Origin: Bacillota bacterium | Lineage (GTDB): Bacteria > Bacillota > Dethiobacteria > DTU022 | Direction of reading: 5' to 3' | Length of the DNA stretch: 64,000 nt | NCBI GenBank assembly: GCA_011389985.1 | Contig: JAABTH010000004.1 | Span: 65,846 to 129,845, forward strand | In this document: positions 1 to 64,000 of the stretch, in pieces | How positions within the stretch are numbered: position 1 is the stretch's first letter | Layout of the letters: the number at the start of each line of letters is the position of its first letter | Made by a program: the position numbers and the translations under genes | The notes under the pieces: model-generated | What the model saw: only the letters and a program-made list of their open reading frames with translations | Told to the model about the DNA's origin: nothing | Databases searched by the model: none

Positions 1-276
1 ATGATTAAAAAGCGCAAGATCCCTTTACGTATCTGTATCGGGTGCCAGGAAAAAAAGCCTAAAAAAGAACTGGTGAGGGTTGTCAGAACTCCTGATTCTA
101 AAGTTGTTCTTGATCTAACCGGTAAAAAAGCCGGTCGGGGCGCTTATATTTGCCCCAGTGAAGAATGTCTGAAGAAAGCTGTAAAAGGTAAGCGCCTGGA
201 AAAAAATTTAGAGCAGAATATATCTGATGAACTTCTTGACGAAATAACTGAAGCATTAAAAAATACGCCCGAATAG
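1..276 (+). CDS. ylxR: YlxR/DUF448 family protein (nusA-infB operon protein)
   Basis: 91 aa, basic, CIGCQ motif; immediately upstream of infB as in the Firmicutes nusA-ylxR-infB operon; starts at window position 1 so the 5' end could be clipped. Confidence 0.6.
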   Translation: MIKKRKIPLRICIGCQEKKPKKELVRVVRTPDSKVVLDLTGKKAGRGAYICPSEECLKKAVKGKRLEKNLEQNISDELLDEITEALKNTPE

Positions 277-332
277 AATCTGTCAATTAAAGGAAAATAA
301 CGAGGAGGGCCTACTCGATGGAGGTGTTGTAA

Positions 333-2438
333 ATGAATAAAGTTAGAGTTTATGAGTTGGCCAAAGAGCTGGGAATAACCAGCAAAAAGCTGATTGAAGT
401 AATGGAAGGTATGAATATTGCGGTAAACAATCACATGAGTACTCTTACCGATGAAGAGGCAAAACGGGTAATGGCTATTTTAACAGGCCGTTCTGACGAA
501 AAATTATCGAAAGAAAAAGAAAAAGCGCCAGAAAAAGAAACGCAAAAGGCGGAACCTGAAAAAACACCTGCGAAAAAAGTGAAAAAAAAGGAAAAGGAAA
601 TTGAGCAGACTGAAGAAAAACCTGTGCCCAGCCGTAAAGCGCGCAAGGCTATACAGGAAGAAAAGCGTGCCGCTATGCTTAAAGCTAAGCGTCCCGTATT
701 AAAGCTTGAAGGTCAGATTACCGTAGCAGAGCTTGCCGGCAGAATTGATACTACTCCTGCACAGTTAATAAGCTATTTGATGGAAATGGGTATAATGGCC
801 AACATTAACCAACCGCTTAACCCCGAAACTGTTGAATTGATTGCTGAAGAATACGGGTATGATTTCGATTACGTTGAAGATCCCGTTGAAGAAGAGCTTC
901 TATCAGCAAGCAGCGACGAAGAAAGTATGGAAGAAATATTACGTAAGCCTGTTGTAACGGTGCTCGGTCATGTGGATCACGGCAAAACTTCTTTGCTGGA
1001 TGCAATTAGAAATGCAAATGTAACGGCCGGCGAAGTAGGTGGAATAACACAGCATATCGGAGCATACCAGGTTAAAGTTAACGATAGAAAGATTGTATTT
1101 TTAGATACTCCCGGTCACGAGGCTTTTACAGCGATGCGTGCGCGGGGAGCCCAGGTAACGGACATTGCTATTTTGGTTGTTGCAGCCGATGACGGTGTTA
1201 TGCCGCAAACAATTGAAGCAATAAACCACGCCAAAGCGGCACAGGTTCCTGTCCTTGTTGCGATCAATAAAATTGACAAACCTGATGCCAATCCCGATCG
1301 TGTTAAACAACAGCTTTCCGACCAAGGCCTTATTTCCGAAGAATGGGGTGGAGATACAATTTTTGTTCCAGTCAGCGCAGTTCGCGGAAACGGATTGGAA
1401 GAACTTTTGGAAATGATTCTTCTTTTATCCGAAGTTGCCGAACTTAAAGCCTGCCCTGACAGGGCAGGGCGCGGAACTGTGATAGAAGCAAAACTCGATC
1501 GCGGTCGCGGACCTGTTGCAACAGTATTGGTTCAAGACGGCACCCTGAGGATTGGTGATCCTATTATCTGTGGCTCTATCGCCGGAAAAGTCAGGGCAAT
1601 GATAAATGATCGAGGCGAGAGAGTAAAATCAGCCGGCCCGTCAACCCCGGTTGAAATACAGGGCTTGAGTGATGTTCCTATGGCCGGTGATTTATTTCAG
1701 GTTGTTAGCGATGATCGCGTTGCCAGGCAAGTTGCCGGAAAGAGGGCTGATAAGATCAAGGAAGCGACAAGACGCGTGCAGCGCGTTACATTAGATGATC
1801 TTTTTAAACAGATTCAGGAAGGTGAAGTAAAAGATTTAAACCTGATTCTGAAAGCTGATGTACAGGGTTCTGTTGAAGCGCTGCAGGATGCCCTTTTTAA
1901 ATTAAGTCTTGAAGAAGTACAGATAAAAATTATCCATACCGGAGTAGGAGCAATAAATGAATCAGATGTTATGCTTGCTTCGGCTTCCAATGCAATTGTA
2001 ATCGGGTTTAATGTTCGCCCTGACAGCAACGCCCGTAAATTGGCAGAACATGATCAGGTTGATATCAGATTATACAGGATTATTTATGAAGCTATAGAGG
2101 ATATCAAGGCTGCTGTTACTGGTATGCTTAAGCCGATTATGAAAGAAGTTATACAGGGACAGGCTGAAGTGCGACAGTTGTTTAAAGTATCCCGCCTGGG
2201 CAGTATTGCCGGATCACATGTAATTGAAGGAAAAATTACACGCAATGCTTTAATAAGGGTAATCAGGGACGGTACTGTTGTTTTGGATAATGGCAAAATC
2301 GATTCGCTGAAGCGCTTTAAAGATGATGTTCGTGAAGTGCTTACCGGATATGAGTGTGGAATTCTAATCGAGAATTTTAACGATCTTCGCGAAGGCGATA
2401 TTATTGAAGCATATGTAATGGAACAGGTGGCCAGGTAA
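333..2438 (+). CDS. infB: translation initiation factor IF-2
   Basis: 701 aa; G-domain motifs [18 protein letters not shown]; Lys/Glu-rich N-terminal region; SD GGAGGTG upstream. Confidence 0.95.
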
Positions 2439-2512
2439 TATTTATTATGCTGCCTGAAAATCTATAACTTAGCTTCTTAAATTAAAGAAGTAATTAAAAA
2501 GAGGTATTTATT

Positions 2513-2878
2513 ATGTCCGAAAACAGAGTAAGACGGGTTGCAGAACAGATCAAGAAGGAAATCGGGCAGATTATCAGTGCTGAGATTAAAGATCCCAGAG
2601 TTGCGGGCCTGACAAGTGTTACTGAAGTTCAACTTTCAAGGGATTTGAGGCACGCTTCAGTTTATATAAGTATTTACGGCAGCCCGGCTGAAAAAGAAGA
2701 AACAATTCAGACCCTGATCAGGGCAGCGGGTTACGTACGCGGTGAAATTGGTAAAAGAGTAAGGTTGAGATATACACCGGAGATTAATTTTTTCTTAGAC
2801 AATTCTATTGAGTACGGAGCTCACATCGATAGTGTCATTAAATCGCTGAAAAAGGATGAGAGCGACGGGAATGAGTGA
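2513..2878 (+). CDS. rbfA: ribosome-binding factor A
   Basis: 121 aa; conserved position after infB; RbfA-like sequence. Confidence 0.9.
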   Translation: MSENRVRRVAEQIKKEIGQIISAEIKDPRVAGLTSVTEVQLSRDLRHASVYISIYGSPAEKEETIQTLIRAAGYVRGEIGKRVRLRYTPEINFFLDNSIEYGAHIDSVIKSLKKDESDGNE

Positions 2879-3842
2879 TCGTTCGGCTATACTGGATATT
2901 ATTAAGAAGGAAGCTTCTTTTAACCTTATATCGCATATGCTGCCCGACGGCGACAGCATCGGTTCGCTGCTTGGTATGGGTAAATCTCTTATGCTTGCCG
3001 GTAAAAATGTTAAAATGTATACCCCGGGACACATTCCCCGCAAGTACAGTTTCCTTGAAGGGGCAGAACTGGTAAACAACGAAATTATTATAGAAGATCA
3101 GGAGATTACAACCATAGTATTGGATAGCAGTGATCCTGATCGATTGGGTATCTTCAAGGATGCCGTAATGAAGAGTAAAACAATTATTAATATCGATCAC
3201 CATGTTACCAATCAGCTCTTTGGCACTTTGAACCATGTCGATTCAAATGCATCGGCAACGGGTGAGATAGTTTACGGTATATTGGAAGATATGGATTTGG
3301 AAATTAATGAGGGTATTGCTGAAGCTCTATATGTGGCTATAACCACTGACACTGGTTCGTTCAAGTATGATAATACTACTCCACTTACTCATCAGGTAGT
3401 AGCCGAGCTGCTCAGGTTCGGATTAAGTCCCGGTAATTTGTCTCAGAAAATATTTGATGAACGACCTTTATCGTTCTATATATTGCTGCGCGAAGCATTA
3501 TCGAGTCTGGAAATGTATGAAGATCACGCTATTTCAGTTATGACAATAAGTAAAGATATTCGTGAACGCAGTGGGGCTTCAACTGATGAACTTGAAGGAA
3601 TAGTTAATTATACCCGCAATATAGAAGGCGTGGAACTTGGCATTCTCTTTTACGTAGAGAGTGAGAATGAAGTTAAGATAGGTTTTAGATCGAAAAGACT
3701 CGATGTAAGTGTACTTGCCGGTAAATTAAACGGTGGAGGCCATGCAAAGGCGGCCGGCTGCCGTATGCAGGGCGATTTCGAATCAGTAAAGGCCAGGGTA
3801 ATGGGTGAAGCCTTTAAAATGCTGCATGAACTGCAGGCCTGA
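2856..3842 (+). CDS. nrnA: DHH/DHHA1 phosphoesterase (NrnA-like oligoribonuclease/pAp phosphatase)
   Basis: 328 aa; DHH motif (IDHHV) and GGGH (DHHA1) motif; conserved between rbfA and truB; alternative in-frame ATG at 2871 overlapping the rbfA stop. Confidence 0.75.
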   Translation: MRATGMSDRSAILDIIKKEASFNLISHMLPDGDSIGSLLGMGKSLMLAGKNVKMYTPGHIPRKYSFLEGAELVNNEIIIEDQEITTIVLDSSDPDRLGIFKDAVMKSKTIINIDHHVTNQLFGTLNHVDSNASATGEIVYGILEDMDLEINEGIAEALYVAITTDTGSFKYDNTTPLTHQVVAELLRFGLSPGNLSQKIFDERPLSFYILLREALSSLEMYEDHAISVMTISKDIRERSGASTDELEGIVNYTRNIEGVELGILFYVESENEVKIGFRSKRLDVSVLAGKLNGGGHAKAAGCRMQGDFESVKARVMGEAFKMLHELQA

Positions 3843-3854
3843 GGGAGTTAAGCT

Positions 3855-4769
3855 GTGGATGGCATAATTGTTATTAATAAGCCGGAAGGTATTACTTCAC
3901 ATCAGGTGGTTAAAGAGATACGTAAATTATTTCCGGGTGTTAAAGCAGGCCATAGTGGAACTTTAGATCCTATGGCTACCGGAATTCTTCCTGTTTGCAT
4001 CGGTAAAGCCACGCGGTTGGTTGAATATATTATTGAATTGCCCAAAAGCTACCGGGCAGAGATAACTCTGGGTAAAACCACAGATACTGAAGATGCAACC
4101 GGCAGAGTGCTCACCGAAAGTATTGTTCCTTTACTGGGCCAGGATGAAATTGAAAATATTCTTGAATCATTTACAGGTGAGATCGAACAGTTACCTCCTT
4201 TTTATTCCGCAGTAAAATATAAGGGTAAACCTCTTTACCATTGGACGAGAAAAGGTGAAGAAGCACCCAGGCGTATAAGGAAGACATATATTTACGGTAT
4301 AAAGTTGGTTGGTTACATCCCGGAACGAACTGCGCAAATTACTATTGATGTTCGATGCTCAAAAGGCACTTATATAAGAACCCTGGCTGCCGATATTGGT
4401 AATAAGGTTGGGTGCGGAGCACACCTTTCAGCCCTGAACAGGCTGGCAGTTGGTCCGTACAGTTTGTCAGAGTCGAATTCACCCGATCAAGCGGCACAGT
4501 TAGCAGCTCAAGGCTGCTATGGTAAATTGGTAAAACCGATGGAAACAGCGATAATGCATCTGCCCAAACTTGTGCTGGAACAAGAAGATCTAGATTCTCT
4601 GCGTTGCGGACGGACAGTTGTTCTTACATCTGTTCCAGGGAGTATGGACATTGCTATAAACGAAGTATGCCGGGTGTATAATAAGGATAATAAATTTTTA
4701 GCGCTTGTCCGTTTTATGGAAACCGAGCAGGACAGGGTCCTGAAAACTGTGAAATATCTCGAAAGGTGA
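3855..4769 (+). CDS. truB: tRNA pseudouridine(55) synthase
   Basis: 304 aa; GTG start; TruB catalytic motif GTLDPMATG; PUA-like C-terminus. Confidence 0.9.
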   Translation: MDGIIVINKPEGITSHQVVKEIRKLFPGVKAGHSGTLDPMATGILPVCIGKATRLVEYIIELPKSYRAEITLGKTTDTEDATGRVLTESIVPLLGQDEIENILESFTGEIEQLPPFYSAVKYKGKPLYHWTRKGEEAPRRIRKTYIYGIKLVGYIPERTAQITIDVRCSKGTYIRTLAADIGNKVGCGAHLSALNRLAVGPYSLSESNSPDQAAQLAAQGCYGKLVKPMETAIMHLPKLVLEQEDLDSLRCGRTVVLTSVPGSMDIAINEVCRVYNKDNKFLALVRFMETEQDRVLKTVKYLER

Positions 4770-5774
4770 TTGTCTATGGAAATTGTAAATGGCAGCGATC
4801 GCCTTCCTGTTTTGGGTAAACCGCTTTATCTCGCTCTTGGCAACTTTGACGGAGTTCATCGCGGCCACCAGGCAATCATAAAAAAAGCGGTAGAGAAGGC
4901 CACTGAAACAGGGGGAGTAAGCGCTGCTTATATACTAAACCCACACCCCGTAATTGCCCTGAGACCTGAAAATCAGATGTCGCTTTTAACAGACATAGTT
5001 GATCGGGCTGAAATATTGGCTGAACTTGGATTAGATTACCTGGTTGTAGAAACATTTAATGAGGTATTTTCACAATATACTCCAGATTATTTTGTCAGAG
5101 CGATACTGCAAAACAAATTATCGGTTAGCGGTTTATTTATTGGCAGCAACTACCGGTTTGGATGCAGAGGAGCAGGAAGCGCGGACACGCTACTTTATTG
5201 GGGAGAAAAACTTGGTTTTACTCTTGAAATAACTCCGATGATCTCCTACAAAAATAAATTAGTCAGCAGCTCGATGATAAGATCGCTTATTATTGCCGGT
5301 GCGGTAAATGAAGCAGCCGATTACTTAAATTACTACTTCTACCGCCACGGGCGTGTAGTTAAAGGCTGCGGAATTGGTAAAAAAATGGTTTATCCCACTG
5401 CTAATATAACGGCATCCTCACGGCTATTATGGCCTGGTGACGGTGTTTACTTAACCGCTGTTGGCGGAGTTGACGAGGGTTTGTTGTTTGGTTTGACTAA
5501 TGTCGGTTCAAGACCTACTTTTAACAGTTGCGGTGAAACTGCTGTAGAGACTCATATCCTTGACTTTAACAAAGACATCTATGGCCGGGAAATACGGCTT
5601 TGTTTTCTCGAAAAACTTCGGGATACACGTTATTTCCCTTCTGCAAAAGAATTAAAAGATCAAATCAGTCGCGATATTGAAGAGGGACGGGAATTGTTTA
5701 ATTATTATAGACAGGTAAAAAATGGTAAGGGGAATTCTTTACAAGCAAGTTGTTCTGTGCTAAGATCATCTTAA
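4770..5774 (+). CDS. ribF: bifunctional riboflavin kinase / FMN adenylyltransferase
   Basis: 334 aa; TTG start; FAD synthetase N-terminus (GNFDGVHRGH) and riboflavin kinase C-terminus. Confidence 0.9.
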   Translation: MSMEIVNGSDRLPVLGKPLYLALGNFDGVHRGHQAIIKKAVEKATETGGVSAAYILNPHPVIALRPENQMSLLTDIVDRAEILAELGLDYLVVETFNEVFSQYTPDYFVRAILQNKLSVSGLFIGSNYRFGCRGAGSADTLLYWGEKLGFTLEITPMISYKNKLVSSSMIRSLIIAGAVNEAADYLNYYFYRHGRVVKGCGIGKKMVYPTANITASSRLLWPGDGVYLTAVGGVDEGLLFGLTNVGSRPTFNSCGETAVETHILDFNKDIYGREIRLCFLEKLRDTRYFPSAKELKDQISRDIEEGRELFNYYRQVKNGKGNSLQASCSVLRSS

Positions 5775-5855
5775 TAAAAACCGTTTGCAAGGTTTAACGA
5801 TAATCCCGACGTTTTACTTTGCTTGCGGTGATCCAAAAAAGGGAGGTTTTAAAAC

Positions 5856-6122
5856 ATGCTTAATCAGGAACGTAAGCAGCAGATTATCGATTTGCATAAA
5901 AGGCACGAAGGCGATACCGGATCACCCGAAGTTCAGATAGCTCTTTTAACGGAAAGAATTAATTATCTAACCGAGCATCTAAAAGTACATAAAAAAGACC
6001 ATCACTCTCAACGAGGTCTGTTGAAAATGGTTGGTCAAAGAAGAGGGCTTCTAAACTACCTGCGAGATAAATCTCCTGAACGCTACCAGGCATTGTTAGC
6101 AAAGCTCGGCTTAAGAAAATAA
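5856..6122 (+). CDS. rpsO: 30S ribosomal protein S15
   Basis: 88 aa; S15 signature ([32 protein letters not shown]). Confidence 0.95.
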
Positions 6123-6134
6123 AGAAACCACTGG

Positions 6135-6158
6135 CACGGGGGCTTGCCCCCGTGTTTT
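6135..6158 (+). terminator. rpsO intrinsic terminator / pnp leader hairpin
   Basis: CACGGGGG-CTTG-CCCCCGTG followed by TTTT. Confidence 0.6.
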
Positions 6159-6200
6159 AAGGTTATAATAACCTGTTAAAATGAGAGGAGTCAACGAAGG

Positions 6201-8369
6201 ATGCAATCATATAGTATGGAAATGAAAGGCAGAAAGATGACCATGGAAACAGGACGGCTGGCCAAGCAGGCCAGTGGAGCTGTTTTGATGCGTTATGGTG
6301 ATACAGTTGTACTCGTAACAGCTACTGTATCAGATGAACCCCGTGAAGGTATTGATTTTTTCCCGATGACTGTAGATTATGAGGAACGGCTTTATGCAGT
6401 AGGCCGTATTCCAGGAGGATTTATCAAGAGGGAAGGTCGTCCTACTGAAAGAGCAATTCTGGGATGCCGTCTGACAGATAGATCACTGCGTCCCCTTTTC
6501 CCTAAAGGTTTTCATAATTCTGTTCATATCGTTTCGACAGTGCTTTCAATGGATCAGGACTGCCCTCCGGAACCGCTTTCAATAATTGGGGCCTCTGCAG
6601 CATTGTCCATTTCAAAGATTCCTTTTGCCGGACCGATAGCAGCGGTTATAGTAGGGTTGATTGACGGAGAGCCGGTTATAAACCCGACCCAGGATGAAAC
6701 AGAAAAGAGTGAATTACACCTCATGCTTGCCGGAACCAAAGAGGCAGTGATGATGGTTGAAGCAGGTTCTAAAGAAATTAGCCGTTCCGATGTTCTGAAA
6801 TGTATTAAAGCAGGACACCAGGTTATAAAAGAAATCGTTACAGTGCAGGAAGAGATGGTTACAGATGTCGGTCAGCCCAAAATGGAAGTGAATCAGCCTG
6901 GGCAGACTGAGGATCTGGTTCAGGCGGTAGAGGCAGAAATTAAGAGTAAAATTACTGAGGCCTTACATATCAATGAAAAACAGGAACGCGAAGAAAAACT
7001 GGCTTCTGTAAAAGCTGATCTCGTTGAAAAGTATCTTGTAGAATATCCTGATAATGAATCCGAGATACGCAAAACCTTCGAAAACACTCTGAAGAGCACT
7101 ATGAGAGAATTGGTTGTAACCAAGGGGTTGCGGGCAGACGGACGCAGTCCCGAAGAGATCAGGCCAATTACCTGCGAAGTTACAGCACTTCCGCGGACGC
7201 ACGGTTCTGCCATTTTCACCAGGGGACAGACCCAGGTGCTTAATATTTGTACTTTATCTGCTTTAAGAGATGTGCAAATTCTGGATGGATTAGGCCTTGA
7301 AGAATCAAAACGTTTTATTCACCATTATAATTTTCCTCCTTTCAGCGTTGGGGAAGCAGGTTTTATGCGAGGACCGGGGCGCAGGGAAATAGGTCACGGC
7401 GCACTGGCTGAGCGGGCCTTAGAGCCTGTAGTGCCTTCCGAGGATGAGTTTCCATATACAATACGCCTTGTTTCCGAGGTGCTTGAATCGAACGGCTCAA
7501 CATCTATGGCAAGTGTTTGTTCAGGGTCTCTTTCGATGATGGACACAGGTGTGCCTCTTAAAAGAGCTGTTGCAGGAATTGCCATGGGTTTGATTAAAGA
7601 AGGCGACGATGTGGTTGTTTTATCTGATATCCAGGGACTTGAAGATTTTCTCGGCGACATGGATTTCAAGGTTGCCGGAACAGAGAAGGGTATCACCGCT
7701 CTGCAGATGGATATTAAGATCAAGGGTATATCTGATGAGATTCTTGAAAAGGCTTTAGATCAGGCAGATAAGGGCTATAAATATATTCTTGGTGTGATGA
7801 ATGAAACAATGCCTGCGTCACGTGAAGAGCTTTCGGCCAATGCACCGCGTATGATAAAGCTTCAGATAGGCGTTGATAAGATCAGAGATGTAATCGGGCC
7901 TGGTGGACGCATGATCAATAAGATTATTGCAGAGACCGGTGTTGGAATTGATATTGAACCGGACGGCAGGGTATTTATTGCCGCTGTCGATCCCGAGATG
8001 GGCAAAAAAGCGCAGCAAATTATTGAAACCCTTGTCAAGGATGTCGAAGCCGGAGAAGTATATATGGGCAAAGTTACCCGGGTAGAGCGTTATGGAGCTT
8101 TTGTAGAAGTGCTGCCGGGCAAAGAGGGCTTGCTGCATATCTCGCATTTGGATCATCATCGTGTGGAAAAAACAGAAGATGTTGTCAATATAGGTGACTC
8201 CATCGAAGTTAAAGTACTTGACATAGATGATAAGGGAAGAATTAATCTTTCTCGCAAGGCGCTGCTTAAAAGACCTGAAGGCATGAGTGAAGACAAGGGA
8301 AGCAGCAGCAGAAGTGGAAGTGACAGAGGCGGAAGCGACAGGGGTCGTTCCCGAAATCGGCGCAGTTAA
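6201..8369 (+). CDS. pnp: polyribonucleotide nucleotidyltransferase (PNPase)
   Basis: 722 aa; two RNase PH domains, KH and S1 domains, Ser/Arg/Gly-rich C-terminal tail. Confidence 0.95.
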
Positions 8370-8481
8370 AAATAACAAATTACTTTTTGCTGACCTCTGG
8401 GTAATATTCAGAGGGGAGAGATAAATAATAGCTAAAGAAACTGTACTAGTAGCGGTTCATAAGTCTGAAGGCATAGAGGAT

Positions 8482-8880
8482 TTGCCTTTGCCCGGTTATA
8501 TGACAGACGGATCCTCGGGCATGGATTTATATGCAGCCCCAGATAGTGATATAACCATTTCCGCCGGAGAGAGGGCCCTTATTCCCACCGGTCTGTCCGT
8601 TGCAGTACCTGACGGATATGAACTGCAGGTAAGACCCCGCAGTGGCCTGGCGATAAAGCACGGGATAGGTCTGTTAAACTCTCCGGGAACCATAGATTCA
8701 GATTATCGTGGAGAAATTAAAATAATATTAATTAATATGGGCCAGGAGCCCTTTACCGTAAAGCGCGGAGATCGCGTCGCCCAGATAGTCCTATGTCCGG
8801 TAGCAAAAGCAAAGTTAGAATTATGTAGTGAACTGCCGGCTACCAGGCGAAATGATGGAGGTTTTGGGCATACTGGTTAA
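8482..8880 (+). CDS. dut: dUTP diphosphatase (trimeric Dut family); true start probably upstream near 8428
   Basis: Dut motifs SGMDLYA, RSGLAIKHGI, GTIDSDYRGE, VKRGDRVAQ; the in-frame upstream extension IIAKETVLVAVHKSEGIEDLPLPGY resembles the conserved Dut N-terminal strand. Confidence 0.85.
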   Translation: MPLPGYMTDGSSGMDLYAAPDSDITISAGERALIPTGLSVAVPDGYELQVRPRSGLAIKHGIGLLNSPGTIDSDYRGEIKIILINMGQEPFTVKRGDRVAQIVLCPVAKAKLELCSELPATRRNDGGFGHTG

Positions 8881-8892
8881 TGGAGGTATATT

Positions 8893-10587
8893 TTGTCAAA
8901 AAGAAAGATAAAGAATAATACGGTTCAGCTGATTCCCCTTGGCGGAGTTGGCGAAATCGGAAAGAACATGTTTCTTTTGCAATATGGAGACAAATGCATC
9001 TTAATGGATGCCGGCTTAAAATTCCCCGATGAAGCAATGCTCGGAGTTGATATTGTTATCCCGGATATATCTTATATTCTAGATAATGATCTTGATGTTT
9101 TGGGAGTTATTCTTACCCATGGGCATGAGGATCATATCGGCGCGCTTCCTTACATTCTGGAAGATCTTGATGCGCCAATTTATGGAACCAGGTTAACACT
9201 AGGTCTTTTGCAGGCCAAATTAAGAGAGCATCCCGCGAAGAATGTCAGGTTAAATGAAATCAGCCCGGATGAAAAGCTGATTCTTTCGGAAGATTTTAAA
9301 ATGGAATTTTTCAGAACTAACCATAGTATACCTGATTCCGTTGGAGTTGCAGTGGAAACACCTGCCGGCGTAATAGTTTACACCAGTGATTTTAAGTTTG
9401 ATCAGACGCCGGTTGATGGCCGGATAACTGACTATTACAAACTTGCGGAGTTAGGCCGGAAGGGCGTTGTTGCTGCATTAGTTGATTCAACCAACGCTGA
9501 CAGGCCGGGTTATACACTTTCGGAAAAGCGGGTTGGTGAAAGCATCAATGAGATTTTCAGGCTTTCACAAGGCCGTATTATATTGGCTACGTTTGCTTCA
9601 AATATACACCGAATTCAACAGGTAGTCGACGCTGCAACGCGTTATGATCGAAAAGTCTGCGTTGTTGGAAGAAGCGTTGTCAATTCAGTTGATATCTCAA
9701 CTGAGCTTGGTTATCTGAAAATACCTGACGGTGTTCTTGTCGATTTAGATAAAATTAAAGATGTCAAACCGGAAAAATTGGCAATTATTACAACCGGAAG
9801 CCAGGGTGAACCTATGTCAGCCCTGACTAGAATATCGCAGTCTGAGCACAGACAGGTTGGCATAGTACCGGGTGATACTGTAATAATTGCAGCAAGCCCG
9901 ATTCCCGGCAACGAAAAGCTTGTAGCAAGAACTGTTAACAACTTGTTTCAACTGAAAGCAAATGTTATCTACAGACCTATTTCAGGTGTACATGTCAGCG
10001 GGCACGGCAGCGAAGAAGAGATCAAGCTGATGATAAACCTGCTCAAACCGGATTATCTCATACCTGTTCACGGTGAATACCGTCAACAGACTTATTGCTC
10101 ACAGACAGCTCAGAAATTAGGTATTCCCGAAGAAAATATTTTCTTGGTCAAGCCGGGTAATGTAATGGAATTTAACGACGGCAGAGGCCGTCTGGCCTCT
10201 TCAGTACCTGCCGGGAGGGTTTTAGTAGACGGTTTCGGTGTTGGCGATGTAGGCGAAGTGGTTATTCGCGATCGTCAGATTCTTTCTGAAGATGGAATAG
10301 TGATCATTGTTCTGGCTGTTGACCAGGATAAAGGAGAGGTAATTTCTGGCCCGGAGATTATCACCAGAGGTTTTGTCTACGTAAGGGAGTCTGTTGACCT
10401 TCTCGAGGAGGCCAGGGGAGTGTTAACCAGGGCTGTGGATAAAATGAGTGCAGAACATCTTCACGAATGGAATAAAGTAAAATCGAAATTAAGAGATGTA
10501 GCCTCATCTTATTTTTATGAACATACGGGGCGAAAACCAATGATTATGCCGATTATCATTGATATTGAGGATAACGGTGATAATTAA
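8893..10587 (+). CDS. rnj: ribonuclease J (metallo-beta-lactamase/beta-CASP)
   Basis: 564 aa; HGHEDHIG motif; RNase J architecture. Confidence 0.9.
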   Translation: MSKRKIKNNTVQLIPLGGVGEIGKNMFLLQYGDKCILMDAGLKFPDEAMLGVDIVIPDISYILDNDLDVLGVILTHGHEDHIGALPYILEDLDAPIYGTRLTLGLLQAKLREHPAKNVRLNEISPDEKLILSEDFKMEFFRTNHSIPDSVGVAVETPAGVIVYTSDFKFDQTPVDGRITDYYKLAELGRKGVVAALVDSTNADRPGYTLSEKRVGESINEIFRLSQGRIILATFASNIHRIQQVVDAATRYDRKVCVVGRSVVNSVDISTELGYLKIPDGVLVDLDKIKDVKPEKLAIITTGSQGEPMSALTRISQSEHRQVGIVPGDTVIIAASPIPGNEKLVARTVNNLFQLKANVIYRPISGVHVSGHGSEEEIKLMINLLKPDYLIPVHGEYRQQTYCSQTAQKLGIPEENIFLVKPGNVMEFNDGRGRLASSVPAGRVLVDGFGVGDVGEVVIRDRQILSEDGIVIIVLAVDQDKGEVISGPEIITRGFVYVRESVDLLEEARGVLTRAVDKMSAEHLHEWNKVKSKLRDVASSYFYEHTGRKPMIMPIIIDIEDNGDN

Positions 10588-10647
10588 AGCCAGTATTTAT
10601 TATTACTTAAAAGCAGACTGTCTATTATTGATATTAAGATCAATCAG

Positions 10648-10675
10648 ACGCCGGATTTAAACCGGCGTTTTGTTT
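10648..10675 (+). terminator. rnj intrinsic terminator
   Basis: ACGCCGG-ATTTAAA-CCGGCGT followed by TTTGTTT. Confidence 0.55.
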
Positions 10676-10760
10676 ACTGCAGGAAAAAGAACTTCGCAGT
10701 CGAAGTTTAATTTTGTAAAGGGCCGTCTTTTCAGGTGTTTATATATTCGCGATGATGTTA

Positions 10761-10790
10761 AAAGGGCTGCCTCCGAATGGCAGCTTTTAT
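10761..10790. terminator. A-tract/hairpin/T-tract (bidirectional terminator-like) upstream of uppP
   Basis: AAAGGGCTGCC-TCCGAAT-GGCAGCTTTTAT. Confidence 0.35.
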
Positions 10791-10850
10791 GGTGTCAATT
10801 TAATATTTAGGGATATTTTATTTAAGGCTGAAAGGGGTTATTCTTAACAG

Positions 10851-11639
10851 ATGAGTATCATTGAGGCAATAGTTCTCGGCCTGATACAGGGTTTGACTGA
10901 GTTTCTTCCTGTGAGCAGCTCAGGACACCTGGTTATATTCCAGGAAATACTAGGATTAAACGAGCCGGGTGTAACTTTAGAGGTGATTCTTCATTTTGGA
11001 ACACTTATGTCGATATTTTGCGTTTTCGGGAAAGATTTTCTGGCTTTGCTGAATTTTCGCAGCGATAAAAATGAACGTAATTTTCTTCTTATGTTAATTT
11101 CCGGAGTTTTTGTAACCGGCATAATCGCTCTTTTATTTTCCGGCTATGTAGATCTTCTTTTCAAATCGACGTTACTGGTCGGTTTTATGCTTCTTGTTAC
11201 CGGTGCAATCTTAATGCTTCTTACACTCTTTCAGGAAGGCTCTAAAGATAAAGGCTCAATAAAGTTTCAGGATGCTCTTTCGATCGGTTTTTTACAGGGA
11301 CTGGCAATTATTCCCGGCATATCTCGTTCGGGATCAACAATAATGGCTGCGCTCTGGAGGGGGCTCGACCGGAGTACTGCTGTTAAGTACTCGTTTATGA
11401 TCGCTGCTCCGGTTATTCTCGGGGGAACTTTAATCGAAGTAAAGGAAATAATTTCAACAGGGATAGAACCGTCGATGGTACTGAATTATTTTGTCGGCGC
11501 TCTTGTTGCATTTATTTCCGGAGTTGTAGCTATAAAAGTATTTATTAAACTGCTTTCAGAAAACAAATTTCATTACTTTGCGCGCTATTGCTGGGTTTTA
11601 GGTATACTGGTGATATTGTATTCATTATTAACCCGGTAA
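10851..11639 (+). CDS. uppP: undecaprenyl-diphosphatase (BacA/UppP)
   Basis: 262 aa polytopic membrane protein; UppP motifs (SSSGHL, PGISRSG). Confidence 0.85.
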   Translation: MSIIEAIVLGLIQGLTEFLPVSSSGHLVIFQEILGLNEPGVTLEVILHFGTLMSIFCVFGKDFLALLNFRSDKNERNFLLMLISGVFVTGIIALLFSGYVDLLFKSTLLVGFMLLVTGAILMLLTLFQEGSKDKGSIKFQDALSIGFLQGLAIIPGISRSGSTIMAALWRGLDRSTAVKYSFMIAAPVILGGTLIEVKEIISTGIEPSMVLNYFVGALVAFISGVVAIKVFIKLLSENKFHYFARYCWVLGILVILYSLLTR

Positions 11640-11699
11640 TCAGCAGTAATGCCAGATGGTTAATCATTTGCATATTTATTAAACAGACGGAAGGTATCC

Positions 11700-11728
11700 T
11701 TTACAATAGCGAACAAATGTTTTATAAT
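11700..11728 (+). promoter_or_regulatory. sigma-A type promoter (TTTACA-N17-TATAAT) with an embedded Cheo-type LexA box CGAACAAATGTTTT (11710-11723)
   Basis: consensus -35/-10 hexamers with 17-nt spacing; the spacer matches the Firmicutes LexA motif CGAACRNRYGTTYC at 13 of 14 positions. Confidence 0.5.
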
Positions 11729-11781
11729 TGATAGAGTTTTGAACCTGTTATATAGTTAACCTGAAAGGCGGAAATATATAA

Positions 11782-14100
11782 TTGGCAAAGCGGCGAAGAA
11801 AAAGTTTAAAAAAAGAAATGCGGTCGCAAATTAAAGGAGTGCTGCTTCTTGCACTGGCTGTATTTGCCTTTATAGGATTAGTCAGCCCTGAACAAACCGG
11901 TGGTGCAGGAGTATTTCTCAATAATATACTACGCGGCCTGGCTGGTGAGGCCGCATTGGTTATACCGCTTTTTATTGCGATTCTTGCCATAAGAACCTTC
12001 TTACCTAAAAACCGCACAGGTCTTAAAAACAGACTTATCGGTATTTTGATTTTACTGCTGCTCTATATGACCTGGGTCCATTTGCAACTTATTACTGAGC
12101 GTTTAGCCCATATTGCCGGAGGATCAGGTTTTACTGAAAGCATCATGGTCGGTTTGAGCCGTGAAGGCGGAGGTGTAATCGGCGCCCTTGTAGCAACATC
12201 ACTCTATCTTGCCATAGGTCCGCTGGGAAGCAATATATTAATTGCAGCAATGGCTGTGATTTCGTTATTGCTGCTCTTTGATATATCGTTGAAAAAAGTA
12301 GTTAAGAGAATGCTGGAAATTGCTGATAAAGCATATAAAATGTTCAGGAAAACAGGACAGCTGTTGATAAATATAATGCAGTGGTGCGGAAAATCAATAA
12401 GCAGAACAATTAACCGAATGGCTGAAAAGGGATCTGAAAAAGCAAAGTTGAGAGAAGCTGAAAAGATAGAGAAAATCAATTACGAACAACAGGTAATTGA
12501 TCAGGTGCCTGAAGTAACTGAAGAACCTGTCCGGGAAACAGCCCTGGAGACAGAAAAAACTACGTCTCTGAGCCAGGCGGAAGCAATGAAAAACATTGCT
12601 CCCACTGCAATGACTGAAAATAAAGAAGAGCCTGTTGTTACAGTTCGCCGTCAGGGTTCCCGGTCCGAGTATGTTTTTCCGCCGATGGATTTGTTATCGC
12701 TTCCAAGCGGAAGTGAAGAGCTGCAGGAGCGGAACAGTAAAGAAAGAGCTAAACTGCTTGAAGATACCCTTCTTAGCTTTGGTGTTAAAGCAAAAGTAAT
12801 CCATGTCCAGTCAGGACCGACTGTAACAAGGTTTGAAGTTCAACCTGAAGCTGGTGTCAAAGTAAGCAAGATTAGCAGTCTTTCCGACGATCTTGCCCTT
12901 AATCTTGCCGCCCCGCTGGTAAGAATAGAAGCTCCAATACCCGGTAAGGCTGCGCTTGGCATAGAAGTTCCCAATCAAAACATATCATTGGTAAATCTGC
13001 GTGAGGTAATGACAGACAGAGCTTTCAAAATGAGTGTATCACCATTGACTGTTGCCCTTGGTAAGGATATTACCGGTATTGCTGTAATCGCCGATCTTAC
13101 AAAAATGCCTCATCTGTTGATCGCCGGAGCAACGGGAGCAGGTAAAAGTGTCTGTTTGAATACTATTATTACCAGTATTCTTTATAAAGCAGGGCCTGAG
13201 CAGGTTCGTTTTATGATGATTGATCCCAAAGTCGTGGAGCTGAGCATCTATAATGGTATACCACATCTGCTCATGCCCGTTGTAACAGATCCGCGCAAAG
13301 CATCACTTGCATTAAGAAATATGGTCAGGGAAATGGGCAGGAGATATGATCTATTTGCCCGACTCGGGGTGAGAGAGATTGGTACGTATAATGAACTTGC
13401 AATGAAAGATGAAGAGCTTGAACTACTTTCATATATAGTTGTGATAATTGACGAGCTGGCAGACCTGATGCTTGTTTCACCGGGAGAAGTAGAAGATTCA
13501 ATCGCCCGCCTGGCTCAGATGTCGAGAGCAGCAGGTATTCACCTTCTTGTTGCGACACAAAGGCCTTCTGTCGATGTACTGACAGGTATTATCAAAGCGA
13601 ACATAACTTCGAGAATTGCTTTTACCGTATCTTCGCAGTTTGATTCGAGAACTATTTTGGATATGGCCGGAGCTGAGAAGTTGTTGGGTCGTGGCGATAT
13701 GCTTTTTTATCCTGTAGGGGCGGTAAAACCTTTCAGGGTGCAGGGAGGATATGTCAGTGAAATTGAAATAAAAAAAGTTACTGATTTTATAAAGGAACAG
13801 GGTAATGTTGATTACGTAGAAGGTGAATCTTTTCTGGAAACAGTCGATGAACCTGAGGCAGAAGAAGCCGATGTCCTTTTTGCTGATGCTGTTGACCTTG
13901 TCGTTCGCACGGGGCAGGCTTCTATATCACTATTACAACGCAGGTTCAGAATCGGTTACACGAGGGCTGCCAGGTTAATTGATGATCTTGAAAGAAGAGG
14001 TGTAGTTGGCCAGTTTGAAGGGAGTAAACCACGCGAAGTGCTTGTTACAGAGGAGCAGGCTTCAATAATATGTGAAGAATTTAATAAAAGCAAAGATTAA
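11782..14100 (+). CDS. ftsK: DNA translocase FtsK/SpoIIIE
   Basis: 772 aa; TTG start; N-terminal TM helices, Walker A GATGAGKS, C-terminal gamma (winged-helix) domain. Confidence 0.9.
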   Translation: MAKRRRKSLKKEMRSQIKGVLLLALAVFAFIGLVSPEQTGGAGVFLNNILRGLAGEAALVIPLFIAILAIRTFLPKNRTGLKNRLIGILILLLLYMTWVHLQLITERLAHIAGGSGFTESIMVGLSREGGGVIGALVATSLYLAIGPLGSNILIAAMAVISLLLLFDISLKKVVKRMLEIADKAYKMFRKTGQLLINIMQWCGKSISRTINRMAEKGSEKAKLREAEKIEKINYEQQVIDQVPEVTEEPVRETALETEKTTSLSQAEAMKNIAPTAMTENKEEPVVTVRRQGSRSEYVFPPMDLLSLPSGSEELQERNSKERAKLLEDTLLSFGVKAKVIHVQSGPTVTRFEVQPEAGVKVSKISSLSDDLALNLAAPLVRIEAPIPGKAALGIEVPNQNISLVNLREVMTDRAFKMSVSPLTVALGKDITGIAVIADLTKMPHLLIAGATGAGKSVCLNTIITSILYKAGPEQVRFMMIDPKVVELSIYNGIPHLLMPVVTDPRKASLALRNMVREMGRRYDLFARLGVREIGTYNELAMKDEELELLSYIVVIIDELADLMLVSPGEVEDSIARLAQMSRAAGIHLLVATQRPSVDVLTGIIKANITSRIAFTVSSQFDSRTILDMAGAEKLLGRGDMLFYPVGAVKPFRVQGGYVSEIEIKKVTDFIKEQGNVDYVEGESFLETVDEPEAEEADVLFADAVDLVVRTGQASISLLQRRFRIGYTRAARLIDDLERRGVVGQFEGSKPREVLVTEEQASIICEEFNKSKD

Positions 14101-14111
14101 GGGAGAAAATT

Positions 14112-15503
14112 TTGGGCATAGCTAATAATTTTAATCGCAACAGTGTAATCGATGGTTTGAAAGTTTATGCTGTATCACTTGGTTGCTCTAAAAACAGGGT
14201 CGATACAGAAGAAGTTTTAGGGTATCTTGCCGGGAAAGGCGCTGTTATAACCGATGATTATTCATCTGCTGATCTTGCCTTTGTAAATACCTGTGGATTT
14301 ATTGAAGAAGCCCAGCAGGAAGCAATAAATACAATTCTTGATCTTGCATTAATGAAAGTAGATGGCCGCCCTAAACTGGTTGTGGCAGGCTGTCTTGTTG
14401 AAGTATTCGGAGGCTCTATCCTGGTAAAAATACCGGAAATCGACGGAGCTATAGGTGTTCATAGTTACAAACGCCTGGATGACTTTTTTAAGGTATTATT
14501 CTCCGGAATCAAAGCAATAGTACAGGAGAAGCCTTCTCTAAATTACAGTTCACTGGGACCGCGGTTACTGACGACACCAGCTCACAGTGTAAATGTTAAA
14601 ATTGCCGAGGGCTGTAACAACAGGTGCAGCTATTGTTTAATACCGGATATACGTGGTCATTACCGGGACAGAGATGAAAAAAGTATTTTAGAAGAAATCC
14701 GCTATTTGCTGAGCGGGGGAACAAAAGAAATTATTTTAATTGCGCAGGATACCACAGCTTACGGAAGTGACAATCCCAACAGTTCTGCACTCAGTGATCT
14801 GATCGATAAAATCATGCAGATACCGGAAAGATTCTGGTTAAGGGTAATGTATACATATCCTTCAAGAATTGATGCTAAATTAATTAATCTACTGGCTAGA
14901 GAAAATAGAATCTGTAAATATCTAGATATTCCTATCCAGCACACAGATGATTTTATTCTTAAAAATATGGGCAGACATTATAAGAGCTCAGATCTTGAAG
15001 TTTTAACAGATAAGTTGCGGTTGGCCGTACCTGGTATTGCCCTGAGAACCACCTTAATGGTTGGCTATCCAGGTGAAACCAGGGGTCGCTTCAATAACAT
15101 GCTGAACTTTATTGAATCAAGGCCATTTGAAAGTATGGGTGTATTTGTATACTCAAACCAGGAGGGCACTGAAGCTGCTGAAATGAGTGGTAAAGTTCCA
15201 TTGCGCGTTGCAAAAAGGCGACGAGCTGAACTGATGCTGAGGCAACAGAAGATTGCACTTCGTTCGAATAAAAAATTAATCGGTAAAAAATTAATTGTGC
15301 TGGTTGACACTGTCTTAGAAACAAGGGATAACTGGTATATCGGTCGGACAGAATATCAGGCCCCCGAAGTTGACGGTGGAGTATACTTGAAATCTAAATT
15401 TCCTTTAAAACCGGGAGACTGGGTTTTGGTAAAAATAATTGCAGCAACGCCTTATAATTTTTTCGCATTGAGTATAAATATTTTGGATAAACTGCCTGAT
15501 TGA
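14112..15503 (+). CDS. rimO: ribosomal protein S12 methylthiotransferase RimO (MiaB/RimO radical-SAM family with TRAM domain)
   Basis: 463 aa; MTTase N-domain, CNNRCSYC radical-SAM motif, TRAM C-terminus; a separate miaB is present at 41603. Confidence 0.75.
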   Translation: MGIANNFNRNSVIDGLKVYAVSLGCSKNRVDTEEVLGYLAGKGAVITDDYSSADLAFVNTCGFIEEAQQEAINTILDLALMKVDGRPKLVVAGCLVEVFGGSILVKIPEIDGAIGVHSYKRLDDFFKVLFSGIKAIVQEKPSLNYSSLGPRLLTTPAHSVNVKIAEGCNNRCSYCLIPDIRGHYRDRDEKSILEEIRYLLSGGTKEIILIAQDTTAYGSDNPNSSALSDLIDKIMQIPERFWLRVMYTYPSRIDAKLINLLARENRICKYLDIPIQHTDDFILKNMGRHYKSSDLEVLTDKLRLAVPGIALRTTLMVGYPGETRGRFNNMLNFIESRPFESMGVFVYSNQEGTEAAEMSGKVPLRVAKRRRAELMLRQQKIALRSNKKLIGKKLIVLVDTVLETRDNWYIGRTEYQAPEVDGGVYLKSKFPLKPGDWVLVKIIAATPYNFFALSINILDKLPD

Positions 15504-15524
15504 TTTAAACAGAGGTGATAGTAT

Positions 15525-16757
15525 TTGTCAGCTGACCTGATCTGCATTGGTAACGAAATATTAACCGGTTTGGTTGAGAACAGTAACAGCGGGTTCCTTG
15601 CCCGGCGACTCTGGTCTATGGGCATTGATGTCAGAGAAACTGCAGTAGTTGCTGATGAAGAATCTGCAATTAAAAATGCTTTGGAAAGAGCCCTGGACAA
15701 GAGTGACCTTGTTATTATTACAGGTGGGCTCGGCCCCACCGATGATGATCTGACCAGGGAAACTGTAGCAAAAATAATAAACAGACCTTTAATACTTAAC
15801 AGATCTTGGCTGGAGAAAATGGAACGTTTTTTTAAAAACCGCGGGATAGAAATGCCTGATAATAACGCCAAGCAGGCCATGGTCATTAAAGGCGGAAAAA
15901 TGCTGGAAAATAAACGTGGTACAGCGCCCGGTCTGATTGTTGAGTATCTTAACAAGCTTATAGTTATGCTTCCCGGTCCACCCAATGAGATGCAGCTGAT
16001 GTTTGATGATAATGTAGTTCCTGTTTTAAAAGAACGAAGATGCGGCAATATAAGCCTGGTTAAAACGCTTAAATGTATCGGCATAGGAGAATCTATGCTG
16101 GAGGAAAAAATTAAAGCGATCGGAACCTGGAACCTTCCACCGATATCATATGTTGCCAGAGGTTATGAAGTAAATTTACAGATAAAAGGTTACGGGGAAA
16201 AATCAAAGGCACAGACCTTAATTGAAGAAGCGGAATGCCGATTGCGTGAAGTTCTCGGAGATTATATATATGGAACTGAGAACGATACCCTGGCCAGTGT
16301 TGTAGCAGATATTTTAATATCTAAAGATAAGACCCTGGCTCTTGCCGAGTCATGTAGTGGTGGACTTTTCTCCGACGTAATTACTGATATACCAGGCTGT
16401 TCAAAATTCTACCGCGGTGGAATGGTTGCATACTCACGTTATGCTAAAATAAATTTGCTGGGTATAGGCAAAACTCTTCTTGAACGTGAAGGTGATGTCA
16501 GTAAAGCGACGTCAATAGCAATGGCAGAGGCAGCAAGATCAAAATTTGCTTCAGATTATGGCGTAGGTATTACCGGCATAGCCGGACCGCAAAGCGATAG
16601 TTCCAACAGCAGGGTGGGGCTGGTATATATTGCCGTTTTTACTGCAGAAGGTGGTAGCAGCAAAGAGCTGAATTTGGGTGGGGGCCGCAAATTTATAAAG
16701 GAACGTTCGGTTCAGGCAGCGCTTGATATGCTGAGAAAGCTCTTAACGGAAAGTTAA
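15525..16757 (+). CDS. cinA: competence/damage-inducible protein CinA (MoCF-binding + NMN deamidase domains)
   Basis: 410 aa; CinA N- and C-terminal domains; conserved cinA-recA linkage. Confidence 0.85.
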   Translation: MSADLICIGNEILTGLVENSNSGFLARRLWSMGIDVRETAVVADEESAIKNALERALDKSDLVIITGGLGPTDDDLTRETVAKIINRPLILNRSWLEKMERFFKNRGIEMPDNNAKQAMVIKGGKMLENKRGTAPGLIVEYLNKLIVMLPGPPNEMQLMFDDNVVPVLKERRCGNISLVKTLKCIGIGESMLEEKIKAIGTWNLPPISYVARGYEVNLQIKGYGEKSKAQTLIEEAECRLREVLGDYIYGTENDTLASVVADILISKDKTLALAESCSGGLFSDVITDIPGCSKFYRGGMVAYSRYAKINLLGIGKTLLEREGDVSKATSIAMAEAARSKFASDYGVGITGIAGPQSDSSNSRVGLVYIAVFTAEGGSSKELNLGGGRKFIKERSVQAALDMLRKLLTES

Positions 16758-16784
16758 ATTGGCTAGAGCAGGAAGGAGTCATGT

Positions 16785-17348
16785 ATGATCAGGCTTTTTA
16801 TTGCCCTGGAGCTATCAGAAAGACAGCGTCATGAAATAGTTAATCTTCAAAATGAGTTAAAACAATGGGTAAATAACGTACGATGGGTGAAGATTGAAGG
16901 TTTACACCTTACGCTTAAATTTATTGGTGAAACAGAAGAAAATAATATTGAAAGCATTAAGAAAGCAATAGATCGGGTGTCACTATCTCATGAACCTTTT
17001 GAAGTTGATTTCTCCGGTCTTGGTGTATTTCCTTCTCTTCCCAAGGCAAAAGTGTTGTGGTTGGCAGTTAATAAGGGTAAGGATATGCTGATTAATCTTG
17101 CTGAAAATCTGGATTCAGAATTGACTGAGGAAGGTTTTAAACCCGAAAAGCGCGGCTATCAGCCACATTTAACATTGGGAAGGATCCGACAACCCATTGA
17201 GGAAAGTATTATTAATAATTTAATGAAGTCAAACGAAGTTACTCGAATTGCACCTACTGAGATTTGCGATGTAACACTATTTGAGAGTAACCTGACAAGA
17301 CAGGGGCCTTTATACAAGGTAGTTTATAAAAAAAGGCTTGATCAATAA
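16785..17348 (+). CDS. thpR: RNA 2',3'-cyclic phosphodiesterase (2H family, LigT/ThpR)
   Basis: 187 aa; two H-x-T-x motifs (HLTLKF, HLTLGR). Confidence 0.8.
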   Translation: MIRLFIALELSERQRHEIVNLQNELKQWVNNVRWVKIEGLHLTLKFIGETEENNIESIKKAIDRVSLSHEPFEVDFSGLGVFPSLPKAKVLWLAVNKGKDMLINLAENLDSELTEEGFKPEKRGYQPHLTLGRIRQPIEESIINNLMKSNEVTRIAPTEICDVTLFESNLTRQGPLYKVVYKKRLDQ

Positions 17349-17432
17349 ATTTACCTGGCCAGATAGGGCAGGAATAATAAACAATAAAAAAGAAATAAGT
17401 CGGTAAGAAACCGGCTAAGGAGGTAAGCCCAG

Positions 17433-18494
17433 TTGGAAAAAGAAAAAGCACTGGAAGCAGCACTGTTACAGATCGAAAAACAATTCGGCAAGGGCTCGGT
17501 TATGAAATTGGGACAGGATGTAAAATATGAAGTCGCAGTGATTCCAACCGGCAGCCTGGCTCTTGATGCAGCTCTCGGTATCGGCGGTGTTCCAAGAGGA
17601 CGGGTTGTTGAAGTTTTTGGGCCGGAATCTTCCGGGAAAACTACTGTTGCGCTTCATATTATTGCCGAAGCACAAAAAAGGGGAGGGTTCGCTGCTTTTA
17701 TTGATGCAGAACATGCGCTAGATCCTCAGTATGCAACAAACCTGGGAGTAAATCTTGATGAACTGCTTGTATCCCAACCTGATACCGGTGAACAGGCTCT
17801 GGAAATAGCTGAAGCACTCGTGCGCAGTGGAGCAATAGATGTTCTTGTCATTGATTCTGTAGCTGCACTGGTGCCAAGGGCTGAAATCGAAGGAGAAATG
17901 GGCGATGCACACGTTGGTCTGCAGGCCAGGTTAATGTCACAGGCTCTGCGCAAACTGTCCGGAGTAATCAGTAAATCGCGAACATGTGCAATATTTATTA
18001 ATCAGATCAGGGAAAAAGTTGGAATAATGTTTGGCAACCCCGAGGTAACTCCGGGGGGCAGGGCTCTTAAATTTTATTCTTCAGTGCGGATGGACGTGAG
18101 GAGAATTGAGTCACTTAAAGCAGGTTCTGACCAGGTTATAGGCAACAGGACTAGGGTTAAAGTGGTAAAGAATAAAGTGGCGCCGCCCTTTAAAATTGCC
18201 GAATTCGACATTATATATGGTACAGGTATATCTGCTGAAGGATCTTTGATTGATTTAGGTTTAGAACATGAAGTAATTAACAAAAGCGGTGCCTGGTTTT
18301 CTTACGGAGAAGAAAGGCTTGGTCAGGGCCGTGAAAACGTGAGGACATTCCTGAAAGATAACCCTGAGATTAGAGATGAGATTGATCAAAAGGTGAGAGA
18401 ACTTGCCGGTTTGCCCTTATCTTCTCCTGTGGAATCAGGTAAGAAAGAAAAAGTATCTGCTGAAAAGACAACGAAAGATGAAAGTAAGAAGTAA
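17433..18494 (+). CDS. recA: recombinase RecA
   Basis: 353 aa; TTG start; Walker [10 protein letters not shown]; strong SD AAGGAGG. Confidence 0.95.
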
Positions 18495-18515
18495 TGTTTT
18501 TGGAGTTGATCGGTA

Positions 18516-18986
18516 GTGGATGATCAATCAAGCCTGAAAAAGGCAAGAAGCAGTGCCCTCCGTTACCTGACTTACAGGGCCAGGACCATGAAAGAAGTGA
18601 AAGACTATCTTCAAAAAAAAGATCATAGCACTGATATAATTGACCGGGTGGTTTCAGAAATGGTCAACTATGGCTATGTTGATGACGAAAGATATATTCA
18701 AGATTTTATTAATTACCGTAAGCAAAGGGGTTTTGGGCGTAACCGAATCCGTTATGAACTGATATTAAAAGGTCTGGATAAAGAAGTAATTGAGGAGAGA
18801 ATTGCAGATTGTTTTAACTCGGAAGAAGACTTATCGATAATCAGGAGCACCCTTGAAAGAAGGTTACCCTCTGATGGTCATGTAGATCAAAAATGGCTCT
18901 CCAGACAGGTAGGTTTCCTGAAGCGAAGAGGTTACCAGGACAGTCAGATAATCGAAGCTTTAAGAGATTACAAACTTTCTGATTGA
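18516..18986 (+). CDS. recX: regulatory protein RecX
   Basis: 156 aa; RecX repeat architecture; directly after recA. Confidence 0.8.
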   Translation: MDDQSSLKKARSSALRYLTYRARTMKEVKDYLQKKDHSTDIIDRVVSEMVNYGYVDDERYIQDFINYRKQRGFGRNRIRYELILKGLDKEVIEERIADCFNSEEDLSIIRSTLERRLPSDGHVDQKWLSRQVGFLKRRGYQDSQIIEALRDYKLSD

Positions 18987-18997
18987 GCAATCTTTTC

Positions 18998-19026
18998 TTG
19001 ACATAATATAGTTAAAAGGCTAAAAT
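18998..19026 (+). promoter_or_regulatory. sigma-A promoter for rny (TTGACA-N17-TAAAAT)
   Basis: consensus -35, 17-nt spacer, near-consensus -10. Confidence 0.5.
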
Positions 19027-19174
19027 TATAAGGGAAATGTGCATTATTGATGTGTGTTTAGTTCATATCCGACAAGAGAAAGCCTGGTGCCTGAAGGCGC
19101 TGTGGATAGATTAAAAATTAATATAATCTTTTTGGTTAAGGGATAAGTGTACCCTTTTCCGGATCTTTCTCTTT

Positions 19175-19205
19175 TAAGCTGTGTCCTGGACACAGCTTAT
19201 ATTTT
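19175..19205 (+). promoter_or_regulatory. 10-bp perfect hairpin plus T-run inside the rny 5' leader
   Basis: AAGCTGTGTCC-TG-GGACACAGCTT then ATATTTTT; it lies downstream of the promoter and upstream of the rny start. Confidence 0.35.
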
Positions 19206-19241
19206 TAAATTGAACTTACTAAAACTGGTTATAATATCGAT

Positions 19242-20792
19242 ATGGAGGTGAATGATATGCTTGAAATTCTACTTATAGCAATAGCCGCCCTGGCCGTTGG
19301 TTTTGGGGTTGGCTATTTTATTCGTAAAATGATTGCGGAAGCAAAAATATCTTCCGCGGAATCAGCAGCAAAAAAGATTCTAGATGAAGCTGATCATGAA
19401 GCAAATGCTCTTAAAAGGGAAAAACAGCTTGAAGCAAAGGAAGAAGTGCATAAGCTAAGGACTGAGCTGGAAAAAGAAACTAAGGAAAGGCGTTCTGAAC
19501 TTCAGCGATTGGAACGAAGGTTGGTCCAAAAGGAAGAGGGACTTGACCGTAAAATCAATAATGTGGAAAGAAAAGAAGAGGATCTTAGGCAGAAAGAGGA
19601 AGATAACAAGAGTTTCAGGGAAAAGATTGAATTGCTGCATCAACAGCAATTAGCTGAACTTGAACGAGTTTCAGGGATGAACTCAGATGAGGCAAAAGAG
19701 TTACTTTTACAGCGTGTGCGTGAAGAGATTGAACATGAGATGTTGGTGATGGTTAGGGATATAGAAAACCAGGCCAAAGCAGATGGTGAAAAGAAAGCGC
19801 GCGAGATTGTTACTCTTGCGATACAACGATGTGCTGCCGATCATGTTTCTGAAACAACAGTTTCTGTGGTTAATCTCCCCAATGATGAGATGAAAGGCAG
19901 AATTATCGGCCGTGAAGGACGTAATATCAGGGCCCTTGAAACACTTACAGGTATTGATCTTATTATTGATGATACTCCTGAAGCTGTTATTATATCCGGC
20001 TTCGATCCTATCCGACGTGAAGTTGCAAGGCTGGCGCTGGAAAAACTGGTTAGCGACGGAAGAATTCACCCCGCCAGAATAGAGGAGATTGTAGAAAAAA
20101 CACGCAAAGAAGTTGAAACCCAGATTAAAGAAGAGGGAGAACGGGCTACTTTCGAAGCAAGAGTTCATGGTCTGCACCCCGAACTGGTAACATTATTGGG
20201 AAAACTTCGTTATCGTACCAGCTACGGACAAAATGTTTTGCAACACTCAATTGAGGTGGCCCATCTTGCCGGTATTATGGCCGCAGAGCTTGGCCTCGAT
20301 GTTACATTTGCCAAGAGGGCAGGCCTGTTGCATGATATTGGTAAGGCGATTGACCATGAAACTGAAGGGTCTCATGTTGTTATCGGTGCTGATTTGGCTA
20401 AGAAGTATAAGGAATCACCGGGTATTGTCAATGCCATAGCAGCTCACCATGGTGATATCGATTTTAATACACTTGAAGCTGTTTTGATTCAATCAGCTGA
20501 CGCTATTTCAGCCGTCCGTCCGGGTGCAAGGCGTGAAACACTGGAATCTTATATTAAAAGGTTGGAGAATCTTGAAAATATCGCCGACTCTTTTGACGGT
20601 GTGGAAAAAGCTTATGCAATTCATGCAGGACGCGAAATCAGAATCATGGTCAAGCCCGATCGAATTGATGATTATGCCTCTATTCAGGTTGCAAGGGACA
20701 TAGTTAAGAAAATAGAAAGTGAACTTGAATACCCTGGTCAGATTAAAGTTACGGTTATCAGGGAAACAAGAGCTGTAGATTATGCGAAGTAA
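19242..20792 (+). CDS. rny: ribonuclease Y
   Basis: 516 aa; N-terminal TM helix, coiled-coil, KH domain, HD domain (LLHDIGKA). Confidence 0.95.
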
Positions 20793-20920
20793 GTGAACAA
20801 ATAAGTTAAGTTAAGTAAGTTAAGGATTTATACTTAGTCTGCAAAAAAGGTTGTAGAACAGGAAAGTGCCCAAACAAGGGCACTTTCCTGTAAAAAATAG
20901 AATGGGCTGGAGTAAATGCA

Positions 20921-21706
20921 ATGAAAATTCTTTTTATAGGTGATATCGTCGGTAAACCTGGTCGCAATTCTTTGCAGCGGAATTTGCCCGAACTAAAAAA
21001 GAATTATAACTTAGATCTGATCATCGCAAATGGAGAAAATGCTGCTGGTGGCGCTGGAATTACAGAAAAAGTATTTCGTAAGCTCCGTTTCTCAGGTGTT
21101 GATATAATAACCGGAGGCAATCACAGCTGGGATCAGAAAGAAGTGTTAAACTTTATTGATAGTGAGCCCTGTTTACTCAGACCGGCTAATTATCCTGAAG
21201 ATACAACCCCTGGTAATTGTTCTGTAGTTTACAACATCGGAAGCAGTAACGTAACAGTAGCAGTCATTAATTTGATCGGCAGGGTCTTTATGCGTCCTGT
21301 CGACTGTCCCTTCAGGGCTGCGGACAGGGAAATAGATAAAGTGAAAAATCAGGCTAAGGCCATCATTGTTGACTTTCACGCTGAAGCGACTTCTGAAAAG
21401 CAGGCCATGGGCTGGTACCTCAATGAAAGGGTTACTGCGGTTATTGGTACTCACAGCCATGTTCAAACTGCAGATGAAAGATTTCTATCAGATAAAACAG
21501 TTTATATTACCGATGTAGGAATGACGGGTTTGTATAATTCAATTCTGGGGGTAGATATTGCGGGACCCTTAGAGCGTTTTACAACAGGTTTACCGAACCG
21601 TCTCAGTATTGGCAAAGGAGTAACTATTTTTAACGCAGTTTTACTCGAGTTTAATGAAAAAGACGGTACCCCATGCTCATTTGAAAGAATTGTGATTATA
21701 AATTAA
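20921..21706 (+). CDS. ymdB: YmdB-like metallophosphoesterase (2',3'-cyclic-nucleotide phosphodiesterase)
   Basis: 261 aa; GDIVG and GNHSWD motifs; conserved rny-ymdB-spoVS arrangement. Confidence 0.85.
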   Translation: MKILFIGDIVGKPGRNSLQRNLPELKKNYNLDLIIANGENAAGGAGITEKVFRKLRFSGVDIITGGNHSWDQKEVLNFIDSEPCLLRPANYPEDTTPGNCSVVYNIGSSNVTVAVINLIGRVFMRPVDCPFRAADREIDKVKNQAKAIIVDFHAEATSEKQAMGWYLNERVTAVIGTHSHVQTADERFLSDKTVYITDVGMTGLYNSILGVDIAGPLERFTTGLPNRLSIGKGVTIFNAVLLEFNEKDGTPCSFERIVIIN

Positions 21707-21798
21707 AGATGAGTATCGAATAATTCATATAATTCTGGCAGGACTTTTGCGGATAAAGCCGAATAAAGTATCTATATCCGCAAAGGAGGCATCTAATA

Positions 21799-22059
21799 AT
21801 GGATATATTAAAGGTCTCAGCAAAGTCGAATCCAAATTCTGTAGCAGGCGCCCTGGCTGGGGTGCTCAGGGAAAAGGGTAAAGCAGAAATCCAGACAATC
21901 GGAGCGGGAGCCTTAAATCAGGCAGTGAAGGCGGTTGCGATTGCGAGGGGTTTTGTTGCACCGGGAGGTATGGATTTAATATGTATACCTGCATTTACTG
22001 ACATTGAAATTGACGGTGAGGAAAGAACAGCAATTAAATTGATTATTGAACCTCGCTAA
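21799..22059 (+). CDS. spoVS: stage V sporulation protein S
   Basis: 86 aa; highly conserved SpoVS sequence. Confidence 0.9.
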   Translation: MDILKVSAKSNPNSVAGALAGVLREKGKAEIQTIGAGALNQAVKAVAIARGFVAPGGMDLICIPAFTDIEIDGEERTAIKLIIEPR

Positions 22060-22098
22060 ATAAATCAGACAGACGCCATTCGGATGCTAATAAAAGCG

Positions 22099-22133
22099 CC
22101 CTCTTGAGTAAGTCTGAAGAGGGTCTTTTTTTT
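22099..22133 (+). terminator. spoVS intrinsic terminator
   Basis: CCCTCTTGA...TGAAGAGGG hairpin followed by T8. Confidence 0.6.
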
Positions 22134-22175
22134 ATTTTAACTTTTTTATTCTAATAGAAAGATGATATTTTAAAC

Positions 22176-23000
22176 ATGGATATGAATAAAGTCGATCTGC
22201 ACATGCACAGCAGTGCCTCAGATGGAGTATACAGCCCTGGTGAGCTGGTTGCTAAAGTTGCGGGGGCTGGTCTGTCGGCATTTGCTTTAACCGATCACGA
22301 TACAATAAACGGCTTGACTGAAGCATCAGTTGCAGCAGGAAAGCATAATATTGAGCTAGTTCCTGCTGTTGAAGTAAGTACTATGATTGACAGCCGGGAA
22401 GTGCATATCCTGGGCTACTATCCCTGCAGAGAAGCAGCATTATTAAATGCATTGGAGAATATGAGGCTGGATAGAGAAGTTAGAATGGAAAAAATGATCA
22501 GTAGACTAAGAAAATCAGGATTTAAAATTAATATGGATAACATCCGGGATGAAACAGGAAAAGCAGCTCCAGGCAGGTTGCATCTGGCTAGATTGCTGCT
22601 TAAAAAAAAATACGTACATTCAATCGATGAAGCATTTGCGATATACCTTGGCAGGGGTAAAGCGGCATATGTTCCACGACAGTATCTAGCAGTTGACGAA
22701 GTAATGAAGATTCTTCAGGATGCCGGTGCGGTACCGGTTCTCGCACATCCCGGCATTAATGGAAAAAGTGATTTAAAGCTGCTCATTGAATTAGGTTTAA
22801 AAGGCGTTGAAGTTTTTCATCCTGACCACAGTCCGACCCTGGTTAGTTTTTACAGGCAGGCCGCTGAAAGAGCTGGATTGGTTGTAACCGGTGGATCAGA
22901 TTTCCATGGAGATAAAAATACTGCATTTCACTACCCCGTTAAATATGCCATTAGTAAAACATATTTAATCATGTTAAAAATAATTGCCGGGATCGTTTAA
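22176..23000 (+). CDS. PHP-domain metal-dependent phosphoesterase (TrpH/YciV-like)
   Basis: 274 aa; N-terminal HMHSSASDG...TDHD PHP motifs. Confidence 0.75.
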   Translation: MDMNKVDLHMHSSASDGVYSPGELVAKVAGAGLSAFALTDHDTINGLTEASVAAGKHNIELVPAVEVSTMIDSREVHILGYYPCREAALLNALENMRLDREVRMEKMISRLRKSGFKINMDNIRDETGKAAPGRLHLARLLLKKKYVHSIDEAFAIYLGRGKAAYVPRQYLAVDEVMKILQDAGAVPVLAHPGINGKSDLKLLIELGLKGVEVFHPDHSPTLVSFYRQAAERAGLVVTGGSDFHGDKNTAFHYPVKYAISKTYLIMLKIIAGIV

Positions 23001-23020
23001 AGTTACTTTCTGCTCTTTTC

Positions 23021-23482
23021 ATGGAACCTATAAAATGCTACAATCATCTATATGTGAGTCTTGGAGGAGTGAACAACTGTATGGATAAATTGGAATTTGC
23101 TTTACAGGTTATGGTAATCGGTTTTTCGGTAGTTATGTTTACACTTCTTTTGTTGTATGGTTTACTTCATTTATTCAGCATAATTTTTACCAGGAATAAA
23201 AGAGAAAAGTTTAAAGTTGAGGTGTCAAATACCGGAGCTGTTCCTGTAATAAAAAATGCTGATGATAAACGTCTTACAGCCGCAATAATTGCTGCTGTTT
23301 ATCGATATATGCAGGCTGACAGTATGCTTGCATCTGCCGGAGCCGGAAGAATAAACTTTATTGTTAAACCAGTTGATAACAAAAACGACGACAACTGGCA
23401 AATGACTGGTCGAAGGAGATTGCTGCAGGGAAGAATGGATTTAGAAACTATTAGGAGGAAGAAGTATCATGAAAACATTTAA
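23021..23482 (+). CDS. Na+-pumping decarboxylase delta/anchor subunit (OadG/GcdD/MmdD-like); likely start at Met 23081
   Basis: single N-terminal TM helix (LEFALQVMVIGFSVVMFTLLLLYGL); overlaps the next ORF by 14 nt. Confidence 0.55.
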   Translation: MEPIKCYNHLYVSLGGVNNCMDKLEFALQVMVIGFSVVMFTLLLLYGLLHLFSIIFTRNKREKFKVEVSNTGAVPVIKNADDKRLTAAIIAAVYRYMQADSMLASAGAGRINFIVKPVDNKNDDNWQMTGRRRLLQGRMDLETIRRKKYHENI

Positions 23483-23882
23483 AGTAACTGTTGATGGCCA
23501 AACGTACTCAGTCCAGGTAGAAGAAACAAATAACGAAAAGGATAATTCTCCTGTGGCTGCAAGTGCTCCAGCGATTCCTGTTGTTAAAGCTGCGCCAAAT
23601 GAAGTGCCGGTTGAAAAACCTGCTGCCACACCACCGCAGGAAAAATCAAAGCCGGCAGCAGAAAGTGGTGGCGTAAGTATAAATGCTCCGATGCCAGGCT
23701 CAGTTTTAGAAGTTAAAGTAGCTGTTGGAGACAGTGTAAATGAAGGGGACGTGCTGGTCGTTTTGGAAGCGATGAAAATGGAAAATGAACTTACCGCATC
23801 CCAGTCAGGCACAGTCGGTCAGGTTCTTGTTAAAAAAGGCGATACCGTCAATAGCGGTGACCCCCTAGTTGTCCTGAATTAA
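23469..23882 (+). CDS. biotin carboxyl carrier subunit of a Na+-translocating decarboxylase
   Basis: 137 aa; Ala/Pro-rich linker; biotinyl-lysine motif EAMKMENE. Confidence 0.8.
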   Translation: MKTFKVTVDGQTYSVQVEETNNEKDNSPVAASAPAIPVVKAAPNEVPVEKPAATPPQEKSKPAAESGGVSINAPMPGSVLEVKVAVGDSVNEGDVLVVLEAMKMENELTASQSGTVGQVLVKKGDTVNSGDPLVVLN

Positions 23883-23925
23883 CGAAAAGAGTTACTATGC
23901 AGAATATGAAAGGGGTTGATCCGCA

Positions 23926-25056
23926 ATGTTAGACCTGCTTTTTGAGTTTTTGGAAAGCACTGGTTTTGCAAAAATACAGTTAAATGAAGTTATAATGATC
24001 GTGATTGCATTGATCTTGCTTTATCTTGGGATTGCGAAAAAATATGAGCCGCTGCTATTGGTACCGATTAGTTTTGGAATTCTTCTGGTTAACCTGCCTC
24101 TTGGCTCACTTCTACAGCCCGAGGTTGGTCAGGAGATCGGCGGTCTTTTCTATTATTTATCAAAGGGCCTCGAGTTAGGGATATACCCTCCTTTAATATT
24201 TCTTGGTGTTGGAGCAATGACCGACTTTGGTCCTTTGATTGCCAATCCCGTGACACTGCTTTTGGGTGCAGCTGCTCAGTTTGGTATATTTTTAACCTTT
24301 CTTGGCGCATTTTTTCTTGGTTTTACTGCTCAGCAGTCTGGAGCAATCGGAATTATCGGTGGGGCAGACGGACCAACAGCTATATTTTTAGCAAACAAAC
24401 TGGCCCCTGAACTTTTAGGTTCAATTGCCATAGCTGCATATTCCTACATGGCGTTGGTTCCAATAATTCAACCTCCGATTATGCGTTTGTTAACCAGTAA
24501 AAAAGAACGGGTTGTTGTAATGGAGCAGCTCAGACCGGTATCGCAAACCGAGAAAATTATTTTTCCGATTGCGGTTATTATAATTACAGGCTTATTGCTT
24601 CCTGCAGCTTTGCCTCTTCTGGGTATGCTCATGTTCGGTAACCTTATCAGGGAAAGTGGCGTTACCGAACGCCTCAGCAAAGGGGCTCAAAATGAACTTA
24701 ATAATATAGTTGTAATATTTCTTGGTTTAACTGTTGGCGCAAAAGCAACAGCGGAATATTTTCTAACACCCGATACGATAAAAATTATTGTACTAGGGCT
24801 TACTGCTTTTGCATTTGGTACAGCTGCAGGTGTTTTGATGGGCAAGTTACTTTATGTAATTTCTAAAGGAAAAATCAACCCTCTGATTGGTTCAGCCGGT
24901 GTATCGGCTGTGCCGATGGCAGCAAGGGTTTCACAGACAGTTGGTAAGCAAGAAAATCCGAATAATTACCTGCTCATGCATGCTATGGGCCCAAATGTGG
25001 CTGGTGTAATTGGCTCTGCTGTTGCAGCGGGTATTTTACTTTCAATATTAAATTGA
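23926..25056 (+). CDS. Na+-translocating decarboxylase beta subunit (OadB/GcdB/MmdB family)
   Basis: 376 aa polytopic membrane protein typical of the beta subunit family. Confidence 0.8.
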
Positions 25057-25085
25057 TAATTATAAATTTATAACGGGGTGTTTGA

Positions 25086-26546
25086 GTGTCTGATGTAAGA
25101 GTAAGATTTGCGCCAAGTCCGACGGGTGAGCTTCATATCGGCGGTGCCCGTACGGCTCTTTTTAACTACCTTTTTGTTCGCCGGATAGGTGGAACTTTTG
25201 TTCTGCGCATAGATGATACCGATCTGGAGAGGTCAAAAGAAGATTACATCGATAAATTAATGGCTTCAATGATCTGGTTAGGTTTGGATTGGGATGAAGG
25301 TCCTTACTACCAGTCAAAAAGATTGGATCAGTATAGTGGTGAAGCAGAAAAATTGTTAACTGAAGGTAAAGCTTACCGCTGCTACTGCAGCATTGATGAG
25401 CTTGCATCAGGCCGGGAAACTGCAAAAAAGGAAAACAGGTCTTATCTGTATCCTGGTACCTGCAGGAACCTTACAGCTGAAGAAGAAAAGAAATTTCTCA
25501 ATGAAGGTCGAAAACCGGTTATAAGATTAAGGATTCCCGAGACAGGTACAACATTAGTAAAAGATGAGATCAGGGGTATAGTAAGTTTTGAGAATTCAGA
25601 TCTCGATGACTTCATCATAATTAAATCAAATGGTCTTCCTACATACAACTTTGCCAGTGTTGTAGACGATCTGCAGCTGAATATAACTCATATAATTCGG
25701 GCGGAGGAGCATCTTTCAAATACCCCTCGTCAGCAACTTTGTGCTGTTGCTTTAGGTTATGAAATGCCGATATTCGCTCATGTCCCGATGATTCTTGCCC
25801 CTGACCGCAGTAAGTTGAGCAAAAGACATGGGGCAACCTCCGTTGAAGAATTTCGAGACCAGGGGTTTTTGCCCGAAGCGCTGATCAATTATATAACTCT
25901 GCTGGGATGGTCTCCTGGTGGTGACAAAGAAATTTTTAGTTTAGATGAATCAATACAAACATTTTCACTGCAAAAGGTAAACAAAACGGCTGCTATCTAT
26001 GATACTGCCAAGCTTACCTGGATGAACAGTCACTATATCAGGGAGTACGATCTGGATCAGCTCGCAGGTGCAGCCCTGCCATTTTTTCAGAAGAAGGGAT
26101 TAATAGAGGATAAACCTGGTAAAGAAGAGCTAGATTATTATAAAAAGGTACTAGAAACTGTTCGCGAGAGAGCGAAAACGCTTGTTGAGTTGGCTGATGC
26201 TTCCACCTATTTTTATGATGATCAGTTTACTTATGATCAGAAGGGGGTAAAAAAAGCCTTCACGAAAGCAGATGTGTCCGATCTTTTGCGCCATGCAGCA
26301 CAAGAACTAGAGGCATTGGATAGTTTTAGCGGCACAGATGCAGAGAAAACATTTGAGAGCTTATGTGAGAAGCTTGAATTATCAGCAGGCCGGCTAATTC
26401 AGCCGACCCGACTGGCCATAACAGGTCGTATGGGAGGACCGGGGTTGTTTGATATCATGAACTTGCTTGGTCGTGAAAAAACTGTAGAAAGGCTTAAGAG
26501 CGCTGCCGAATATATAGATAAAGAACTAAATCAACAGAATTCCTGA
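25086..26546 (+). CDS. gltX: glutamate--tRNA ligase
   Basis: 486 aa; GTG start; class I HIGH (PSPTGELHIGGART) and KLSKR (KMSK-type) motifs. Confidence 0.95.
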   Translation: MSDVRVRFAPSPTGELHIGGARTALFNYLFVRRIGGTFVLRIDDTDLERSKEDYIDKLMASMIWLGLDWDEGPYYQSKRLDQYSGEAEKLLTEGKAYRCYCSIDELASGRETAKKENRSYLYPGTCRNLTAEEEKKFLNEGRKPVIRLRIPETGTTLVKDEIRGIVSFENSDLDDFIIIKSNGLPTYNFASVVDDLQLNITHIIRAEEHLSNTPRQQLCAVALGYEMPIFAHVPMILAPDRSKLSKRHGATSVEEFRDQGFLPEALINYITLLGWSPGGDKEIFSLDESIQTFSLQKVNKTAAIYDTAKLTWMNSHYIREYDLDQLAGAALPFFQKKGLIEDKPGKEELDYYKKVLETVRERAKTLVELADASTYFYDDQFTYDQKGVKKAFTKADVSDLLRHAAQELEALDSFSGTDAEKTFESLCEKLELSAGRLIQPTRLAITGRMGGPGLFDIMNLLGREKTVERLKSAAEYIDKELNQQNS

Positions 26547-26571
26547 AAATTACAGAATTTCCGGCTCAGGC

Positions 26572-26600
26572 TTGCTTAGCGGAAACTCTTTTTGTATAAT
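26572..26600 (+). promoter_or_regulatory. candidate promoter for tRNA-Gln (TTGCTT-N17-TATAAT)
   Basis: perfect -10 hexamer 11 nt upstream of the tRNA 5' end; overlaps the gltX terminator hairpin. Confidence 0.4.
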
Positions 26601-26611
26601 ATATGAGGTAA

Positions 26612-26685
26612 TGCGGGATGGTGTAGCGGTAGCACGGATGACTCTGGCTCATCAAGCCTAGGTTCGATCCCTAGTCCCGCAGCCA
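26612..26685 (+). tRNA. tRNA-Gln (anticodon CUG), U1-A72, G73, CCA encoded
   Basis: cloverleaf folds by hand: acceptor TGCGGGA/TCCCGCA, U8, anticodon stem GATGA/TCATC with loop CTCTGGC, T-arm CTAGG-TTCGATC-CCTAG. Confidence 0.85.
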
Positions 26686-26742
26686 AGAGATTATAAGCCC
26701 TCTGTTTTTTAGCCAGAGGGCTTATAAGCCTAAAGGGGTGAG

Positions 26743-26865
26743 ATGAACATGCAGCAATTGGTCACCGGTATTATTCTAATTGGCGTATTCTTTTTACTGG
26801 TCGTATTCGTAAAGAGCGGGTATAACAAAAAGGGTAAAGATGGTGATAAAGATAATAACAAGTAA
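26743..26865 (+). CDS. small hydrophobic peptide (38-40 aa), single TM helix plus basic tail
   Basis: SD AAAGGGG; MNMQQLVTGIILIGVFFLLVVFVKSGYNKKGKDGDKDNNK; below the ORF-track size cutoff. Confidence 0.35.
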   Translation: MNMQQLVTGIILIGVFFLLVVFVKSGYNKKGKDGDKDNNK

Positions 26866-26870
26866 AGTTA

Positions 26871-28091
26871 TTAATAATATATTTTTTTACTTCTTTGTTT
26901 AAAAACACTTTTTTTGTAAGGTTTACGCTTTTTGGGAGCGGAAGTTTTTTTCTCTATTAACTCTTCATAAATCGAGAGCATCTTTACAGCACATTTTGTT
27001 GATGATATTTCATCCGCATTTTTTAAGGCTTCTTTGCGCATATTCTTATGCATGTTTTTATCTACAAGCAGCTCATTAATTGCATTTGTAAAAGCAGTGA
27101 TAGATGGATCAGTTAGAAGGCCATCTTTCCCATGTTTAACCATCTCTGCCGGACCAAAAGCTCTTATTGCCACTACAGGTAAGCCGGTAGCCTTGGCTTC
27201 GCCAATAACAAGCCCCTGTGTTTCTGTAACTGAAGGAAAAACAAAAAGATCTGAGCTGGCGTAACAGTGAACTATTAAATTGCGGGGCAGAACACCGGTA
27301 AAAATAACTTTATCCCGGATGCCAGTTTCTCTACATAGTTTTTCAAGATGTTTTTCCTGGGGACCGGTTCCAACCAATACGAGTTTAGTATGGGGGTGAA
27401 GTTTTAATATATGCTCAAATGATTTGATTAAAAAGATTACATTCTTTTCTTTACCCAACCTGCCTACAAATAGCAAAACCTTTTCATGATCACTAACCCC
27501 GTAATTATCTTTTAACCAGTTTGGATCCAGATCCTTAAACTCTTCAAGATCAACACCTGTCGGCAGATTAGATATCGGGGCTTCAACCCCGATCCTGCGC
27601 AGGTAATTGACTACCATTTGCGAAGGGGCGATGACCATATTGCAGCGGTTGCAAAAATTACGGCTGATGATCTGAACAACCTGTTTTGATGCTTCTCTGG
27701 CAAAAGGAAAATAGTGAACATATTGTTCATAGAGAGTGTGAAAGGTAAATATCAGGGGGAGCTTGTGACGTCTTGCTGCCCTTGCTCCTAAGCTGCCGAG
27801 AAGGAAGGGAGAGTGAACATGAATAACATCAAGTCCAATTTTTTTAATAGTGGGGCTAAGTTGAACAGAAATGGGTATGGGAAGCGAGAACTCCGGCATA
27901 GTAGGGGCGGGCAATGATATAAAACGGAAAACCCCTTCTTCCCTGGGTGGGTGAAGTAAGGGGTAATCAGGTCCGAAAATATAAACTTCATGCCCGCGTG
28001 TTGTAAACTCGCGCGAGAAAAGTTCTATAGATCTTACAACACCACTGGTGTAAGGCCTGAAACTGTCAGTAAATACACCAATTTTCATCAT
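26871..28091 (-). CDS. GT4-family glycosyltransferase (glycosyl transferase group 1)
   Basis: 406 aa; GT-B fold with E-x7-E-like motif region (TETQGLVIGEAKATGLPVV); Lys-rich C-terminal tail. Confidence 0.8.
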   Translation of the reverse strand: MMKIGVFTDSFRPYTSGVVRSIELFSREFTTRGHEVYIFGPDYPLLHPPREEGVFRFISLPAPTMPEFSLPIPISVQLSPTIKKIGLDVIHVHSPFLLGSLGARAARRHKLPLIFTFHTLYEQYVHYFPFAREASKQVVQIISRNFCNRCNMVIAPSQMVVNYLRRIGVEAPISNLPTGVDLEEFKDLDPNWLKDNYGVSDHEKVLLFVGRLGKEKNVIFLIKSFEHILKLHPHTKLVLVGTGPQEKHLEKLCRETGIRDKVIFTGVLPRNLIVHCYASSDLFVFPSVTETQGLVIGEAKATGLPVVAIRAFGPAEMVKHGKDGLLTDPSITAFTNAINELLVDKNMHKNMRKEALKNADEISSTKCAVKMLSIYEELIEKKTSAPKKRKPYKKSVFKQRSKKIYY

Positions 28092-28114
28092 TTTGCACTC
28101 CCGTTGTAATAAAA

Positions 28115-29431
28115 TTATTCACTGTAAGCTTTATCAAAAAGCTGATCAGATATCTCCAGGGCTTTTATTCTATCTTCTCTGTGACCGTAAGCTTCCGCCG
28201 CTTCTATATTTCGCTGATGCATATTTTTAAGCTCCTCAACCTTTGATTCGCTTAAATTATAATCTGCAGGCGAACTGTTAAAAACATCAGATAGGGGAAG
28301 GATACGATGACGCCATTCATGGTGAATCCAGGTGATTTCATAATCTGCCCTGCTAATCCATGCTTCTCCGGTATCCATATTTTTGCTCAAGTCAATGTCT
28401 AAGAGCAAATGATACTCAACAAGGGGAGAAATGTTTGCCGGGTAGTGCTGATTTGAAAGGAATGTTCCCTGGGAATATATGGCCAGGGTTGCTCTTTCGG
28501 TACCATCAGGTTCTAGATTAAAGAACCACTCTAGCGGTTGGACATATTTAGGGTGGCCCCCAATTATTAAGTCTGCTCCGGCAACAGCCAGTTCTGCTGC
28601 TACCTCACGGTAATATTGCGGGTATGGTTCCTGTGCATATTCATTTTCACCCCAATGAGGAAATACGGCGATTAGATCTGCTCCGTTATTCTTTGCAGTT
28701 TCTATATCGGCAATGATAGGGCTAAGGTCGCTAAAACCGGGAGCGAAGTTTAAACAGTATTCTTGGCCTTCTGGTACAGGTATACCGTTAGTACTGAAGG
28801 TATAACCGATAAAGGCAATTTTTATACCTTCAGAATCCACAACTAGAGGTTTGTCGCGTTCGTTTTGGCTTTTATAAGCGCCAAAGGTTTTTATGCCAAG
28901 GCTGCGAATATGATCAAGGCTGGCTAACAGTCCTTCATAACCGCGATCAAGGGCATGGTTGTTTCCCATTGTGATTAGGTCGATACCTGCGTCTCTCAGG
29001 GCTACAGTGAGCTCCTGTGGTGAGTTGAAGAGTGGATAGCCTGTATAGCCGCTATACCCCCAAAATGAAATATCAGCGCCCGCCTGTGATGTTTCCAGGT
29101 CGGCAACTGCAAGATCTGCTTTTTGAATGATCGGGGCAATAGTTTTGAAGGTAGGGCTAAAATCGTATATCCCGTCGCCCAGATGAGCCTGTTCTATATT
29201 GGGAACATGAGGAAAAATATTACCTACAGCGATTAAATTAACAGTGCGAAGGTCAGGCTCATATTGTTCAGCCTCAGGCTCCGGTTCTTCCTCCGGTTCA
29301 GAATTAGTTTCTTCGTCAGGGCTGAAATTAAGCAGGTTATCAGGCGAGAATATTTCGCCGGCTCTGGTGCCAAAAAAGAAAGAAAGAATAACAAAAACCA
29401 TTAATATAGCTATAAAGTAAATGCGACGCAT
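28115..29431 (-). CDS. CapA/PGA_cap-family metallophosphatase-like protein (poly-gamma-glutamate capsule synthesis CapA homologue), membrane-anchored
   Basis: 438 aa; N-terminal TM, acidic PE-rich linker, MGNNHALD and HWGENEY motifs. Confidence 0.7.
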   Translation of the reverse strand: MRRIYFIAILMVFVILSFFFGTRAGEIFSPDNLLNFSPDEETNSEPEEEPEPEAEQYEPDLRTVNLIAVGNIFPHVPNIEQAHLGDGIYDFSPTFKTIAPIIQKADLAVADLETSQAGADISFWGYSGYTGYPLFNSPQELTVALRDAGIDLITMGNNHALDRGYEGLLASLDHIRSLGIKTFGAYKSQNERDKPLVVDSEGIKIAFIGYTFSTNGIPVPEGQEYCLNFAPGFSDLSPIIADIETAKNNGADLIAVFPHWGENEYAQEPYPQYYREVAAELAVAGADLIIGGHPKYVQPLEWFFNLEPDGTERATLAIYSQGTFLSNQHYPANISPLVEYHLLLDIDLSKNMDTGEAWISRADYEITWIHHEWRHRILPLSDVFNSSPADYNLSESKVEELKNMHQRNIEAAEAYGHREDRIKALEISDQLFDKAYSE

Positions 29432-29498
29432 AAAAAAACCACCATCCCTGATAATGGATTTATGACTGCCCCAATTATATCATAATCTTTTTATATAG

Positions 29499-30425
29499 CT
29501 ACCATTCTGCGAACCAGACTAAAACAGAAAATAACCAAGGCCATTGAGCGCCTTCTTCACCATCCAGATTAAAGTCGGGAGAAGCCGGACTATAACCGCC
29601 CAGTTCGGGGTGGGGACCGAAGAGAATAAAGGTGCCTTCTCCAAATCTGCCGGCAACTACTGCCGGTTCGGAGTTAACTTCATAATAGGCTATAACTGTA
29701 ATATCTTCATTATCATAAGGTGAAAAAAAAGGTCCATCAAAATAGAAAATTGGTAAATCAGATCTATATTCGGCGTTAGCAGGAATATCTTCAGCAAGGT
29801 TAAATTCGGATATCTCGCCCCAGGCGATTTGGCCGGCCAGGGGGCCGACCGCTTTACCATTGAACAGCTTTAGAGGATATTCGTGGTCTTCACCAAGCCA
29901 GCGAAGAATATCGGCGGCATAGTAGGCTCCGGCGCAGCTTCCGGCAAACATTCCGCCCTGCTCGATAAAATCGCGAATGTTTGTATGATCATTAATATAA
30001 TTCTTATATTCGGCAGCAAAACCACCCGGAAACCAGATCAGGTCGAAATGTGCCGTAAGATCCATTGTTACAGCATCATTTTCGTCAAATAATGCCCACT
30101 TAAATTGATAGAAATCAAAAAATCTCTTAAAAGCCTCTACATTAACATCCCAGCTGCCCTTTCCATTGTAAATACCAATAACTGGGAGGTCTCGTACAGG
30201 TTTAGGTTCAGCTGAGCCATTGTCATCATCTGATGTGTTATTATAGTCCGATTCTTCAGTTTCAGGTTGGTTTTGATCATTTCCGGCAGAATCAGTAATT
30301 TGGTCGGCTGATTCACTTTCGTTTTGAATAACTGGTTCAGAACAGGCTGTCAGCGTCAGGGCAATCAGAAGTATTATTAGACAAGAGAGAAGGCAGGTCT
30401 GTATTGATCTGTTAGTAGTTTTCAT
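29499..30425 (-). CDS. acidic lipoprotein with a BPL_N / class-I glutamine amidotransferase-like domain
   Basis: 308 aa; lipobox LTLTAC after the signal peptide; D/E/S-rich low-complexity region; then FPGGFAAEY...GSCAGAYYA. Confidence 0.5.
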   Translation of the reverse strand: MKTTNRSIQTCLLSCLIILLIALTLTACSEPVIQNESESADQITDSAGNDQNQPETEESDYNNTSDDDNGSAEPKPVRDLPVIGIYNGKGSWDVNVEAFKRFFDFYQFKWALFDENDAVTMDLTAHFDLIWFPGGFAAEYKNYINDHTNIRDFIEQGGMFAGSCAGAYYAADILRWLGEDHEYPLKLFNGKAVGPLAGQIAWGEISEFNLAEDIPANAEYRSDLPIFYFDGPFFSPYDNEDITVIAYYEVNSEPAVVAGRFGEGTFILFGPHPELGGYSPASPDFNLDGEEGAQWPWLFSVLVWFAEW

Positions 30426-30711
30426 TATATATTATTTAGAGATCCTCCGAAATTTTTAGAACAGCTTAGGCAGTAATGTTTTATATAAAATAAGTTTAGA
30501 TCGAAAAGAAATTATTATACAGCTTCTGAGCATGTAACTGATATTATAGCAGAATGGTTTAAAATTTAAAGGATGGAGGGAGGTTTAACTGAAATAAGCC
30601 GAGGAAAAGAATAAAAAATTACTTAGTTAACATAAGATGTATTATCGGAAGTTAAATTTCTGTATAAAATTACTTTCCGACGAATTAATTAACCCCCCTC
30701 TCTTTGATTTT

Positions 30712-31710
30712 TTATAGTATTTTCCCCCAATGTTTCATTATCTCTCTGAACGAAGTGCCGCACTGCGGGCAGTCACCCTGGTAATGAAGAATAAAACTGC
30801 ATTTGCTGCATTTAATTGCCGGTATCCTTTTTCTTTCATTAGCCATTTTTTCAGCTACCATTGTTATTGTCGGTTTCAGATCGTTGCCTGCTTCTCCTGC
30901 ATGCTTGTCTTCCGTTCTGTCGTTAAGCTTCTCTGGTGGCTTCTGCTGCGTTTTATCCGGCTTGTTAATACCATAGGTATAGTCGCTTTTGCAATTCATA
31001 GGAAGCCTTCCTGCTGTAATGATGTTTTTATCATCCGGAAATTTATTGAAGTTAATTTGTTTCTGACTTTCATCAGCTGCGGGCATACCACTTCTTGTTA
31101 CAGTTTCTCTGGTAATATCAGGAATATCTTTGCTGTCAAACAGCAGCCTGGTATATATCTGTGTAGCCGAGGCTTCCCTGTGTCCGAGTGCATCCTGCAG
31201 TAGTTTTATATCCCTGGTTTCGCGGATAAAATCAACTGCAAATGTATATCTAAGCAGGTGCGGATAAACATCTTTTAATATACCAGCTTTACGGGAGAGC
31301 CGTTTGATCATTTCACGAATGTACCTATCCTTTAACTTGCATCCGTCAAGTGTGGTAAAAAAAACTGTTGAGCCCCTGGGTTTAATCTCGCGCCAGCTTT
31401 TAAGAAGCATCAATTCAGCCTGATCAAGCCATAGCTTCCGGCTTAGCGCCGCCCCGCTTTCTCTTATAAAGATTTTACTTTCATCCCAGTCAATATCATT
31501 TACCTGCAGGTTGATGATTTCGCCGACCCGCATTCCCGTTTTCAACATGAGGCTGATTATACAAAGATTCCTCAGCCCTGTCGGTGCCCTTGGATTGGGC
31601 TGTTTGAGAAGAGCCAACTGTTCATAACTGTTTAGTGGTTCAGGGTTTCTTTTTGATATTGACATCCGAATCACCTTATATAATACCATATTAATAGTAT
31701 GCGGTATCAA
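30712..31710 (-). mobile_element. atypical short tyrosine recombinase (XerC/D-phage integrase catalytic domain only) with a C-terminal zinc-ribbon extension
   Basis: 332 aa; box I (LRNLCIISLMLKTGMRVGEI), box II (HLLRYTFAV), catalytic Tyr (ATQIYTRL); almost no N-terminal core-binding domain; C-terminal CSKCS...CPQCG. Confidence 0.7.
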
Positions 31711-31879
31711 TATTATCTTATTGAATTATATATATATTCTGAATGATCGTCAATGTTTTGTCAAGTTTTTTCCGGTACATTATTTAGTTCCGAAAAATAA
31801 TATGCTTGACAAAGAGAATATAATTAGGTAATCTTACATTCAAGTTAATATTTAAAAGGCAATGATCGGGACCAGTAAC

Positions 31880-32110
31880 CGGCAAATGAGTTTACAGAGA
31901 GCTGCTGCAGGGTGAAAAGCAGCAATGAAGATGCCGGAGAACTCCTCCGTTAGCCGCCAACCGAAATCTCAACTGCTAAAGAGGGATGAAATTAGGCCTG
32001 GCCGGAGACTTCCGTTATCTTAAAGAGTGGGTGGTAGTAGTTTTGCCGCCAAGTAGAGTGGTAACACGGAAATAAACTTTCGTCTCTTGTACGAAAGTTT
32101 TTTTTATTTG
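31880..32110 (+). promoter_or_regulatory. probable T-box leader (likely tRNA-Leu responsive) with a terminator, upstream of leuA
   Basis: AGAGAG box near 31905; candidate specifier loop containing CUC; T-box core AGAGTGGGTGGTA at 32024-32036 (the UGGU would pair with an A73 NCCA end); 10-bp terminator hairpin AAACTTTCGT-CTCTTGT-ACGAAAGTTT then T11 at 32074-32108. Confidence 0.5.
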
Positions 32111-32163
32111 GCTCTCCCCCACTCTCGATTTATAGAGAATCAGTTAAATTTGGAGGGATAAAA

Positions 32164-33711
32164 ATGAGTGAAATCATTGCAAGACCGGAAAGTGCAGAAA
32201 AAATATTTATTTTTGACAGTACTCTAAGAGATGGCGAACAGACACCGGGGGCACGGCTCAATTATGAAGAAAAAATTGAAGTTGCCCGACAATTGGCCAG
32301 GCTTAATGTTGATGTGATCGAAGCAGGTTTTCCTGTTTCATCGCCCGGTGAAAAGAAAGCTGTGCAGGCAATATCAAGACAGGTAGAAGGCCCGGTAATT
32401 TGTGCGCTGGCCAGGACTGTCCAGAAAGATATAGATGAAGCATGGGAAGCCGTTAAAGAAGCTAAAAGACCGCGACTGCACGTATTCCTGGGTGCCTCAG
32501 ATATACATATGGAGCATAAATTGAAAAAAGACCCCTCCCTTCTTCTTGAGCAGGGTGTGGATGCTGTAAAATATGCAAAAAAATTCTGCAGTGATGTAGA
32601 ATACTCTCCCGAGGATGCAACACGGGCGAGAGAAGAATATCTTTACGAGCTAATTGAAGCTGTTATCAAGGCCGGTGCAACAGTTATTAACATTCCTGAC
32701 ACAGTTGGCTACGCCGTGCCTGAAGAATTTGGCGCAATGATCAGGGGGCTGCGTGAGAATGTTTCCGGCATAGATAAAGTGACCTTAAGTGTTCACTGCC
32801 ATAACGACCTGGGGTTGGCGGTAGCGAACTCTCTGGAGGCGATTAAGAACGGTGCCAGGCAGATTGAGTGTAATATAAATGGTATCGGTGAAAGGGCCGG
32901 TAATGCTGCCCTGGAGGAAATTGCCGTGGCACTGCGTATTCGCGGTAACCATTTTCCTTACTATACAGACCTTAATTTCTCCGAAATTTACAGAACCAGT
33001 CGTTTGGTTAGCAAGCTTACGCGAATATCAATTCCTTCGAATAAAGCTGTCGTGGGTCTGAATGCTTTTGCTCACTCTTCCGGCATTCACCAGGATGGTA
33101 TCCTGAAAAATAAAGAAACATATGAAATAATTGATGCAGAGCTGATCGGCGGCAAAGCAGCTCAAATGTGCCTTACCGCCCGTTCCGGCAGGCACGCTGT
33201 GCTGGATCAACTTAATAAGCTCGGGTTTTCACTTGATCGTGAGCAGCTTGAAAAAATATATGATCATTTTGTAAACCTGGCGGACAAGAAAAAAGAAGTT
33301 TACCCTGAAGATCTTGAAGCTCTGGTTCTTGATCATCTTTCATTTACAGAACCGAGGTACAAGCTCGATTACATGCAGACCATTAGTGGAAGTAAGAGTA
33401 TTCCTGCAGCTGTTATACGCCTCAGGAGAGACGATGACAGCACTGTCGAAGAGGTTGCCATCGGCAGCGGTCCAATCGATGCTGCCTATAACGCAATCAA
33501 TAAGATAACCGGCTTGAGTATCAGTCTGGAAAACTACCGAATCAATGCTGTAACGCAGGGCCGTGATGCTCTTGGGGAGGTTCAGGTCCAGATGTCTTAC
33601 CAGGACAGAACCATAAAAGGGCGGGGAACAAGCACCGACATCATTGAAGCCAGTGTCAAAGCTTATCTTAACGGTCTTAATAAACTTCTTAAACTTAACG
33701 GTTATCAGTAA
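32164..33711 (+). CDS. leuA: 2-isopropylmalate synthase (long form with LeuA-dimer regulatory domain)
   Basis: 515 aa; DRE-TIM motifs (LRDGEQ, HCHNDLG) and a C-terminal regulatory domain. Confidence 0.85.
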   Translation: MSEIIARPESAEKIFIFDSTLRDGEQTPGARLNYEEKIEVARQLARLNVDVIEAGFPVSSPGEKKAVQAISRQVEGPVICALARTVQKDIDEAWEAVKEAKRPRLHVFLGASDIHMEHKLKKDPSLLLEQGVDAVKYAKKFCSDVEYSPEDATRAREEYLYELIEAVIKAGATVINIPDTVGYAVPEEFGAMIRGLRENVSGIDKVTLSVHCHNDLGLAVANSLEAIKNGARQIECNINGIGERAGNAALEEIAVALRIRGNHFPYYTDLNFSEIYRTSRLVSKLTRISIPSNKAVVGLNAFAHSSGIHQDGILKNKETYEIIDAELIGGKAAQMCLTARSGRHAVLDQLNKLGFSLDREQLEKIYDHFVNLADKKKEVYPEDLEALVLDHLSFTEPRYKLDYMQTISGSKSIPAAVIRLRRDDDSTVEEVAIGSGPIDAAYNAINKITGLSISLENYRINAVTQGRDALGEVQVQMSYQDRTIKGRGTSTDIIEASVKAYLNGLNKLLKLNGYQ

Positions 33712-33721
33712 TTATAAAAAG

Positions 33722-33735
33722 CAAACAAAAGTTTG
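33722..33735 (+). promoter_or_regulatory. palindrome CAAAC-AAAA-GTTTG upstream of lexA (candidate variant SOS operator)
   Basis: inverted repeat 17 nt upstream of an extended -10 (TGTTATAAT at 33753-33761); 10 of 14 positions match CGAACRNRYGTTYC. Confidence 0.3.
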
Positions 33736-33792
33736 TTGCCATGATTAAGATATGTTATAATCATCAATAAACAGGCTCGAAGGGGTGATTCT

Positions 33793-34404
33793 TTGGAGAG
33801 ACTGACGGAAAAGCAAAAGAGAGTATTAAAGTTTATAGAACAGGAAGTAGCCCGTTGCAATTACCCGCCTTCTGTCCGGGAAATCGGTAAAGCCCTTGGC
33901 ATAAGTTCCACAGCTACTGTTCACGGTTATCTTGATATCCTCGAAGAAAAAGGCTACATATCCAGAATGGCCACTAAACCTCGAGCGATAAAAATTCTCC
34001 GAGATCCCGAGGGGAACCCCGAACTGAAGTGTTCTTTTGCTCCCATGATCGGCAGAATTACAGCAGGTTCGCCTGTTCTCGCTGAAGAGAACCTGGAAGG
34101 CTATTTCCCTATACCTGATCAGCTCACAGCTGTAGAAGACTGTTTTGTCCTCCAGATCTCCGGGATGAGTATGGTTGGGGCTGGTATCAGTGATGGCGAC
34201 TATGTATATATCAGGCAGCAAAATACTGCTGAAAATGGAGAAATTGTTGCTGTTTTACTTGAAGATGAAGCTACGGTTAAGCGTTTTTACCGTGAAGGCG
34301 GCAGTTACCGGTTACAGCCGGAAAATGATGCTTACGAGCCGATTATCGTCAATAAGGTTGATGTCCTCGGCAAGGTAATCGGGCTGTTCCGAAAAATTCA
34401 ATAG
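33793..34404 (+). CDS. lexA: LexA repressor
   Basis: 203 aa; N-terminal wHTH; S24 peptidase domain with the Ala-Gly cleavage site and Ser/Lys dyad context (GMSMVGAGI...). Confidence 0.9.
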   Translation: MERLTEKQKRVLKFIEQEVARCNYPPSVREIGKALGISSTATVHGYLDILEEKGYISRMATKPRAIKILRDPEGNPELKCSFAPMIGRITAGSPVLAEENLEGYFPIPDQLTAVEDCFVLQISGMSMVGAGISDGDYVYIRQQNTAENGEIVAVLLEDEATVKRFYREGGSYRLQPENDAYEPIIVNKVDVLGKVIGLFRKIQ

Positions 34405-34444
34405 CAATTATTAGTTATTATATTCGTTGAAGATCATGGTCCTG

Positions 34445-34473
34445 TCCGACATTTTTGTCGGATGGGTATTTTT
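34445..34473 (+). terminator. lexA intrinsic terminator
   Basis: TCCGACA-TTTTT-GTCGGA then TGGGTATTTTTA. Confidence 0.5.
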
Positions 34474-34509
34474 ATATGAGTTTAAATATGCAGTCATTTT
34501 ACAGCTAAA

Positions 34510-35781
34510 TCAGGGTTGTAGATAGTTCTGGAGCTTTCGCGCGAGATCAGCATTAACTGTAGCGCTGATCTTGAGGTAATCAGTCTGATATTCAATACTC
34601 TCTATTTCGCCTTGTTCCTGCAGCTGTGATAAAAGTTTTCCTTCACTGTATGGCAGGTATACATGAATGGTGGATCGTTGTTCACGGATAAAGGCGACTA
34701 TCTTTTCTTTTAACTCTTCAAGGCCTTTTTTTTCAAGGGCGGATATAAAAAGTGAATTGGGGAATTCCCTGGCCAGGTAAAGCTTGTCAACGTCCTCATC
34801 GGCCAAATCTATCTTATTAAATACAATTATTTCTCGCATATAATAATCAGGGTCTATCTTAACAAGATGTTCGCGCACTACCCTGATCTGTCTGAGGTGA
34901 TCATTGTGACTCATATCGACCACATGAAGCAGAATATCGGCAGCTGCAATTTCTTCAAGTGTAGCCTGAAATGCAGTCACCAGTTGTTTGGGCAGTTTTT
35001 CAATAAAACCAACAGTATCTGTATAGAGAGCTTCCTGTCCCCCACTTAAAGTACCGCGCCTAACTGTCGGGTCAAGCGTGGCGAAAAGCTTGTTTTCAGT
35101 GTAAAGATCGGCCCCGGTCAGTGAATTTAAAAGGGTTGATTTACCTGCATTTGTATAACCGACAAGAGATATTACATGACACTGATTACGTTTTCTGCGC
35201 TGCCGGTGCAAGCTGCGGTGTTTGCGAAGCAGCATAATTTCTTTTTTCAGATCGCTGATTCTTTTTCGAATAACTCGTCGGTCAACTTCAAGCTGTGTTT
35301 CTCCGGGACCCCTGGTGCCAATACCGCCACCAAGACGGGAGAGTTGGTTGCCAAGTCCTATCAGGCGCGGAAGTAGGTAATGAAGCTGTGCCAGTTCTAC
35401 CTGGTGCTTACCTTCTTTAGAAAGTGCACGTCGTGCAAAAATATCCAGGATTAAAGCGGTCCTGTCAATCACTTTAATGCCGATCATTTTATCCAGATTG
35501 CGAATTTGTGATGGTGACAATTCTTCGTTGAAAATAATAAGATCGGCGTCGTGCATTCGTGCAAGTGCAGCAAGCTCTTCAACTTTTCCTTTGCCAATGT
35601 AATAAGTTTTGTCAGGATTGTTACGGTTTTGCACCATACGATCAACTACTTTGGCCCCTGCAGTATCAGCAAGCAGGGCAAGTTCATCCATGGATCGCTC
35701 AAAATCTTCACCTGCCGATCCCAGGTCAAGACCGACAAGCAGAGCTATTTCATTTTCTTTTTTCATAATATTATTCTGCAT
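34510..35781 (-). CDS. hflX: GTPase HflX
   Basis: 423 aa; HflX N-domain plus G-domain ([14 protein letters not shown]). Confidence 0.9.
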
Positions 35782-35851
35782 GTGCCTTTATCTCCGATTT
35801 GTTCTTTATTATAAAGAGCAAGTAGTTTAAAGTTTAAAAAAAAATGGTAAG

Positions 35852-35882
35852 CAGAAAAAAGACACTTCTTTTCAGTGTCTTT
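35852..35882 (-). terminator. hfq intrinsic terminator
   Basis: minus strand reads AAGACACT-GAAAAGA-AGTGTCTT followed by TTTTTTCT. Confidence 0.55.
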
Positions 35883-35905
35883 TTTTCAGAGATTACAGAA
35901 ATAGC

Positions 35906-36175
35906 TTAAAGAGATTCCTCCGGTGAATCATCATCGCCGGATTCATCGTTATCAGATGTCCTCATGTTAATATTGCGCATCGGTATAATTGTTGAAACCG
36001 CATGCTTGTAGACAAGCTGTTGTTTGCCTTCCACCTCAAGCAAAATGGTGAAGTTATCAAAGCTGCGGACAACACCTTTTATCTGGTATCCGTTTACGAG
36101 AAAAACTGTAGCTAACATGTTTTCTTTGCGAGCCTGGTTAAGAAAAGTATCCTGTAAATTGATCATGCCTTTCAT
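35906..36175 (-). CDS. hfq: RNA chaperone Hfq (with acidic C-terminal tail)
   Basis: 89 aa; Sm1/Sm2 motifs ([11 protein letters not shown]...YKHAVSTI). Confidence 0.9.
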
Positions 36176-36202
36176 CTATCTGGCTCCCTTCATTTCTGTT
36201 GC

Positions 36203-37147
36203 TTAGAAAGTATTATTCGCCTGTGATGGCATAAGTTCCTTCACTTCGGCGTAAATAATTTCTAATGAATCGTTTAAATCGCTATTTTCGCCAACTTTTA
36301 GCCACTTTACATTTTTAAGGCGACGAAACCAGGTTAATTGTCTTTTAGCAAGATTTCTTGTTTCTTTTTTAATTTCGCTAACTGTTTCTTCCCAGTTTTT
36401 TTCACCCTGAATATATTTTAATAGCTGACGATAACCAAGTATCTGCATGCCGGGTGCATCTTCACTGTAACCATCACGCTTAAGGGCTTTTGCTTCATCT
36501 AAAAAGCCTTTCTCGATCATCATGTCAACTCGTCTGTCGATTCGCTCGTACAGCTCTGCTCTTTCCATTTGAAGGCAATAAAATAGGCATTCGTAAGGTG
36601 ATTGAGCTGGATTAGTTTCAGTAACCTGGTGTGAAATTGGTTTGCCTTCAAGGCTGTAAACTTCAAGAGCTCTGATAATTCTGCGACGGTCGTTGGGATG
36701 AATATTTTCAGCCGCGTCTTGATCGACCTCCTGCAGTTGTTTATACATAGTCTTTAAACCCTTTTCATCTGCTTCATTATTAAGATATTTTCTTAATTCT
36801 GCTGATACTCCTTTTTTCCCAAAAGCATAACTGTCTGTAACCGCCCTGATATAAAGACCGGTACCACCTACCATAAAAGGCAGTTTGCCGGATGACCAGA
36901 TCTGATTAATCGCTTTTTCAGATACCCTTTGGAAATCTGCAGCGCTGAATGGCTGATCAGGATCTACCAGATCGAGCAAATGATGTTTTATCTCCTCTTG
37001 TTCCTGCAAGGAGGGTTTGGCTGTACCGATATCAAGTTTTCGATAAACCTGTGCTGAATCTGCAGTTATTATATCAGTAGAAAATATGTGCGCCAGTTTC
37101 ATGGCCAGGACTGACTTACCGACAGCAGTAGGTCCTGCCAGAACCAC
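36203..37147 (-). CDS. miaA: tRNA dimethylallyltransferase
   Basis: 314 aa; P-loop GPTAVGKS; conserved miaA-hfq linkage. Confidence 0.9.
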   Translation of the reverse strand: MVLAGPTAVGKSVLAMKLAHIFSTDIITADSAQVYRKLDIGTAKPSLQEQEEIKHHLLDLVDPDQPFSAADFQRVSEKAINQIWSSGKLPFMVGGTGLYIRAVTDSYAFGKKGVSAELRKYLNNEADEKGLKTMYKQLQEVDQDAAENIHPNDRRRIIRALEVYSLEGKPISHQVTETNPAQSPYECLFYCLQMERAELYERIDRRVDMMIEKGFLDEAKALKRDGYSEDAPGMQILGYRQLLKYIQGEKNWEETVSEIKKETRNLAKRQLTWFRRLKNVKWLKVGENSDLNDSLEIIYAEVKELMPSQANNTF

Positions 37148-37182
37148 CAGCGGAATTTTCTTACCCTCTTGTTCAGTTATGT

Positions 37183-38961
37183 TCAGGTTGACACACCTCC
37201 GCGATGAAAGCCTTTTTCAAGTCTTGATCGTTCAAAGCTGATCACGGTTGGCCTGCCGTGTGGGCAATATTGCGCGTTTGGTGTATTTTCCCATTCCCTT
37301 AATAGTTCAGTCATTTCATTCCAGGTCAGTTTTTGTTTTGCTTTAACAGAACGGTGACAGGCGATAGTTTTATGGACTATATCCTTGGTTATAGTTTCGG
37401 TTAAATCTTCAACTTCGAGCAGTTTTTCGAGCATATCATATATTTCTTCATTTCCCGGATTGTTTCTCAGCATAAATGGAACGGATCTTACTACGTAGCT
37501 TTTTTCGCCCAGAGCTTCTATTTCAAAGCCGAATTCTTTCAAAGCGGGTAAAATATTATCTGCTTTTTGAAGCCATATTGCCGGCAGATCAATAGTCAAA
37601 GGAATAGTCAGTTGTGCACTCTCCCCCCTCTTTTCCTCTGTTAATAACCGGTTATAGATCATCCTTTCATGAGCTGCATGCTGATCTATAAGCAGAAGTT
37701 TGTCCTCATTCTGCACAACGAGATAGCTGTTGAGGTATTGGCCTATTAAGCGGCAGGCGTTCTCTTTATCCTGTTTCTCTGTGAAGCCGGCATTAAAAAG
37801 AGATTTATTGTCATTGTCTTCCAGGTTTAGCGAATTTTCTTTTAAAAAACGTTCATATGCAAAAGGAATTCCGGGAACTCTGCTTTCACGAACAAGATCA
37901 GTCTGTTCCATCTTGTCAGAAATTCTAAATTCAACTTCAGATCGACTTTCAGGCCAGGCAGGTATGTGTGTAGAACGCTGCAAAGTAAGCTTAATGGACC
38001 TGTAAACAAGGTTTTTTACCTTATCAGGTTGCTCGAATCTTATTTCAGTTTTGGCAGGGTGAACGTTTACGTCTAGAGTATCCGGAGGCAGATCTAGAAG
38101 CAAAGCCGCGATGGGGTGACGCCGACTTGGCAGTAGATCTCCGTAGGCCCTTTCAATAGCGTTTACAATCATCGCGTTTTTGATCAGGCGCCCGTTGATG
38201 ACTACCGTTATCCATTTTCTGGTAGAACGAGTCATGGATGGTGCCGAAATATAACCTTTTAGGGAAGAGCCTGTCTCTTTGTCGAGATGTTTAATTTCCT
38301 GCATTGTCTCAGCAACATCATTGCCATAAACAGCTCCAATAGTATGGAGAAGGTTTCCGTCTCCACCCGAATAAAAAATGCTTTTTCCTTTGCTCTTCAA
38401 TTCAAAAGATACATGAGAGTTCGCAAGAGCCATTTCTGTAAGCAGTGCACTGATTCTTGAAGTTTCGAAAGCTGCAGCGCGAAGAAATTTCAAACGACCG
38501 GGTGTATTGTAGAATAGATCAGAAACCTCTACCCTTGTACCGGGAGGAGCCCCAATTTCTACCTGTTCCATGATCTCCCCACCGGTTATGGTTAATCCGG
38601 CGCCTGAAATTAATCTTTCCGGTCTCGAGATCATTTTAACCCTGGCAATTGCAGCTATACTCGGCAGTGCTTCGCCCCGAAACCCGAGGCTTTTTATCCT
38701 GCTTAGATCTTCAAAACTGTTAAGCTTACTGGTAGCAAACCGCTTAAATGCTAAGGTAAGTTCTTCAGGTGCCATTCCATGACCATTATCGGTAACACTT
38801 ATAAACTTTTTACCGCCTTCCTCAAGCATAACTGCGATCCTCGTTGAGCCGGCATCAAGCGCATTTTCAACCAGTTCTTTTACCACTGATGAGGGATTTT
38901 CGATTACTTCACCAGCAGCAATTTGTTCGGCTGTATCTTTATCAAGGATCTTAATTTTCAT
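37183..38961 (-). CDS. mutL: DNA mismatch repair protein MutL
   Basis: 592 aa; GHKL ATPase N-terminus, C-terminal dimerisation/endonuclease domain. Confidence 0.9.
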   Translation of the reverse strand: MKIKILDKDTAEQIAAGEVIENPSSVVKELVENALDAGSTRIAVMLEEGGKKFISVTDNGHGMAPEELTLAFKRFATSKLNSFEDLSRIKSLGFRGEALPSIAAIARVKMISRPERLISGAGLTITGGEIMEQVEIGAPPGTRVEVSDLFYNTPGRLKFLRAAAFETSRISALLTEMALANSHVSFELKSKGKSIFYSGGDGNLLHTIGAVYGNDVAETMQEIKHLDKETGSSLKGYISAPSMTRSTRKWITVVINGRLIKNAMIVNAIERAYGDLLPSRRHPIAALLLDLPPDTLDVNVHPAKTEIRFEQPDKVKNLVYRSIKLTLQRSTHIPAWPESRSEVEFRISDKMEQTDLVRESRVPGIPFAYERFLKENSLNLEDNDNKSLFNAGFTEKQDKENACRLIGQYLNSYLVVQNEDKLLLIDQHAAHERMIYNRLLTEEKRGESAQLTIPLTIDLPAIWLQKADNILPALKEFGFEIEALGEKSYVVRSVPFMLRNNPGNEEIYDMLEKLLEVEDLTETITKDIVHKTIACHRSVKAKQKLTWNEMTELLREWENTPNAQYCPHGRPTVISFERSRLEKGFHRGGVST

Positions 38962-38969
38962 ATACGAAT

Positions 38970-41606
38970 TTATTCTCCTTCTTGATCGATATCAAGCTTG
39001 TCATCTGTGTAATTCTGCAGTTTATTTTGCAGCTCAAAAAACTTTTGCATCGCTTCGAGTGGTGTAACATGATTCAGATCAAGTTCTTTGAGCTCTTCGA
39101 TTATTTCAAGCTCACTGCTGTGATCACATCGTGACTCGGAAACCATGGGCAGCAAACTTAACTGTTGTTCAGCAGCGCTTGAAGCGGCTAGTTCAAGTTC
39201 AATCAGAATTTTTTCAGCCCTGAAAAGGACTTCTTGTGGAACTCCGGCCAGACGGGCAACATTTATACCGTAGCTTTTATCAGCCCTGCCGGGCACTACC
39301 TGCCTGAGAAAAATAACTTCTTTACCCTTTTCTTTAATGGCCATAGTGTAATTTTTTATACCTGGTTGGTCGCCTTCCAGTCTTGTCAATTCATGATAGT
39401 GAGTTGAAAAGAGCGTTTTTGCTTTTATCTTGTTACAAATATATTCAATTACCCCACGGGCTATGCTCATACCGTCATATGTGCTGGTGCCCCTGCCGAT
39501 TTCATCAAGGATGATCAGGCTGTCTACAGTTGCTTCTTTTAAAATTACGGCAGTTTCCTGCATTTCAACCATAAAAGTGCTGTGGCCGCTGCTTAAATCA
39601 TCACTTGCGCCGACCCTGGCAAATACTCTGTCAACAATGGGCAGTTCTGCTGATTTTGCCGGAACAAAGGAGCCTGACTGGGCCATGATTGCTACCAAAG
39701 CGATGCTTCTGATGTAAGTGCTTTTTCCGGCCATATTTGGCCCGGTAATTAACAGCAGAAAATGCTGTTTGTTCATGGTCAGGTCATTTGGTACAAATCT
39801 TTCAAAGGCAAGCTGTTCAACAACGGGGTGGCGGACCTGTTTTATTTTCATATCAAGGTTTTCAGAAAAAACAGGGCGACAAAAATTGTTATTTTCAGCT
39901 GTTTCGGCCAGGCTCTGCAGAGTGTCAAGTCGGGCTACCTGGTGTGAGGCAGCAAGCAGCTGATCAGCAAAGGATACAACATAATCCCTTAATTCTTCAA
40001 AGAGTATAAATTCCAGTTGAGCCAGCTTCTCCCTGGCACCAGTAATTTGCTCTTCAAACTGCTGTAATTCGTTAGTTGTAAAGCGTTCGGCATTAACCAG
40101 TGTTTGTTTCCGGTTGTATTCCGGAGGGACAGAATTAAGATTTGTTTTGGTAATCTCCAGATAATAGCCAAAATTACGGTTATAGCCGACTTTGAGAGTT
40201 TTTATACCGGTGCGGAGACGTTCGTTTCGTTCATACTCCAGCAACAGGTTACCGCTGTCAGCAGATAATTTGTTCAGCCTGTCAACCTCATCATGATAAC
40301 CTTTCCGAAACAGGCCTCCTTCTTTTAAAACCATAGGGGGGTCATTAACGAGCGCCTCCTCGATCTTTAATGCAAGCTCTTTGAACGAAGGAAGCTTTTT
40401 ATTTATATCTTTCATGGTTGAGGTGTCAAGGTTGGACAGCGCTGTTTTAATCGGATCAAGCAAACGAATCGTATTTTTTAAAGCAACGAGATCTCTTGCG
40501 TTTACACGTTGATAGGTCAGCCTGCTGCAAAATCTTTCAAGGTCAAATATATCGTCCAGTTTTTTGCGCAGCTCTTTTCGAAGCAAGGGTTTACCGACAA
40601 GTTCTTCAACTGCTTCGAGCCTATCTTCAATTTGTCTTTTTTCAATAAGCGGTTGCTCAATCCAGCGCTTTAGCAACCTTCTACCCATTCCTGTCATACA
40701 ATGGTCGATCAGTCCCAGCAGGCTTCCCTGTTTCCCTCCGTTTCGCAGTGATTGCGTCAGTTCAAGGTTACGGCTGGTTATACTGTCAACAATCATATTT
40801 TTGTTATTAAAATAAAGTTCAAGGTTATGAAAATGGTTGCCTTTGGCCGGGAGCTGCTGCAGCAATTCCAGATAGATCAGTACGGATGCTCCGGCAGAAG
40901 CAGCCAGGGGGTATTTGCTTAATGAAAGATTATCCCAGGTGCAATTATCCCAGTGGTTTTTTATCAATTCTTCAGCTTCGTGCTGACCAGGAACAAGTGA
41001 TATAGTCTCAACCAGGGTAGTGTTAAATGAATTAAAGGTGTTTCGAATTAAACATTCTACATCTTTTGAATCGCAGAGTACCTCTTTAGGCTGGAGGCGT
41101 CTTATTTCATCGAACATAATCTCATTTGAGCCTTCTCCGCCAAACTCGGTAATTCTGAAATCACCGGTAGAGATATCGACAGCTGCAAGACCGTACGTTC
41201 CATTAGATGAGCGCAGAATTAGCATTAGATAATTATTTTGTCCTTCTTCGAGCATTTCCGGATCGGTAATAGTGCCAGGAGTTAGAATACGGGTTATCTC
41301 CCTGCGCACCAGCCCTTTTGCCTGGGAAGAACTCTCTACCTGGTCACAGATTACAACTTTGTATCCCTTTGACAGGAGCCTGTTCAGGTAAGTTTCTGCT
41401 GCATGAATCGGTACTCCGGCCAATGGAACAGGGTTTTCACTGCCGGCGTCTCTGGAAGTTAAAGCAATTTCCATTTCTCTTGCTGCGAGTTCAGCATCAG
41501 CATAGAAAAGTTCATAAAAATCACCAACCTGGAACATAAGCAGCTTATCTGGGTGCTGTTCCTTTATTTTTTTGTATTGTTCCATCATCGGGCTGGTCCG
41601 ATTCAA
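38970..41606 (-). CDS. mutS: DNA mismatch repair protein MutS
   Basis: 878 aa; Walker A GPNMAGKST; MutS domains I-V. Confidence 0.95.
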   Translation of the reverse strand: MNRTSPMMEQYKKIKEQHPDKLLMFQVGDFYELFYADAELAAREMEIALTSRDAGSENPVPLAGVPIHAAETYLNRLLSKGYKVVICDQVESSSQAKGLVRREITRILTPGTITDPEMLEEGQNNYLMLILRSSNGTYGLAAVDISTGDFRITEFGGEGSNEIMFDEIRRLQPKEVLCDSKDVECLIRNTFNSFNTTLVETISLVPGQHEAEELIKNHWDNCTWDNLSLSKYPLAASAGASVLIYLELLQQLPAKGNHFHNLELYFNNKNMIVDSITSRNLELTQSLRNGGKQGSLLGLIDHCMTGMGRRLLKRWIEQPLIEKRQIEDRLEAVEELVGKPLLRKELRKKLDDIFDLERFCSRLTYQRVNARDLVALKNTIRLLDPIKTALSNLDTSTMKDINKKLPSFKELALKIEEALVNDPPMVLKEGGLFRKGYHDEVDRLNKLSADSGNLLLEYERNERLRTGIKTLKVGYNRNFGYYLEITKTNLNSVPPEYNRKQTLVNAERFTTNELQQFEEQITGAREKLAQLEFILFEELRDYVVSFADQLLAASHQVARLDTLQSLAETAENNNFCRPVFSENLDMKIKQVRHPVVEQLAFERFVPNDLTMNKQHFLLLITGPNMAGKSTYIRSIALVAIMAQSGSFVPAKSAELPIVDRVFARVGASDDLSSGHSTFMVEMQETAVILKEATVDSLIILDEIGRGTSTYDGMSIARGVIEYICNKIKAKTLFSTHYHELTRLEGDQPGIKNYTMAIKEKGKEVIFLRQVVPGRADKSYGINVARLAGVPQEVLFRAEKILIELELAASSAAEQQLSLLPMVSESRCDHSSELEIIEELKELDLNHVTPLEAMQKFFELQNKLQNYTDDKLDIDQEGE

Positions 41607-42970
41607 TTACTGTCTCCTTTCATCTCTCCGGTCAGGTTCCAGGTTTTTGCTTCTGTAATTTTAACCGTAACAAGCTTTCCCGTTAATTCGGGGGAGCCGG
41701 GAAAGTGCACCAGTTTATTGGTTCTGGTTCTGCCAGTTTGCATAGCGCTTTTATTTTTGCTGGGGCCCTCTACCAAAACTTCCAGCGTTCTATTTTCAAG
41801 CTGCAGATTTAATTCATTGCTGATTGCATGCTGAACTTGATTTAATCGCTGCAGCCTTTCTTCTTTATCGCTGTGGCTGAGTTGTTCTTTCATTGCTGCG
41901 GCAGTCGTGTTTTTTCGTGGTGAGTATATAAACGAAAATGCATTGTCAAACTTCACTGTTTTTAAAAGATTAACAGTTTCCAGAAAATCATCCTCATTTT
42001 CGCCCGGGAATCCTACAATTATATCGGTAGTTATGGAGACTCCGGGTATAGAGCATCTGATCATTTCAATAAGTTCCAGGTAATGCTCGCGGCTGTAACC
42101 ACGGTTCATTTTTTTAAGAATGCGGTTGCTTCCGGATTGAACTGGCAGATGAAAATGCTCGCAGATATTTTCACCCTGCTGAACAGCTTTAATCAGCTCT
42201 TCCGAAAGATCCTTAGGGTGGGAAGTCATAAAACGAATACGTTTAAGCCCTTCTATATTGTTTAAATCTGTAAGTAAGTTGGCGAATGTATGATCACCTG
42301 CCAAATCATGTCCGTATGAGTTAACATTTTGGCCGAGTAAAGTTAGTTCAAGGTAACCCTTTGAAGTCAATGTTTTTGCTTCTTCGATAATGTTTGCGCT
42401 AATCCTACTGCGTTCATGCCCACGTACATAAGGTACCACACAGTAAGAACAAAAGTTGTTGCAGCCATATATAACCGGCAGCCATGCTTTAAAAGAGCTT
42501 GTAGGGGCCGCTGTAAGGTTTTCTCTGTCAGCATAGTCTTCTTCTAAATCAAGGATTGTTGTTCTGCCGGACATTGCAGCTTCCAGATGCATCGGCAGTC
42601 TGGGTAGGGCATGGGTGCCAAAAATAATATCTACGTGATGAAAACGGTCTTTAATATAATGTGCCGCTTCTTCCTGCTGTGTCATACAGCCGCCAACGGC
42701 AATTATAAGGTCTTTATTCTCTTCTTTAAGGGGAGAAAATTTGCCAAGCAGTGAAGAAACTTTATCTTCCGGTTTTTGCCTGACAGCGCATGTATTGATA
42801 ATGATCAGGTCTGCTTCTTCTGCTGTAAAGACAGCAGTATAACCAAGGCTTTCGAGGATAGAGCAGATTACTTCGGAATCATGTTCATTCATTTGACAAC
42901 CAAAAGTTACTAATAAATATTTTTTTCCTTCACCAAAATTATATGAATTATCATATTGCTCATGTTTCAA
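41603..42970 (-). CDS. miaB: tRNA-i6A37 methylthiotransferase MiaB
   Basis: 455 aa; MTTase N-domain, CNNFCSYC radical-SAM motif, TRAM domain; overlaps the mutS start by 4 nt. Confidence 0.85.
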   Translation of the reverse strand: MKHEQYDNSYNFGEGKKYLLVTFGCQMNEHDSEVICSILESLGYTAVFTAEEADLIIINTCAVRQKPEDKVSSLLGKFSPLKEENKDLIIAVGGCMTQQEEAAHYIKDRFHHVDIIFGTHALPRLPMHLEAAMSGRTTILDLEEDYADRENLTAAPTSSFKAWLPVIYGCNNFCSYCVVPYVRGHERSRISANIIEEAKTLTSKGYLELTLLGQNVNSYGHDLAGDHTFANLLTDLNNIEGLKRIRFMTSHPKDLSEELIKAVQQGENICEHFHLPVQSGSNRILKKMNRGYSREHYLELIEMIRCSIPGVSITTDIIVGFPGENEDDFLETVNLLKTVKFDNAFSFIYSPRKNTTAAAMKEQLSHSDKEERLQRLNQVQHAISNELNLQLENRTLEVLVEGPSKNKSAMQTGRTRTNKLVHFPGSPELTGKLVTVKITEAKTWNLTGEMKGDSN

Positions 42971-43000
42971 TAATTTAACACTCCTAAATGCCTATTCAAA

Positions 43001-43210
43001 CTATTCCTTTTCAACCTTTTCAACCTGTATGGCAAAATCCGGGCATAAGTATTCACATAATTTACAGCCGCTGCAATTATCCGGGTCTATAAATTCCGGA
43101 CTGCCATCCGGTCCTGGTCTTAAATTATTTTTTGGACAGAACTCAAAGCAGATACCACAGTCTTTACAACGTTCATTATATACCTTTAGCTTGAATCGGC
43201 TTTTTCCCAT
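43001..43210 (-). CDS. small 2x[4Fe-4S] ferredoxin-like protein
   Basis: 69 aa; CKDCGICFEFCP and CSGCKLCEYLCP motifs. Confidence 0.6.
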   Translation of the reverse strand: MGKSRFKLKVYNERCKDCGICFEFCPKNNLRPGPDGSPEFIDPDNCSGCKLCEYLCPDFAIQVEKVEKE

Positions 43211-43282
43211 CTATAAATATCATTCCTTTCAATGAACCAATGCAAAAGTATTTCTTTAGCTACTTATTTCTATTCTATATTA

Positions 43283-44050
43283 TCAGTTCCTGCCTCTGAG
43301 GCGATTCCAGAACCGATTAAACAGACAGATGAAGCCGGAATTATTATTATGTTTTCGTTTGTAGAGATTGCAAAATATTACTGCGATGATGATTAAGATC
43401 AGTATTATTAATAAGAGGGGTGAATAATTGGCCAGGGATTTCAGGAACTTAATGGTAACCCCCATTGTGCCGACTAAGGCAATGCTGAGGCCTATGGCAG
43501 CGAGGCTGTATATCGAACCACCCAGAAAGGTATAAATTATAAACAGGTAAAAATTCATCCTCATTGCACCTGCCGGATAAGATATAAAAGTGCGGGTAAA
43601 ACCCCACAACTGCCCCATGAAGATCGAAAAATTACCGTATCTATCCCATAACTGCATAATCCTTGACTTCGGAAGTTTCGTGTTTTTATGAACCGGTTCA
43701 CTATAATAATTTTGCCGGCCATAGTTAGACTTAACTTTATTTCCTACTAAACTGCCAAGTAAACCGAGGAAATAGCTAAAAATGCTTCCAAGAGTAATAC
43801 CGACTGTGGAAGCTAAAAAAATTGACCAGAATGAAACCGTTCCTCTGAGGATCAACGGTCCTGATGTCAAAAGAACAACAGCAGAAGCAAATGGCACCCC
43901 GGCGCTTTCTGCGAACATGGCCGCTGCAATTCCCATAATCCCATATTTTGCAATTAGTATTTCCAACAGTGCAAAAATAGATTCAAAGGGTTCTATATTT
44001 TCCATATTTATCTCACCGCCTGCCCACTTAAAAGGGCATACATGCCCCAA
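43283..44050 (-). CDS. DedA/VTT-domain membrane protein (probably starts at internal Met near 44005)
   Basis: polytopic membrane protein; the ORF-track start overlaps the glucokinase by 43 nt, while the internal MENIEPF start abuts it. Confidence 0.55.
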   Translation of the reverse strand: MGHVCPFKWAGGEINMENIEPFESIFALLEILIAKYGIMGIAAAMFAESAGVPFASAVVLLTSGPLILRGTVSFWSIFLASTVGITLGSIFSYFLGLLGSLVGNKVKSNYGRQNYYSEPVHKNTKLPKSRIMQLWDRYGNFSIFMGQLWGFTRTFISYPAGAMRMNFYLFIIYTFLGGSIYSLAAIGLSIALVGTMGVTIKFLKSLANYSPLLLIILILIIIAVIFCNLYKRKHNNNSGFICLFNRFWNRLRGRN

Positions 44051-45021
44051 ATACCGGCTTCTGGCTCAAGCATAGCTGTTACAATTTCAACAATCGATAT
44101 TTCTACTGATGGCCGAATCGCTTCTCTAATCATCTGTTTTGTGACTATCTCAAGGTAGTCCGGCCGGTTTGCTATTACTCCGCCTCCGAGAACTAGGCAG
44201 GAGGGATTAAGAAGAGTTACCAAATTAGCAAGACCTCTGCCTGTTTTAACTGCTGCATCATTAATGATAGCTGCAGCAAGTTCGTTTCCTTGATCAGCCT
44301 GCTTAAAAACCCACTCTGTAGTAATCGGGCCACCTTCTACTTCATTATCGTTCCAAAGTGATTTTGCTGACCTGGCAATTGAACTGCCCGATGCCCATAT
44401 TTCCAGACAGTCATCCCCACCGCACTTACATATTCTACCTGTTCCATAAGCTTTAATATGACCAACTTCTCCGGCAAAGCCGGCACTGCCGCGGTATAGT
44501 CTGCCATTAAGGAAAAGACCTCCACCAATACCAGTACTAATCGTGACGTATATTACGTTATTGTGTCCTTTAGCAGCGCCATAGTATACTTCACCTAATA
44601 CAGCTGCATTGGCGTCATTTTCTATAATTACCGGGCAGGAAAAAGCGGACTCGATAATTTCTTTAAAATAAACAGGTTCAACCCAATCCAGGTTGGGAGA
44701 TTGGTGTACTACACCCTTCTCAGCCTCAATAAAACCGGCTATGCAAATACCCAGACCGGCAGGTTTTAGATCAGAAATATTCTCGCTTTCTTTTCCGGCA
44801 TCGCTTAAAAGAGACTTTATTGTATCGACCAGCGCTTCAGGGGGAGTAGGTTTTGGGGTTGCCCTTTTTCCCCTGAACAGGACCTTTCCTTCACTGTCGA
44901 TCAATAGCATCAGTATTTTCGTTCCGCCAATGTCAACAACACTATATATATTATTATTCATTTGCATACACCTGTCCCTAGTATCTTTAATAAAGCAAAT
45001 TAGATCCAATTCACCTTTCAT
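44008..45021 (-). CDS. glcK: ROK-family glucokinase
   Basis: 337 aa; ROK motifs and Zn-binding CxC..C (GRICKCGGDDCLE). Confidence 0.8.
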   Translation of the reverse strand: MKGELDLICFIKDTRDRCMQMNNNIYSVVDIGGTKILMLLIDSEGKVLFRGKRATPKPTPPEALVDTIKSLLSDAGKESENISDLKPAGLGICIAGFIEAEKGVVHQSPNLDWVEPVYFKEIIESAFSCPVIIENDANAAVLGEVYYGAAKGHNNVIYVTISTGIGGGLFLNGRLYRGSAGFAGEVGHIKAYGTGRICKCGGDDCLEIWASGSSIARSAKSLWNDNEVEGGPITTEWVFKQADQGNELAAAIINDAAVKTGRGLANLVTLLNPSCLVLGGGVIANRPDYLEIVTKQMIREAIRPSVEISIVEIVTAMLEPEAGIWGMYALLSGQAVR

Positions 45022-45099
45022 TATACGTGAATTGAGAAAAAGATAAAAGAATAACCCGTTAAGATAAAAACGGGTTATAAAAGAATTTATATTTTTTGC

Positions 45100-46305
45100 C
45101 TATTTTATTATATCCGGTGAAGGCGCGAGTTTTTTTTCGTATAGATAATCTTCATAAATATACATAAGTTCTTTATCAAATAGAGTCCTTTTCATGTCAA
45201 CGGTAACTGTTCTGACTGCTTTAAGAAGATCGCTGGCTTCTTCATCAGAAAGATCTATGCCGTACTCCACAAATTTCAGCATTATTGATTTCGATCCGGA
45301 ATGTTTCCCTATTACGATCTGTCTTTCCAATCCTACATCTTCAGGACTGAAAACTTCATAAGTACCGGGGTATTTGATCACTCCGTCGGCATGAATACCC
45401 GATTCATGGGCAAAAGTGTTTGTACCCACAATAGGCTTACTCGGGTATAGCTGTCTACCCGAAGCCCTGGCCACGTATTCACATAAATTTCTGAAATCGC
45501 GGGTGTTAACTCCCAAATTAACACTGAATAGATGTTTCAAAGCCATTGCGACCTCTTCAAGTGCGGCGTTGCCGGCTCTTTCGCCGAGTCCGTTTACGGT
45601 AACCCCGATAAAACAGGCTCCTGCCTTTAAGCCGGCTAACGCGTTAGCAGTTGCCATTCCGAAGTCGTTGTGGGTATGCATTTCAATGTCCATTCCGGTT
45701 GCTTCAAGAAGAGAACTTATTACCTCGTAAGTTTTGAATGGCTCAAGTACGCCAATCGTATCACAGAAACGTAAACGGTTTGCTCCGGCCGCCTGAGCCT
45801 GTTTAGCGAATTCAACTAAGAAATCAAAATCGCTGCGGGAGGCATCTTCTGCATTTACTGATATATAAAGGTTGTGCTTAGCGGCGAACTCTACAGATTT
45901 AACCATGTTTTCAAGCACCCACTCACGCGAAGTTCTGAGTTTGTGTGCTATATGTATGTCAGAGGTTGAAATAGATATTGCCACGGCGTCAACACCGCAG
46001 TCTAAAGAATGCTTGATATCTTCAATATTGGCCCGGTTCCAGGCCATAATGCTGGCCTGTAGGTTGTAGGATACAATTTCTTTTATAACCTCTTTCTCAT
46101 CACCGCCCATTACCGGTATACCGGCCTCGATCTGATGAACACCGAGATTATCGAGCATTTTGGCAATGCGAAGTTTTTCTCTGTTTGAAAATACAACTCC
46201 TGCCGTTTGCTCTCCATCCCTCAGAGTTGTATCGACTAGCATAGGAATTTTTTTTTCAAGGCTTTCCTGGAATCTTTTCATGTAAGGGTCTCCTTCATTA
46301 GGCAT
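45100..46305 (-). CDS. short LeuA/NifV/AksA-family DRE-TIM synthase (homocitrate/citramalate-synthase-like), lacks the LeuA regulatory domain
   Basis: 401 aa; LRDGEQ, HTHNDFG and GERAGNAALEE motifs; no C-terminal LeuA-dimer domain. Confidence 0.7.
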   Translation of the reverse strand: MPNEGDPYMKRFQESLEKKIPMLVDTTLRDGEQTAGVVFSNREKLRIAKMLDNLGVHQIEAGIPVMGGDEKEVIKEIVSYNLQASIMAWNRANIEDIKHSLDCGVDAVAISISTSDIHIAHKLRTSREWVLENMVKSVEFAAKHNLYISVNAEDASRSDFDFLVEFAKQAQAAGANRLRFCDTIGVLEPFKTYEVISSLLEATGMDIEMHTHNDFGMATANALAGLKAGACFIGVTVNGLGERAGNAALEEVAMALKHLFSVNLGVNTRDFRNLCEYVARASGRQLYPSKPIVGTNTFAHESGIHADGVIKYPGTYEVFSPEDVGLERQIVIGKHSGSKSIMLKFVEYGIDLSDEEASDLLKAVRTVTVDMKRTLFDKELMYIYEDYLYEKKLAPSPDIIK

Positions 46306-46328
46306 TAAGTAATTTAGGTAATTATAGT

Positions 46329-47141
46329 TTAACCCAGGCGAAGTTCTTCTGAACGCCTGGTCGCTTCTCTTACAGCTTTAATCAGGCAGCTGCGAAAACC
46401 CGATTCTTCAAGAACAAGTAGGGCAGAACTGGTTGTTCCTGCCGGAGATGTAACTATATTTCGAAGTTCAGCCGGATGTTGGGCATTGGTTTCCAGCATG
46501 CGTGCAGCACCGATAACATTTTGAACTACCATTTTTGCGGCCACATCACGTCTGATACCGACGGAGACTCCTGCATCGATCATTGTTTCAATAAAGAGAT
46601 AAACATAAGCTGGTCCGGTTCCGCTTAGGCCTGTGGCTGCATCCATCAGTTTTTCCGGAAGCCTCATAGTGAGACCGATTGATTTAAGCAGATGCTCTAC
46701 TTCACGTCTTTCTTCATCGGTAACGGCATCGCCAGTGCTTAGCGCTATTGTTCCTTCGCCAATCAGGCAGGGGGTGTTCGGCATTAAACGTATAACTTTA
46801 GTACCGGATGAAAGGCAGCTTTCAATGAAACTAATAGTAATTCCCGCAGCTATTGAAATATAAACCTGGTCAGGTTGAACAAATGGTTTTATTGCATATA
46901 ACAAACCCTCCGTATCCTGAGGTTTGACCGCAATAAATATGTGTTTACAAAGAGGAATAAAGTCTGCTGGTTTATCAGCTGTGTTTGCGTTTAATTCTTC
47001 TGCAAGTTGAATCATTCTTCCTTTATCGAGATCATACAGGTAAAGCAGCGATGGTTCTATGCATCCGGCTTTAATCATTCCTTTAGCCAGGGCAGAGCCC
47101 ATGGCACCACAACCAATAATTCCAATGACATCATTATCCAT
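46329..47141 (-). CDS. proC: pyrroline-5-carboxylate reductase
   Basis: 270 aa; N-terminal Rossmann GIIGCGAMG; P5CR C-terminal dimerisation domain. Confidence 0.85.
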   Translation of the reverse strand: MDNDVIGIIGCGAMGSALAKGMIKAGCIEPSLLYLYDLDKGRMIQLAEELNANTADKPADFIPLCKHIFIAVKPQDTEGLLYAIKPFVQPDQVYISIAAGITISFIESCLSSGTKVIRLMPNTPCLIGEGTIALSTGDAVTDEERREVEHLLKSIGLTMRLPEKLMDAATGLSGTGPAYVYLFIETMIDAGVSVGIRRDVAAKMVVQNVIGAARMLETNAQHPAELRNIVTSPAGTTSSALLVLEESGFRSCLIKAVREATRRSEELRLG

Positions 47142-47279
47142 AGTTAATTCTCCCCCGCATTAAAGTCTTAGAAAGTATTCTATCGAAATTGTCTGCTTTA
47201 TGCAAGGCCGGGGAGTGTATCTTTAAAAAAATAATGAATGTGCAGTAGAATTAAGTAATGAGCAATATGTTAAATATTG

Positions 47280-48452
47280 CTATTTGAGAGCTTCCGTGTC
47301 CGATTTATAGATATTGCGATCGCAGCGGAAACAAGCCTGGGCTTCGTCAGAGATGCAGGGGCTGCTGCTGGTAATCATAGAAGCAATATTATTTCCGATA
47401 CCCGGCCCCAGCATCAGGCCCTGGCCACACATACCAACTGCCAGAATAAGGCCTTTAAGCCCACTGGCATAATCAACAATCGGTACGCCATCAGGTGTCA
47501 TCGGGTAGCAGCCTCTCCAAATCCTTCGAATCAAGAGGTTCTTAAATTTTGGGATCAGTGCGGTCATTCTGCTCGATAAAACCGGTAGGAATTCAGATAA
47601 AGATTCCCGGTTTGTCCCGACAAATAGATCTTTTGGCGTATAACAGAATATAATTTGCCCTTTTCTGTTTTGGCCAAAGTAAAAGTTTGTAGTTTTTCCT
47701 TCAGGACCAGGACGCAGATCAACTATCAGTGGGGCTAGAAAATGCTTTATTGGCGCAGAGATTCCGGCCTCGTGAGAATCGGGAGTGACCGGTATGTCAA
47801 TGCCAAGCATGGGTCCATGTTCAGCTGCATCTGAACCGGCGGCAAGGACAACCCAGTTTGAAGAGTAAATATCTTTATCAGTTCTAACGCCGGTAATTTT
47901 ATCGCCTTCCCGCAGGTAACCGATCACTCTTTCATTAAAACGGTAAACGGCGCCGCAGTTTTCAGCCTCCCGTTGAAATGCGATTGGAGCCAGAATAGAT
48001 GAAACCTGACCATCATCAGGAGAATAGGTGCCTCCTCTTAAGCCATCAGGGTTAATTCCCGGGATAATTTCTTTGATGTCATCCGGACCGACCCAGTTAA
48101 TATTTAGTCCATATCCCTTTTGGACAGGCAACAGGCTTTTCAGTGTGGTTTCAACTATTTCATCGTAAACAGGAAAACAATACCCGCCTGGTTTCCATTC
48201 AATGTCAAAGCCGTAGATATCTTTCCAGGTGGAAAAAATTCTGATGCTTTCAAGACCGATGCTAATCTTACCGGGATCTGAGTGAGTAGCCCTTACCCCG
48301 CCTATAGCTGTTTTATTTTCACCCTGACCTGCTGCAGTACGCTTATCTAATACAAGCACTTTTAAACCTGCTTTTGCCAGGTGATAAGCGGTCGGGTTAC
48401 CCACGCTTCCACAGCCGACAACTATAACATCGTAAATATTACCTGTCGGCAT
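47280..48452 (-). CDS. FAD-dependent amine dehydrogenase of the DAO family (HcnC / sarcosine oxidase beta / D-Hyp-proline dehydrogenase beta-like)
   Basis: 390 aa; N-terminal GxGxxG (VVGCGSVGNPTA); DAO-family length and C-terminal HG(Q)G-like motif; its start overlaps the stop of the upstream 1294-aa gene. Confidence 0.75.
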   Translation of the reverse strand: MPTGNIYDVIVVGCGSVGNPTAYHLAKAGLKVLVLDKRTAAGQGENKTAIGGVRATHSDPGKISIGLESIRIFSTWKDIYGFDIEWKPGGYCFPVYDEIVETTLKSLLPVQKGYGLNINWVGPDDIKEIIPGINPDGLRGGTYSPDDGQVSSILAPIAFQREAENCGAVYRFNERVIGYLREGDKITGVRTDKDIYSSNWVVLAAGSDAAEHGPMLGIDIPVTPDSHEAGISAPIKHFLAPLIVDLRPGPEGKTTNFYFGQNRKGQIIFCYTPKDLFVGTNRESLSEFLPVLSSRMTALIPKFKNLLIRRIWRGCYPMTPDGVPIVDYASGLKGLILAVGMCGQGLMLGPGIGNNIASMITSSSPCISDEAQACFRCDRNIYKSDTEALK

Positions 48453-51400
48453 TACTCAATTCCTCCTGTATCATTGGCGATAAAATCTCCAAGGTGAACT
48501 TCAGCGACAAGCGGCCGGTGAGTCGGCATGGTCAGCTCAGATAAAGGAATACCTTCTTCTCTGTATATACGTAAAATTAAATCGGTACATGTTTTTCCGT
48601 TGCAGCCGCCCAGGCCGGTTCTTAGAAGCGCTTTCAACTGGTTTAGATCACGTACTCCATCCCGGATTGCCCTGACTATTTCACTTTTCCTGACTCGTTC
48701 GCAGCGGCAAACAATTGGATCGGCCTCTTCTGTAAGCGAGCCTTCAAGCGGCTGTCCCGGATCTATTTCCCTTATGTGGAATCCTGCTACCTTCAGTCTT
48801 TGATCGTAGGGAACTTCGAGCATGAGCAGGCGCCTGCTGTTTTGCTCTTTATGGTCTTTATAGGCGATAACCCTTCCCCTGCCTACAATATTGCCCTCCA
48901 TGTCTGTTGTGGTTACTTCCTGCCCGATTGGGATCAGGTTATTGATAAATTCAAAAGGCATCATTAGAAGTGCTTTCTCTTTTTTAGGATCGTAATCATC
49001 AAGGACAAGATTTATAGCCAAACCCGGACAGGCGAGCACACATCGGCCGCAACCAATGCATTCACCACTAAATTCCGGGAGCGATAATATGGAATCATTC
49101 ATGCTGATGCAATTCTTTGGACATGCTTCTGTGCAGGGGTTACAGGGGATTTCCTGCATGCAGCGAATTAATGGGTAAACATTATCTTCCCTATCTTCCG
49201 GAATAAAGGGGTCACTGCTAGCGGCATGCTGCTTTAGGGTTTCACCAAATTCTTCCCAGTCGCTGGGGACAGGAAGGTCAATACCCATCGACTGAGCGAT
49301 TTTGCGGCCTGTTATTTTTCCGGAAAAAATGGCAGCAGATGCTTCAGCAATCTCATTGGCGTCTCCGGCTGCGTATGCTTCTATTCCGTACTCTTTCGCT
49401 TTTTCCAAAAGTTCGTTAACCGGGCTTAAACCGACGGCAATTAAAACAGTATCAACTTCAAAAGATCTCTCGGTACCGGGAATAGTTTTAAAATTCTCAT
49501 CCAGGGCAGCGGTAATTACCCGTTCAACTTTCTCTTCTCCCTCAATCCGCAGGACTGTATGTGATGTCCAGACAGGCACCCCAAAGCGCCTGATCTTGTC
49601 CTCATGAACCTTGTAACCGCCACAGCGCGGCAGTGCTTCAACAAGTCCAACTACATCGATTCCGGCTTGCAGGGCATGATAAGCTCCGATTAAACCTACA
49701 TTACCTCCACCAACGATAAAGAGTTTTTCAGCACAACGGATTAGATCGCGGTTAACAAGGGTCTGAAAGGCTCCGGCGCCGTAAACTCCCGGCAAATCAG
49801 CACCGGGCAAGGCCAGGCTTTTTTCTCTTGCTCCGGTTGCAAATAAAACTTTATTTGCATTAACCAGGCGGTAGATACCGTTTGAGGAAACGCCAATTTT
49901 TCCGTCACTGAATACACCGATAACGCTTGAATTGAGCCAGGTATTAACAGTGGGTAGTTTTTGAAGGTCTCCGACCAGAATTTCGCCTATATGCATACCG
50001 CGGGAACCGGCGTAACAGTCAGAGACTGAACCAAAAAAATTATGGGTCTGCAGACTCAGTTTACCACCAAGCGATTGTTTGTCGTCTATTAACAAGGTAT
50101 CGACGCCCACGTTGCCGAGCTCTATTGCAGCACTTATTCCAGCAGGTCCTCCTCCTATAATTAGTACCTCTGCATTATATACAGGTGTTTCCGGAATGAC
50201 AGTTTCACTTGGCGGTATGTCCAAAAGTTCAGGCAGTCCTTCTACACTTTTTACAACCATTCCCTCTGTTACAGGGGTCATACAGCCTTTTACCGGTTTT
50301 CCGTCAGCAATAACCATGCATTGAGAGCACTGGCCGTTAACACAGTAAATGCCCTGAGCGGCGCCGTCATTTTCATGATGGCCGAAAATATGAATACCTG
50401 CAGCATATAAAGCAGATGTGATCACTTCATTTGTGCGTGCTTTTAATTCAAAATTATTGAAAGTAAAACTAATATCAGCCTTCTCCACGGGAGGTAAGAT
50501 GGGGTGATTGTTAATCCGGTAGAGATCCGGCATTTTTATAGTTTCAGCTTCAGTAATAGCTAAGTTTTCCCGATTGAACAATAGAGGTTTTGGTGATCTT
50601 GTTTTTTGCCAGGCTCCTTTGCGCATTAAAAGAGTATATTGAAGATATTCATTTACCGAAGCACAAGTTTTGGGTTGGCTCTCTTTTAACAGTTCTTCAA
50701 CCATTTTTGTGCGGCTCTGTTGATCAAGTGCAAAATGAAAATTTTCATCACCCGGCTGAGTACGACCGGCGAGCTTATTAATAGTTATTATTTCTCGGCC
50801 TGATTTTAAATCATTAATTTCTGCCAAACTGCTAACCGGGCGGACCGTAAGATTCTTCTCTTTAATTATTTTAAGGGCCGATTTAACTACAGAAACTACA
50901 GCAGATTCACCGGTAAGCATTTTGAAGAGCAGGTGAAGTTCTGGTAGATTGCCGAGGTATAGGAGATCGGTAATTTCAGCATTTTCAGTTTTAAAAAGTG
51001 AGGCCAGATCAGCCGGAAGCGCCGGTTTTGTCTCTGGTTGCATTTTAAACCAGTTAATAATATCAAGCGCCCGATCCATGCCGCTCTTATTTCCATTATC
51101 AGGGTCATAAACTGCTGATAAAACTGCCAAGTCACTTTGTTGTTTATATTCAGTCCAGGTATTATGAGGGCCTTCAGGACCTGGTTTGGGTGTCAACAGG
51201 GCTGTTATATTATGATTCAAGCCTAAATAGTCAAGCACACCCTGAACAGTTTTAACACGCTCTTCCCCGAGATCACCACCTTCTTTATAGGGGCAAGTCT
51301 GTCTGTCTCTGCACATCAGGCCTATCTTCCTTGCTCCCCGGGCCAGGCAGTAAAGAATTGTCGCAATATCAACACTGCCGATGCAGCTGACTCTGATCAG

Positions 51401-52336
51401 TTCGCTGTTACCAGCCGGAAAAGGAGAGCGTGAACAGGCAAATATTATATCTTTGTCCTGAAGGTTTTTATCAAGCAGAGTGTTTTTAAGATCAGATAGA
51501 TCTTCTGTTAATTCCTGGCTTATAGCCCCTGTGGGACATGCCCCGGCGCAAATACCGCAGCCCAGGCAGGCAGTTGGAGAGATAAATGCTATCGCTTCAG
51601 AGCCGAGTTGAATTGATGTTCTTGGTACTGAAAAGGGGCAGACTTCCTCGCATATCCCGCATCCGCGGCAAAGATCGCTGTTGACTTCACAAACAGGTAT
51701 TTGAAACTCTCGATTCCAGATAGTGAGTGTCTGGTTTTTCTGTTCCATGGGAATAGCCCCCGTGGGACAGATATAAGCACAGGCACGGCAGCCGGTACAC
51801 TCATCACCTACTCCATCAGGGTTTGGTGCTACAAGCTTATCAATCCCTCGCCCCAGGGTTGAAATAGCTCCAGGCCCGCAATCCTGGCATACCCTGATGC
51901 ATAAACCGCACAACACGCATTTATTATCTGGTTTTCCAACAATGTAAGAAGTTGTATCAATACCCTCTAAGCGGGCCATTGATTTGATTTCATCTGAGCC
52001 GGGGCACTGGGCCATGTACAGCTCCAGCAGCGCCTGTCGTGTTTTAAGGACATCTTCTGTTCTTGTATTTACAATTAGTCCGTCTTCAGCAGGATAGAGG
52101 CAGGATGTTACAATTTTTGAAGATTTATTCCAACTTTCTTTGGTGATCTCAACTACACAAAGACGGCAGGCGCCGGATGGTGCGAGTGCAGGATGATGGC
52201 ATAATGTTGGTATGTTGAGCCCAATATCCTCTAATATACCGAGCAGCATCTTTTTATTTTCGGTTTCTACCTTGCGTCCGTCAACTGTGATTATTATTTT
52301 CTTGCTCATCAATTTATGTTCACCTGTTTCTTTCAA
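48452..52336 (-). CDS. 1294-aa multi-domain Fe-S flavoprotein: NuoG/HydA-N-terminal-like [2Fe-2S] + 2x 2[4Fe-4S] + MvhD-like + HcnA/SoxA-type [2Fe-2S] + FAD/NAD(P) pyridine-nucleotide-disulfide oxidoreductase (HcnB/SoxA/HdrA-like) + ferredoxin + BFD-like [2Fe-2S]
   Basis: motifs in order: ITVDGRKVE..CHHP..GACRLCVVEI; four CxxCxxCxxxCP; IRVSCIGSVD..CRDRQTCPY; GIYCVNGQCSQCMV; IIGGGPAGISAA and IVGGGNVGLIGA; CIGCGRCVLACP; CRCERV..GGCNGKTC. Confidence 0.8.
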   Translation of the reverse strand: MKETGEHKLMSKKIIITVDGRKVETENKKMLLGILEDIGLNIPTLCHHPALAPSGACRLCVVEITKESWNKSSKIVTSCLYPAEDGLIVNTRTEDVLKTRQALLELYMAQCPGSDEIKSMARLEGIDTTSYIVGKPDNKCVLCGLCIRVCQDCGPGAISTLGRGIDKLVAPNPDGVGDECTGCRACAYICPTGAIPMEQKNQTLTIWNREFQIPVCEVNSDLCRGCGICEEVCPFSVPRTSIQLGSEAIAFISPTACLGCGICAGACPTGAISQELTEDLSDLKNTLLDKNLQDKDIIFACSRSPFPAGNSELIRVSCIGSVDIATILYCLARGARKIGLMCRDRQTCPYKEGGDLGEERVKTVQGVLDYLGLNHNITALLTPKPGPEGPHNTWTEYKQQSDLAVLSAVYDPDNGNKSGMDRALDIINWFKMQPETKPALPADLASLFKTENAEITDLLYLGNLPELHLLFKMLTGESAVVSVVKSALKIIKEKNLTVRPVSSLAEINDLKSGREIITINKLAGRTQPGDENFHFALDQQSRTKMVEELLKESQPKTCASVNEYLQYTLLMRKGAWQKTRSPKPLLFNRENLAITEAETIKMPDLYRINNHPILPPVEKADISFTFNNFELKARTNEVITSALYAAGIHIFGHHENDGAAQGIYCVNGQCSQCMVIADGKPVKGCMTPVTEGMVVKSVEGLPELLDIPPSETVIPETPVYNAEVLIIGGGPAGISAAIELGNVGVDTLLIDDKQSLGGKLSLQTHNFFGSVSDCYAGSRGMHIGEILVGDLQKLPTVNTWLNSSVIGVFSDGKIGVSSNGIYRLVNANKVLFATGAREKSLALPGADLPGVYGAGAFQTLVNRDLIRCAEKLFIVGGGNVGLIGAYHALQAGIDVVGLVEALPRCGGYKVHEDKIRRFGVPVWTSHTVLRIEGEEKVERVITAALDENFKTIPGTERSFEVDTVLIAVGLSPVNELLEKAKEYGIEAYAAGDANEIAEASAAIFSGKITGRKIAQSMGIDLPVPSDWEEFGETLKQHAASSDPFIPEDREDNVYPLIRCMQEIPCNPCTEACPKNCISMNDSILSLPEFSGECIGCGRCVLACPGLAINLVLDDYDPKKEKALLMMPFEFINNLIPIGQEVTTTDMEGNIVGRGRVIAYKDHKEQNSRRLLMLEVPYDQRLKVAGFHIREIDPGQPLEGSLTEEADPIVCRCERVRKSEIVRAIRDGVRDLNQLKALLRTGLGGCNGKTCTDLILRIYREEGIPLSELTMPTHRPLVAEVHLGDFIANDTGGIE

Positions 52337-54741
52337 CTTTCAACTTCGATAGCATCAAAATTGCAGGTTACGCGGCAGAGACCACAGCGGTTACAGAGAT
52401 CCTGGTTAATAATGTGCAGCTCTTTCTTATTACCGCTGATTGCCTTTTGCGGGCATAACCTGGCGCATCGTCGACAGCCGGTACAGCTAGCGGTGATTTT
52501 GAAGCTAATTAATTCTCTGCACACTCCGGCAGGGCATCTTTTATCATCAATATGGGCCATATATTCATTTTTAAAGTGTTTCAAAGTACTCCGCACTGGA
52601 TTGGAAGCAGATTTACCCAGGCCGCATAAAGAGCCCTGTTCAAGAAGGTCAAGAAGCTTCTCTATTCTCTCAATATCGCCGGGTACTCCTTTGCCCCGGC
52701 ATATTTTATCAAGTATATCATGAAGATTTGCCAGTCCGAGTCTGCAGGCAGCACATTTTCCACATGATTCCTGGGCAAGAAAATCTGTAAAATAACGTGC
52801 TACGTCAACCATGCAGGTATCTTCATCCATAACAATCATACCGCCGGAGCCCATCATCGAGCCTTCTAACGTGAGCGTATCAAAATCGACCGGTAGATCG
52901 AGTTTGCTCTCAGGCAAACAGCCTCCGGAAGGGCCACCGGTCTGAACTGCCTTAAAGGGTTTATTGTTCAATATACCACCGCATATATCATAGATAATTT
53001 TGCGCATGGTTATGCCCATCGGCACTTCAACCAGTCCGGTATTTTTGACCTTGCCCACTACAGAGAATACTTTAGTACCCGGACTGGTCACGGTTCCGGT
53101 GTTTGCATACCAGGCTGCTCCTTTATTTATGATAACCGGTATATTGGTAAAAGTTTCAACGTTGTTTAAAACGGTCGGTTTATTATAAAGGCCCCTTACT
53201 GCCGATCTGATATATTTTGCCCGTGGCTCTCCTACTCTGCCTTCAATCGATTGCATCAGCGCAGTAGATTCACCACAGACAAAAGCACCAGTACCCCGGT
53301 TGATTGTAACATCAAATGAAAAGTCTGTGCCGCAAATATTATTCCCCAGAATGCTGGCTTGTCTGCATTGATCAATCGCTGCCTGCAGGTGTTTTAATGC
53401 ACGGGGATATTCTTCGCGGACATAAATATAACCTTCTGATGCCCCAACTGCAAAAGCGCAGATGATCATTCCTTCCAATACCGAATACGGATCACCTTCC
53501 ATGATGCTGCGATCCATAAAAGCACCGGGATCTCCTTCGTCACCATTGCAAATGACATAGCGAATATCTGAATCAACTGAGGCGCTTGTACGCCATTTTT
53601 TCCCGGTCGGAAAGCCTCCTCCTCCCCTTCCTCGCAATCCTGACTTTTCAATTTCACGAATCACCTGGTCAGGTTGCATTGTATAAAGGGTTTTTATGAG
53701 GGCTTTAAAACCATCTTGTGCAAGATAGTCTTTGATATTAAGAGGATCGATAGCACCCACATTGCGCAGTGCGATACGCTGTTGTCCGGCAAAAAATGGT
53801 ATCTCCTCGTACTTTTCCACACTTTCAGCAGTTTCTGGATCATGGTACAGAAGTCTTTCTACGGCCTTGTTACCGATTATCGTTTCATCGATTATTTCCC
53901 TGGCATCTTCAGGATGGACATTATTATAAAAGATGTTCTGTGGTGAAATAATTACCAGGGGGCCTTTTTCACAGAAACCCTGGCAACCTACTCGTTTCAG
54001 ACCGATATTAACCGGTACCGGCAGCTCAGAAGAAGTTAGTTCCCGGCTGATCGCTTCGGCAACCTTAAGGCTGCCCTTGGCAAGGCAACCGGTTCCCGCA
54101 CAGACCAGGATCTTTTGTTTATCTGCTTTTTTTTCACTGGTTATTTGATTACTTAGTTTCTCAAATTGACTGGAGGATGAGATTCTTTCAACAAGAATCG
54201 GAGTAGTTTCTTTTAATGTTTCAGGTTCTGCCTGTTTTGTTTCTGAAGAGCGACACTTCTTAAGTTCTTTGGCCAGTTGAGAAGAAGTAACGCTGCCATG
54301 GTACACTCCATCAATTACTACTACAGGAGCCATAGCGCATGCACCAACACAGTGCACAGAATTAAGCGTCAATTCACCATCTTCTGTAGTGTCACCCGGT
54401 TTAATCCCAAGCTGATCCGATACCTGACTCATTAAAACTGAAGCGCCCCTGATGTGGCAGGCGGTGCCTTCACAAATGTCTATTTTGTGCTTACCGCTTG
54501 GTTTTAAAGAAAATGACTTATAAAAAGTTGCAACTGAATATACCTGTGATTTTGGAACCTTGAGAATTTCAGACACTCTGGAAACAGCTTCTGTCGGTAG
54601 GTATCCGAACTCAGCCTGGATATCCTGTAAAATCATTATTAATCCGGAGGCTTCGCTATTGTGGCGTTCAATAATAGAATCGAGCAGATTAGATTGGTTG
54701 CTCATTACCAGTCCTTCGTTTGATTTAGTTTTTATGACCAT
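52333..54741 (-). CDS. fused NuoE-like + thioredoxin-like FeS + NuoF (FMN/NADH) + 2[4Fe-4S] ferredoxin protein (HydB/HndC-type NAD(H)-binding bifurcation-module subunit)
   Basis: 802 aa; CEGTACH..CVGACAMAP; CAGTGC..CQGFCEKGP; GRGGGGFPTGKKW; ESCGKCAACR; CTGCRRCARLCP and CNRCGLCRVTC; 4-nt overlap with the downstream 1294-aa gene; the real start may be Met13 (near 54705), which has a better SD. Confidence 0.8.
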   Translation of the reverse strand: MVIKTKSNEGLVMSNQSNLLDSIIERHNSEASGLIMILQDIQAEFGYLPTEAVSRVSEILKVPKSQVYSVATFYKSFSLKPSGKHKIDICEGTACHIRGASVLMSQVSDQLGIKPGDTTEDGELTLNSVHCVGACAMAPVVVIDGVYHGSVTSSQLAKELKKCRSSETKQAEPETLKETTPILVERISSSSQFEKLSNQITSEKKADKQKILVCAGTGCLAKGSLKVAEAISRELTSSELPVPVNIGLKRVGCQGFCEKGPLVIISPQNIFYNNVHPEDAREIIDETIIGNKAVERLLYHDPETAESVEKYEEIPFFAGQQRIALRNVGAIDPLNIKDYLAQDGFKALIKTLYTMQPDQVIREIEKSGLRGRGGGGFPTGKKWRTSASVDSDIRYVICNGDEGDPGAFMDRSIMEGDPYSVLEGMIICAFAVGASEGYIYVREEYPRALKHLQAAIDQCRQASILGNNICGTDFSFDVTINRGTGAFVCGESTALMQSIEGRVGEPRAKYIRSAVRGLYNKPTVLNNVETFTNIPVIINKGAAWYANTGTVTSPGTKVFSVVGKVKNTGLVEVPMGITMRKIIYDICGGILNNKPFKAVQTGGPSGGCLPESKLDLPVDFDTLTLEGSMMGSGGMIVMDEDTCMVDVARYFTDFLAQESCGKCAACRLGLANLHDILDKICRGKGVPGDIERIEKLLDLLEQGSLCGLGKSASNPVRSTLKHFKNEYMAHIDDKRCPAGVCRELISFKITASCTGCRRCARLCPQKAISGNKKELHIINQDLCNRCGLCRVTCNFDAIEVES

Positions 54742-54795
54742 ACTGGATCTAATTGGCTGGAATAACCGGAACTAATATTATTATAACTACAATAA

Positions 54796-54825
54796 AAATT
54801 ATATCATTGAGCATTTATAAGTGTC
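54796..54825 (-). promoter_or_regulatory. proximal promoter (minus strand TTGACA-N18-TATAAT) for the NuoEF-like operon
   Basis: consensus hexamers about 55-85 nt upstream of the 52333..54741 start. Confidence 0.5.
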
Positions 54826-55214
54826 AATTAACAAAACATGAGAGAAAAAATCTAAGTATGGCATACAGAATAAAATAAAAAATGTTTAACTTCTCTTAAA
54901 AAAGTACATAATAAAACCAGGTCCCAACAGGCCTCTTAACTAACCGTCAGATCTTCTTCGCTTGCCCATCTACAGCTGAGCTTCCGCCACCGCCTTTGGA
55001 TGGCCTTCCCTCAACCTCCAGGAAGTTACTTTTAATCCGTTCTGAGAACTCCGGTAAATCCCGGCCTGGCGGCCTTTCATTATCCGGTTCTTTCAGTGAC
55101 CTGGTTATTTTAAGGATTCCCATTGTTGATTTCGGTTAAACCTTAATCAATTCAGGCTTTTCCTTTCAAACCCGGCCCGGCTTGCTATTCAGTCTCTCGG
55201 AACCTGGTAAATGT

Positions 55215-55243
55215 ATTATTGATCAAGTAATTTGATTTGTCAA
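55215..55243 (-). promoter_or_regulatory. distal promoter (minus strand TTGACA-N17-AATAAT) preceding a GC-rich ~300-nt structured segment
   Basis: consensus -35, 17-nt spacer, 5 of 6 -10 positions; 23 nt downstream of the rocD stop. Confidence 0.4.
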
Positions 55244-55265
55244 TACCTTTTTTATATTTAATTTT

Positions 55266-56462
55266 TTAAGACTGAGCAAATACCTGGGAGACAATATCTA
55301 TTGCCCAGTCGAGCTCATTTTTCGTTATTACAAGTGGGGGCGCGAACCTTATGACGTTATCATGTGTTTCTTTAGCCAGAATTCCCTTATCCATTAGTTT
55401 TTCACAATAAGGTCGGGCTTTTTCTTTTAATTCCATACCCACCATTAAACCCTTGCCCCTGATTTCTAAGATTACAGGATTATCAATATTCTTAAGTTTT
55501 TCCATAAAGTATCTACCAAGCTCATCTGATTTTTCAACCAGTTTTTCTTCCTCAAGAACATCGAGCGCGGTAAGTGAAACTGCACAGGCAAGTGGATTTC
55601 CGCCAAATGTAGATCCATGCGAACCGGGCTCGAATACTCCAAGAATTTCTTCTGAAGCTGTTACTGCTGAGATAGGATATACTCCGCCGCCAAGCGCTTT
55701 GCCAAGAATATAGACATCAGGTTTAACATTTTCCCAATCGCAGGCAAACATTTTTCCGGTACGTCCGAACCCGGTTTGAATTTCATCTGCCATAAAGATG
55801 ACATTGTTTTCTTTGCAAAGTTTGTAAGCTTCATTTAAGAAACCTTCGGGCGGGATAATAATTCCTCCTTCACCCTGCACAGGTTCGATTAAGAGGGCAG
55901 CGGTGTTTTCATTAATAGCCTCTCTAAGGGCATCTATGCTGCCGTACTCTATTATTTTGAATCCTGGTGTGTAGGGGCCAAAACCTGCTTTATAGGCTTC
56001 ATCGGAGCTGAATGAAATAATAGTAACAGTTCTACCGTGAAAGTTACCTTTGCAGGCAATAATTTCTGCCTTATTTTCAGGTATATTTTTAACTTTGTAT
56101 GCCCAGCGGCGTACAGCTTTAATTGCGGTTTCAACTGCCTCTGCTCCGGTATTCATCGGCAGAACCATCTCTTTGCCTGTTAATTCTGCCAGGCGGTGGC
56201 AGAATTCACCAAGCTGATCGTTATGAAAAGCCCTGGATGTAAGAGTTATTTTATCTGCCTGCGCTTTTAATGCGTCAATTATTTTTGGATGACAGTGTCC
56301 GAAATTCATTGCTGAATAAGCGCTAAGCATATCCATGTAACGTTTTCCTTCAGGATCGGTTACCCAGACACCCTCTCCTTTGGCCAGGACAACTGGCAGT
56401 GGAAGGTAGTTCCTTGCTCCATACTTTTCATTCAGCTTCATAACCTCTTTTGTGGTTTGCAT
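55266..56462 (-). CDS. rocD: ornithine--oxo-acid aminotransferase (class III PLP aminotransferase); the ORF track extends to a TTG at 56480
   Basis: about 398 aa; class-III aminotransferase motifs; ATG at 56462 has SD AAAGAGGTG at 7-nt spacing. Confidence 0.8.
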
Positions 56463-56647
56463 ACATAACACCTCTTTCAATGATGATTAACCTGTTTTAT
56501 AATTGATCCGGTAAGGCCTGGACATAAAAATATCCCGTGTTTATAGCGGGATACGCGTTTTATTCTCAGCGTAATCTGTAATTTCCAGCGGGTCATCACT
56601 TTCGAGTTCATTCATAAGTGCCTTTGCCGGCATTAGATAAACTCCTT

Positions 56648-56700
56648 CCCAAAAAACACATTGAAACAAGATGCTGCATTTATATTGCAGCATCTTGTTT
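56648..56700 (-). terminator. intrinsic terminator after tRNA-Trp
   Basis: minus strand reads AAACAAGATGCTGCA-ATATAAA-TGCAGCATCTTGTTT followed by CAATGTGTTTTTT. Confidence 0.55.
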
Positions 56701-56708
56701 GATATCCT

Positions 56709-56784
56709 TGGCAGGGGAGACAGGACTTGAACCCGCAGCCTGCGGTTTTGGAGACCGCTGCTCTGCCAGTTGAGCTACTCCCCT
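56709..56784 (-). tRNA. tRNA-Trp (anticodon CCA)
   Basis: minus strand reads AGGGGAGTAGCTCAACTGGCAGAGCAGCGGTCTCCAAAACCGC...TCTCCCCTGCCA; near-identical architecture to bacterial tRNA-Trp; anticodon loop CTCCAAA. Confidence 0.85.
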
Positions 56785-56844
56785 TTGCCAAAATTATTGT
56801 ATTCGATTTATTCATTCCTGTCAACGCTTAAGCGGGTAATTATC

Positions 56845-59226
56845 TTAAACCAAATCGTGAGCGGTACGTGCTATAATCTCATTTTGAAGCTGTTCGCTAA
56901 GGTTATTAAAATAGTCACTGTAACCGGCTACCCTGACAATTAAACTGCGAAATTGTTCTGGGTTTGCCTGAGCTTTTTTCAAAGTATCTGCATCAATAAC
57001 ATTAAACTGTAGATGATGACCGTCCATTCTGAAATAAGATCTGACAAGATGGACCAGATTATCCAGACCTTTTTCACCGGTGAGTACTTTCGGCGAAAAT
57101 TTAAGATTAAGTAAAGTTCCCCCCGTTGCCAGGTGATCCATTTTAGCAGCTGATTTAATCACAGCAGTCGGTCCGTTAAGGTCGTTGCCCTGAACAGGTG
57201 AAATGCCTTCAGACAGTGGCATTCCGGACAAGCGGCCATCAGGAGTAGCCCTGATTACTGAACCAAAGTATACATGAGATGTAGTGGGCAGCATGTTGAT
57301 TCTGTATGTGGCGCCACGTATACTCTTGCGTCCATCAACTAAACGGTGAAAGATTTGGAAGACATTTTGCATGATAATGTCCGCATAGTCTTCATCATTG
57401 CCGTAATGGGGAGTTTTATTAACGATGTACTGGCGCATGGCTTCTTGTCCTGAAAAGTTATTAGCTAATGCAGAAAGTAGTTCATCCCAACTGTATTTCT
57501 GCTCATCATAAATATGTTTTTTAATCGATGTTAAAGAGTCAGTAATTGACCCTATGCCTACACCCTGGATATAGTTTGTATTGTAGCGTGATCCACCGGA
57601 ATTGTAATCTTTAGCTTTATCAATGCAGTCATCGATAATTAGTGACAGAAAAGGTGCCGGCATAGAATCTGCATAAAGTTTTTCAATCAGCTGGTTACCG
57701 GCAATTTTGATCTCCAAAAAATGTTGAAGCTGAGTTTCAAAAGCATCCATCAGCTGATCAAAACTTTCAAAGTTACCCGGATCACCAGTGTCCGGCCCAA
57801 GTTTTTTACCGGTTAATGGATCACGGCCGCGGTTCATCGTTATTTCCAAAACTTTGGTCAGGTTGAAATAGCCGGTCAGGATGTAACTTTCTTTTCCGAA
57901 AGCGCCGGTTTCAACACAACCACTTATGCCGCCATTTCGCGCATCAACCAGTGACTTGCCCTGGACCAGTAATTCCTGAATTACCGCTTCTACATTAAAT
58001 ACAGAAGGTTGTCCCCAGCCTTTGCGGATTATTTCCCCTGCTTTCCTGATAAAAAGGTCCGGGCTTTTTTTACTAACCTGTATATTTGTGCTTGGCTGAA
58101 GAAGTCGCATTTCATCAATAACTTCCAACAGAAGATAGGTGAGTTCGTTAACCCCGCTATTGCCATCAGGTTTTAGCCCGCCCAGGTTAATATTTGAAAA
58201 ATCTGTATAAGTACCACTTTCCTTTAAAGTTATTCCCACTTTTGGAGGAGCAGGTTGATTATTAAATTTGATCCAGAAGCATTCAAGCAACTCTTTTGCT
58301 TTATCTTTGCATAAAGAGTTATTATTTATACCTTTGCTGTAGAACGGCCAGATATGCTGGTCAAGCCTTCCGGGGCAGAAAGCGTCCCAGGTATTTAATT
58401 CAGTTATAACCCCGAGGTGGATAAACCAGTAGTGTTGAAGAGCTTCCCACATATCACGGGGTGCATTTGCCGGAACATTATCACAAACAAAGGCAATTTT
58501 AAGCAGCTCTTCTCTTCTTCCTGTCGATTTTTCAGATTCGGCCAGCTCTCTTGCTCTGTCAGCATGCCTTTTTGCATAAGTTATTATTGAATCAGCACAT
58601 ATCGCCATCGCTTGCAGCTGTTCACTTTTAGCCAGTGCTTCTTGATCTTCTATAAAATCAATTGAATCGAGTTTGCGGGCGATTTGCTTTTTTAAATCAA
58701 GCATGCCCATATTATAGATTTTATCACCCGCTACCGTATGTCCCGGAGCACGCTGTTCCATGAATTCTGTGAAAATACCGGCTTCGTAACAGTTATGCCA
58801 ATCACTACTCATTTTACTGAAGATAATGTCCCGCATTGAACGGCCCTTCCAGTATGGGATAATCTCATTTTCCTGAGTATTCCTTACATCATCGCTTACA
58901 TCAAATGAAATCTTCTCACGTTCTGAGATTACCGAAAGATCATCGATTGTATGACAACAAAGTTCCGGATAGGTAGGAGTAGCCTGCGGTCCGGTTCCAC
59001 GTTCGCCGACAATTAATTCACCATGGTTAATGCATATAGTTTTGTTTTCCATTAGGTGTTTGAAAGTCAGAGCTCTCAGTAAAGGCATACTCACCTTGTT
59101 TGCATATTTTTTATATACTTCTGTAACTAAAAGAGCTCTTTCAATGGTGATTGAAGGCACAGTTGATTCGCTTTGGATTCGCAGATTTTGCACTCTTTCA
59201 TTTGTACCCCGTTTGATGTTATTCAT
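56845..59226 (-). CDS. glycyl radical enzyme (PFL-fold; candidate hydroxyproline dehydratase-type GRE)
   Basis: 793 aa; Cys loop GGISGCVETG; glycyl radical motif RVAGYSDYFNNLS near the C-terminus. Confidence 0.85.
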   Translation of the reverse strand: MNNIKRGTNERVQNLRIQSESTVPSITIERALLVTEVYKKYANKVSMPLLRALTFKHLMENKTICINHGELIVGERGTGPQATPTYPELCCHTIDDLSVISEREKISFDVSDDVRNTQENEIIPYWKGRSMRDIIFSKMSSDWHNCYEAGIFTEFMEQRAPGHTVAGDKIYNMGMLDLKKQIARKLDSIDFIEDQEALAKSEQLQAMAICADSIITYAKRHADRARELAESEKSTGRREELLKIAFVCDNVPANAPRDMWEALQHYWFIHLGVITELNTWDAFCPGRLDQHIWPFYSKGINNNSLCKDKAKELLECFWIKFNNQPAPPKVGITLKESGTYTDFSNINLGGLKPDGNSGVNELTYLLLEVIDEMRLLQPSTNIQVSKKSPDLFIRKAGEIIRKGWGQPSVFNVEAVIQELLVQGKSLVDARNGGISGCVETGAFGKESYILTGYFNLTKVLEITMNRGRDPLTGKKLGPDTGDPGNFESFDQLMDAFETQLQHFLEIKIAGNQLIEKLYADSMPAPFLSLIIDDCIDKAKDYNSGGSRYNTNYIQGVGIGSITDSLTSIKKHIYDEQKYSWDELLSALANNFSGQEAMRQYIVNKTPHYGNDEDYADIIMQNVFQIFHRLVDGRKSIRGATYRINMLPTTSHVYFGSVIRATPDGRLSGMPLSEGISPVQGNDLNGPTAVIKSAAKMDHLATGGTLLNLKFSPKVLTGEKGLDNLVHLVRSYFRMDGHHLQFNVIDADTLKKAQANPEQFRSLIVRVAGYSDYFNNLSEQLQNEIIARTAHDLV

Positions 59227-60139
59227 TTTTCTGTTCTACCTCGCTGATTATATTAATTCCTCTTTCTGCAAGAAAAGTTCTGATATGTTCAAGGGCTTCA
59301 GGACCGGGAATATTGATGCCGCTCATTTTGTAATCAAGATCCAGGTTTATATATTTTGCTGAACCAAGTTTATGGTAAGGGATAAGCTCCAAAGAGTTAA
59401 TTCCTTCTCGTTTCAACACTGCTGCGACCTGATTCAGGCTGGCCGCGTCGTCGTTAACAGTGGGGATGACAGGCATTCTTACCAAAATTTCAGCTTCATT
59501 TGCAATTAGGTTATGTAAGTTTTCTAAGATTGGCTTCATATCGACCCCAAGGTACTTTTTAGATTTTCTTGCATCAGCAATTTTTAGATCATAAATATAA
59601 AGATCTGTATATGGCATAGTATCCCTTAAACCGGACCAGTTAGCAAACCCCGAAGTTTCAATGGCGGTATGGATTCCCTCGTGCTTTAAAGTCTCTAAAG
59701 TTTCAATTAGAAAATCAGGTTGCATCAGCGGTTCCCCGCCTGAAAAAGTTGCCCCGCCTCCCGATTCTTCAAAAACAATTCTATCTTTTATTATTTCATT
59801 AACTAGCTCCACTACATTAATTTCCCGGCCTGCTTCTTCGAGCGTTTCTGTCGGACAATTCGCAGCACATAACATACAAAGGCTGCAACGCTTACGATCT
59901 ATGAAAGGACCGTTATCTGTTAATTGAACTGCCTTTTCCGGGCAATGCTCAACGCAAAATCGGCATGATATACAACGATCAGGGTGTTTAAAAAGCACTT
60001 TATCCCGTTTGATGCCTTCCGGGTTTTGGCACCAGGGGCAGCTTAACGGGCAGCCTTTAAAAAAAACAGTTGTTCTAATACCTGGTCCGTCATGCAGAGA
60101 AAACCGTTGGATGTTAAAAATTATGCCTTTATTCATCAT
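59219..60139 (-). CDS. glycyl-radical enzyme activating enzyme (radical SAM, with ferredoxin-like insert)
   Basis: 306 aa; CPLSCPWCQNPE radical-SAM cluster plus two extra Cys clusters; overlaps the downstream GRE by 8 nt. Confidence 0.85.
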   Translation of the reverse strand: MMNKGIIFNIQRFSLHDGPGIRTTVFFKGCPLSCPWCQNPEGIKRDKVLFKHPDRCISCRFCVEHCPEKAVQLTDNGPFIDRKRCSLCMLCAANCPTETLEEAGREINVVELVNEIIKDRIVFEESGGGATFSGGEPLMQPDFLIETLETLKHEGIHTAIETSGFANWSGLRDTMPYTDLYIYDLKIADARKSKKYLGVDMKPILENLHNLIANEAEILVRMPVIPTVNDDAASLNQVAAVLKREGINSLELIPYHKLGSAKYINLDLDYKMSGINIPGPEALEHIRTFLAERGINIISEVEQKNE

Positions 60140-60214
60140 ATCTCCGTTTCACTGACAATAAATATTATAACAGAACATAAGACAAGATGTTAGTATCAAC
60201 AATATACTGCACTA

Positions 60215-60247
60215 TTCAGGTATGCTATAATTAATTAGTAACCTGAA
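60215..60247 (+). promoter_or_regulatory. extended -10 promoter (TGCTATAAT) for GRE2, bracketed by the 7-bp inverted repeat TTCAGGT-N19-ACCTGAA
   Basis: the inverted-repeat arms flank the -10 hexamer in the divergent intergenic region; the opposite strand carries TGTTATAAT (60165-60173) for the AE1-GRE1 operon. Confidence 0.4.
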
Positions 60248-60266
60248 ATAAGCTGGAGGGATTTAA

Positions 60267-62684
60267 ATGCCTCAAATAAAACAAGAAAAAGCAGGGTTAA
60301 ATATTGATCCTGCTTACATGAAGCGGGTAACCTTTCTTAAACGCAGGGTGCTTAATACCCGGCCGGAAATGGATCTGGAAAACGCCAGGCTGCTGACAAG
60401 AGGTTTTCGGGAAGCTGAAGGTGAACCACTTGTAGTTCGTAAAGCCAAAGCTTTTCGGAAACAGTGTTATGAAAAAACAGTTAAGATCTGGGATGAAGAA
60501 CTGATTGTCGGCTGTTCAGGCAGTAAAATCAGGGCAGGTATTCTCTGCGCCGATTCCTGCTGGTCAGTTCTTGACGAAGAACTCGACACGATTAGCAGCA
60601 GAAGATATGATCCCTTTAATCTCAAGCCTGAAGACAGGCTTGCTTTTGAAGAGGAAATTCGTCCTTATTGGAAAGGACGTTCAAATTACGAGGAATGGTT
60701 GGCCCAGATTCCCGATGATACAAGGACTCTTCGCGACAATGGAGTGGTATACATTGATCGAAAGGCAGTGCGTGGCTGGGGTGAAACAACGGCCGGCTAT
60801 GAATGGCTGATAAACGAAGGCCTGGACGGAATAATAAAAACTATTGAAGATCGAAAATCAAGGCTTGATATAACAAATTCGGGAGATTACGAGAAAGACT
60901 ATTATCTCAAATCGCTTTTGATAATAGCTGACGGTATGACCAGGCTTGCCGAAAGATATGCAGAAGAAGCTGAACAGATGGCATCCCGCGAAGGTGACGA
61001 ACGGCGCAAAGGTGAACTGCTGGAAATTGCAAAAACTTGCCGTCGCGTCCCCGTAAAGCCGGCCCGCACTTTCCGCGAAGCCTTGCAGTCGCTATATTTT
61101 TACCAAACAATGATATTCATGGAGCAGAATGCTGCCAGTTATAACCCCGGCAGAATGGATCAGTATCTCTGGCCATTTTATAGGAAGGATCTTGAAGCCG
61201 GGCACATTACATCTGAACAAGCGCAGGAACTGCTCGATTGCCTCTGGGTCAAATTCAGCGAACCCTGTCTTTTCCAGGATGCTCAGACAGCAGAATTTGC
61301 AGCCGGTTATCCTATGTTTCAAAATGTATGTGTAGGAGGTGTTGACGATACCGGTAAAAATGCTGTTAATGATCTGTCCTACATGATTCTTCAGGCGACC
61401 ATGGATGTCCGATTATACCAACCTTCACTTTCGGTACGTTATAGTGTTTCGAAAAACCCTAATTCTTTTTTGCGTAAGGTAGTGGAGCTGATCAGGTTGG
61501 GAACAGGATTTCCCGCTTTTCACAACGACGATATCGGCACTACAATGCTTATGAACAAAGGCGTGCCACTGAAGGAGGCATACAACTGGAATCCCTGTGG
61601 TTGTGTTGAGACAAATCTGGAAGGTCGGATGCGTCAGTACACCGCCCTGGCTGATATTAACCTTGGCAGTATGGTTGAATTCGCCCTGCTTAACGGGATG
61701 AACAGAAAAAGCGGCTTAACCATATCTGTAAAAACCGGGGAGCCAACGGAATTCGATTCCTATGATCAGTTCCTGGATGCTGTTAAAAAACATTTAGCAT
61801 ATGCAACAAGAGCTGTCGTAGCCGGAAGTCACATTATCGATGAGATCGGTTTGAACAGACCTGTTCCTGCTCTTTCTCTTACTTTCAAAGAATGTATAGA
61901 TAATGCAAAAGATTATGCCTGGGGTGGCGCTAAATATAACGTAGGTAATGGTATTATTCTGATTGGAGTAGCCGACTTGATCAATAGTATTGCAGCTGTT
62001 AAATATCTTGTATTTGATACCGGAAAAATCACAATGAAGAAGCTTATAGAAGCTCTTGATCAAGATTTTAAAGGTTTCGAAGATATTCGTAAGCTTTGTC
62101 TTGAGGCTCCCAAATACGGTAATGATGATCCTTATGCCGATGAAATTGCAGGAGAGGTATTTACTTATATTGCAGATGAAATTGAACGTTATAAAAGCAA
62201 ATATGGAACTATGACACCCGGCATTCTACCTGTTTCAGGAAATACACCTTTCGGCCTCGAAGTAGGAGCTCTGCCGTCGGGACGAAAAGCCTGGCAGCCA
62301 CTGGCTGATGGAGTTAGTCCCAGTGGAGGAACTGATTTAAACGGACCAAGTGCAGTAATAAAATCAGTTGCCCATATTCCACATGGCCGGTTTGTTCAGG
62401 GCACCCTGCTCAACATGAAGATTGAACCCGCTATGCTCAATTCGGAAAACGGTATAACCCAGCTTATGGCGCTGTTAAAAAGTTTATGCAGTCTTGGTAT
62501 CTTCCATGTCCAGTTCAATGTCATAGACCAGGAAACTCTGATCAAGGCACAACAGGATCCTGATAATTATAAAGGATTGCTTGTAAGGGTGGCCGGCTAT
62601 ACAGCCTATTTTGTTGAGCTTGGTAAAGATGTTCAGGATGAAATCATCGGACGCACGGTCCAGCACGGTATTTCGCTGGGATGA
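60267..62684 (+). CDS. glycyl radical enzyme, second paralogue (substrate unknown)
   Basis: 805 aa; Cys loop NPCGCVETN; glycyl radical motif RVAGYTAYFVELG. Confidence 0.85.
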   Translation: MPQIKQEKAGLNIDPAYMKRVTFLKRRVLNTRPEMDLENARLLTRGFREAEGEPLVVRKAKAFRKQCYEKTVKIWDEELIVGCSGSKIRAGILCADSCWSVLDEELDTISSRRYDPFNLKPEDRLAFEEEIRPYWKGRSNYEEWLAQIPDDTRTLRDNGVVYIDRKAVRGWGETTAGYEWLINEGLDGIIKTIEDRKSRLDITNSGDYEKDYYLKSLLIIADGMTRLAERYAEEAEQMASREGDERRKGELLEIAKTCRRVPVKPARTFREALQSLYFYQTMIFMEQNAASYNPGRMDQYLWPFYRKDLEAGHITSEQAQELLDCLWVKFSEPCLFQDAQTAEFAAGYPMFQNVCVGGVDDTGKNAVNDLSYMILQATMDVRLYQPSLSVRYSVSKNPNSFLRKVVELIRLGTGFPAFHNDDIGTTMLMNKGVPLKEAYNWNPCGCVETNLEGRMRQYTALADINLGSMVEFALLNGMNRKSGLTISVKTGEPTEFDSYDQFLDAVKKHLAYATRAVVAGSHIIDEIGLNRPVPALSLTFKECIDNAKDYAWGGAKYNVGNGIILIGVADLINSIAAVKYLVFDTGKITMKKLIEALDQDFKGFEDIRKLCLEAPKYGNDDPYADEIAGEVFTYIADEIERYKSKYGTMTPGILPVSGNTPFGLEVGALPSGRKAWQPLADGVSPSGGTDLNGPSAVIKSVAHIPHGRFVQGTLLNMKIEPAMLNSENGITQLMALLKSLCSLGIFHVQFNVIDQETLIKAQQDPDNYKGLLVRVAGYTAYFVELGKDVQDEIIGRTVQHGISLG

Positions 62685-63643
62685 AAGATAAAGATATTGT
62701 GAAGAAAAATAAGGTAAAAGGCAATATTATCAGGATCGAAAGATCTTCCATACATGACGGACAGGGCTTAAGAACAGTAATATTTTTAAAAGGCTGTAAG
62801 CTAAGCTGTCCCTGGTGTTCTACGCCTGAATCGCAATCTTTTGAATTTGAGAAAGGCTACGATCAGAGACTATGTACAGTCTGCGGCCAGTGCGTTGAGT
62901 CCTGCCCTGAAAATGCTATCTCTTTTTTTAATGATGGTCTGAGCGTTAGTACTGACAAAGATAAATGTGTAAGATGTTTTCGATGTTTTGAGGTGTGCCA
63001 GGCTAATGCAGTTAAAAAGTACGGATTCACTGTTTCTGTTGATGACTTAATGAAGGAGATTAGTAAGGATGAAATATTCTACTTCCACTCTGAAGGCGGG
63101 ATAACAATTAGCGGAGGAGAACCGCTCTGCCAGCCTGTTTTCTGCGCCGCACTTCTAGAAGAATGCAAAAAAGTTGGTATTCACACAGCTATGGAAAGCA
63201 GTCTTCATACCTCTTACAGCAGCTTTAATAAAGTACTGCCCTGGATCGATCATCTCTATGCCGACCTTAAACATATGGATAACCAGATGCATGCTCTATG
63301 GGTGGGGGAAAGCAATCATCTTATTCTCGAAAATCTGCTGAGAGCAGATCAAACTGATTATTCTTATCGATTAACAATTCGCCTTCCTCTTATTCCAGGT
63401 TTTAACGATACAGATCTCAATCTTCAAGCTACAATAGATTTTTGCCGGAAACTGAAAAAAATAAAAGAAATAGAACTGTTACCTTATCATCGATTAGGTA
63501 GTGATACTTATCGCCTGCTTGGATTAGATTACAAATGTCGCGAACTTATGCCACCTTCAATAGATCACCTTGACGAGCGGGTGGCTTATATGAACAGCCT
63601 TTCATCCGGTATTCCTATAAAAACAGGTAGCGGAATTACCTGA
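62681..63643 (+). CDS. glycyl-radical enzyme activating enzyme (radical SAM)
   Basis: 320 aa; CKLSCPWCSTPE plus two ferredoxin-like Cys clusters; 4-nt overlap with GRE2. Confidence 0.85.
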   Translation: MKDKDIVKKNKVKGNIIRIERSSIHDGQGLRTVIFLKGCKLSCPWCSTPESQSFEFEKGYDQRLCTVCGQCVESCPENAISFFNDGLSVSTDKDKCVRCFRCFEVCQANAVKKYGFTVSVDDLMKEISKDEIFYFHSEGGITISGGEPLCQPVFCAALLEECKKVGIHTAMESSLHTSYSSFNKVLPWIDHLYADLKHMDNQMHALWVGESNHLILENLLRADQTDYSYRLTIRLPLIPGFNDTDLNLQATIDFCRKLKKIKEIELLPYHRLGSDTYRLLGLDYKCRELMPPSIDHLDERVAYMNSLSSGIPIKTGSGIT

Positions 63644-64000
63644 GAATAAAGCCGTGTCTTAAAGGATCATCCGGATCTATAATTAGCTTATTGATTCCGC
63701 ATATGTGAGCAGAGCCTGTTACTTTTGGTATAACTGCATCATAAGGGCCAAAAGTGGTTTTTTCTACTGCCTCACCCGTAAAACAGCTGCCCAGGATACT
63801 TTCCACCACAAAAGGTTCGTTAATTGCAAGATCACCTTTACTAATGTGGATTGCCGCTCTGGCACTCACTCCAGTACCTGTAGGGCTTCGATCTACTTCG
63901 CCGTCAGCAAAAACACAGACATTCCTGCTGTGATTTCCCGGTTGCTCGGCCTTTCCGATAAATATAATTCCATAGAGAAAACCGAGGTCGTCTTCAAAGG
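63636..64000 (-). CDS. proline racemase superfamily enzyme, C-terminal ~120 aa only (5' end beyond the window); Cys->Thr at the second catalytic position suggests a trans-3-hydroxy-L-proline dehydratase-type enzyme
   Basis: minus-strand translation ...NHSRNVCVFADGEVDRSPTGTGVSARAAIHISKGDL...KVTGSAHICGINKLIIDP...; matches the family motif DRSPCGTGTSA with T in place of C; converges on and overlaps AE2 by 8 nt. Confidence 0.6.
   Translation of the reverse strand, partial: FEDDLGFLYGIIFIGKAEQPGNHSRNVCVFADGEVDRSPTGTGVSARAAIHISKGDLAINEPFVVESILGSCFTGEAVEKTTFGPYDAVIPKVTGSAHICGINKLIIDPDDPLRHGFILR

Follow-up and report, generated by a model that had tools for sequence, protein, structure and literature searches.

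A conserved three-gene unit joining a Bfu-type NAD(H)/ferredoxin core to a proline dehydrogenase-like module, a candidate for proline/P5C coupling

In a 64,000-nt stretch of DNA from a Bacillota bacterium (the window), three adjacent minus-strand genes (54741-47280) combine an amino-acid flavoprotein with the NAD(H)/ferredoxin core of Bfu enzymes, raising the question of which redox couples such an assembly would connect and in which direction. We put the probability at roughly 0.5 that the encoded complex couples L-proline/P5C to both NAD(H) and ferredoxin, and we regard it as a new functional type within the known Bfu family. No description of this gene combination was found in the searchable literature, in line with its presentation as undescribed in a first-pass annotation made from the sequence. 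The features of the operon are as follows.

54798-54827, minus strand: operon promoter, with TTGACA, an 18-nt spacer and a TG-extended TATAAT (12 of 12 consensus matches)
52333-54741, minus strand: fused BfuC-BfuB (BfuCB, HydC-HydB type), from Pfam, NCBIfam and PDB matches
51722-52309, minus strand: BfuA-like N-terminal module of the big fusion protein, residues 10-205, from PDB and Foldseek matches and invariant cysteines
51197-51709, minus strand: 2x[4Fe-4S] ferredoxin domain, then an MvhD/FlpD-like [2Fe-2S] domain, residues 210-380, from Pfam and NCBIfam
50507-51184, minus strand: scaffold domain, residues ~385-610, a folded alpha/beta domain of low conservation with no conserved cysteines
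48452-50479, minus strand: proline-dehydrogenase-alpha/SoxA-N/HcnAB-like module, residues 620-1294, from Pfam and PDB matches
47280-48452, minus strand: DAO-family FAD subunit (Pfam DAO, 176 bits), the counterpart of the catalytic beta chain in L-proline dehydrogenase

An ORF check confirmed the coordinates and strand of all three genes, which encode 802 aa (52333-54741), 1294 aa (48452-52336) and 390 aa (47280-48452). The big gene starts at the ATG of codon 10 (MSKK, position 52309) in 14 of 14 homologues, and an AGGTG ribosome-binding site precedes this ATG; the fusion protein is 1285-1294 aa long. As a result, the BfuCB stop codon is followed by a 23-nt spacer and not, as first annotated, by a 4-nt overlap; the big gene and the DAO gene do overlap by 1 nt (TAATG). 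BfuCB probably starts at Met13 (54705), which has a GAAGGA ribosome-binding site, and the 802-aa form has no entry in the protein collection. Neither promoter hexamer varies among the 11 related loci aligned (alignment A2). The common strand and spacing, this invariant consensus promoter (54827-54798) and the recurrence of the triad across phyla bear out the proposal that the three genes form one unit. Immediately upstream of the operon is a conserved structured RNA of ~296 nt that matches no Rfam family.

BfuCB contains, in order, a NuoE-like [2Fe-2S] domain, a thioredoxin-like [2Fe-2S] domain, the FMN/NAD(H) site GRGGGGFPTGKKW, the B1 [4Fe-4S] motif, CPAGVC and a C-terminal 2x[4Fe-4S] domain. 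Pfam and NCBIfam profiles detected NuoE-like 2Fe-2S_thioredx in two stretches (204 bits), Complex1_51K (154 bits), SLBB, NADH_4Fe-4S (99 bits) and the C-terminal 2x[4Fe-4S] unit. The top PDB matches are the bifurcating HydB, WorB and NfnB proteins (8a6t_B, 9mqx_B, 7q4v_B, 7t2r_B and 9n5u_B). The alignment with 8a6t_B, an experimentally bifurcating HydB, runs end-to-end with 745 bits and all cysteine motifs matched, supporting the earlier recognition of a HydBC/Bfu-type core.

For the big protein, Pfam and NCBIfam found every domain previously listed, in the same order: Fer2/Fer2_4 and four Fer4 motifs at the N-terminus, then, in Pfam, FlpD/MvhD (residues 310-377, E 4.7e-10), Fer2_4 (620-698), Pyr_redox_2 (723-982), Fer4 (1066-1108) and Fer2_BFD (1208-1257). 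The ORF is full-length in ~90 protein clusters, which excludes a frameshifted concatenation of separate genes and establishes a genuine conserved fusion. Its BfuA-like module carries the A1 [2Fe-2S] site (C46, C57, C60, C79) and two [4Fe-4S] motifs, with invariant cysteines (alignment A1), and lacks the His-ligated A3 motif, like WorA, whose cluster content is described in PMC12318220. WorA of A. mobile (9mqx_A) is the top match both by PDB sequence search (E 4e-40) and by Foldseek (E 3e-17). In the following ferredoxin/MvhD part, three sets of cysteines are invariant (C223/226/229/233, C257/260/263/267 and C301/318/342/348; alignment A1). Positions 571-742 of the NCBIfam HdrA2 profile match residues 215-376, that is, only the ferredoxin and MvhD domains; the label HdrA-like, earlier attached to the FAD domain, is not supported, and this domain is SoxA/PDH-alpha-like. 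The scaffold domain was missing from the first description. The alpha-like module beyond it combines a Fer2_4 [2Fe-2S] motif (C-x4-C-x2-C-x11-C), a GGGPAG FAD site, a second nucleotide site (GGGNVG...E900), a 2x[4Fe-4S] domain and a BFD-like [2Fe-2S] domain, with long invariant stretches (alignment A1) and PDB matches to 2gag_A (E 7e-17) and 1y56_A (E 1.3e-16).

The third protein, correctly assigned at first to the DAO family, has a GCGSVG motif and the Arg-x-Trp (RIW) FMN motif. Its top PDB match over the full length is the beta subunit of P. horikoshii PDH1 (1y56_B, E 3.6e-46); the E value for SoxB is 5e-22. Together, the Pfam domains and the matches to 1y56 and 2gag uphold the view of an HcnABC/SoxAB/PDH-type amine dehydrogenase module. 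The motifs that define this family (Arg-x-Trp, C-x4-C-x2-C-x11-C and two GxGxxG; PMC4575208) are all present.

A database search for the same fusion found relatives of the big protein in 268 species-level genomes. The best 80 of these, to which the following counts over 80 refer, are all MAGs from at least eight phyla. The DAO gene adjoins the big gene in 75 of the 80 loci, with 56-91% identity, and BfuCB does so in 54 of the 59 loci that could be judged. The iron-sulfur wire (BfuA-like, ferredoxin/MvhD and scaffold domains) and PDH-alpha form a single polypeptide in Bacillota, Acidobacteriota, Chitinivibrionales and Bacteroidales. In Fibrobacterota, Phycisphaerales and Myxococcota they are adjacent genes split at the scaffold/alpha junction, the break falling just 3' of the scaffold domain. 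In five loci that have a BfuA-like half, the upstream 3 kb or more contain no BfuCB, and at least three loci have alpha and beta alone, indicating that the Bfu core is not obligatory for the catalytic module.

Profile matches also found all the neighbors that the first-pass annotation had named.

46329-47141, minus strand: proC (P5C reductase; TIGR00112, 273 bits), 138 nt downstream of the DAO gene
55266-56480: rocD
56845-59226: HypD with its activase (1347 bits, cutoff 1100)
Elsewhere within the window: a second glycyl-radical enzyme with its activase
63636-63998: proline-racemase-family ORF with a DRSPTGTG motif (Pfam E 2e-36), cut off by the end of the window

proC may be co-transcribed with the operon, and a scan downstream gave no convincing terminator before 45078-45051. 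It accompanies the operon in only 13 of the best 80 loci, all Bacillota (12 closely related and one other, L014). The window contains no PutP or P5C dehydrogenase gene. Elsewhere, a Chitinivibrionales locus has PutP (642 bits, over the cutoff) together with GntR, and another Bacillota locus has a PutP-like symporter. TIGR01237-type P5C dehydrogenases are neighbors in three Bacillota loci, a TIGR01236-type enzyme is the neighbor in a delta/myxobacterial locus, and a Bacteroidales locus has ornithine aminotransferase. Because 1y56_B is the top match and these proline-node neighbors, along with HypD, rocD, proC and the Pro_racemase-family gene of the window, were recruited independently in different lineages, sequence comparison points to L-proline/P5C, a couple already among those proposed at the outset, as the most likely substrate pair.

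We consider it improbable that the same architecture serves another amine/imine couple in the source organism, such as D-proline/Pyr2C, a hydroxyproline-derived imine, pipecolate/P6C, sarcosine or another N-methyl amino acid, glycine (as in HCN synthase), an opine or a D-amino acid. The DAO superfamily is plastic: an octopine dehydrogenase beta subunit groups with archaeal L-ProDH yet is inactive on proline (PMC4575208), so similarity to L-ProDH does not guarantee proline specificity. The neighbor in locus L036 is a P6C dehydrogenase, which suggests pipecolate as the substrate in some members. A Pro_racemase homologue of the 3-Hyp-dehydratase type and a glycyl-radical enzyme are encoded in the window, where no Pyr2C reductase is recognizable. 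Nevertheless, L-proline dehydrogenase beta is the nearest structural relative by a wide margin, the recurrent neighbors are all proline/P5C-node genes, and the strong conservation of the beta subunit across phyla (56-91% identity) argues for a single common substrate. N-demethylation is further disfavored by the lack of a folate-binding SoxA C-terminus among the Pfam and NCBIfam matches.

The three proteins would form one soluble multi-cofactor complex. The fused BfuC-BfuB core would carry FMN, bind NAD(H) and contact ferredoxin. A covalent wire of WorA-type BfuA (A1, A2, A4), 2x[4Fe-4S], MvhD-like [2Fe-2S] and the cofactor-less scaffold would connect it to the archaeal-PDH-type L-proline dehydrogenase end. 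There, the alpha-like part is predicted to hold [2Fe-2S], FAD, a nucleotide site, 2x[4Fe-4S] and the BFD-like [2Fe-2S], with FMN probably at the alpha/beta interface and FAD in the DAO-type beta subunit. The L-proline/P5C couple lies at ~ -0.12 V. Unaided transfer from proline to NAD+ costs about +38 kJ/mol, and the classical Bfu stoichiometry in the oxidative direction about +100 kJ. Only one stoichiometry is close to equilibrium, Pro + 2 NAD+ + Fd(red, 2 e-) <-> P5C + 2 NADH + Fd(ox), and it would follow a logic similar to that of the Ldh-EtfAB and Bcd-EtfAB complexes. Bifurcation would take place either at the alpha FAD or at the FMN of BfuB together with the BfuB clusters.

Run oxidatively, the complex would be a proline dehydrogenase that needs no respiratory chain and hands P5C to P5C dehydrogenase; run reductively, it would be an energy-conserving P5C reductase. 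We favor the oxidative direction for the family as a whole since the PutP, GntR and P5C/P6C dehydrogenase contexts elsewhere indicate imino-acid catabolism; reductive bifurcation is possible in the source organism. The first-pass annotation had proposed a Stickland-type reductive branch (2 NADH + Fd(ox) + imine -> 2 NAD+ + Fd(red) + amine) on thermodynamic reasoning. Known Bfu enzymes do not bifurcate from NADH, the adjoining ProC already supplies a P5C reductase, and the contexts elsewhere speak no less for NAD-dependent oxidation of proline assisted by ferredoxin. NAD(H) as the mid-potential partner has no precedent on a Bfu chassis: in all characterized Bfu enzymes, H2, formate, NADPH or aldehyde serves as the mid-potential third substrate, and its electrons go to NAD+ and ferredoxin (PMC9304861, PMC12318220). 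The complex may allow many uncultured anaerobes to process proline with no respiratory chain.

Classical Bfu confurcation, NADH + 2 Fd(red) + 2 P5C (or Pyr2C) -> NAD+ + 2 Fd(ox) + 2 proline, would be an irreversible, strongly exergonic electron sink conserving no energy, with P5C from HypD, RocD or the 3-Hyp dehydratase-like enzyme as the terminal acceptor. No other stoichiometry leaves the chemistry of the BfuBC core unchanged, the same logic is predicted by Schut et al. for Rub-Bfu (H2O2) and Nuo-Bfu (menaquinone), whose third substrates are likewise of high potential (PMC9304861), and the window is rich in P5C- or Pyr2C-producing enzymes. However, ~100 kJ would be wasted per turnover, ProC does the same job with NAD(P)H, and the PutP, P5C dehydrogenase and GntR contexts of other lineages clash with a sink, making it unlikely. 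Very unlikely is a non-bifurcating NADH-input wire, a NuoEFG-like diaphorase without ferredoxin coupling in a plain NADH-dependent P5C reductase or NAD-independent proline dehydrogenase: NuoEF-type modules do occur in non-bifurcating enzymes (PMC9304861) and some members lack an adjacent BfuCB, but the bifurcating-specific N-terminal thioredoxin-like [2Fe-2S], C-terminal 2x[4Fe-4S] and CPAGVC are all kept, the top BfuB matches are all bifurcating enzymes, and a plain NADH:P5C reductase would not need ~14 metal clusters.

Set against known systems, the proposed proline/NAD(H)/ferredoxin complex shares with the Bfu family (WorABCSL of Acetomicrobium mobile, 9mqx; HydABC of Thermoanaerobacter kivui, 8a6t) a complete BfuB (FMN, B1, thioredoxin-like [2Fe-2S], C-terminal 2x[4Fe-4S]) and BfuC ([2Fe-2S]), and with WorA a short BfuA with A1, A2 and A4 and no A3, through which the third-substrate unit is joined. 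It differs from these relatives in having as that unit an amino-acid flavoprotein of the DAO/PDH type for a high-potential couple (about -0.12 V), in the fusion of BfuC to BfuB, and in the fusion of BfuA to ferredoxin/MvhD, scaffold and PDH-alpha modules; a DAO/PDH-type Bfu is absent from the 2022 classification and the later structural papers searchable. Bam-Bfu (BamBCDEFGHI) and the HdrA2-MvhD fusions likewise combine a Bfu core with Hdr-type parts; the arrangement of the ferredoxin and MvhD domains here matches the HdrA2 C-terminus and the scaffold weakly resembles the HdrB/CCG fold, whereas the HdrA FAD domain, CCG cysteines and tungsten or benzoyl-CoA module are absent.

At the catalytic end, the archaeal dye-linked L-proline dehydrogenases PDH1/PDH2 (Pyrococcus horikoshii, 1y56; Thermococcus profundus) likewise have a catalytic beta subunit of DAO type, the top PDB match aligned over its full length, and an alpha subunit that combines a Cys4 domain at the N-terminus with a Rossmann domain for nucleotide binding; the Arg-x-Trp FMN motif and ferredoxin-like FeS content are also shared. 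They have only about one-third sequence identity with the present proteins and lack a NuoEF/Bfu partner, and alpha is here part of a 1290-aa fusion, as its C-terminal half. HcnABC, D-hydroxyproline dehydrogenase LhpBEF and flavin opine dehydrogenase OdhABC also contain a Fer2_4 [2Fe-2S] unit, a Pyr_redox_2/BFD alpha and a DAO beta with FAD, FMN and [2Fe-2S]; these enzymes of aerobes are dye-, quinone- or O2-linked without an NAD(H)/ferredoxin module, and L-ProDH is the nearer relative of the present beta subunit. Ldh-EtfAB of Acetobacterium woodii, Bcd-EtfAB and CarCDE are unrelated proteins that bifurcate at the Etf beta-FAD and offer a functional analogy only: they reversibly connect a high-potential organic couple, 2 NAD(H) and ferredoxin, and let NAD+ oxidize a 'too positive' substrate at the cost of reduced ferredoxin.

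The operon occupies the minus strand behind its own promoter:

54741-47280, minus strand: three consecutive ORFs of 802, 1294 and 390 codons
54827-54798, minus strand: perfect extended -10 sigma-70 promoter, invariant in 11 related loci

Pfam and NCBIfam scans bore out the domains, and their order, that the first-pass annotation had listed for the three proteins. The first protein (BfuCB) consists of a NuoE-type [2Fe-2S] domain, a thioredoxin-like [2Fe-2S] domain, the NuoF FMN/NADH domain, SLBB, the NuoF [4Fe-4S] domain and a C-terminal 2x[4Fe-4S] ferredoxin. The second begins with a plant-type [2Fe-2S] domain, four CxxCxxCxxxC(P) motifs and an MvhD/FlpD domain, followed by about 230 residues without a family match, the cofactor-less scaffold; its C-terminal half carries Fer2_4, a two-Rossmann Pyr_redox_2 domain, 2x[4Fe-4S] and a BFD-like [2Fe-2S] domain. 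The third is a DAO-family flavoprotein over its full length. The start common to 14 of 14 homologues of the big protein is an ATG at window position 52309 (with an AGGTG ribosome-binding site), which lies ten codons inside the mechanical ORF, so that genes 1 and 2 are spaced by 23 nt rather than overlapping by 4 nt as had been read. The 1-nt overlap of genes 2 and 3 (TAATG) stands, and gene 1 probably starts at Met13.

An ORF of 1294 codons could be a frameshifted concatenation of separate genes, a concern raised earlier. This was ruled out by about 92 protein clusters (clustered at 90% identity) that cover 99% of the protein at 52-78% identity, together with a single defined, natural split junction in other phyla, indicating that the fusion is genuine. 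In a scan of one genome per species we found 268 relatives, the best 80 of which are all MAGs. Among these 80, the closest relatives carry the label Dethiobacteria, many of the Bacillota are labelled 'Syntrophomonadaceae' and come from sediments of soda lakes, and the remaining labels include Fibrobacterota, Phycisphaerales/Planctomycetales, Myxococcota/'Deltaproteobacteria', Bacteroidales, Acidobacteriota and Chitinivibrionales. The DAO gene directly follows the big gene in 75 of the 80 loci, at 56-91% identity, and BfuCB lies ahead of it in 54 of the 59 loci that could be judged. Fibrobacterota, Phycisphaerales and Myxococcota encode the big protein in two genes, with the break falling where the unannotated middle domain gives way to Fer2_4; five loci have the N-terminal half without an adjacent BfuCB, and at least three have the alpha-like and DAO genes alone. 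The system is therefore modular and can be written as [alpha+beta] +/- [BfuA-Fd-MvhD-scaffold] +/- [BfuCB], with the window holding the fully fused form. All-against-all clustering of the flanking ORFs revealed no neighbour beyond the triad that is conserved across phyla. The same parts are wired differently in an unclassified MAG (locus L079, 5110-13932), where BfuB, BfuC and a short BfuA are followed in turn by a 764-aa GltD/HdrA-like flavoprotein containing ferredoxin and MvhD domains, a 400-aa HdrB-like CCG protein and a PDH-alpha-like protein. This gene order suggests that the scaffold/MvhD part of the fusion is linked in evolution to Hdr-type modules.

We compared the N-terminal modules with Bfu, the HydABC-type electron-bifurcating family, using the domain definitions of Schut et al. 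2022 (PMC9304861), by which the operon has BfuA, BfuB and BfuC. BfuB is recognized by PF01512 (154 bits), PF10589 (99 bits) and a Fer4 dicluster at residues 751-799, with SLBB borderline at 26.8 bits vs a cutoff of 27 (Pfam), and BfuC, fused to the BfuB N-terminus, by PF01257 (204 bits, residues 21-163, C-x4-C...C-x3-C). The best solved relatives of BfuB, namely T. kivui HydB (8a6t_B, 745 bits), WorB (9mqx_B), A. woodii HydB (7q4v_B), NiFe-HydB (7t2r_B) and NfnB (9n5u_B), are all experimentally bifurcating enzymes. Alignments with 8a6t_B and 9mqx_B run end to end with every cysteine motif in register; the features that align comprise the cysteines of the N-terminal [2Fe-2S], the FMN loop, ESCGKC...C, KRCPAGVC and both C-terminal CxxCxxCxxxC motifs. 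A non-bifurcating diaphorase role for this core is one of the main rival explanations. Against it, the protein has the additional clusters by which bifurcating BfuB differs from non-bifurcating NuoF homologues: an N-terminal thioredoxin-like [2Fe-2S], 2x[4Fe-4S] at the C-terminus, and the B2/Zn site. In the BfuA-like part, the [2Fe-2S] and 4Fe-4S ferredoxin-type domains lie within residues 14-218, which match A. mobile WorA (9mqx_A), the closest relative by both sequence (E 4e-40) and Foldseek (E 3e-17); the Foldseek search with the whole N-terminal half was dominated by the BfuA domain and is uninformative for the remainder. WorA is a short type of BfuA that has the cluster sites A1, A2 and A4 and is missing A3 (PMC12318220), and the His-ligated A3 motif is likewise absent from the window's BfuA-like part.

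The earlier description of the FAD domain as HdrA-like is not supported. HdrA and HdrA2 profiles (NCBIfam) match residues ~210-376 only, where residues 215-376 correspond to the C-terminal ferredoxin and MvhD part of HdrA2 and the HdrA FAD domain is left unmatched, whereas profiles of the SoxA/PDH-alpha and TrxR types pick up the FAD domain (720-1000). With the HdrA profile matches confined to ferredoxin and MvhD, there is no support for an FAD domain of the HdrA type, into which a ferredoxin is inserted.

The C-terminal half of the big protein is alpha-like; its matches to SoxA (2gag_A) and to 1y56_A, the P. horikoshii L-proline dehydrogenase alpha subunit, are of about equal strength. For the DAO subunit, the best PDB match by a clear margin is the catalytic beta subunit of this archaeal L-proline dehydrogenase (1y56_B, E 3.6e-46 over the full length, compared with 5e-22 for SoxB). 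We examined the diagnostic motifs defined for the L-ProDH/D-HypDH/OpnDH/HCN-synthase group (PMC4575208), among which the two GxGxxG sites of hetero-oligomeric DAO-superfamily dehydrogenases were found. The beta subunit (DAO, 176 bits) has VVGCGSVG (GxGxxG) and RRIWRG, the Arg-x-Trp FMN motif, and GGGPAG is present at the alpha FAD site. The [2Fe-2S] motif of the gamma subunit or alpha N-terminus, C-x4-C-x2-C-x11-12-C, occurs as C665-x4-C670-x2-C673-x11-C685 and is invariant in 15 sequences. The second [2Fe-2S] site of alpha, C1210-x-C1212-x32-C1245-x4-C1250 (Fer2_BFD, 34.9 bits), has a longer spacer than the defined C-x-C-x15-20-C-x4-C. A sarcosine oxidase or N-demethylase was ruled out, as the folate-binding half is missing (no GCV_T match in Pfam or NCBIfam; TIGR01372 matched only at profile positions 169-430 of 996, with 113 bits vs a cutoff of 1164) and no soxD or soxG neighbour occurs among the window ORFs.

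Several genes in the neighbourhood of the operon bear on its substrate; the NifV-type gene is listed for position:

In the window: HypD (trans-4-Hyp -> P5C) with an activase
In the window: rocD (ornithine -> glutamate semialdehyde/P5C)
In the window: proC
45100-46305, minus strand: NifV-type homocitrate synthase (518 bits, cutoff 463), 23 nt past proC
60267-62684 and 62681-63643, plus strand: second glycyl-radical enzyme and its activase
63636-63998, minus strand, running past the window end: C-terminal 120 residues of a Pro_racemase-family ORF (Pfam E 2e-36)

The first-pass annotation took proC, rocD and glycyl-radical dehydratases as support, and proC, rocD and HypD are indeed present; by themselves they are weak functional evidence, because they accompany the operon almost solely in close Bacillota relatives sharing mutS/miaB synteny, the exceptions being L014, which has a proC-like gene, and a Bacteroidales locus (L040) with rocD. 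Genes recruited independently in other lineages say more for the proline/P5C node. In a Chitinivibrionales MAG the operon is flanked by genes for a GntR regulator and a bona fide PutP Na+/proline symporter. Another Bacillota MAG has a second PDH-like set together with an agmatinase-family gene and a PutP-like symporter, and a Bacteroidales MAG has an ornithine aminotransferase. P5C dehydrogenases of two subfamilies are found upstream in three Bacillota loci and one delta/myxobacterial locus. Taken with the PDB ranking (1y56_B), these proline-node neighbours point to the L-proline/P5C node as the probable substrate. A different amine substrate is nevertheless a main rival, and the subunit ranking has a precedent for misleading, since one beta subunit that groups with archaeal L-ProDH proved to be an octopine dehydrogenase, inactive on proline (PMC4575208). 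In a Bfu-less fused member (L036, 5786-7318), the upstream gene encodes an L-piperidine-6-carboxylate (P6C) dehydrogenase (741 bits vs a cutoff of 730), not a P5C dehydrogenase, which hints at pipecolate dehydrogenases within the family.

The Pro_racemase-family ORF carries DRSPTGTG, with Thr at the site of the second catalytic Cys of racemases and epimerases, which we take to be the pattern of trans-3-hydroxy-L-proline dehydratases. The product of such dehydratases, the imine Pyr2C, needs reduction to proline, and no recognisable Pyr2C reductase was found in the window. The second glycyl-radical enzyme is kept at 77-86% identity in 7 related loci and stays under the equivalog cutoff of every named family: CutC (696 vs 1050), HypD (635 vs 1100) and sulfopropanediol dehydratase (627 vs 1000). 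The NifV-type homocitrate synthase keeps an unusually high identity of 84-91% across 9 related loci. Because the first good terminator lies only after this gene, at 45078-45051, it may be co-transcribed with proC, and perhaps with the operon too. Elsewhere in the window, a Na+-translocating decarboxylase is encoded at 23021-25056 on the plus strand by genes for its gamma, biotin-carrier and beta subunits (beta TIGR01109, 521 bits); it may be of the glutaconyl-CoA, methylmalonyl-CoA or oxaloacetate type, and it would fit an organism that ferments and runs its energy economy on sodium. A tyrosine recombinase ORF at 30712-31710, minus strand, matches the C-terminal catalytic part of Xer/integrase profiles only and is followed by two ORFs without a family match (28115-30425), and the 28115-31710 region may be a small mobile or degraded element amid otherwise housekeeping genes.

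The 524-nt gap ahead of the operon is predicted to hold a separate structured RNA gene, not a leader:

~55208-54913, minus strand: structured RNA gene of ~296 nt, between rocD and the operon promoter
55243-55215, minus strand: the RNA gene's own promoter, TTGACA-17-CAATAAT, invariant

A 16-bp helix joins the 5' and 3' ends of this RNA and is followed by a U-run; 12 further helices are predicted (13 in total). Across 11 loci, 28 of the 74 predicted pairs show compensatory changes, and 95% of the alignment cells are paired compared with 26-48% in register-shifted controls, values reached by 0 of 500 shuffles. The indels are not multiples of three. By blastn, the RNA was found upstream of BfuCB in 16 related Dethiobacteria-like Bacillota loci, also where the preceding gene differs. 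With the gap occupied by an independent RNA gene and no match to a riboswitch, T-box or other family in Rfam 15 even at E <= 10, a riboswitch or T-box leader for the operon was ruled out. A tRNA-Trp (CCA) lies between hypD and rocD (56709-56784, minus strand) with a promoter-like site and a strong terminator at 56700-56664; L014, which lacks rocD, has this tRNA ahead of the RNA gene and the operon.

The third substrates listed for Bfu enzymes are H2, formate, NADPH, F420, aldehydes, CO, pyruvate, aryl-CoA, H2O2 and quinone, and 17 clades are left unassigned (PMC9304861). Neither the text nor the supplement of that classification contains a type for amines, proline or sarcosine, and no description of Bfu, HydBC or NuoEF modules joined to proline dehydrogenase-type enzymes was found in open-access full text; as far as this literature goes, the earlier statement that the system had not been described is upheld. 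We file the 'Pdh-Bfu' type as a functional variant of the Bfu family and not as a categorically new system, because Bfu is known to be modular and the authors of the classification anticipate further third substrates. Public labels for the proteins are generic ('2Fe-2S iron-sulfur cluster-binding protein', 'FAD-binding oxidoreductase', 'sarcosine oxidase subunit alpha'), and a role in the turnover of collagen, hydroxyproline, arginine and osmolytes in anoxic sediments is therefore hidden in metabolic reconstructions.

The complex carries predicted NAD(H)/FMN motifs, up to ~14 Fe-S clusters and at least two FAD sites, with an interface FMN probable in addition, and all cofactor motifs lie within one covalently or operonically linked system. 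The P5C/proline couple lies near -0.12 V and NAD+/NADH at -0.32 V, so proline cannot reduce NAD+ unaided. For the same reason, 2 substrate -> NADH + 2 Fd(red), the classical Bfu stoichiometry, cannot run oxidatively and would dissipate ~100 kJ if run reductively, the cost to be set against classical confurcation as an electron sink, the remaining main rival. The sole reaction near equilibrium would be Pro + 2 NAD+ + Fd(red, 2 e-) <-> P5C + 2 NADH + Fd(ox), which we infer to be the most likely net chemistry with about as much doubt as confidence. Its logic is that of lactate dehydrogenase-EtfAB and butyryl-CoA dehydrogenase-EtfAB. Electrons would be split or merged either at the BfuB FMN with its clusters or at the alpha-module FAD via the MvhD-like cluster, as in Mvh-Hdr. 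The PutP, P5C dehydrogenase and GntR contexts favour oxidation for the family as a whole. In the window's organism, reduction as proposed in the first-pass annotation, 2 NADH + Fd(ox) + imine -> 2 NAD+ + Fd(red) + amine, is plausible, since P5C- and Pyr2C-producing enzymes cluster there and tblastn found no P5C dehydrogenase or PutP remnants within the window.

Altogether, we give a probability of roughly one in three (0.35) to a new Bfu branch in which a HydBC-type core works with a high-potential organic couple and with NAD(H) as the middle partner, by the proline/NAD/ferredoxin reaction written above. Canonical proline dehydrogenases PutA/PutB pass electrons to quinone, and we know of no enzyme outside D-proline reductase assigned to fermentative proline oxidation or to energy conservation from P5C reduction. 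If true, this reading would provide strict anaerobes in at least eight phyla with a quinone- and O2-independent proline dehydrogenase, acting on pipecolate in some members. The mechanism of Bfu bifurcation is still disputed, and a third substrate ~200 mV above NAD(H) puts it to a sharp test: either ~100 kJ is wasted per turnover or the core bifurcates from NADH. In the latter case, the Bfu core would be capable of Etf-like bifurcation or confurcation, unforeseen by current Bfu mechanisms.

Follow-up and report, generated by a model that had tools for sequence, protein, structure and literature searches.

Within the 64,000-nucleotide stretch of bacterial DNA analysed here (the window), two divergent operons, each composed of one glycyl radical enzyme (GRE) and its own radical-SAM activase (AE), lie beside a gene of the proline racemase (ProRac) family, and the probability that this region serves as an island for the anaerobic use of several hydroxyproline substrates is put at roughly three in four. 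Judged by sequence, GRE1, GRE2 and the ProRac-family product together look fitted for removing the hydroxyl from several forms of hydroxyproline (Hyp). The matches of the open reading frames are full-length and high-scoring, and chance is ruled out. Unlike Clostridioides difficile, with which the locus is compared below, the host is not a gut Clostridium; its lineage, an uncultured anaerobic one within the Bacillota, has metagenome-assembled genomes as its closest genome matches, several of them labelled Syntrophomonadaceae (CSSed...).

Organisation of the locus

Table 1. Features of the hydroxyproline locus, in window coordinates; residue numbers are given where a row describes a protein site.
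Feature	Position	Strand	Remarks
proC, pyrroline-5-carboxylate (P5C) reductase	46329..47141	-	TIGR00112, 273 bits (cut-off 197)
Three-gene complex upstream of proC	47280..54741	-	proteins of 802, 1294 and 390 aa
rocD, ornithine-oxo-acid transaminase	55266..56480	-	NCBIfam NF003145, 707 bits (cut-off 656)
Strong terminator of tRNA-Trp	56700-56664		promoter/terminator scan
tRNA-Trp (CCA)	56709..56784	-	between hypD and rocD; ARAGORN, Rfam
Promoter-like site of tRNA-Trp	56824-56796		promoter/terminator scan
GRE1	56845..59226	-	793 aa; catalytic Cys437, Glu439, Gly768
GRE1 HypD-specific residues	F155, R159, H163, W280, D281, K329, S337, D342, F343, Y453, T648
AE1, hypD-activating radical SAM enzyme	59219..60139	-	306 aa; CPLSCPWC and two ferredoxin-type Cys motifs
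Divergent control region	60140..60266		127 bp, AE1 start 60139 to GRE2 start 60267
Extended -10 promoter, AE1-hypD	60172-60164	-	TGTTATAAT; promoter scan
Extended -10 promoter, GRE2-AE2	60223-60231		TGCTATAAT; promoter scan
GRE2	60267..62684	+	805 aa; Cys446, Glu448, Gly777; HpyG/HpzG-family 4-hydroxyproline-type dehydratase (predicted)
GRE2 pocket-equivalent residues	R165, R169, E173, A290, Q337, A345, M350, F351, L461, D463, V656
AE2, GRE2-activating radical SAM enzyme	62681..63643	+	320 aa; CKLSCPWC and ferredoxin insert
ProRac-family gene	63636..64000, cut by window edge	-	120 codons; reads ...DGEVDRSPTGTGVSAR...

The original prediction had described divergent AE1-GRE1 and GRE2-AE2 operons sharing a 127-bp control region, a GCVE and an RVAGY motif in both GREs, long-type activases with ferredoxin inserts and a convergent, edge-cut gene of the proline racemase superfamily, and the present analysis agrees on every one of these points. 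The two extended -10 promoters of the control region stand back-to-back, a ribosome-binding site (GGAGG) lies 8 nt ahead of the GRE2 ATG, and both -10 elements are kept, together with the divergent arrangement, in 10 related loci; no operator or regulator was identified in the 127 bp. The AE1 stop and the hypD start share 8 bp, the GRE2 stop and the AE2 start share 4 bp, and the ProRac-family gene (Pfam Pro_racemase, 2e-36) converges on AE2 with an overlap of 8 bp. The motifs are found at C437-V-E439 and Gly768 in GRE1 and at C446-V-E448 and Gly777 in GRE2, and both proteins have Pfam PFL-like and Gly_radical matches with E-values of 1e-200 or lower. Each activase combines the Cx3Cx2C motif with a two-cluster ferredoxin insert at about residues 50-110 (Pfam Radical_SAM and Fer4), scoring 332 bits (AE1) and 312 bits (AE2) against the GRE activase model TIGR02494 (cut-off 174); among specific models AE1 scores best with that of the HypD activase (NF043069), its 341 bits falling short of the cut-off of 425.

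GRE1 and its relation to HypD

GRE1, proposed earlier as a HypD-type enzyme, is confirmed by its sequence as HypD, because it passes the threshold of the curated equivalog NF043068 (1347 bits; cut-off 1100), matches PDB 6VXC with 1112 bits and keeps 15/15 active-site residues of the C. difficile enzyme, to which it is 58% identical; these are the binding or catalytic residues as defined by Backman et al. 2020 (PMC7077986). The next family after 6VXC reaches 539 bits. Like HypD and HypD-AE of C. difficile (PDB 6VXC/6VXE; Levin 2017, Backman 2020), GRE1 is of the same length class, carries a CXE Cys loop and an RVAGY glycine loop, and adjoins a long-type activase with a P5C reductase less than 10 kb off. 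Unlike the C. difficile system, proC here lies 10 kb from hypD within the operon of a proline-dehydrogenase-like complex, and hypD is placed head-to-head with a second GRE operon.

GRE2 and the HpyG/HpzG family

The nearest solved relatives of GRE2 are HpyG (PDB 8ID1; 1251 bits, 67% identity) and HpzG (8IOF; 955 bits, 52%), both aligned over full length, versus 645 bits for CutC, 506 for HypD and 383 for HplG; no NCBIfam equivalog threshold is reached. Both relatives dehydrate N-methyl-4-hydroxyproline according to the 2026 GRE review PMC13450708, which summarises Jiang et al., ACS Catal 2024. At 14 of the 15 columns of the HypD pocket, among them all four by which HpyG and HpzG differ, GRE2 has the HpyG residue, and it shares with these two enzymes the Cys-loop numbering pattern, the deletion of HypD's Trp277 and the replacement of Asp278 (Ala in both GRE2 and HpyG), His160, Asp339, Tyr450 and Thr645. 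Deeper-branching relatives linked to the methyltransferase MttB share the residue states of GRE2, and these states would thus be compatible with a methylated-amine substrate. Unlike HpyG, GRE2 has Ala345 for Ser334 and Leu461 for Tyr450, two likely pocket positions, and Ile-Leu for Asp553-Ala554.

On these comparisons, GRE2 is placed in the HpyG/HpzG family, whose characterised members dehydrate N-methyl-4-hydroxyproline, and its substrate would be a 4-hydroxyproline substituted at the ring nitrogen, N-methyl-4-hydroxyproline in one of its isomers being the likeliest. HypD, CutC, glycerol dehydratase and HplG were rejected as identities, HpyG and HpzG being closest. The original prediction had left the specificity of GRE2 among three options, a further Hyp isomer, C-N cleavage or an unrelated substrate; the outcome favours the HpyG/HpzG family, and the C-N lyase falls away on the scores for HplG and HpyG. 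Like HplG (PDB 7VUA, a trans-4-hydroxy-D-proline C-N lyase), GRE2 would be a hydroxyproline-isomer GRE with a CXE loop, but the two are distant kin, the 383-397 bits being the weakest among the eliminase/isomerase matches. Of the partners in the HplG pathway, no Cys/Cys Hyp epimerase is present and no OrtAB-type thiolase occurs among the classified neighbours.

In the phylogeny, GRE2 falls into a large and well-supported clade (clade A), which is monophyletic in 40/40 bootstraps and is sister to the HpyG clade, GRE2 itself lying outside the latter. Eleven alignment columns, HpyG positions 334 and 450 among them, cleanly part the two clades, and clade A differs from the HpyG clade in being larger and mostly environmental. 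The clades also keep different company: clade-A genes neighbour an amino-acid ABC importer, HypD, 3-Hyp-type dehydratases and OCD reductases, whereas HpyG neighbours the MttB methyltransferase, a P5C reductase and an MFS transporter. Among 59 clade-A loci from other genomes, HypD is found in 14, a Liv-type binding protein in 21, an OCD-family reductase in 15, an X/Thr ProRac-family dehydratase in 15 (two subfamilies in the same position) and an Fe-S serine-dehydratase-like gene in 12; 25 hold either a ProRac-family gene (15 X/Thr and one Cys/Cys) or the serine-dehydratase-like gene. A Ser/Thr ProRac-family member in one of them (L008) scores 621 bits, above the T3LHypDht equivalog cut-off of 550, and across clade-A lineages three non-orthologous dehydratase types fill the accessory role. 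MttB or P5C reductase neighbours occur in 0/59 of these loci versus 4-5 of the 14 HpyG-clade loci, and the physiological substrate of GRE2 could therefore differ from that of HpyG. Gene order varies: in Desulfosporosinus, LivKHMGF-GRE2-AE2-AE1-HypD are co-directional and followed by a ProRac(C/T)-OCD pair, and in Desulfobulbales, GRE2-AE2-Liv-EamA occurs with an OCD gene and a serine-dehydratase-like gene.

The ProRac-family gene

The complete ProRac-family protein, obtained from the near-identical contig L001, is intact (340 aa, no pseudogene) and carries Cys96 in an SMCGHG motif together with Thr260; it is therefore, by its residues, of the Cys/Thr dehydratase type, whose members are classified as trans-3-hydroxy-L-proline (T3LHyp) dehydratases (Watanabe et al., PMC4141209). 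It aligns with the Thermococcus litoralis T3LHyp dehydratase TlLhpH (PDB 6R76) at 447 bits and 56% identity, conserving M95, C96, Y180, Y229, D256, R257, T260 and T262, and is 47% identical to human L3HYPDH. Like TlLhpH (PDB 6R76/6R77) and L3HYPDH (PDB 7QPO), it thus has the Cys/Thr pair and keeps the Met-Cys, Tyr, Asp-Arg and Thr-x-Thr active-site and lid residues. Unlike them, it remains under the NCBIfam equivalog cut-offs (379 bits for its best model, NF045511, cut-off 540; 190 bits for a second T3LHyp dehydratase model, cut-off 550), its gene is not adjacent to an OCD-family pyrroline-2-carboxylate (Pyr2C) reductase, and it is co-transcribed with an unclassified membrane protein bearing a thioredoxin motif and, in the closest relative, also with an ABC importer. 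In that relative (L003) it is the last gene in the operon of a LivKHMGF-type amino-acid ABC importer, which is known from L003; L001 stops inside the membrane-protein gene. Neither the window nor the further 8 kb available from L003 showed an OCD-family Pyr2C reductase, and the 3-Hyp branch is therefore locally incomplete.

Neighbouring genes of proline metabolism

That rocD and proC lie near GRE1 is borne out: rocD, whose product would convert ornithine to glutamate semialdehyde/P5C, is directly downstream beyond the tRNA-Trp gene, and adjoins hypD in 6 genome loci and several metagenome contigs; proC, 9.7 kb from GRE1, is the last recognisable proline-related gene in the upstream operon. A conserved, structured RNA of about 300 nt that has no match in Rfam also lies in the interval from rocD to the downstream proline-dehydrogenase-like operon.

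The complex encoded upstream of proC comprises a NuoE+NuoF fusion (802 aa), a 1294-aa fusion with 2Fe-2S/4Fe-4S, FlpD/MvhD-like, Pyr_redox_2 and BFD-like parts, and a 390-aa DAO-family flavoprotein whose best PDB match (161 bits) is 1Y56_B, deposited as 'sarcosine oxidase', which we take to be the beta subunit of the P. horikoshii L-proline dehydrogenase. In L003, L018, L021 and L077 the complex is syntenic with hypD, and split versions adjoin hypD in Desulfosporosinus paludis. In make-up the complex is like a heteromeric L-proline dehydrogenase to which NuoE/F-type modules have been fused, and flux could therefore run into or out of proline. Aerobic breakdown of 4-Hyp follows an epimerase/D-Hyp dehydrogenase route. 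Like the LhpH/LhpI clusters of Azospirillum brasilense and T. litoralis, which include a heteromeric proline or D-Hyp dehydrogenase (PMC4141209), the locus pairs a dehydratase of the ProRac family with a heteromeric flavoprotein dehydrogenase of SoxA/SoxB-like type, an OCD reductase joins in related genomes, and 'PFL-like' genes have been noted near such clusters; unlike them, it would handle 4-Hyp through oxygen-sensitive GREs, and its dehydrogenase is fused to NuoE/F-type modules.

Proposed chemistry

By the family mechanism, each activase would convert the C-terminal glycine of its GRE into a radical, using SAM and a [4Fe-4S] cluster, and the radical would pass to the Cys-loop cysteine; the cysteine radical would take a hydrogen off pyrrolidine C5, and the 4-hydroxyl, held by the CXE glutamate, would be lost as water. 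GRE2 would apply the same chemistry, most likely to an N-methyl-4-hydroxyproline isomer, yielding N-methyl-pyrrolinium-5-carboxylate; like HpyG and HpzG, it would do so lacking an equivalent of Asp278, the acid/base residue needed in HypD for deprotonation of the secondary amine. The ProRac-family enzyme would act as a one-base dehydratase converting trans-3-hydroxy-L-proline to Pyr2C, and the LivKHMGF-type importer presumably brings in the substrates.

Alternative explanations

The most serious alternative, doubtful on balance but worth entertaining, is that GRE2 is not isofunctional with HpyG/HpzG and acts on another hydroxyproline derivative, such as a different N-alkyl-4-Hyp stereoisomer (the trans-L form, for instance) or a 3,4-dihydroxyproline, in a pathway mechanistically coupled to the 3-Hyp-type dehydratase and an OCD-family imine reductase instead of forming a parallel branch. 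The monophyly of clade A, its separating columns, its disjoint neighbourhoods and its three non-orthologous dehydratase types all favour such a view, as does the report that 'PFL' and serine dehydratase genes flank those of OCD-type Pyr2C reductases (Watanabe et al. 2014, PMC4141209). Against it, the identity to HpyG and the agreement in the pocket are in the usual range of isofunctional GREs, the clade-A residue states recur in the deeper MttB-linked relatives and look ancestral, those of HpyG looking derived, and a shared importer for several Hyp isomers would explain the co-location of the 3-Hyp enzyme equally well.

That HypD, GRE2 and the ProRac-family gene are mere neighbours from unrelated pathways is improbable: the ProRac-family gene does belong to another operon on the opposite strand, a tRNA gene that has a promoter and a terminator to itself parts hypD from rocD, and proC is remote, but the same three functions recur in distant lineages with differing gene orders (Desulfosporosinus, Desulfobulbales), a recurrence across rearrangements that points to selection, not chance. 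A proline racemase or 4-hydroxyproline 2-epimerase feeding a D-isomer to a GRE, as in the HplG pathway, is very unlikely to be what the edge-cut gene encodes; the PRK13969 proline racemase model is its second-best NCBIfam match (347 bits) and Cys/Cys members adjoin a GRE in two other loci (L053 and L075), but Thr260 stands in place of the second catalytic Cys, which would make two-base racemisation impossible, its best structural relatives are the two characterised T3LHyp dehydratases, and neither GRE resembles HplG. Scarcely credible, finally, is GRE2 as a choline trimethylamine-lyase (CutC) or diol/glycerol dehydratase, although JGI gives the former label to several 77-80%-identical homologues and CutC is the second-best NCBIfam model, since its 696 bits are far under the cut-off of 1050 and the 553-645 bits of the CutC entries in PDB compare with 1251 bits for HpyG. 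Microcompartment or aldehyde-processing genes are typical of CutC loci, and the neighbourhood of GRE2 is without them.

Implications

The original interpretation as a whole is supported, with refinements to the idea that the locus funnels collagen-derived hydroxyprolines and ornithine into proline: the 3-Hyp branch is without its local reductase and the dehydrogenase-like complex allows flux either way. Of the three enzymes, two are unremarkable representatives of known families; GRE2 would represent a separate sister branch of a family first described in 2024. N-methylated hydroxyproline occurs as an osmolyte in plants or algae and also arises when hydroxyproline betaine is broken down. If the substrate of GRE2 resembles those of its relatives, it would be this N-methylated hydroxyproline and not a product of collagen.

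Organisation of the divergent operons

The two divergent operons, each composed of a glycyl radical enzyme (GRE) and its activase, lie exactly where the original prediction had placed them when compared with the ORF map, and their starts are separated by the expected 127 bp. Both enzymes match the Pfam families PF02901 (PFL-like) and PF01228 (Gly_radical) at E <= 1e-200, and the GCVE and RVAGY motifs attributed to them are present in both translations. Both activases are, as had been claimed, radical-SAM proteins with ferredoxin-type inserts, scoring 332 bits (AE1) and 312 bits (AE2) against TIGR02494 with its cut-off of 174; the barrel, the RVxG domain, the Cys loop and a Cx3Cx2C activase alongside were thus found twice. 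Start-stop overlaps of 8 bp (AE1/GRE1) and 4 bp (GRE2/AE2) indicate that translation is coupled within each pair. The head-to-head order of hypD (the GRE1 gene) and GRE2 was found again in 10 related loci, and the spacer holds two conserved extended -10 elements, TGTTATAAT on the minus strand and TGCTATAAT; no regulator gene or operator for the divergent operons was identified. At the other end of the locus, AE2 and the proline-racemase-superfamily (ProRac-family) gene converge with an 8-bp overlap of their 3' ends, and the sole terminator-like hairpin for the latter lies within the AE2 coding sequence.

Positions in the window of the genes and elements discussed in the text
Feature	Position	Strand	Basis or remark
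Phage-integrase-family gene	30712-31710	-	adjoins T-box leader
T-box leader	31853-32090	+	precedes leuA-type gene
Homocitrate-synthase-like (NifV-type) gene	45100-46305	-	directly downstream of proC
proC	46329-47141	-	operon with NuoE/F-led genes
NuoE+NuoF fusion (802 aa), 1294-aa fusion, DAO flavoprotein	47280-54741	-	one operon with proC
Structured RNA element, ~300 nt	~54900-55208	-	between rocD and NuoE/F gene
Promoter of structured RNA element	~55215-55243
tRNA-Trp terminator	56700-56664		15-bp stem
tRNA-Trp(CCA)	56709-56784	-	between hypD and rocD
tRNA-Trp promoter	56824-56796		sigma-70, 11/12 match
GRE1	56845-59226	-	ORF map
AE1	59219-60139	-	ORF map
Extended -10 element TGTTATAAT	60172-60164	-	in spacer
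Extended -10 element TGCTATAAT	60223-60231		in spacer
GRE2	60267-62684	+	ORF map
AE2	62681-63643	+	ORF map
ProRac-family gene	63636-64000	-	runs off window end
AE2/ProRac-family overlap	63636-63643		convergent 3' ends
Terminator-like hairpin	63642-63624	-	for ProRac-family gene

GRE1, a HypD-type dehydratase

By family GRE1 is HypD, the dehydratase of trans-4-hydroxy-L-proline. It scores 1347.2 bits over residues 9-790 against the HypD equivalog model NF043068 (cut-off 1100), with the next specific NCBIfam model below 600 bits, and its best solved structure is that of HypD from C. difficile (PDB 6VXC, 1112 bits), followed by glycerol dehydratase at 539. The residues that bind trans-4-hydroxy-L-proline or perform acid-base chemistry in HypD are F152, R156, H160, W277, D278, K326, S334, D339, F340, Y450 and T645, the Cys-loop residues C434, V435 and E436, and G765 (Backman et al. 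2020, PMC7077986), and when mapped by alignment 15 out of 15 are identical in GRE1 (F155, R159, H163, W280, D281, K329, S337, D342, F343, Y453 and T648; C437, V438 and E439; G768). The proposal that GRE1 is of the HypD type is therefore borne out by equivalog score, structure and residues alike, and the enzyme does not group with PFL, glycerol dehydratase or another clade. Assignment as CutC fails at 501.1 bits against the TIGR04394 cut-off of 1050, and HplG (PDB 7VUA, 397 bits) is the weakest of the eliminase and isomerase matches.

The ProRac-family dehydratase

The motif DRSPTGTG, on which a dehydratase rather than a racemase had been proposed, is read in the 120 minus-strand codons, the C-terminal part of the ProRac-family protein, that leave the window end. 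The full protein of 340 amino acids was obtained from a near-identical Logan contig (L001), which differs from the window by one synonymous change over 601 aligned bases, and carries SMC96GHG in addition to DRSPT260GTG; it is neither a pseudogene nor devoid of the N-terminal catalytic residue, and with Cys96 and Thr260 both present it conforms to the anticipated Cys(Ser)/Thr dehydratase type. A racemase or epimerase, which would have Cys/Cys, can be set aside, as threonine at the second catalytic position renders two-base racemase action impossible.

The best solved relatives of the protein are 6R76/6R77 (447 bits, 56% identity), the T3LHyp dehydratase of T. litoralis, which has been characterised, its Km for T3LHyp being 0.29 mM (PMC4141209), and its identity to human L3HYPDH is 47%. 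Residues of the active site and lid (D66, Y68, M95, C96, Y180, Y229, D256, R257, T260 and T262) match both the T. litoralis and the human enzyme. The T3LHyp dehydratase equivalog cut-offs are missed (378.7 against 540 bits for NF045511, 189.8 against 550 for NF047722), but NF045511 is nonetheless the top NCBIfam match, ahead of proline racemase at 347.1 bits. By family, the product would thus be an ordinary new member of the T3LHyp dehydratases that falls below the curated cut-offs.

In four related loci (L008, L011, L056, L077) the gene adjoining AE2 is instead of the Ser/Thr type, which passes the other T3LHyp dehydratase cut-off (621 bits in L008 against 550). The occurrence of two dehydratase subfamilies at one position argues that T3LHyp dehydratase activity itself is under selection in the locus.

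Conversion of T3LHyp to Pyr2C and then to proline is the work of a classic pair of dehydratase and OCD-family reductase. In Desulfosporosinus the Cys/Thr gene is indeed paired with an OCD-family reductase (locus L017: PRK08618, 449 bits). The 64-kb window, by comparison, has no homologue of the OCD-type Pyr2C reductase, nor did one show up in the 8 kb that the closest genome (L003, from a Bacillota MAG, with a GRE2 86% identical) adds past the window end; the lack of a Pyr2C reductase is the main local gap.

That same genome provides the gene order past the window end: on the minus strand, AFOR, LivK, LivH, LivM, LivG, LivF, a 421-aa membrane protein and the ProRac-family gene, which converges on AE2, so that the dehydratase is the final gene of an importer operon. 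Within the window itself, a search for Liv transporter genes, MttB and an Fe-S serine-dehydratase-like gene found none. Desulfosporosinus paludis carries LivKHMGF-GRE2-AE2-AE1-HypD, in that order, on a single strand. The membrane protein (L003:14383-15648 and, in part, L001:7905-9050; just past the window end) combines a thioredoxin-like CPVC motif at the N-terminal side with a large number of predicted transmembrane segments, and has no match in Pfam or NCBIfam; its stop and the ProRac-family start overlap, and the protein is conserved in 6-8 related loci.

GRE2 and the HpyG/HpzG family

The second enzyme had been viewed as a second specificity, possibly for another hydroxyproline isomer, a C-N lyase reaction or an unrelated substrate. 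That GRE2 is distinct from HypD holds, and the family can be named, while the C-N lyase option falls. The only NCBIfam threshold that GRE2 passes is the generic one of the PFL2/GD subfamily; it lies far under the equivalog cut-offs for CutC, HypD, sulfopropanediol and others. Among solved structures, 8ID1 (HpyG, 1251 bits) and 8IOF (HpzG, 955 bits) lead, followed by CutC (645), glycerol dehydratase (533), HypD (506) and HplG (383); identity is 67% to HpyG, 52% to HpzG and 36% to HypD, and GRE2, HpyG and HpzG were grouped in 40/40 neighbour-joining (NJ) bootstraps.

The competing assignments fare poorly against these values. CutC, the name under which relatives of GRE2 are filed, is matched at 695.8 bits where TIGR04394 calls for 1050, and its structure scores about half of what HpyG does (645 against 1251); glycerol dehydratase is rejected at 533 against 1251 bits. 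HypD, the identity of the partner enzyme, is likewise rejected for GRE2 (634.5 bits against the 1100 cut-off of NF043068). As for HplG, the match to 7VUA is the lowest of these structures, and the neighbouring ProRac-family gene is Cys/Thr and not a Cys/Cys hydroxyproline epimerase. GRE2 is best placed, on alignment and tree, in the HpyG/HpzG family but outside the HpyG clade itself.

HpyG and HpzG are dehydratases for two N-methyl-4-hydroxyproline isomers, a substrate naming that follows a review published by the Drennan laboratory in 2026 (PMC13450708), and employ Cys435 and Glu437 in HypD-like C5-H abstraction and 4-OH elimination (PMC13450708). GRE2 equals HpyG at 14/15 of the HypD pocket columns, including the four columns at which HpyG and HpzG differ, and as in HpyG the HypD residues Trp277-Asp278, His160, Asp339, Tyr450 and Thr645 have been lost. 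Asp278 of HypD is thought to deprotonate the ring nitrogen; we infer that a tertiary N-methyl amine could give an iminium product without such a deprotonation, and the loss of Asp278 common to GRE2 and HpyG supports an N-substituted 4-hydroxyproline as the putative substrate of GRE2. GRE2 most likely still dehydrates a substrate of the N-methyl-4-hydroxyproline type, perhaps of another isomer than that of HpyG.

Several homologues 77-80% identical to GRE2 are labelled 'choline trimethylamine-lyase' by JGI (P0008, P0020, P0027, P0041, P0060, P0068, P0072). These labels are probably mis-annotations, as the clade scores about 696 bits with the CutC model, far under the 1050-bit cut-off.

A sister clade of HpyG with its own neighbourhood

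A scan for GRE2 relatives, at one genome per species, yielded 80 loci, which were divided into clades by alignment and a bootstrapped NJ tree. Clade A, with 59 loci plus the window (40/40 bootstraps), shares 71-86% identity with GRE2 and 63-69% with HpyG, and is large, comprising Desulfosporosinus, Desulfobulbales, Formimonas and Syntrophomonadaceae-like lineages. Clade B consists of HpyG and 14 loci, mainly from gut Lachnospiraceae, Enterococcus and Butyricicoccus (39/40 bootstraps). GRE2 is placed in clade A, the sister of the HpyG clade.

Eleven columns cleanly divide the two clades, for example those with Ala, Leu and Ile-Leu in place of HpyG Ser334, Tyr450 and Asp553-Ala554, differences found consistently in the 60 clade-A sequences. 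HpyG position 450 (HypD 448) is likely a pocket position, given its location on the strand two residues before HypD Tyr450; we take it to resemble Asp447 of glycerol dehydratase, and a literature search found no mention of the residue. Two deep-branching relatives (L073, L075) are linked to the methyltransferase MttB yet carry clade-A residue states, and the clade-A states therefore look ancestral and those of HpyG derived. As a clean specificity switch, Ser334 to Ala was rejected, alanine being present also in these deep MttB-linked relatives.

The neighbourhoods of the clades are disjoint. Clade B has an MttB-family methyltransferase in 4/14 loci, a P5C-reductase homologue in 5/14 and an MFS transporter in 4/14, whereas clade A lacks all three (0/59 for MttB and P5C reductase), and in the window neither MttB nor P5C reductase adjoins GRE2. 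Clade A instead has the binding protein of a LivKHMGF-type importer (21/59), a ProRac-family gene (16/59; 10 Cys/Thr, 5 Ser/Thr, 1 Cys/Cys), an OCD/mu-crystallin reductase (15/59), HypD (14/59) and an Fe-S serine-dehydratase-like gene (12/59). Among solved structures the Liv-type binding protein matched only generic Leu/Ile/Val-binding proteins.

A less likely reading, with a probability of about 0.35, is that GRE2 acts on a substrate other than that assigned to HpyG. It would then represent an uncharacterised GRE specificity for a directly imported hydroxyproline derivative to which no GRE has so far been assigned, e.g. N-methyl-trans-4-hydroxy-L-proline or a 3,4-dihydroxyproline, its lineage having left the betaine-demethylation context of HpyG for a fixed partnership with a dehydratase of the 3-hydroxyproline type and an imine reductase of the OCD family.

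In Desulfobulbales-type MAGs (L042:11289-13876; also L043, L045, L046, L049, L050 and L082) a convergent pair, an OCD/mu-crystallin reductase and an Fe-S L-serine-dehydratase-like protein of 517 aa, comes after the GRE2 homologue, its activase and the importer of the Liv type. The 517-aa protein seems to fill the place taken elsewhere by the ProRac-family dehydratase, and may thus add a third type of 3-hydroxyproline dehydratase, one without homology to the others.

Adjoining genes and a structured RNA

Beyond hypD, rocD is the next gene in six genome loci and several metagenome contigs; in the window the two are separated by a tRNA-Trp gene, which has both a promoter and a terminator of its own. 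Upstream of rocD sits the NuoE/F-proC operon, whose synteny with hypD extends to four related loci, while in D. paludis split versions stand beside the hypD, ProRac and OCD genes. The 1294-aa fusion combines 2Fe-2S, several 4Fe-4S, FlpD/MvhD-like, Pyr_redox_2 and BFD-like domains, and the DAO-family flavoprotein has as its best PDB match 1Y56_B, which we take to be the beta subunit of the Pyrococcus L-proline dehydrogenase. The operon looks like a heteromeric dehydrogenase of proline (or an N-methyl amino acid) wired to an NADH/ferredoxin module, and may use NAD and ferredoxin to oxidise proline or, possibly, an N-methyl amino acid. In scans, the remaining large ORFs of the window proved to be housekeeping genes only; a NifV-type gene follows proC, and a phage-integrase-family gene adjoins a T-box leader.

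An element of ~300 nt, conserved more than its flanking genes, separates rocD from the NuoE/F gene. Its invariant 5' CCAGGTTCCGAGAGACTG pairs with the 3' CTGTTGGRACCTGG, which is followed by a U-tract, and several internal helices show compensatory changes; Rfam 15 gave no match, even at E = 1. The element also occurs at L003:4632-4941, L018:4672-4971, L021:2640-2945, L056:22-318 and L077:4823-5119. A scan with an exact 18-mer retrieved 71 metagenome contigs, 58 of which hold the full element (loci among L083-L153). These 58 form two classes: in 23 the element lies between rocD and proC or a NuoE/F-led operon wherever the flank suffices, and in the other 35 it is a stand-alone gene of ~325 nt that has a strong TTGACA/TATAAT promoter and neighbours on the opposite strand. 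Candidate identities for the element are a new family of sRNA and a leader of proline genes.

Implications

The locus is real and its interpretation stands. Two of the three enzymes, GRE1 and the ProRac-family protein, are ordinary new members of well-characterised families; the remaining novelty is GRE2, which belongs to the recently defined HpyG/HpzG family but to a sister clade that is uncharacterised and has a neighbourhood of its own.

Hydroxyprolines, which stem from collagen, osmolytes and the glycoproteins of plant cell walls, abound in anoxic habitats as substrates rich in nitrogen. The locus gathers three dehydratases for different forms of hydroxyproline, two of them radical enzymes and one free of cofactors, around what is, judged from the closest relative, one importer; this combination points to the breakdown of a mixture of isomers and not of a single compound. 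Clade A comprises hundreds of sequences from anaerobes of peat, sediment and soda lakes that are annotated generically or, probably wrongly, as choline TMA-lyase, and such mis-annotated homologues could inflate metagenomic counts of TMA-lyase. Its gene context predicts a physiology unlike that of the gut HpyG enzymes, and the substrate of one member would annotate the whole clade and correct the over-calling of TMA-lyase in metagenome surveys.

Follow-up and report, generated by a model that had tools for sequence, protein, structure and literature searches.

A reading frame of the proline racemase superfamily is cut by the end of the 64,000-nt stretch of Dethiobacteria DNA analyzed here (the window), and it carries Thr where the racemases have their second catalytic Cys. 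The locus raises the question of whether the gene is intact, which reaction its product would catalyze and which pathway this reaction would serve.

The gene at the window end and its full-length counterpart

Three features describe the locus at the edge of the window:

63636..64000, minus strand: 3′ end of a proline-racemase-superfamily gene (120 C-terminal codons and the TAA stop), cut by the window end
63870..63893, minus strand: DRSPTGTG motif, with the Thr260 codon ACA at 63879-63881 as the second catalytic position
62681..63643, plus strand: glycyl-radical-enzyme activase ("activase 2"; TIGR02494, 312 bits, cut-off 174), convergent with the gene cut by the window end

Translation of the minus-strand frame 63636-63998 gave 120 codons, stop-free to the window edge, that encode the C-terminal 120 residues FEDDLGFLYGIIFIGKAEQPGNHSRNVCVFADGEVDRSPTGTGVSARAAIHISKGDLAINEPFVVESILGSCFTGEAVEKTTFGPYDAVIPKVTGSAHICGINKLIIDPDDPLRHGFILR*; the last of these are DPLRHGFILR, followed by the TAA stop at 63636-63638. 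The fragment matched Pfam PF05544 (Pro_racemase) with 126.1 bits (E=2e-36, cut-off 27) over profile positions 210-324 of 325, and by itself it matched PDB 6R76 with E=1.4e-43. An earlier, sequence-only reading of this DNA had placed here, from a hand translation of the minus strand, a proline-racemase-family gene with an SPTGTG motif, with a frame open to the window end and a convergent overlap of 8 nt with activase 2. The hand translation proved identical to the computed one, the family assignment and the motif were recovered, the frame is open over all 120 codons, and the overlap spans 63636-63643, the activase ORF ending at 63643. In syntenic relatives the convergent overlap is kept at 8-14 nt. 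The same reading stated that the ORF track reports only the last 77 aa from an internal Met. The mechanical ORF list indeed contains only 63636..63869 (77 aa) with an internal start, but this start is GTG, the codon of Val264, and not a Met codon.

By looking up the activase protein by its exact sequence, we retrieved the Logan contig SRR29699978_140308 (L001; 9050 nt). Over the terminal 7250 bases of the window it shows 6 mismatches (99.9% identity), the only one inside the fragment being synonymous, and it runs approximately 1.8 kb beyond the window end. An ORF of 340 codons is uninterrupted on this contig, and its C-terminal 120 residues are those of the window. This ORF starts with ATG, overlapping the stop of the upstream gene by 4 nt; by homology with the contig, the full gene would reach approximately position 64658. 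The full-length protein (P0001) has an exact match in the records, on an NCBI contig of 150,298 nt, and a contig of this same length is recorded for the 805-aa glycyl radical enzyme encoded in the window, again by exact match. Against PF05544 the full-length protein scored 358.8 bits (cut-off 27), and its best match among GTDB representative genomes was 72% identical. Thus, an in-frame stop or frameshift just upstream of the window end, which would have undermined the earlier reading, was not found on the extended contig, and the gene is intact.

Catalytic residues and relationship to characterized enzymes

According to the published scheme, members of the superfamily with a Cys-Cys pair are ProR or HypE enzymes and those with a Cys-Thr pair are trans-3-hydroxy-L-proline (T3LHyp) dehydratases (PMC4364671, PMC4141209, PMC4113996), while Ser-Thr marks a second, convergent dehydratase type (PMC4364671, PMC4113996). 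In the protein studied here, the first catalytic position is Cys96 in NEGYSSMC96GHG, located in the part of the full-length ORF that lies beyond the window itself, and the second is Thr260 in D256-R257-S258-P259-T260-G261-T262-G263, inside the window. Both superfamily motifs are present, M95-C96-G97-H98 on the near-identical contig and DRSPxGTG in the window. Residue-by-residue alignments set Thr260 against the Thr of 6R76 (Thermococcus litoralis T3LHypD) and 7QPO (human L3HYPDH) and against the Cys of the proline racemases 7PB3, 1W61, and 6J7C. Residues Y68, H88-N89-E90, S93, and Y229 are common to 6R76 and human L3HYPDH and are replaced in all three proline racemases; Y180 is likewise common to the T. 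litoralis and human dehydratases and is replaced in two of the three racemases. Given the Cys96/Thr260 dyad and the published scheme, we therefore assign the protein to the type I T3LHyp dehydratases. It would give delta1-pyrroline-2-carboxylate (Pyr2C), which would then be reduced to L-proline, a reading to which we attach a probability of roughly 0.8.

These alignments, which included T. cruzi 1W61 and human L3HYPDH, bear out the earlier proposal to classify the protein by both catalytic positions: the Thr lies inside the catalytic motif, exactly at the second position, and Cys96/Thr260 is the dehydratase pair. The accompanying claim that the Thr is the signature separating hydroxyproline dehydratases from racemases and epimerases stands in part. 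It agrees with the published Cys-Thr class, but Thr is not the sole signature, as type II enzymes are Ser/Thr and as one cluster of the superfamily contains promiscuous members with both 4-Hyp epimerase and t3Hyp dehydratase activity (PMC4113996).

The dyad is conserved well beyond the locus. The 120 closest database homologues, at 63-100% identity, all have Cys96 and Thr260. When clusters at 50% identity were sampled through 150 representatives, 77 of these had a Cys/Cys and 41 a Cys/Thr dyad, with the rest scattered, and the top 17 were all Cys/Thr. The best NCBIfam match was the T3LHyp dehydratase equivalog NF045511, which aligned residues 11-340 with profile positions 6-335 at 378.7 bits, under its curated cut-off of 540.

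Among solved structures, the closest relative is T. litoralis T3LHypD (PDB 6R76/6R77; E=3.9e-133, 56% identity over 339 gapless residues), with the same Cys/Thr dyad, Met/Tyr/Thr ligand triad and class-specific residues. At a gapless offset of +8, M95, C96, Y180, T260, and T262 correspond to its Met103, Cys104, Tyr188, Thr268, and Thr270, and Met103, Tyr188, and Thr270 make up the ligand triad of the T. litoralis structure (PMC9309405). Dehydratase activity of this enzyme on T3LHyp was measured, with a Km of 0.288 mM and a kcat of 1710 per min (PMC4141209), and its gene cluster likewise holds heteromeric proline-dehydrogenase flavoproteins, together with an OCD-type Pyr2C reductase (PMC4364671). 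In contrast to the T. litoralis case, the host here is bacterial, with the closest relatives found in Syntrophomonadaceae and Dethiobacteria metagenome-assembled genomes; the gene adjoins two glycyl radical hydroxyproline dehydratases, its subclade carries the substitutions L57T and T231I/V, and its function is predicted from sequence.

The second-best match, human L3HYPDH (C14orf149; 7QPO; 43-44% identity, phmmer 308 bits), shares the Cys/Thr dyad and the motifs HNEGYSSMCGH, GGAFYAF, FLYG, and DRSPTG with our protein; its catalytic pair is Cys104/Thr273 (PMC9309405). The human enzyme has a described redox switch, Cys104-Cys137 (PMC9309405), which is not expected here, since Thr126 stands in the place of Cys137. 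At position 262 of our numbering, the human enzyme has Ser and our protein Thr. The type II t3Hyp dehydratase of Agrobacterium vitis (B9K4G4; 4K7G) also has Thr at the second position and catalyzes the same reaction (PMC4113996), yet it has Ser and not Cys at the first position, is 26% identical and differs in its ligand-site residues (PMC4364671). Cys96 and the 26% identity to 4K7G rule out a type II (Ser/Thr) dehydratase.

Fold and tree placement were in line with the residue comparisons. The AlphaFold model reached a pLDDT of 91.2 and a pTM of 0.90, and a Foldseek search with it ranked 6R76 first (TM 0.95), with the top 38 PDB matches all belonging to the superfamily. A neighbor-joining (distance) tree, built from 132 diverse sequences of the superfamily and without bootstrap values, put the protein and 6R76 into a three-leaf clade. 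Enlarged just far enough to take in the human enzyme, the clade counts 31 leaves, of which 27 are Cys/Thr; the racemases stay outside.

By analogy with the characterized enzymes, Cys96 would abstract the alpha-proton of T3LHyp. Because Thr260 stands in for the second acid/base Cys, the carbanion would not be reprotonated from the opposite face. The 3-hydroxyl would leave, yielding delta2-pyrroline-2-carboxylate and from it Pyr2C, which a reductase would convert to L-proline. HypD, via P5C and ProC, and the HpyG homologue might feed parallel branches, with several hydroxyproline isomers being funneled into P5C and proline without oxygen.

Gene neighborhood and the candidate Pyr2C reductase

Upstream of activase 2 in the window, the following genes come into consideration:

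60267..62684, plus strand: glycyl radical enzyme of 805 aa, homologue of HpyG
59219..60139, minus strand: HypD activase
56845..59226, minus strand: glycyl radical enzyme HypD, a trans-4-hydroxy-L-proline dehydratase (1347 bits to the NCBIfam equivalog NF043068, cut-off 1100)
55266..56480, minus strand: ornithine--oxo-acid aminotransferase (OAT), found beside HypD in relatives too
52333-54741, minus strand: NuoE-NuoF fusion
48452-52336, minus strand: Fe-S/flavoprotein of 1294 aa
47280-48452, minus strand: DAO-family flavoprotein
46329..47141, minus strand: ProC, pyrroline-5-carboxylate reductase (TIGR00112, 272.6 bits, cut-off 196.75)

The pair of HypD and its activase is transcribed divergently from the HpyG-like gene and activase 2. 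Ornithine--oxo-acid aminotransferase interconverts P5C/glutamate semialdehyde and ornithine. The three genes at 47280..54741 on the minus strand together look like a proline-dehydrogenase-type redox complex, and the set is kept in the islands of relatives. ProC reduces the HypD product to proline (PMC7077986). The other window ORFs scanned with Pfam and NCBIfam, a part of the remainder, were housekeeping genes.

We surveyed relatives by exact-protein look-ups and by scans of GTDB genomes and metagenomes. One gene order is shared by seven of the ten loci with a homologue at least 67% identical, as well as by further metagenome contigs: a Liv-type ABC transporter, a membrane protein of approximately 400 aa, the Cys/Thr gene, the convergent activase and HpyG-like gene, the divergent activase and HypD, and OAT. 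The upstream membrane protein gave no Pfam or NCBIfam match. In lineages farther removed, namely Calditrichaceae, Rhodothermaceae, Bacteroidetes, a deltaproteobacterium, and Eubacteriales, at least five loci have a HypD gene within a few kb of a homologue at 58-61% identity. Moreover, HypD, a dehydratase homologue and an OCD gene occur in a single cluster in unrelated lineages (L062, L080, L038).

Catabolism of T3LHyp requires a Pyr2C reductase. The OCD/mu-crystallin family is a family of Pyr2C reductases (PMC4113996, PMC4141209), and a tblastn search with 17 OCD proteins detected no OCD-family gene anywhere in the 64-kb window; among the window ORFs scanned with Pfam and NCBIfam there was no Ldh_2 (MLD2) domain. 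We then counted the families of the 124 ORFs immediately adjoining the 80 GTDB homologues of the dehydratase. OCD/mu-crystallin was the commonest flanking family (17/124 ORFs), followed by APH_6_hur kinase-like proteins (6/124) and the Xaa-Pro peptidase domains Peptidase_M24 and AMP_N (5 each). An OCD gene is immediately adjacent to the dehydratase homologue in 17 more distant loci. The same neighborhood logic served the functional assignment of t3HypD in PMC4113996.

In syntenic relatives (L089, L091, L093, L096, L013, L015), an OCD gene heads a co-directional transporter array, which comprises the OCD gene, an Fe-S serine-dehydratase-like gene, an optional Fer4-AFOR-ThiS unit, and the ABC transporter. 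The array continues to the orphan membrane gene in L089 and L093 and to the dehydratase homologue in L089, L093, L013, and L015. In these relatives the OCD gene lies approximately 11-12 kb beyond the position equivalent to the window end, and we infer that the genome from which the window derives probably has an OCD gene beyond the window end as well. Synteny predicts that position 64000 would be followed by the orphan membrane gene, five genes of the ABC transporter, perhaps Fer4-AFOR-ThiS, the serine-dehydratase-like gene and, within about 13 kb, the OCD gene. Assignment of this array-head OCD as the Pyr2C reductase is uncertain, since it is always paired with the Fe-S serine-dehydratase-like gene and is only about 30% identical to most OCDs that stand directly beside dehydratase homologues elsewhere. 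It may serve the Fe-S serine-dehydratase-like enzyme instead.

Rival readings and wider meaning

The strongest rival keeps the Cys/Thr dehydratase chemistry and differs in the physiological substrate, which would be another 3-hydroxy imino acid. The candidates, N-methyl-trans-3-hydroxy-L-proline and 3-hydroxypipecolate, would be imported by the upstream ABC transporter and processed alongside an HpyG-type N-methyl-hydroxyproline pathway. Such a role would fit the convergent arrangement with the genes of the HpyG-like enzyme and its activase, seen in the seven of ten loci at 67% identity or more and in L093, and likewise the lack of a directly neighboring OCD gene in this subclade. Moreover, the glycyl-radical-enzyme-linked subclade has two private substitutions, L57T and T231V/I, with respect to both characterized enzymes, and T231V/I adjoins ligand "site 4" (PMC4364671). 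Positions 57 and 231 are the only ones that discriminate the glycyl-radical-enzyme-linked from the OCD-adjacent proteins, and neither is catalytic. Against a different substrate, all catalytic and ligand-contact residues named in the cited papers that could be mapped are those of the T. litoralis enzyme. The binders of the ring nitrogen and carboxylate, H98, D256, and T262, are unchanged, and there is therefore no sign that an N-methyl group would fit. In addition, classical OCD genes adjoin the genes of relatives at 58-61% identity. We consider another physiological substrate unlikely, and T3LHyp the probable one.

A racemase or epimerase (proline racemase, 4-hydroxyproline 2-epimerase or 3-hydroxyproline epimerase) that functions despite the Thr is very improbable. 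The NCBIfam proline racemase model did score 347.1 bits, almost equal to the 378.7 bits of the dehydratase model, and homologues are publicly named "proline racemase" or "proline racemase family protein". This naming is generic, however, and the latter label comes from automatic pipelines because the NF045511 score remains below its cut-off. The two-base 1,1-proton transfer requires Cys twice (PMC4113996, PMC4364671), and position 260 is Thr. Proline racemases of Acetoanaerobium sticklandii (7PB3), Trypanosoma cruzi (1W61), and T. litoralis (ProR, 6J7C) come next after the human enzyme at 37-42% identity and have the superfamily, fold and MCGH and DRSPxGTG motifs in common with our protein. 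They differ in Cys at the second position, F68, M-D-G/T at 88-90 and L93, and in two of three F180, and all these racemase-specific residues are replaced here. The tree, too, sets the protein apart from the racemases. Thr260 and the class-specific residues thus speak against a Cys/Cys racemase or epimerase. That the frame is a decaying or truncated remnant at the contig edge, as the 120 codons visible in the window and the 77 aa of the ORF finder output could suggest, is hardly credible against the complete ATG-started ORF on the near-identical contig, the retention of all 80 invariant family columns in the full-length protein and the presence of the same gene, intact, in many relatives; the intact ORF and the retained columns exclude a pseudogene.

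With its predicted type I T3LHyp dehydratase function, the gene extends an established enzyme class by one new member and would in itself not surprise a specialist. Its analysis sharpens the label "proline racemase family protein" to a specific, testable function. In the literature searched, which did not include the primary HpyG/HpzG paper, we found nothing relevant on a linkage of glycyl radical enzymes or HypD to trans-3-hydroxyproline. Two bolder interpretations of this linkage are conceivable, although we regard them as rather unlikely: either the Cys/Thr enzyme of this subclade was recruited to another substrate (e.g., N-methylated 3-hydroxyproline), or the whole array is a strictly anaerobic "all-isomer" island of hydroxyproline catabolism, of a kind not described before. 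Such an island may consist of the OCD and Fe-S serine-dehydratase-like genes, the ABC transporter, the orphan thiol-motif membrane protein, the Cys/Thr dehydratase, the HpyG-like enzyme, HypD, OAT, a putative bifurcating-type proline dehydrogenase, and ProC.

These uncultured anaerobes have the gene of a predicted cofactor-independent 3-hydroxyproline dehydratase in physical linkage with those of the radical dehydratase HypD and an HpyG homologue. The linkage suggests that hydroxyproline isomers derived from collagen and plants are used in a coordinated way under anaerobic conditions. Three partners of the predicted dehydratase gene deserve attention as well, namely the orphan membrane protein, the Fe-S dehydratase paired with the OCD, and the large flavoprotein complex.

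Residue variants in the proline-racemase superfamily

Residues are numbered after P0001, the full-length protein encoded by the Cys/Thr gene. In eleven superfamily members (P0141, P0146, P0152, P0153, P0164, P0167, P0168, P0192, P0202, P0241, and P0250) the Thr at the second catalytic position is replaced by Cys, and in all of them the type I dehydratase signature (Y68, HNE, S93, Y180, and Y229) is complete. With this combination, they are candidate 3-hydroxyproline epimerases or candidate bifunctional enzymes. Residues 57 and 231 also varied between relatives. The glycyl-radical-enzyme-linked subclade carries Thr57 and Val/Ile231, and Leu57 and Thr231 are present in relatives adjacent to an OCD/mu-crystallin gene and in both characterised dehydratases. 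Position 231 (codon at 63966-63968 of the window) adjoins the ligand 'site 4', with Tyr229 lying two residues before it.

Genes near the dehydratase gene

The following two features lie near the dehydratase gene; the first was read from L001, a near-identical contig that extends past the window end.

L001 7905-9050 (~0.66-1.8 kb past the window end), minus strand: conserved membrane protein of ~400 aa, directly upstream of the dehydratase gene
Window 60267-62684, plus strand: HpyG-like glycyl radical enzyme of 805 aa, above cut-off for the PFL2-3 subfamily model only

The membrane protein gene and the dehydratase gene share 4 nt at the start of the latter, and the membrane protein gave no match in Pfam or NCBIfam. 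Inspection by eye indicated a signal peptide, a thioredoxin-like N-terminal domain with CP(V/I)C and GFPT, and two membrane motifs reminiscent of CcdA/DsbD (DGFNPCS and ELPCTAGFP). At eight loci of relatives (L004, L006, L007, L010, L012, L089, L090, and L093) this gene is located between an ABC transporter and the dehydratase gene, and at L105 it adjoins, on the opposite strand, a more distant superfamily paralogue (36% identical). For the glycyl radical enzyme, no NCBIfam equivalog cut-off was reached, PFL2-3 being the one model passed; both the Cys loop (NPCGCVE) and the glycyl motif (RVAGY) are retained.

Some relatives encode a second paralogue of the proline racemase family (36-40% identity), at a distance of 1-3 kb from the Cys/Thr gene:

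L009 12950-13924: second paralogue
L011 3635-4600: second paralogue
L060 6516-7493: second paralogue

The dehydratase of T. litoralis is likewise paired with a ProR-like gene. In Chloroflexota (L014, L016, L017, L018, L020, and L021), the gene directly downstream of the Cys/Thr gene encodes a conserved ~300-aa protein. The six proteins form one cluster and are probably the six matches to Pfam APH_6_hur (aminoglycoside/hydroxyurea kinase-like) in our census of 124 flanking ORFs.

Redox genes, the HypD-OAT interval and the island edge

Window 47280-54741, minus strand: grouped genes for a DAO-family flavoprotein, a 1294-aa protein and a NuoE-NuoF fusion
L007 18024-19049, and also in L008: 341-aa protein between HypD (trans-4-hydroxy-L-proline dehydratase) and OAT (ornithine aminotransferase)
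Window 30712-31710, minus strand: phage-integrase-family gene

The 1294-aa protein contains Fer2_4, several 4Fe-4S, FlpD, Pyr_redox_2, and BFD domains, and the set as a whole is similar to a heteromeric dehydrogenase for proline (or N-methyl amino acids) linked to an electron-bifurcation-type module. A NuoE-NuoF fusion and a large Fe-S protein again adjoin HypD/OAT in relatives L004, L006, and L007. The 341-aa protein, for which Pfam gives no match, is probably encoded in L010 and L012 too; its gene is absent from the window, where only 365 nt separate HypD and OAT. The phage-integrase-family gene is surrounded by housekeeping genes and lies upstream of the proline/hydroxyproline island, ~13 kb from where the island starts.

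A conserved gene pair in relatives

Many loci among L091-L168, as well as the two listed here, carry an OCD/mu-crystallin gene followed directly by a gene for a 528-aa Fe-S L-serine-dehydratase-like protein (SDH_beta + SDH_alpha).

L015 2277-4860: OCD/mu-crystallin gene, then SDH-like gene
L089 8263-10819: the same pair

A literature search on this pair found nothing. It might represent another dehydratase/imine-reductase module. Conservation of the pair, in either order, is wide and extends to human-gut contigs (L129, L130, and L132). At L092 and L098-L102, either the whole pair or just the SDH-like gene directly adjoins HypD and its activase.
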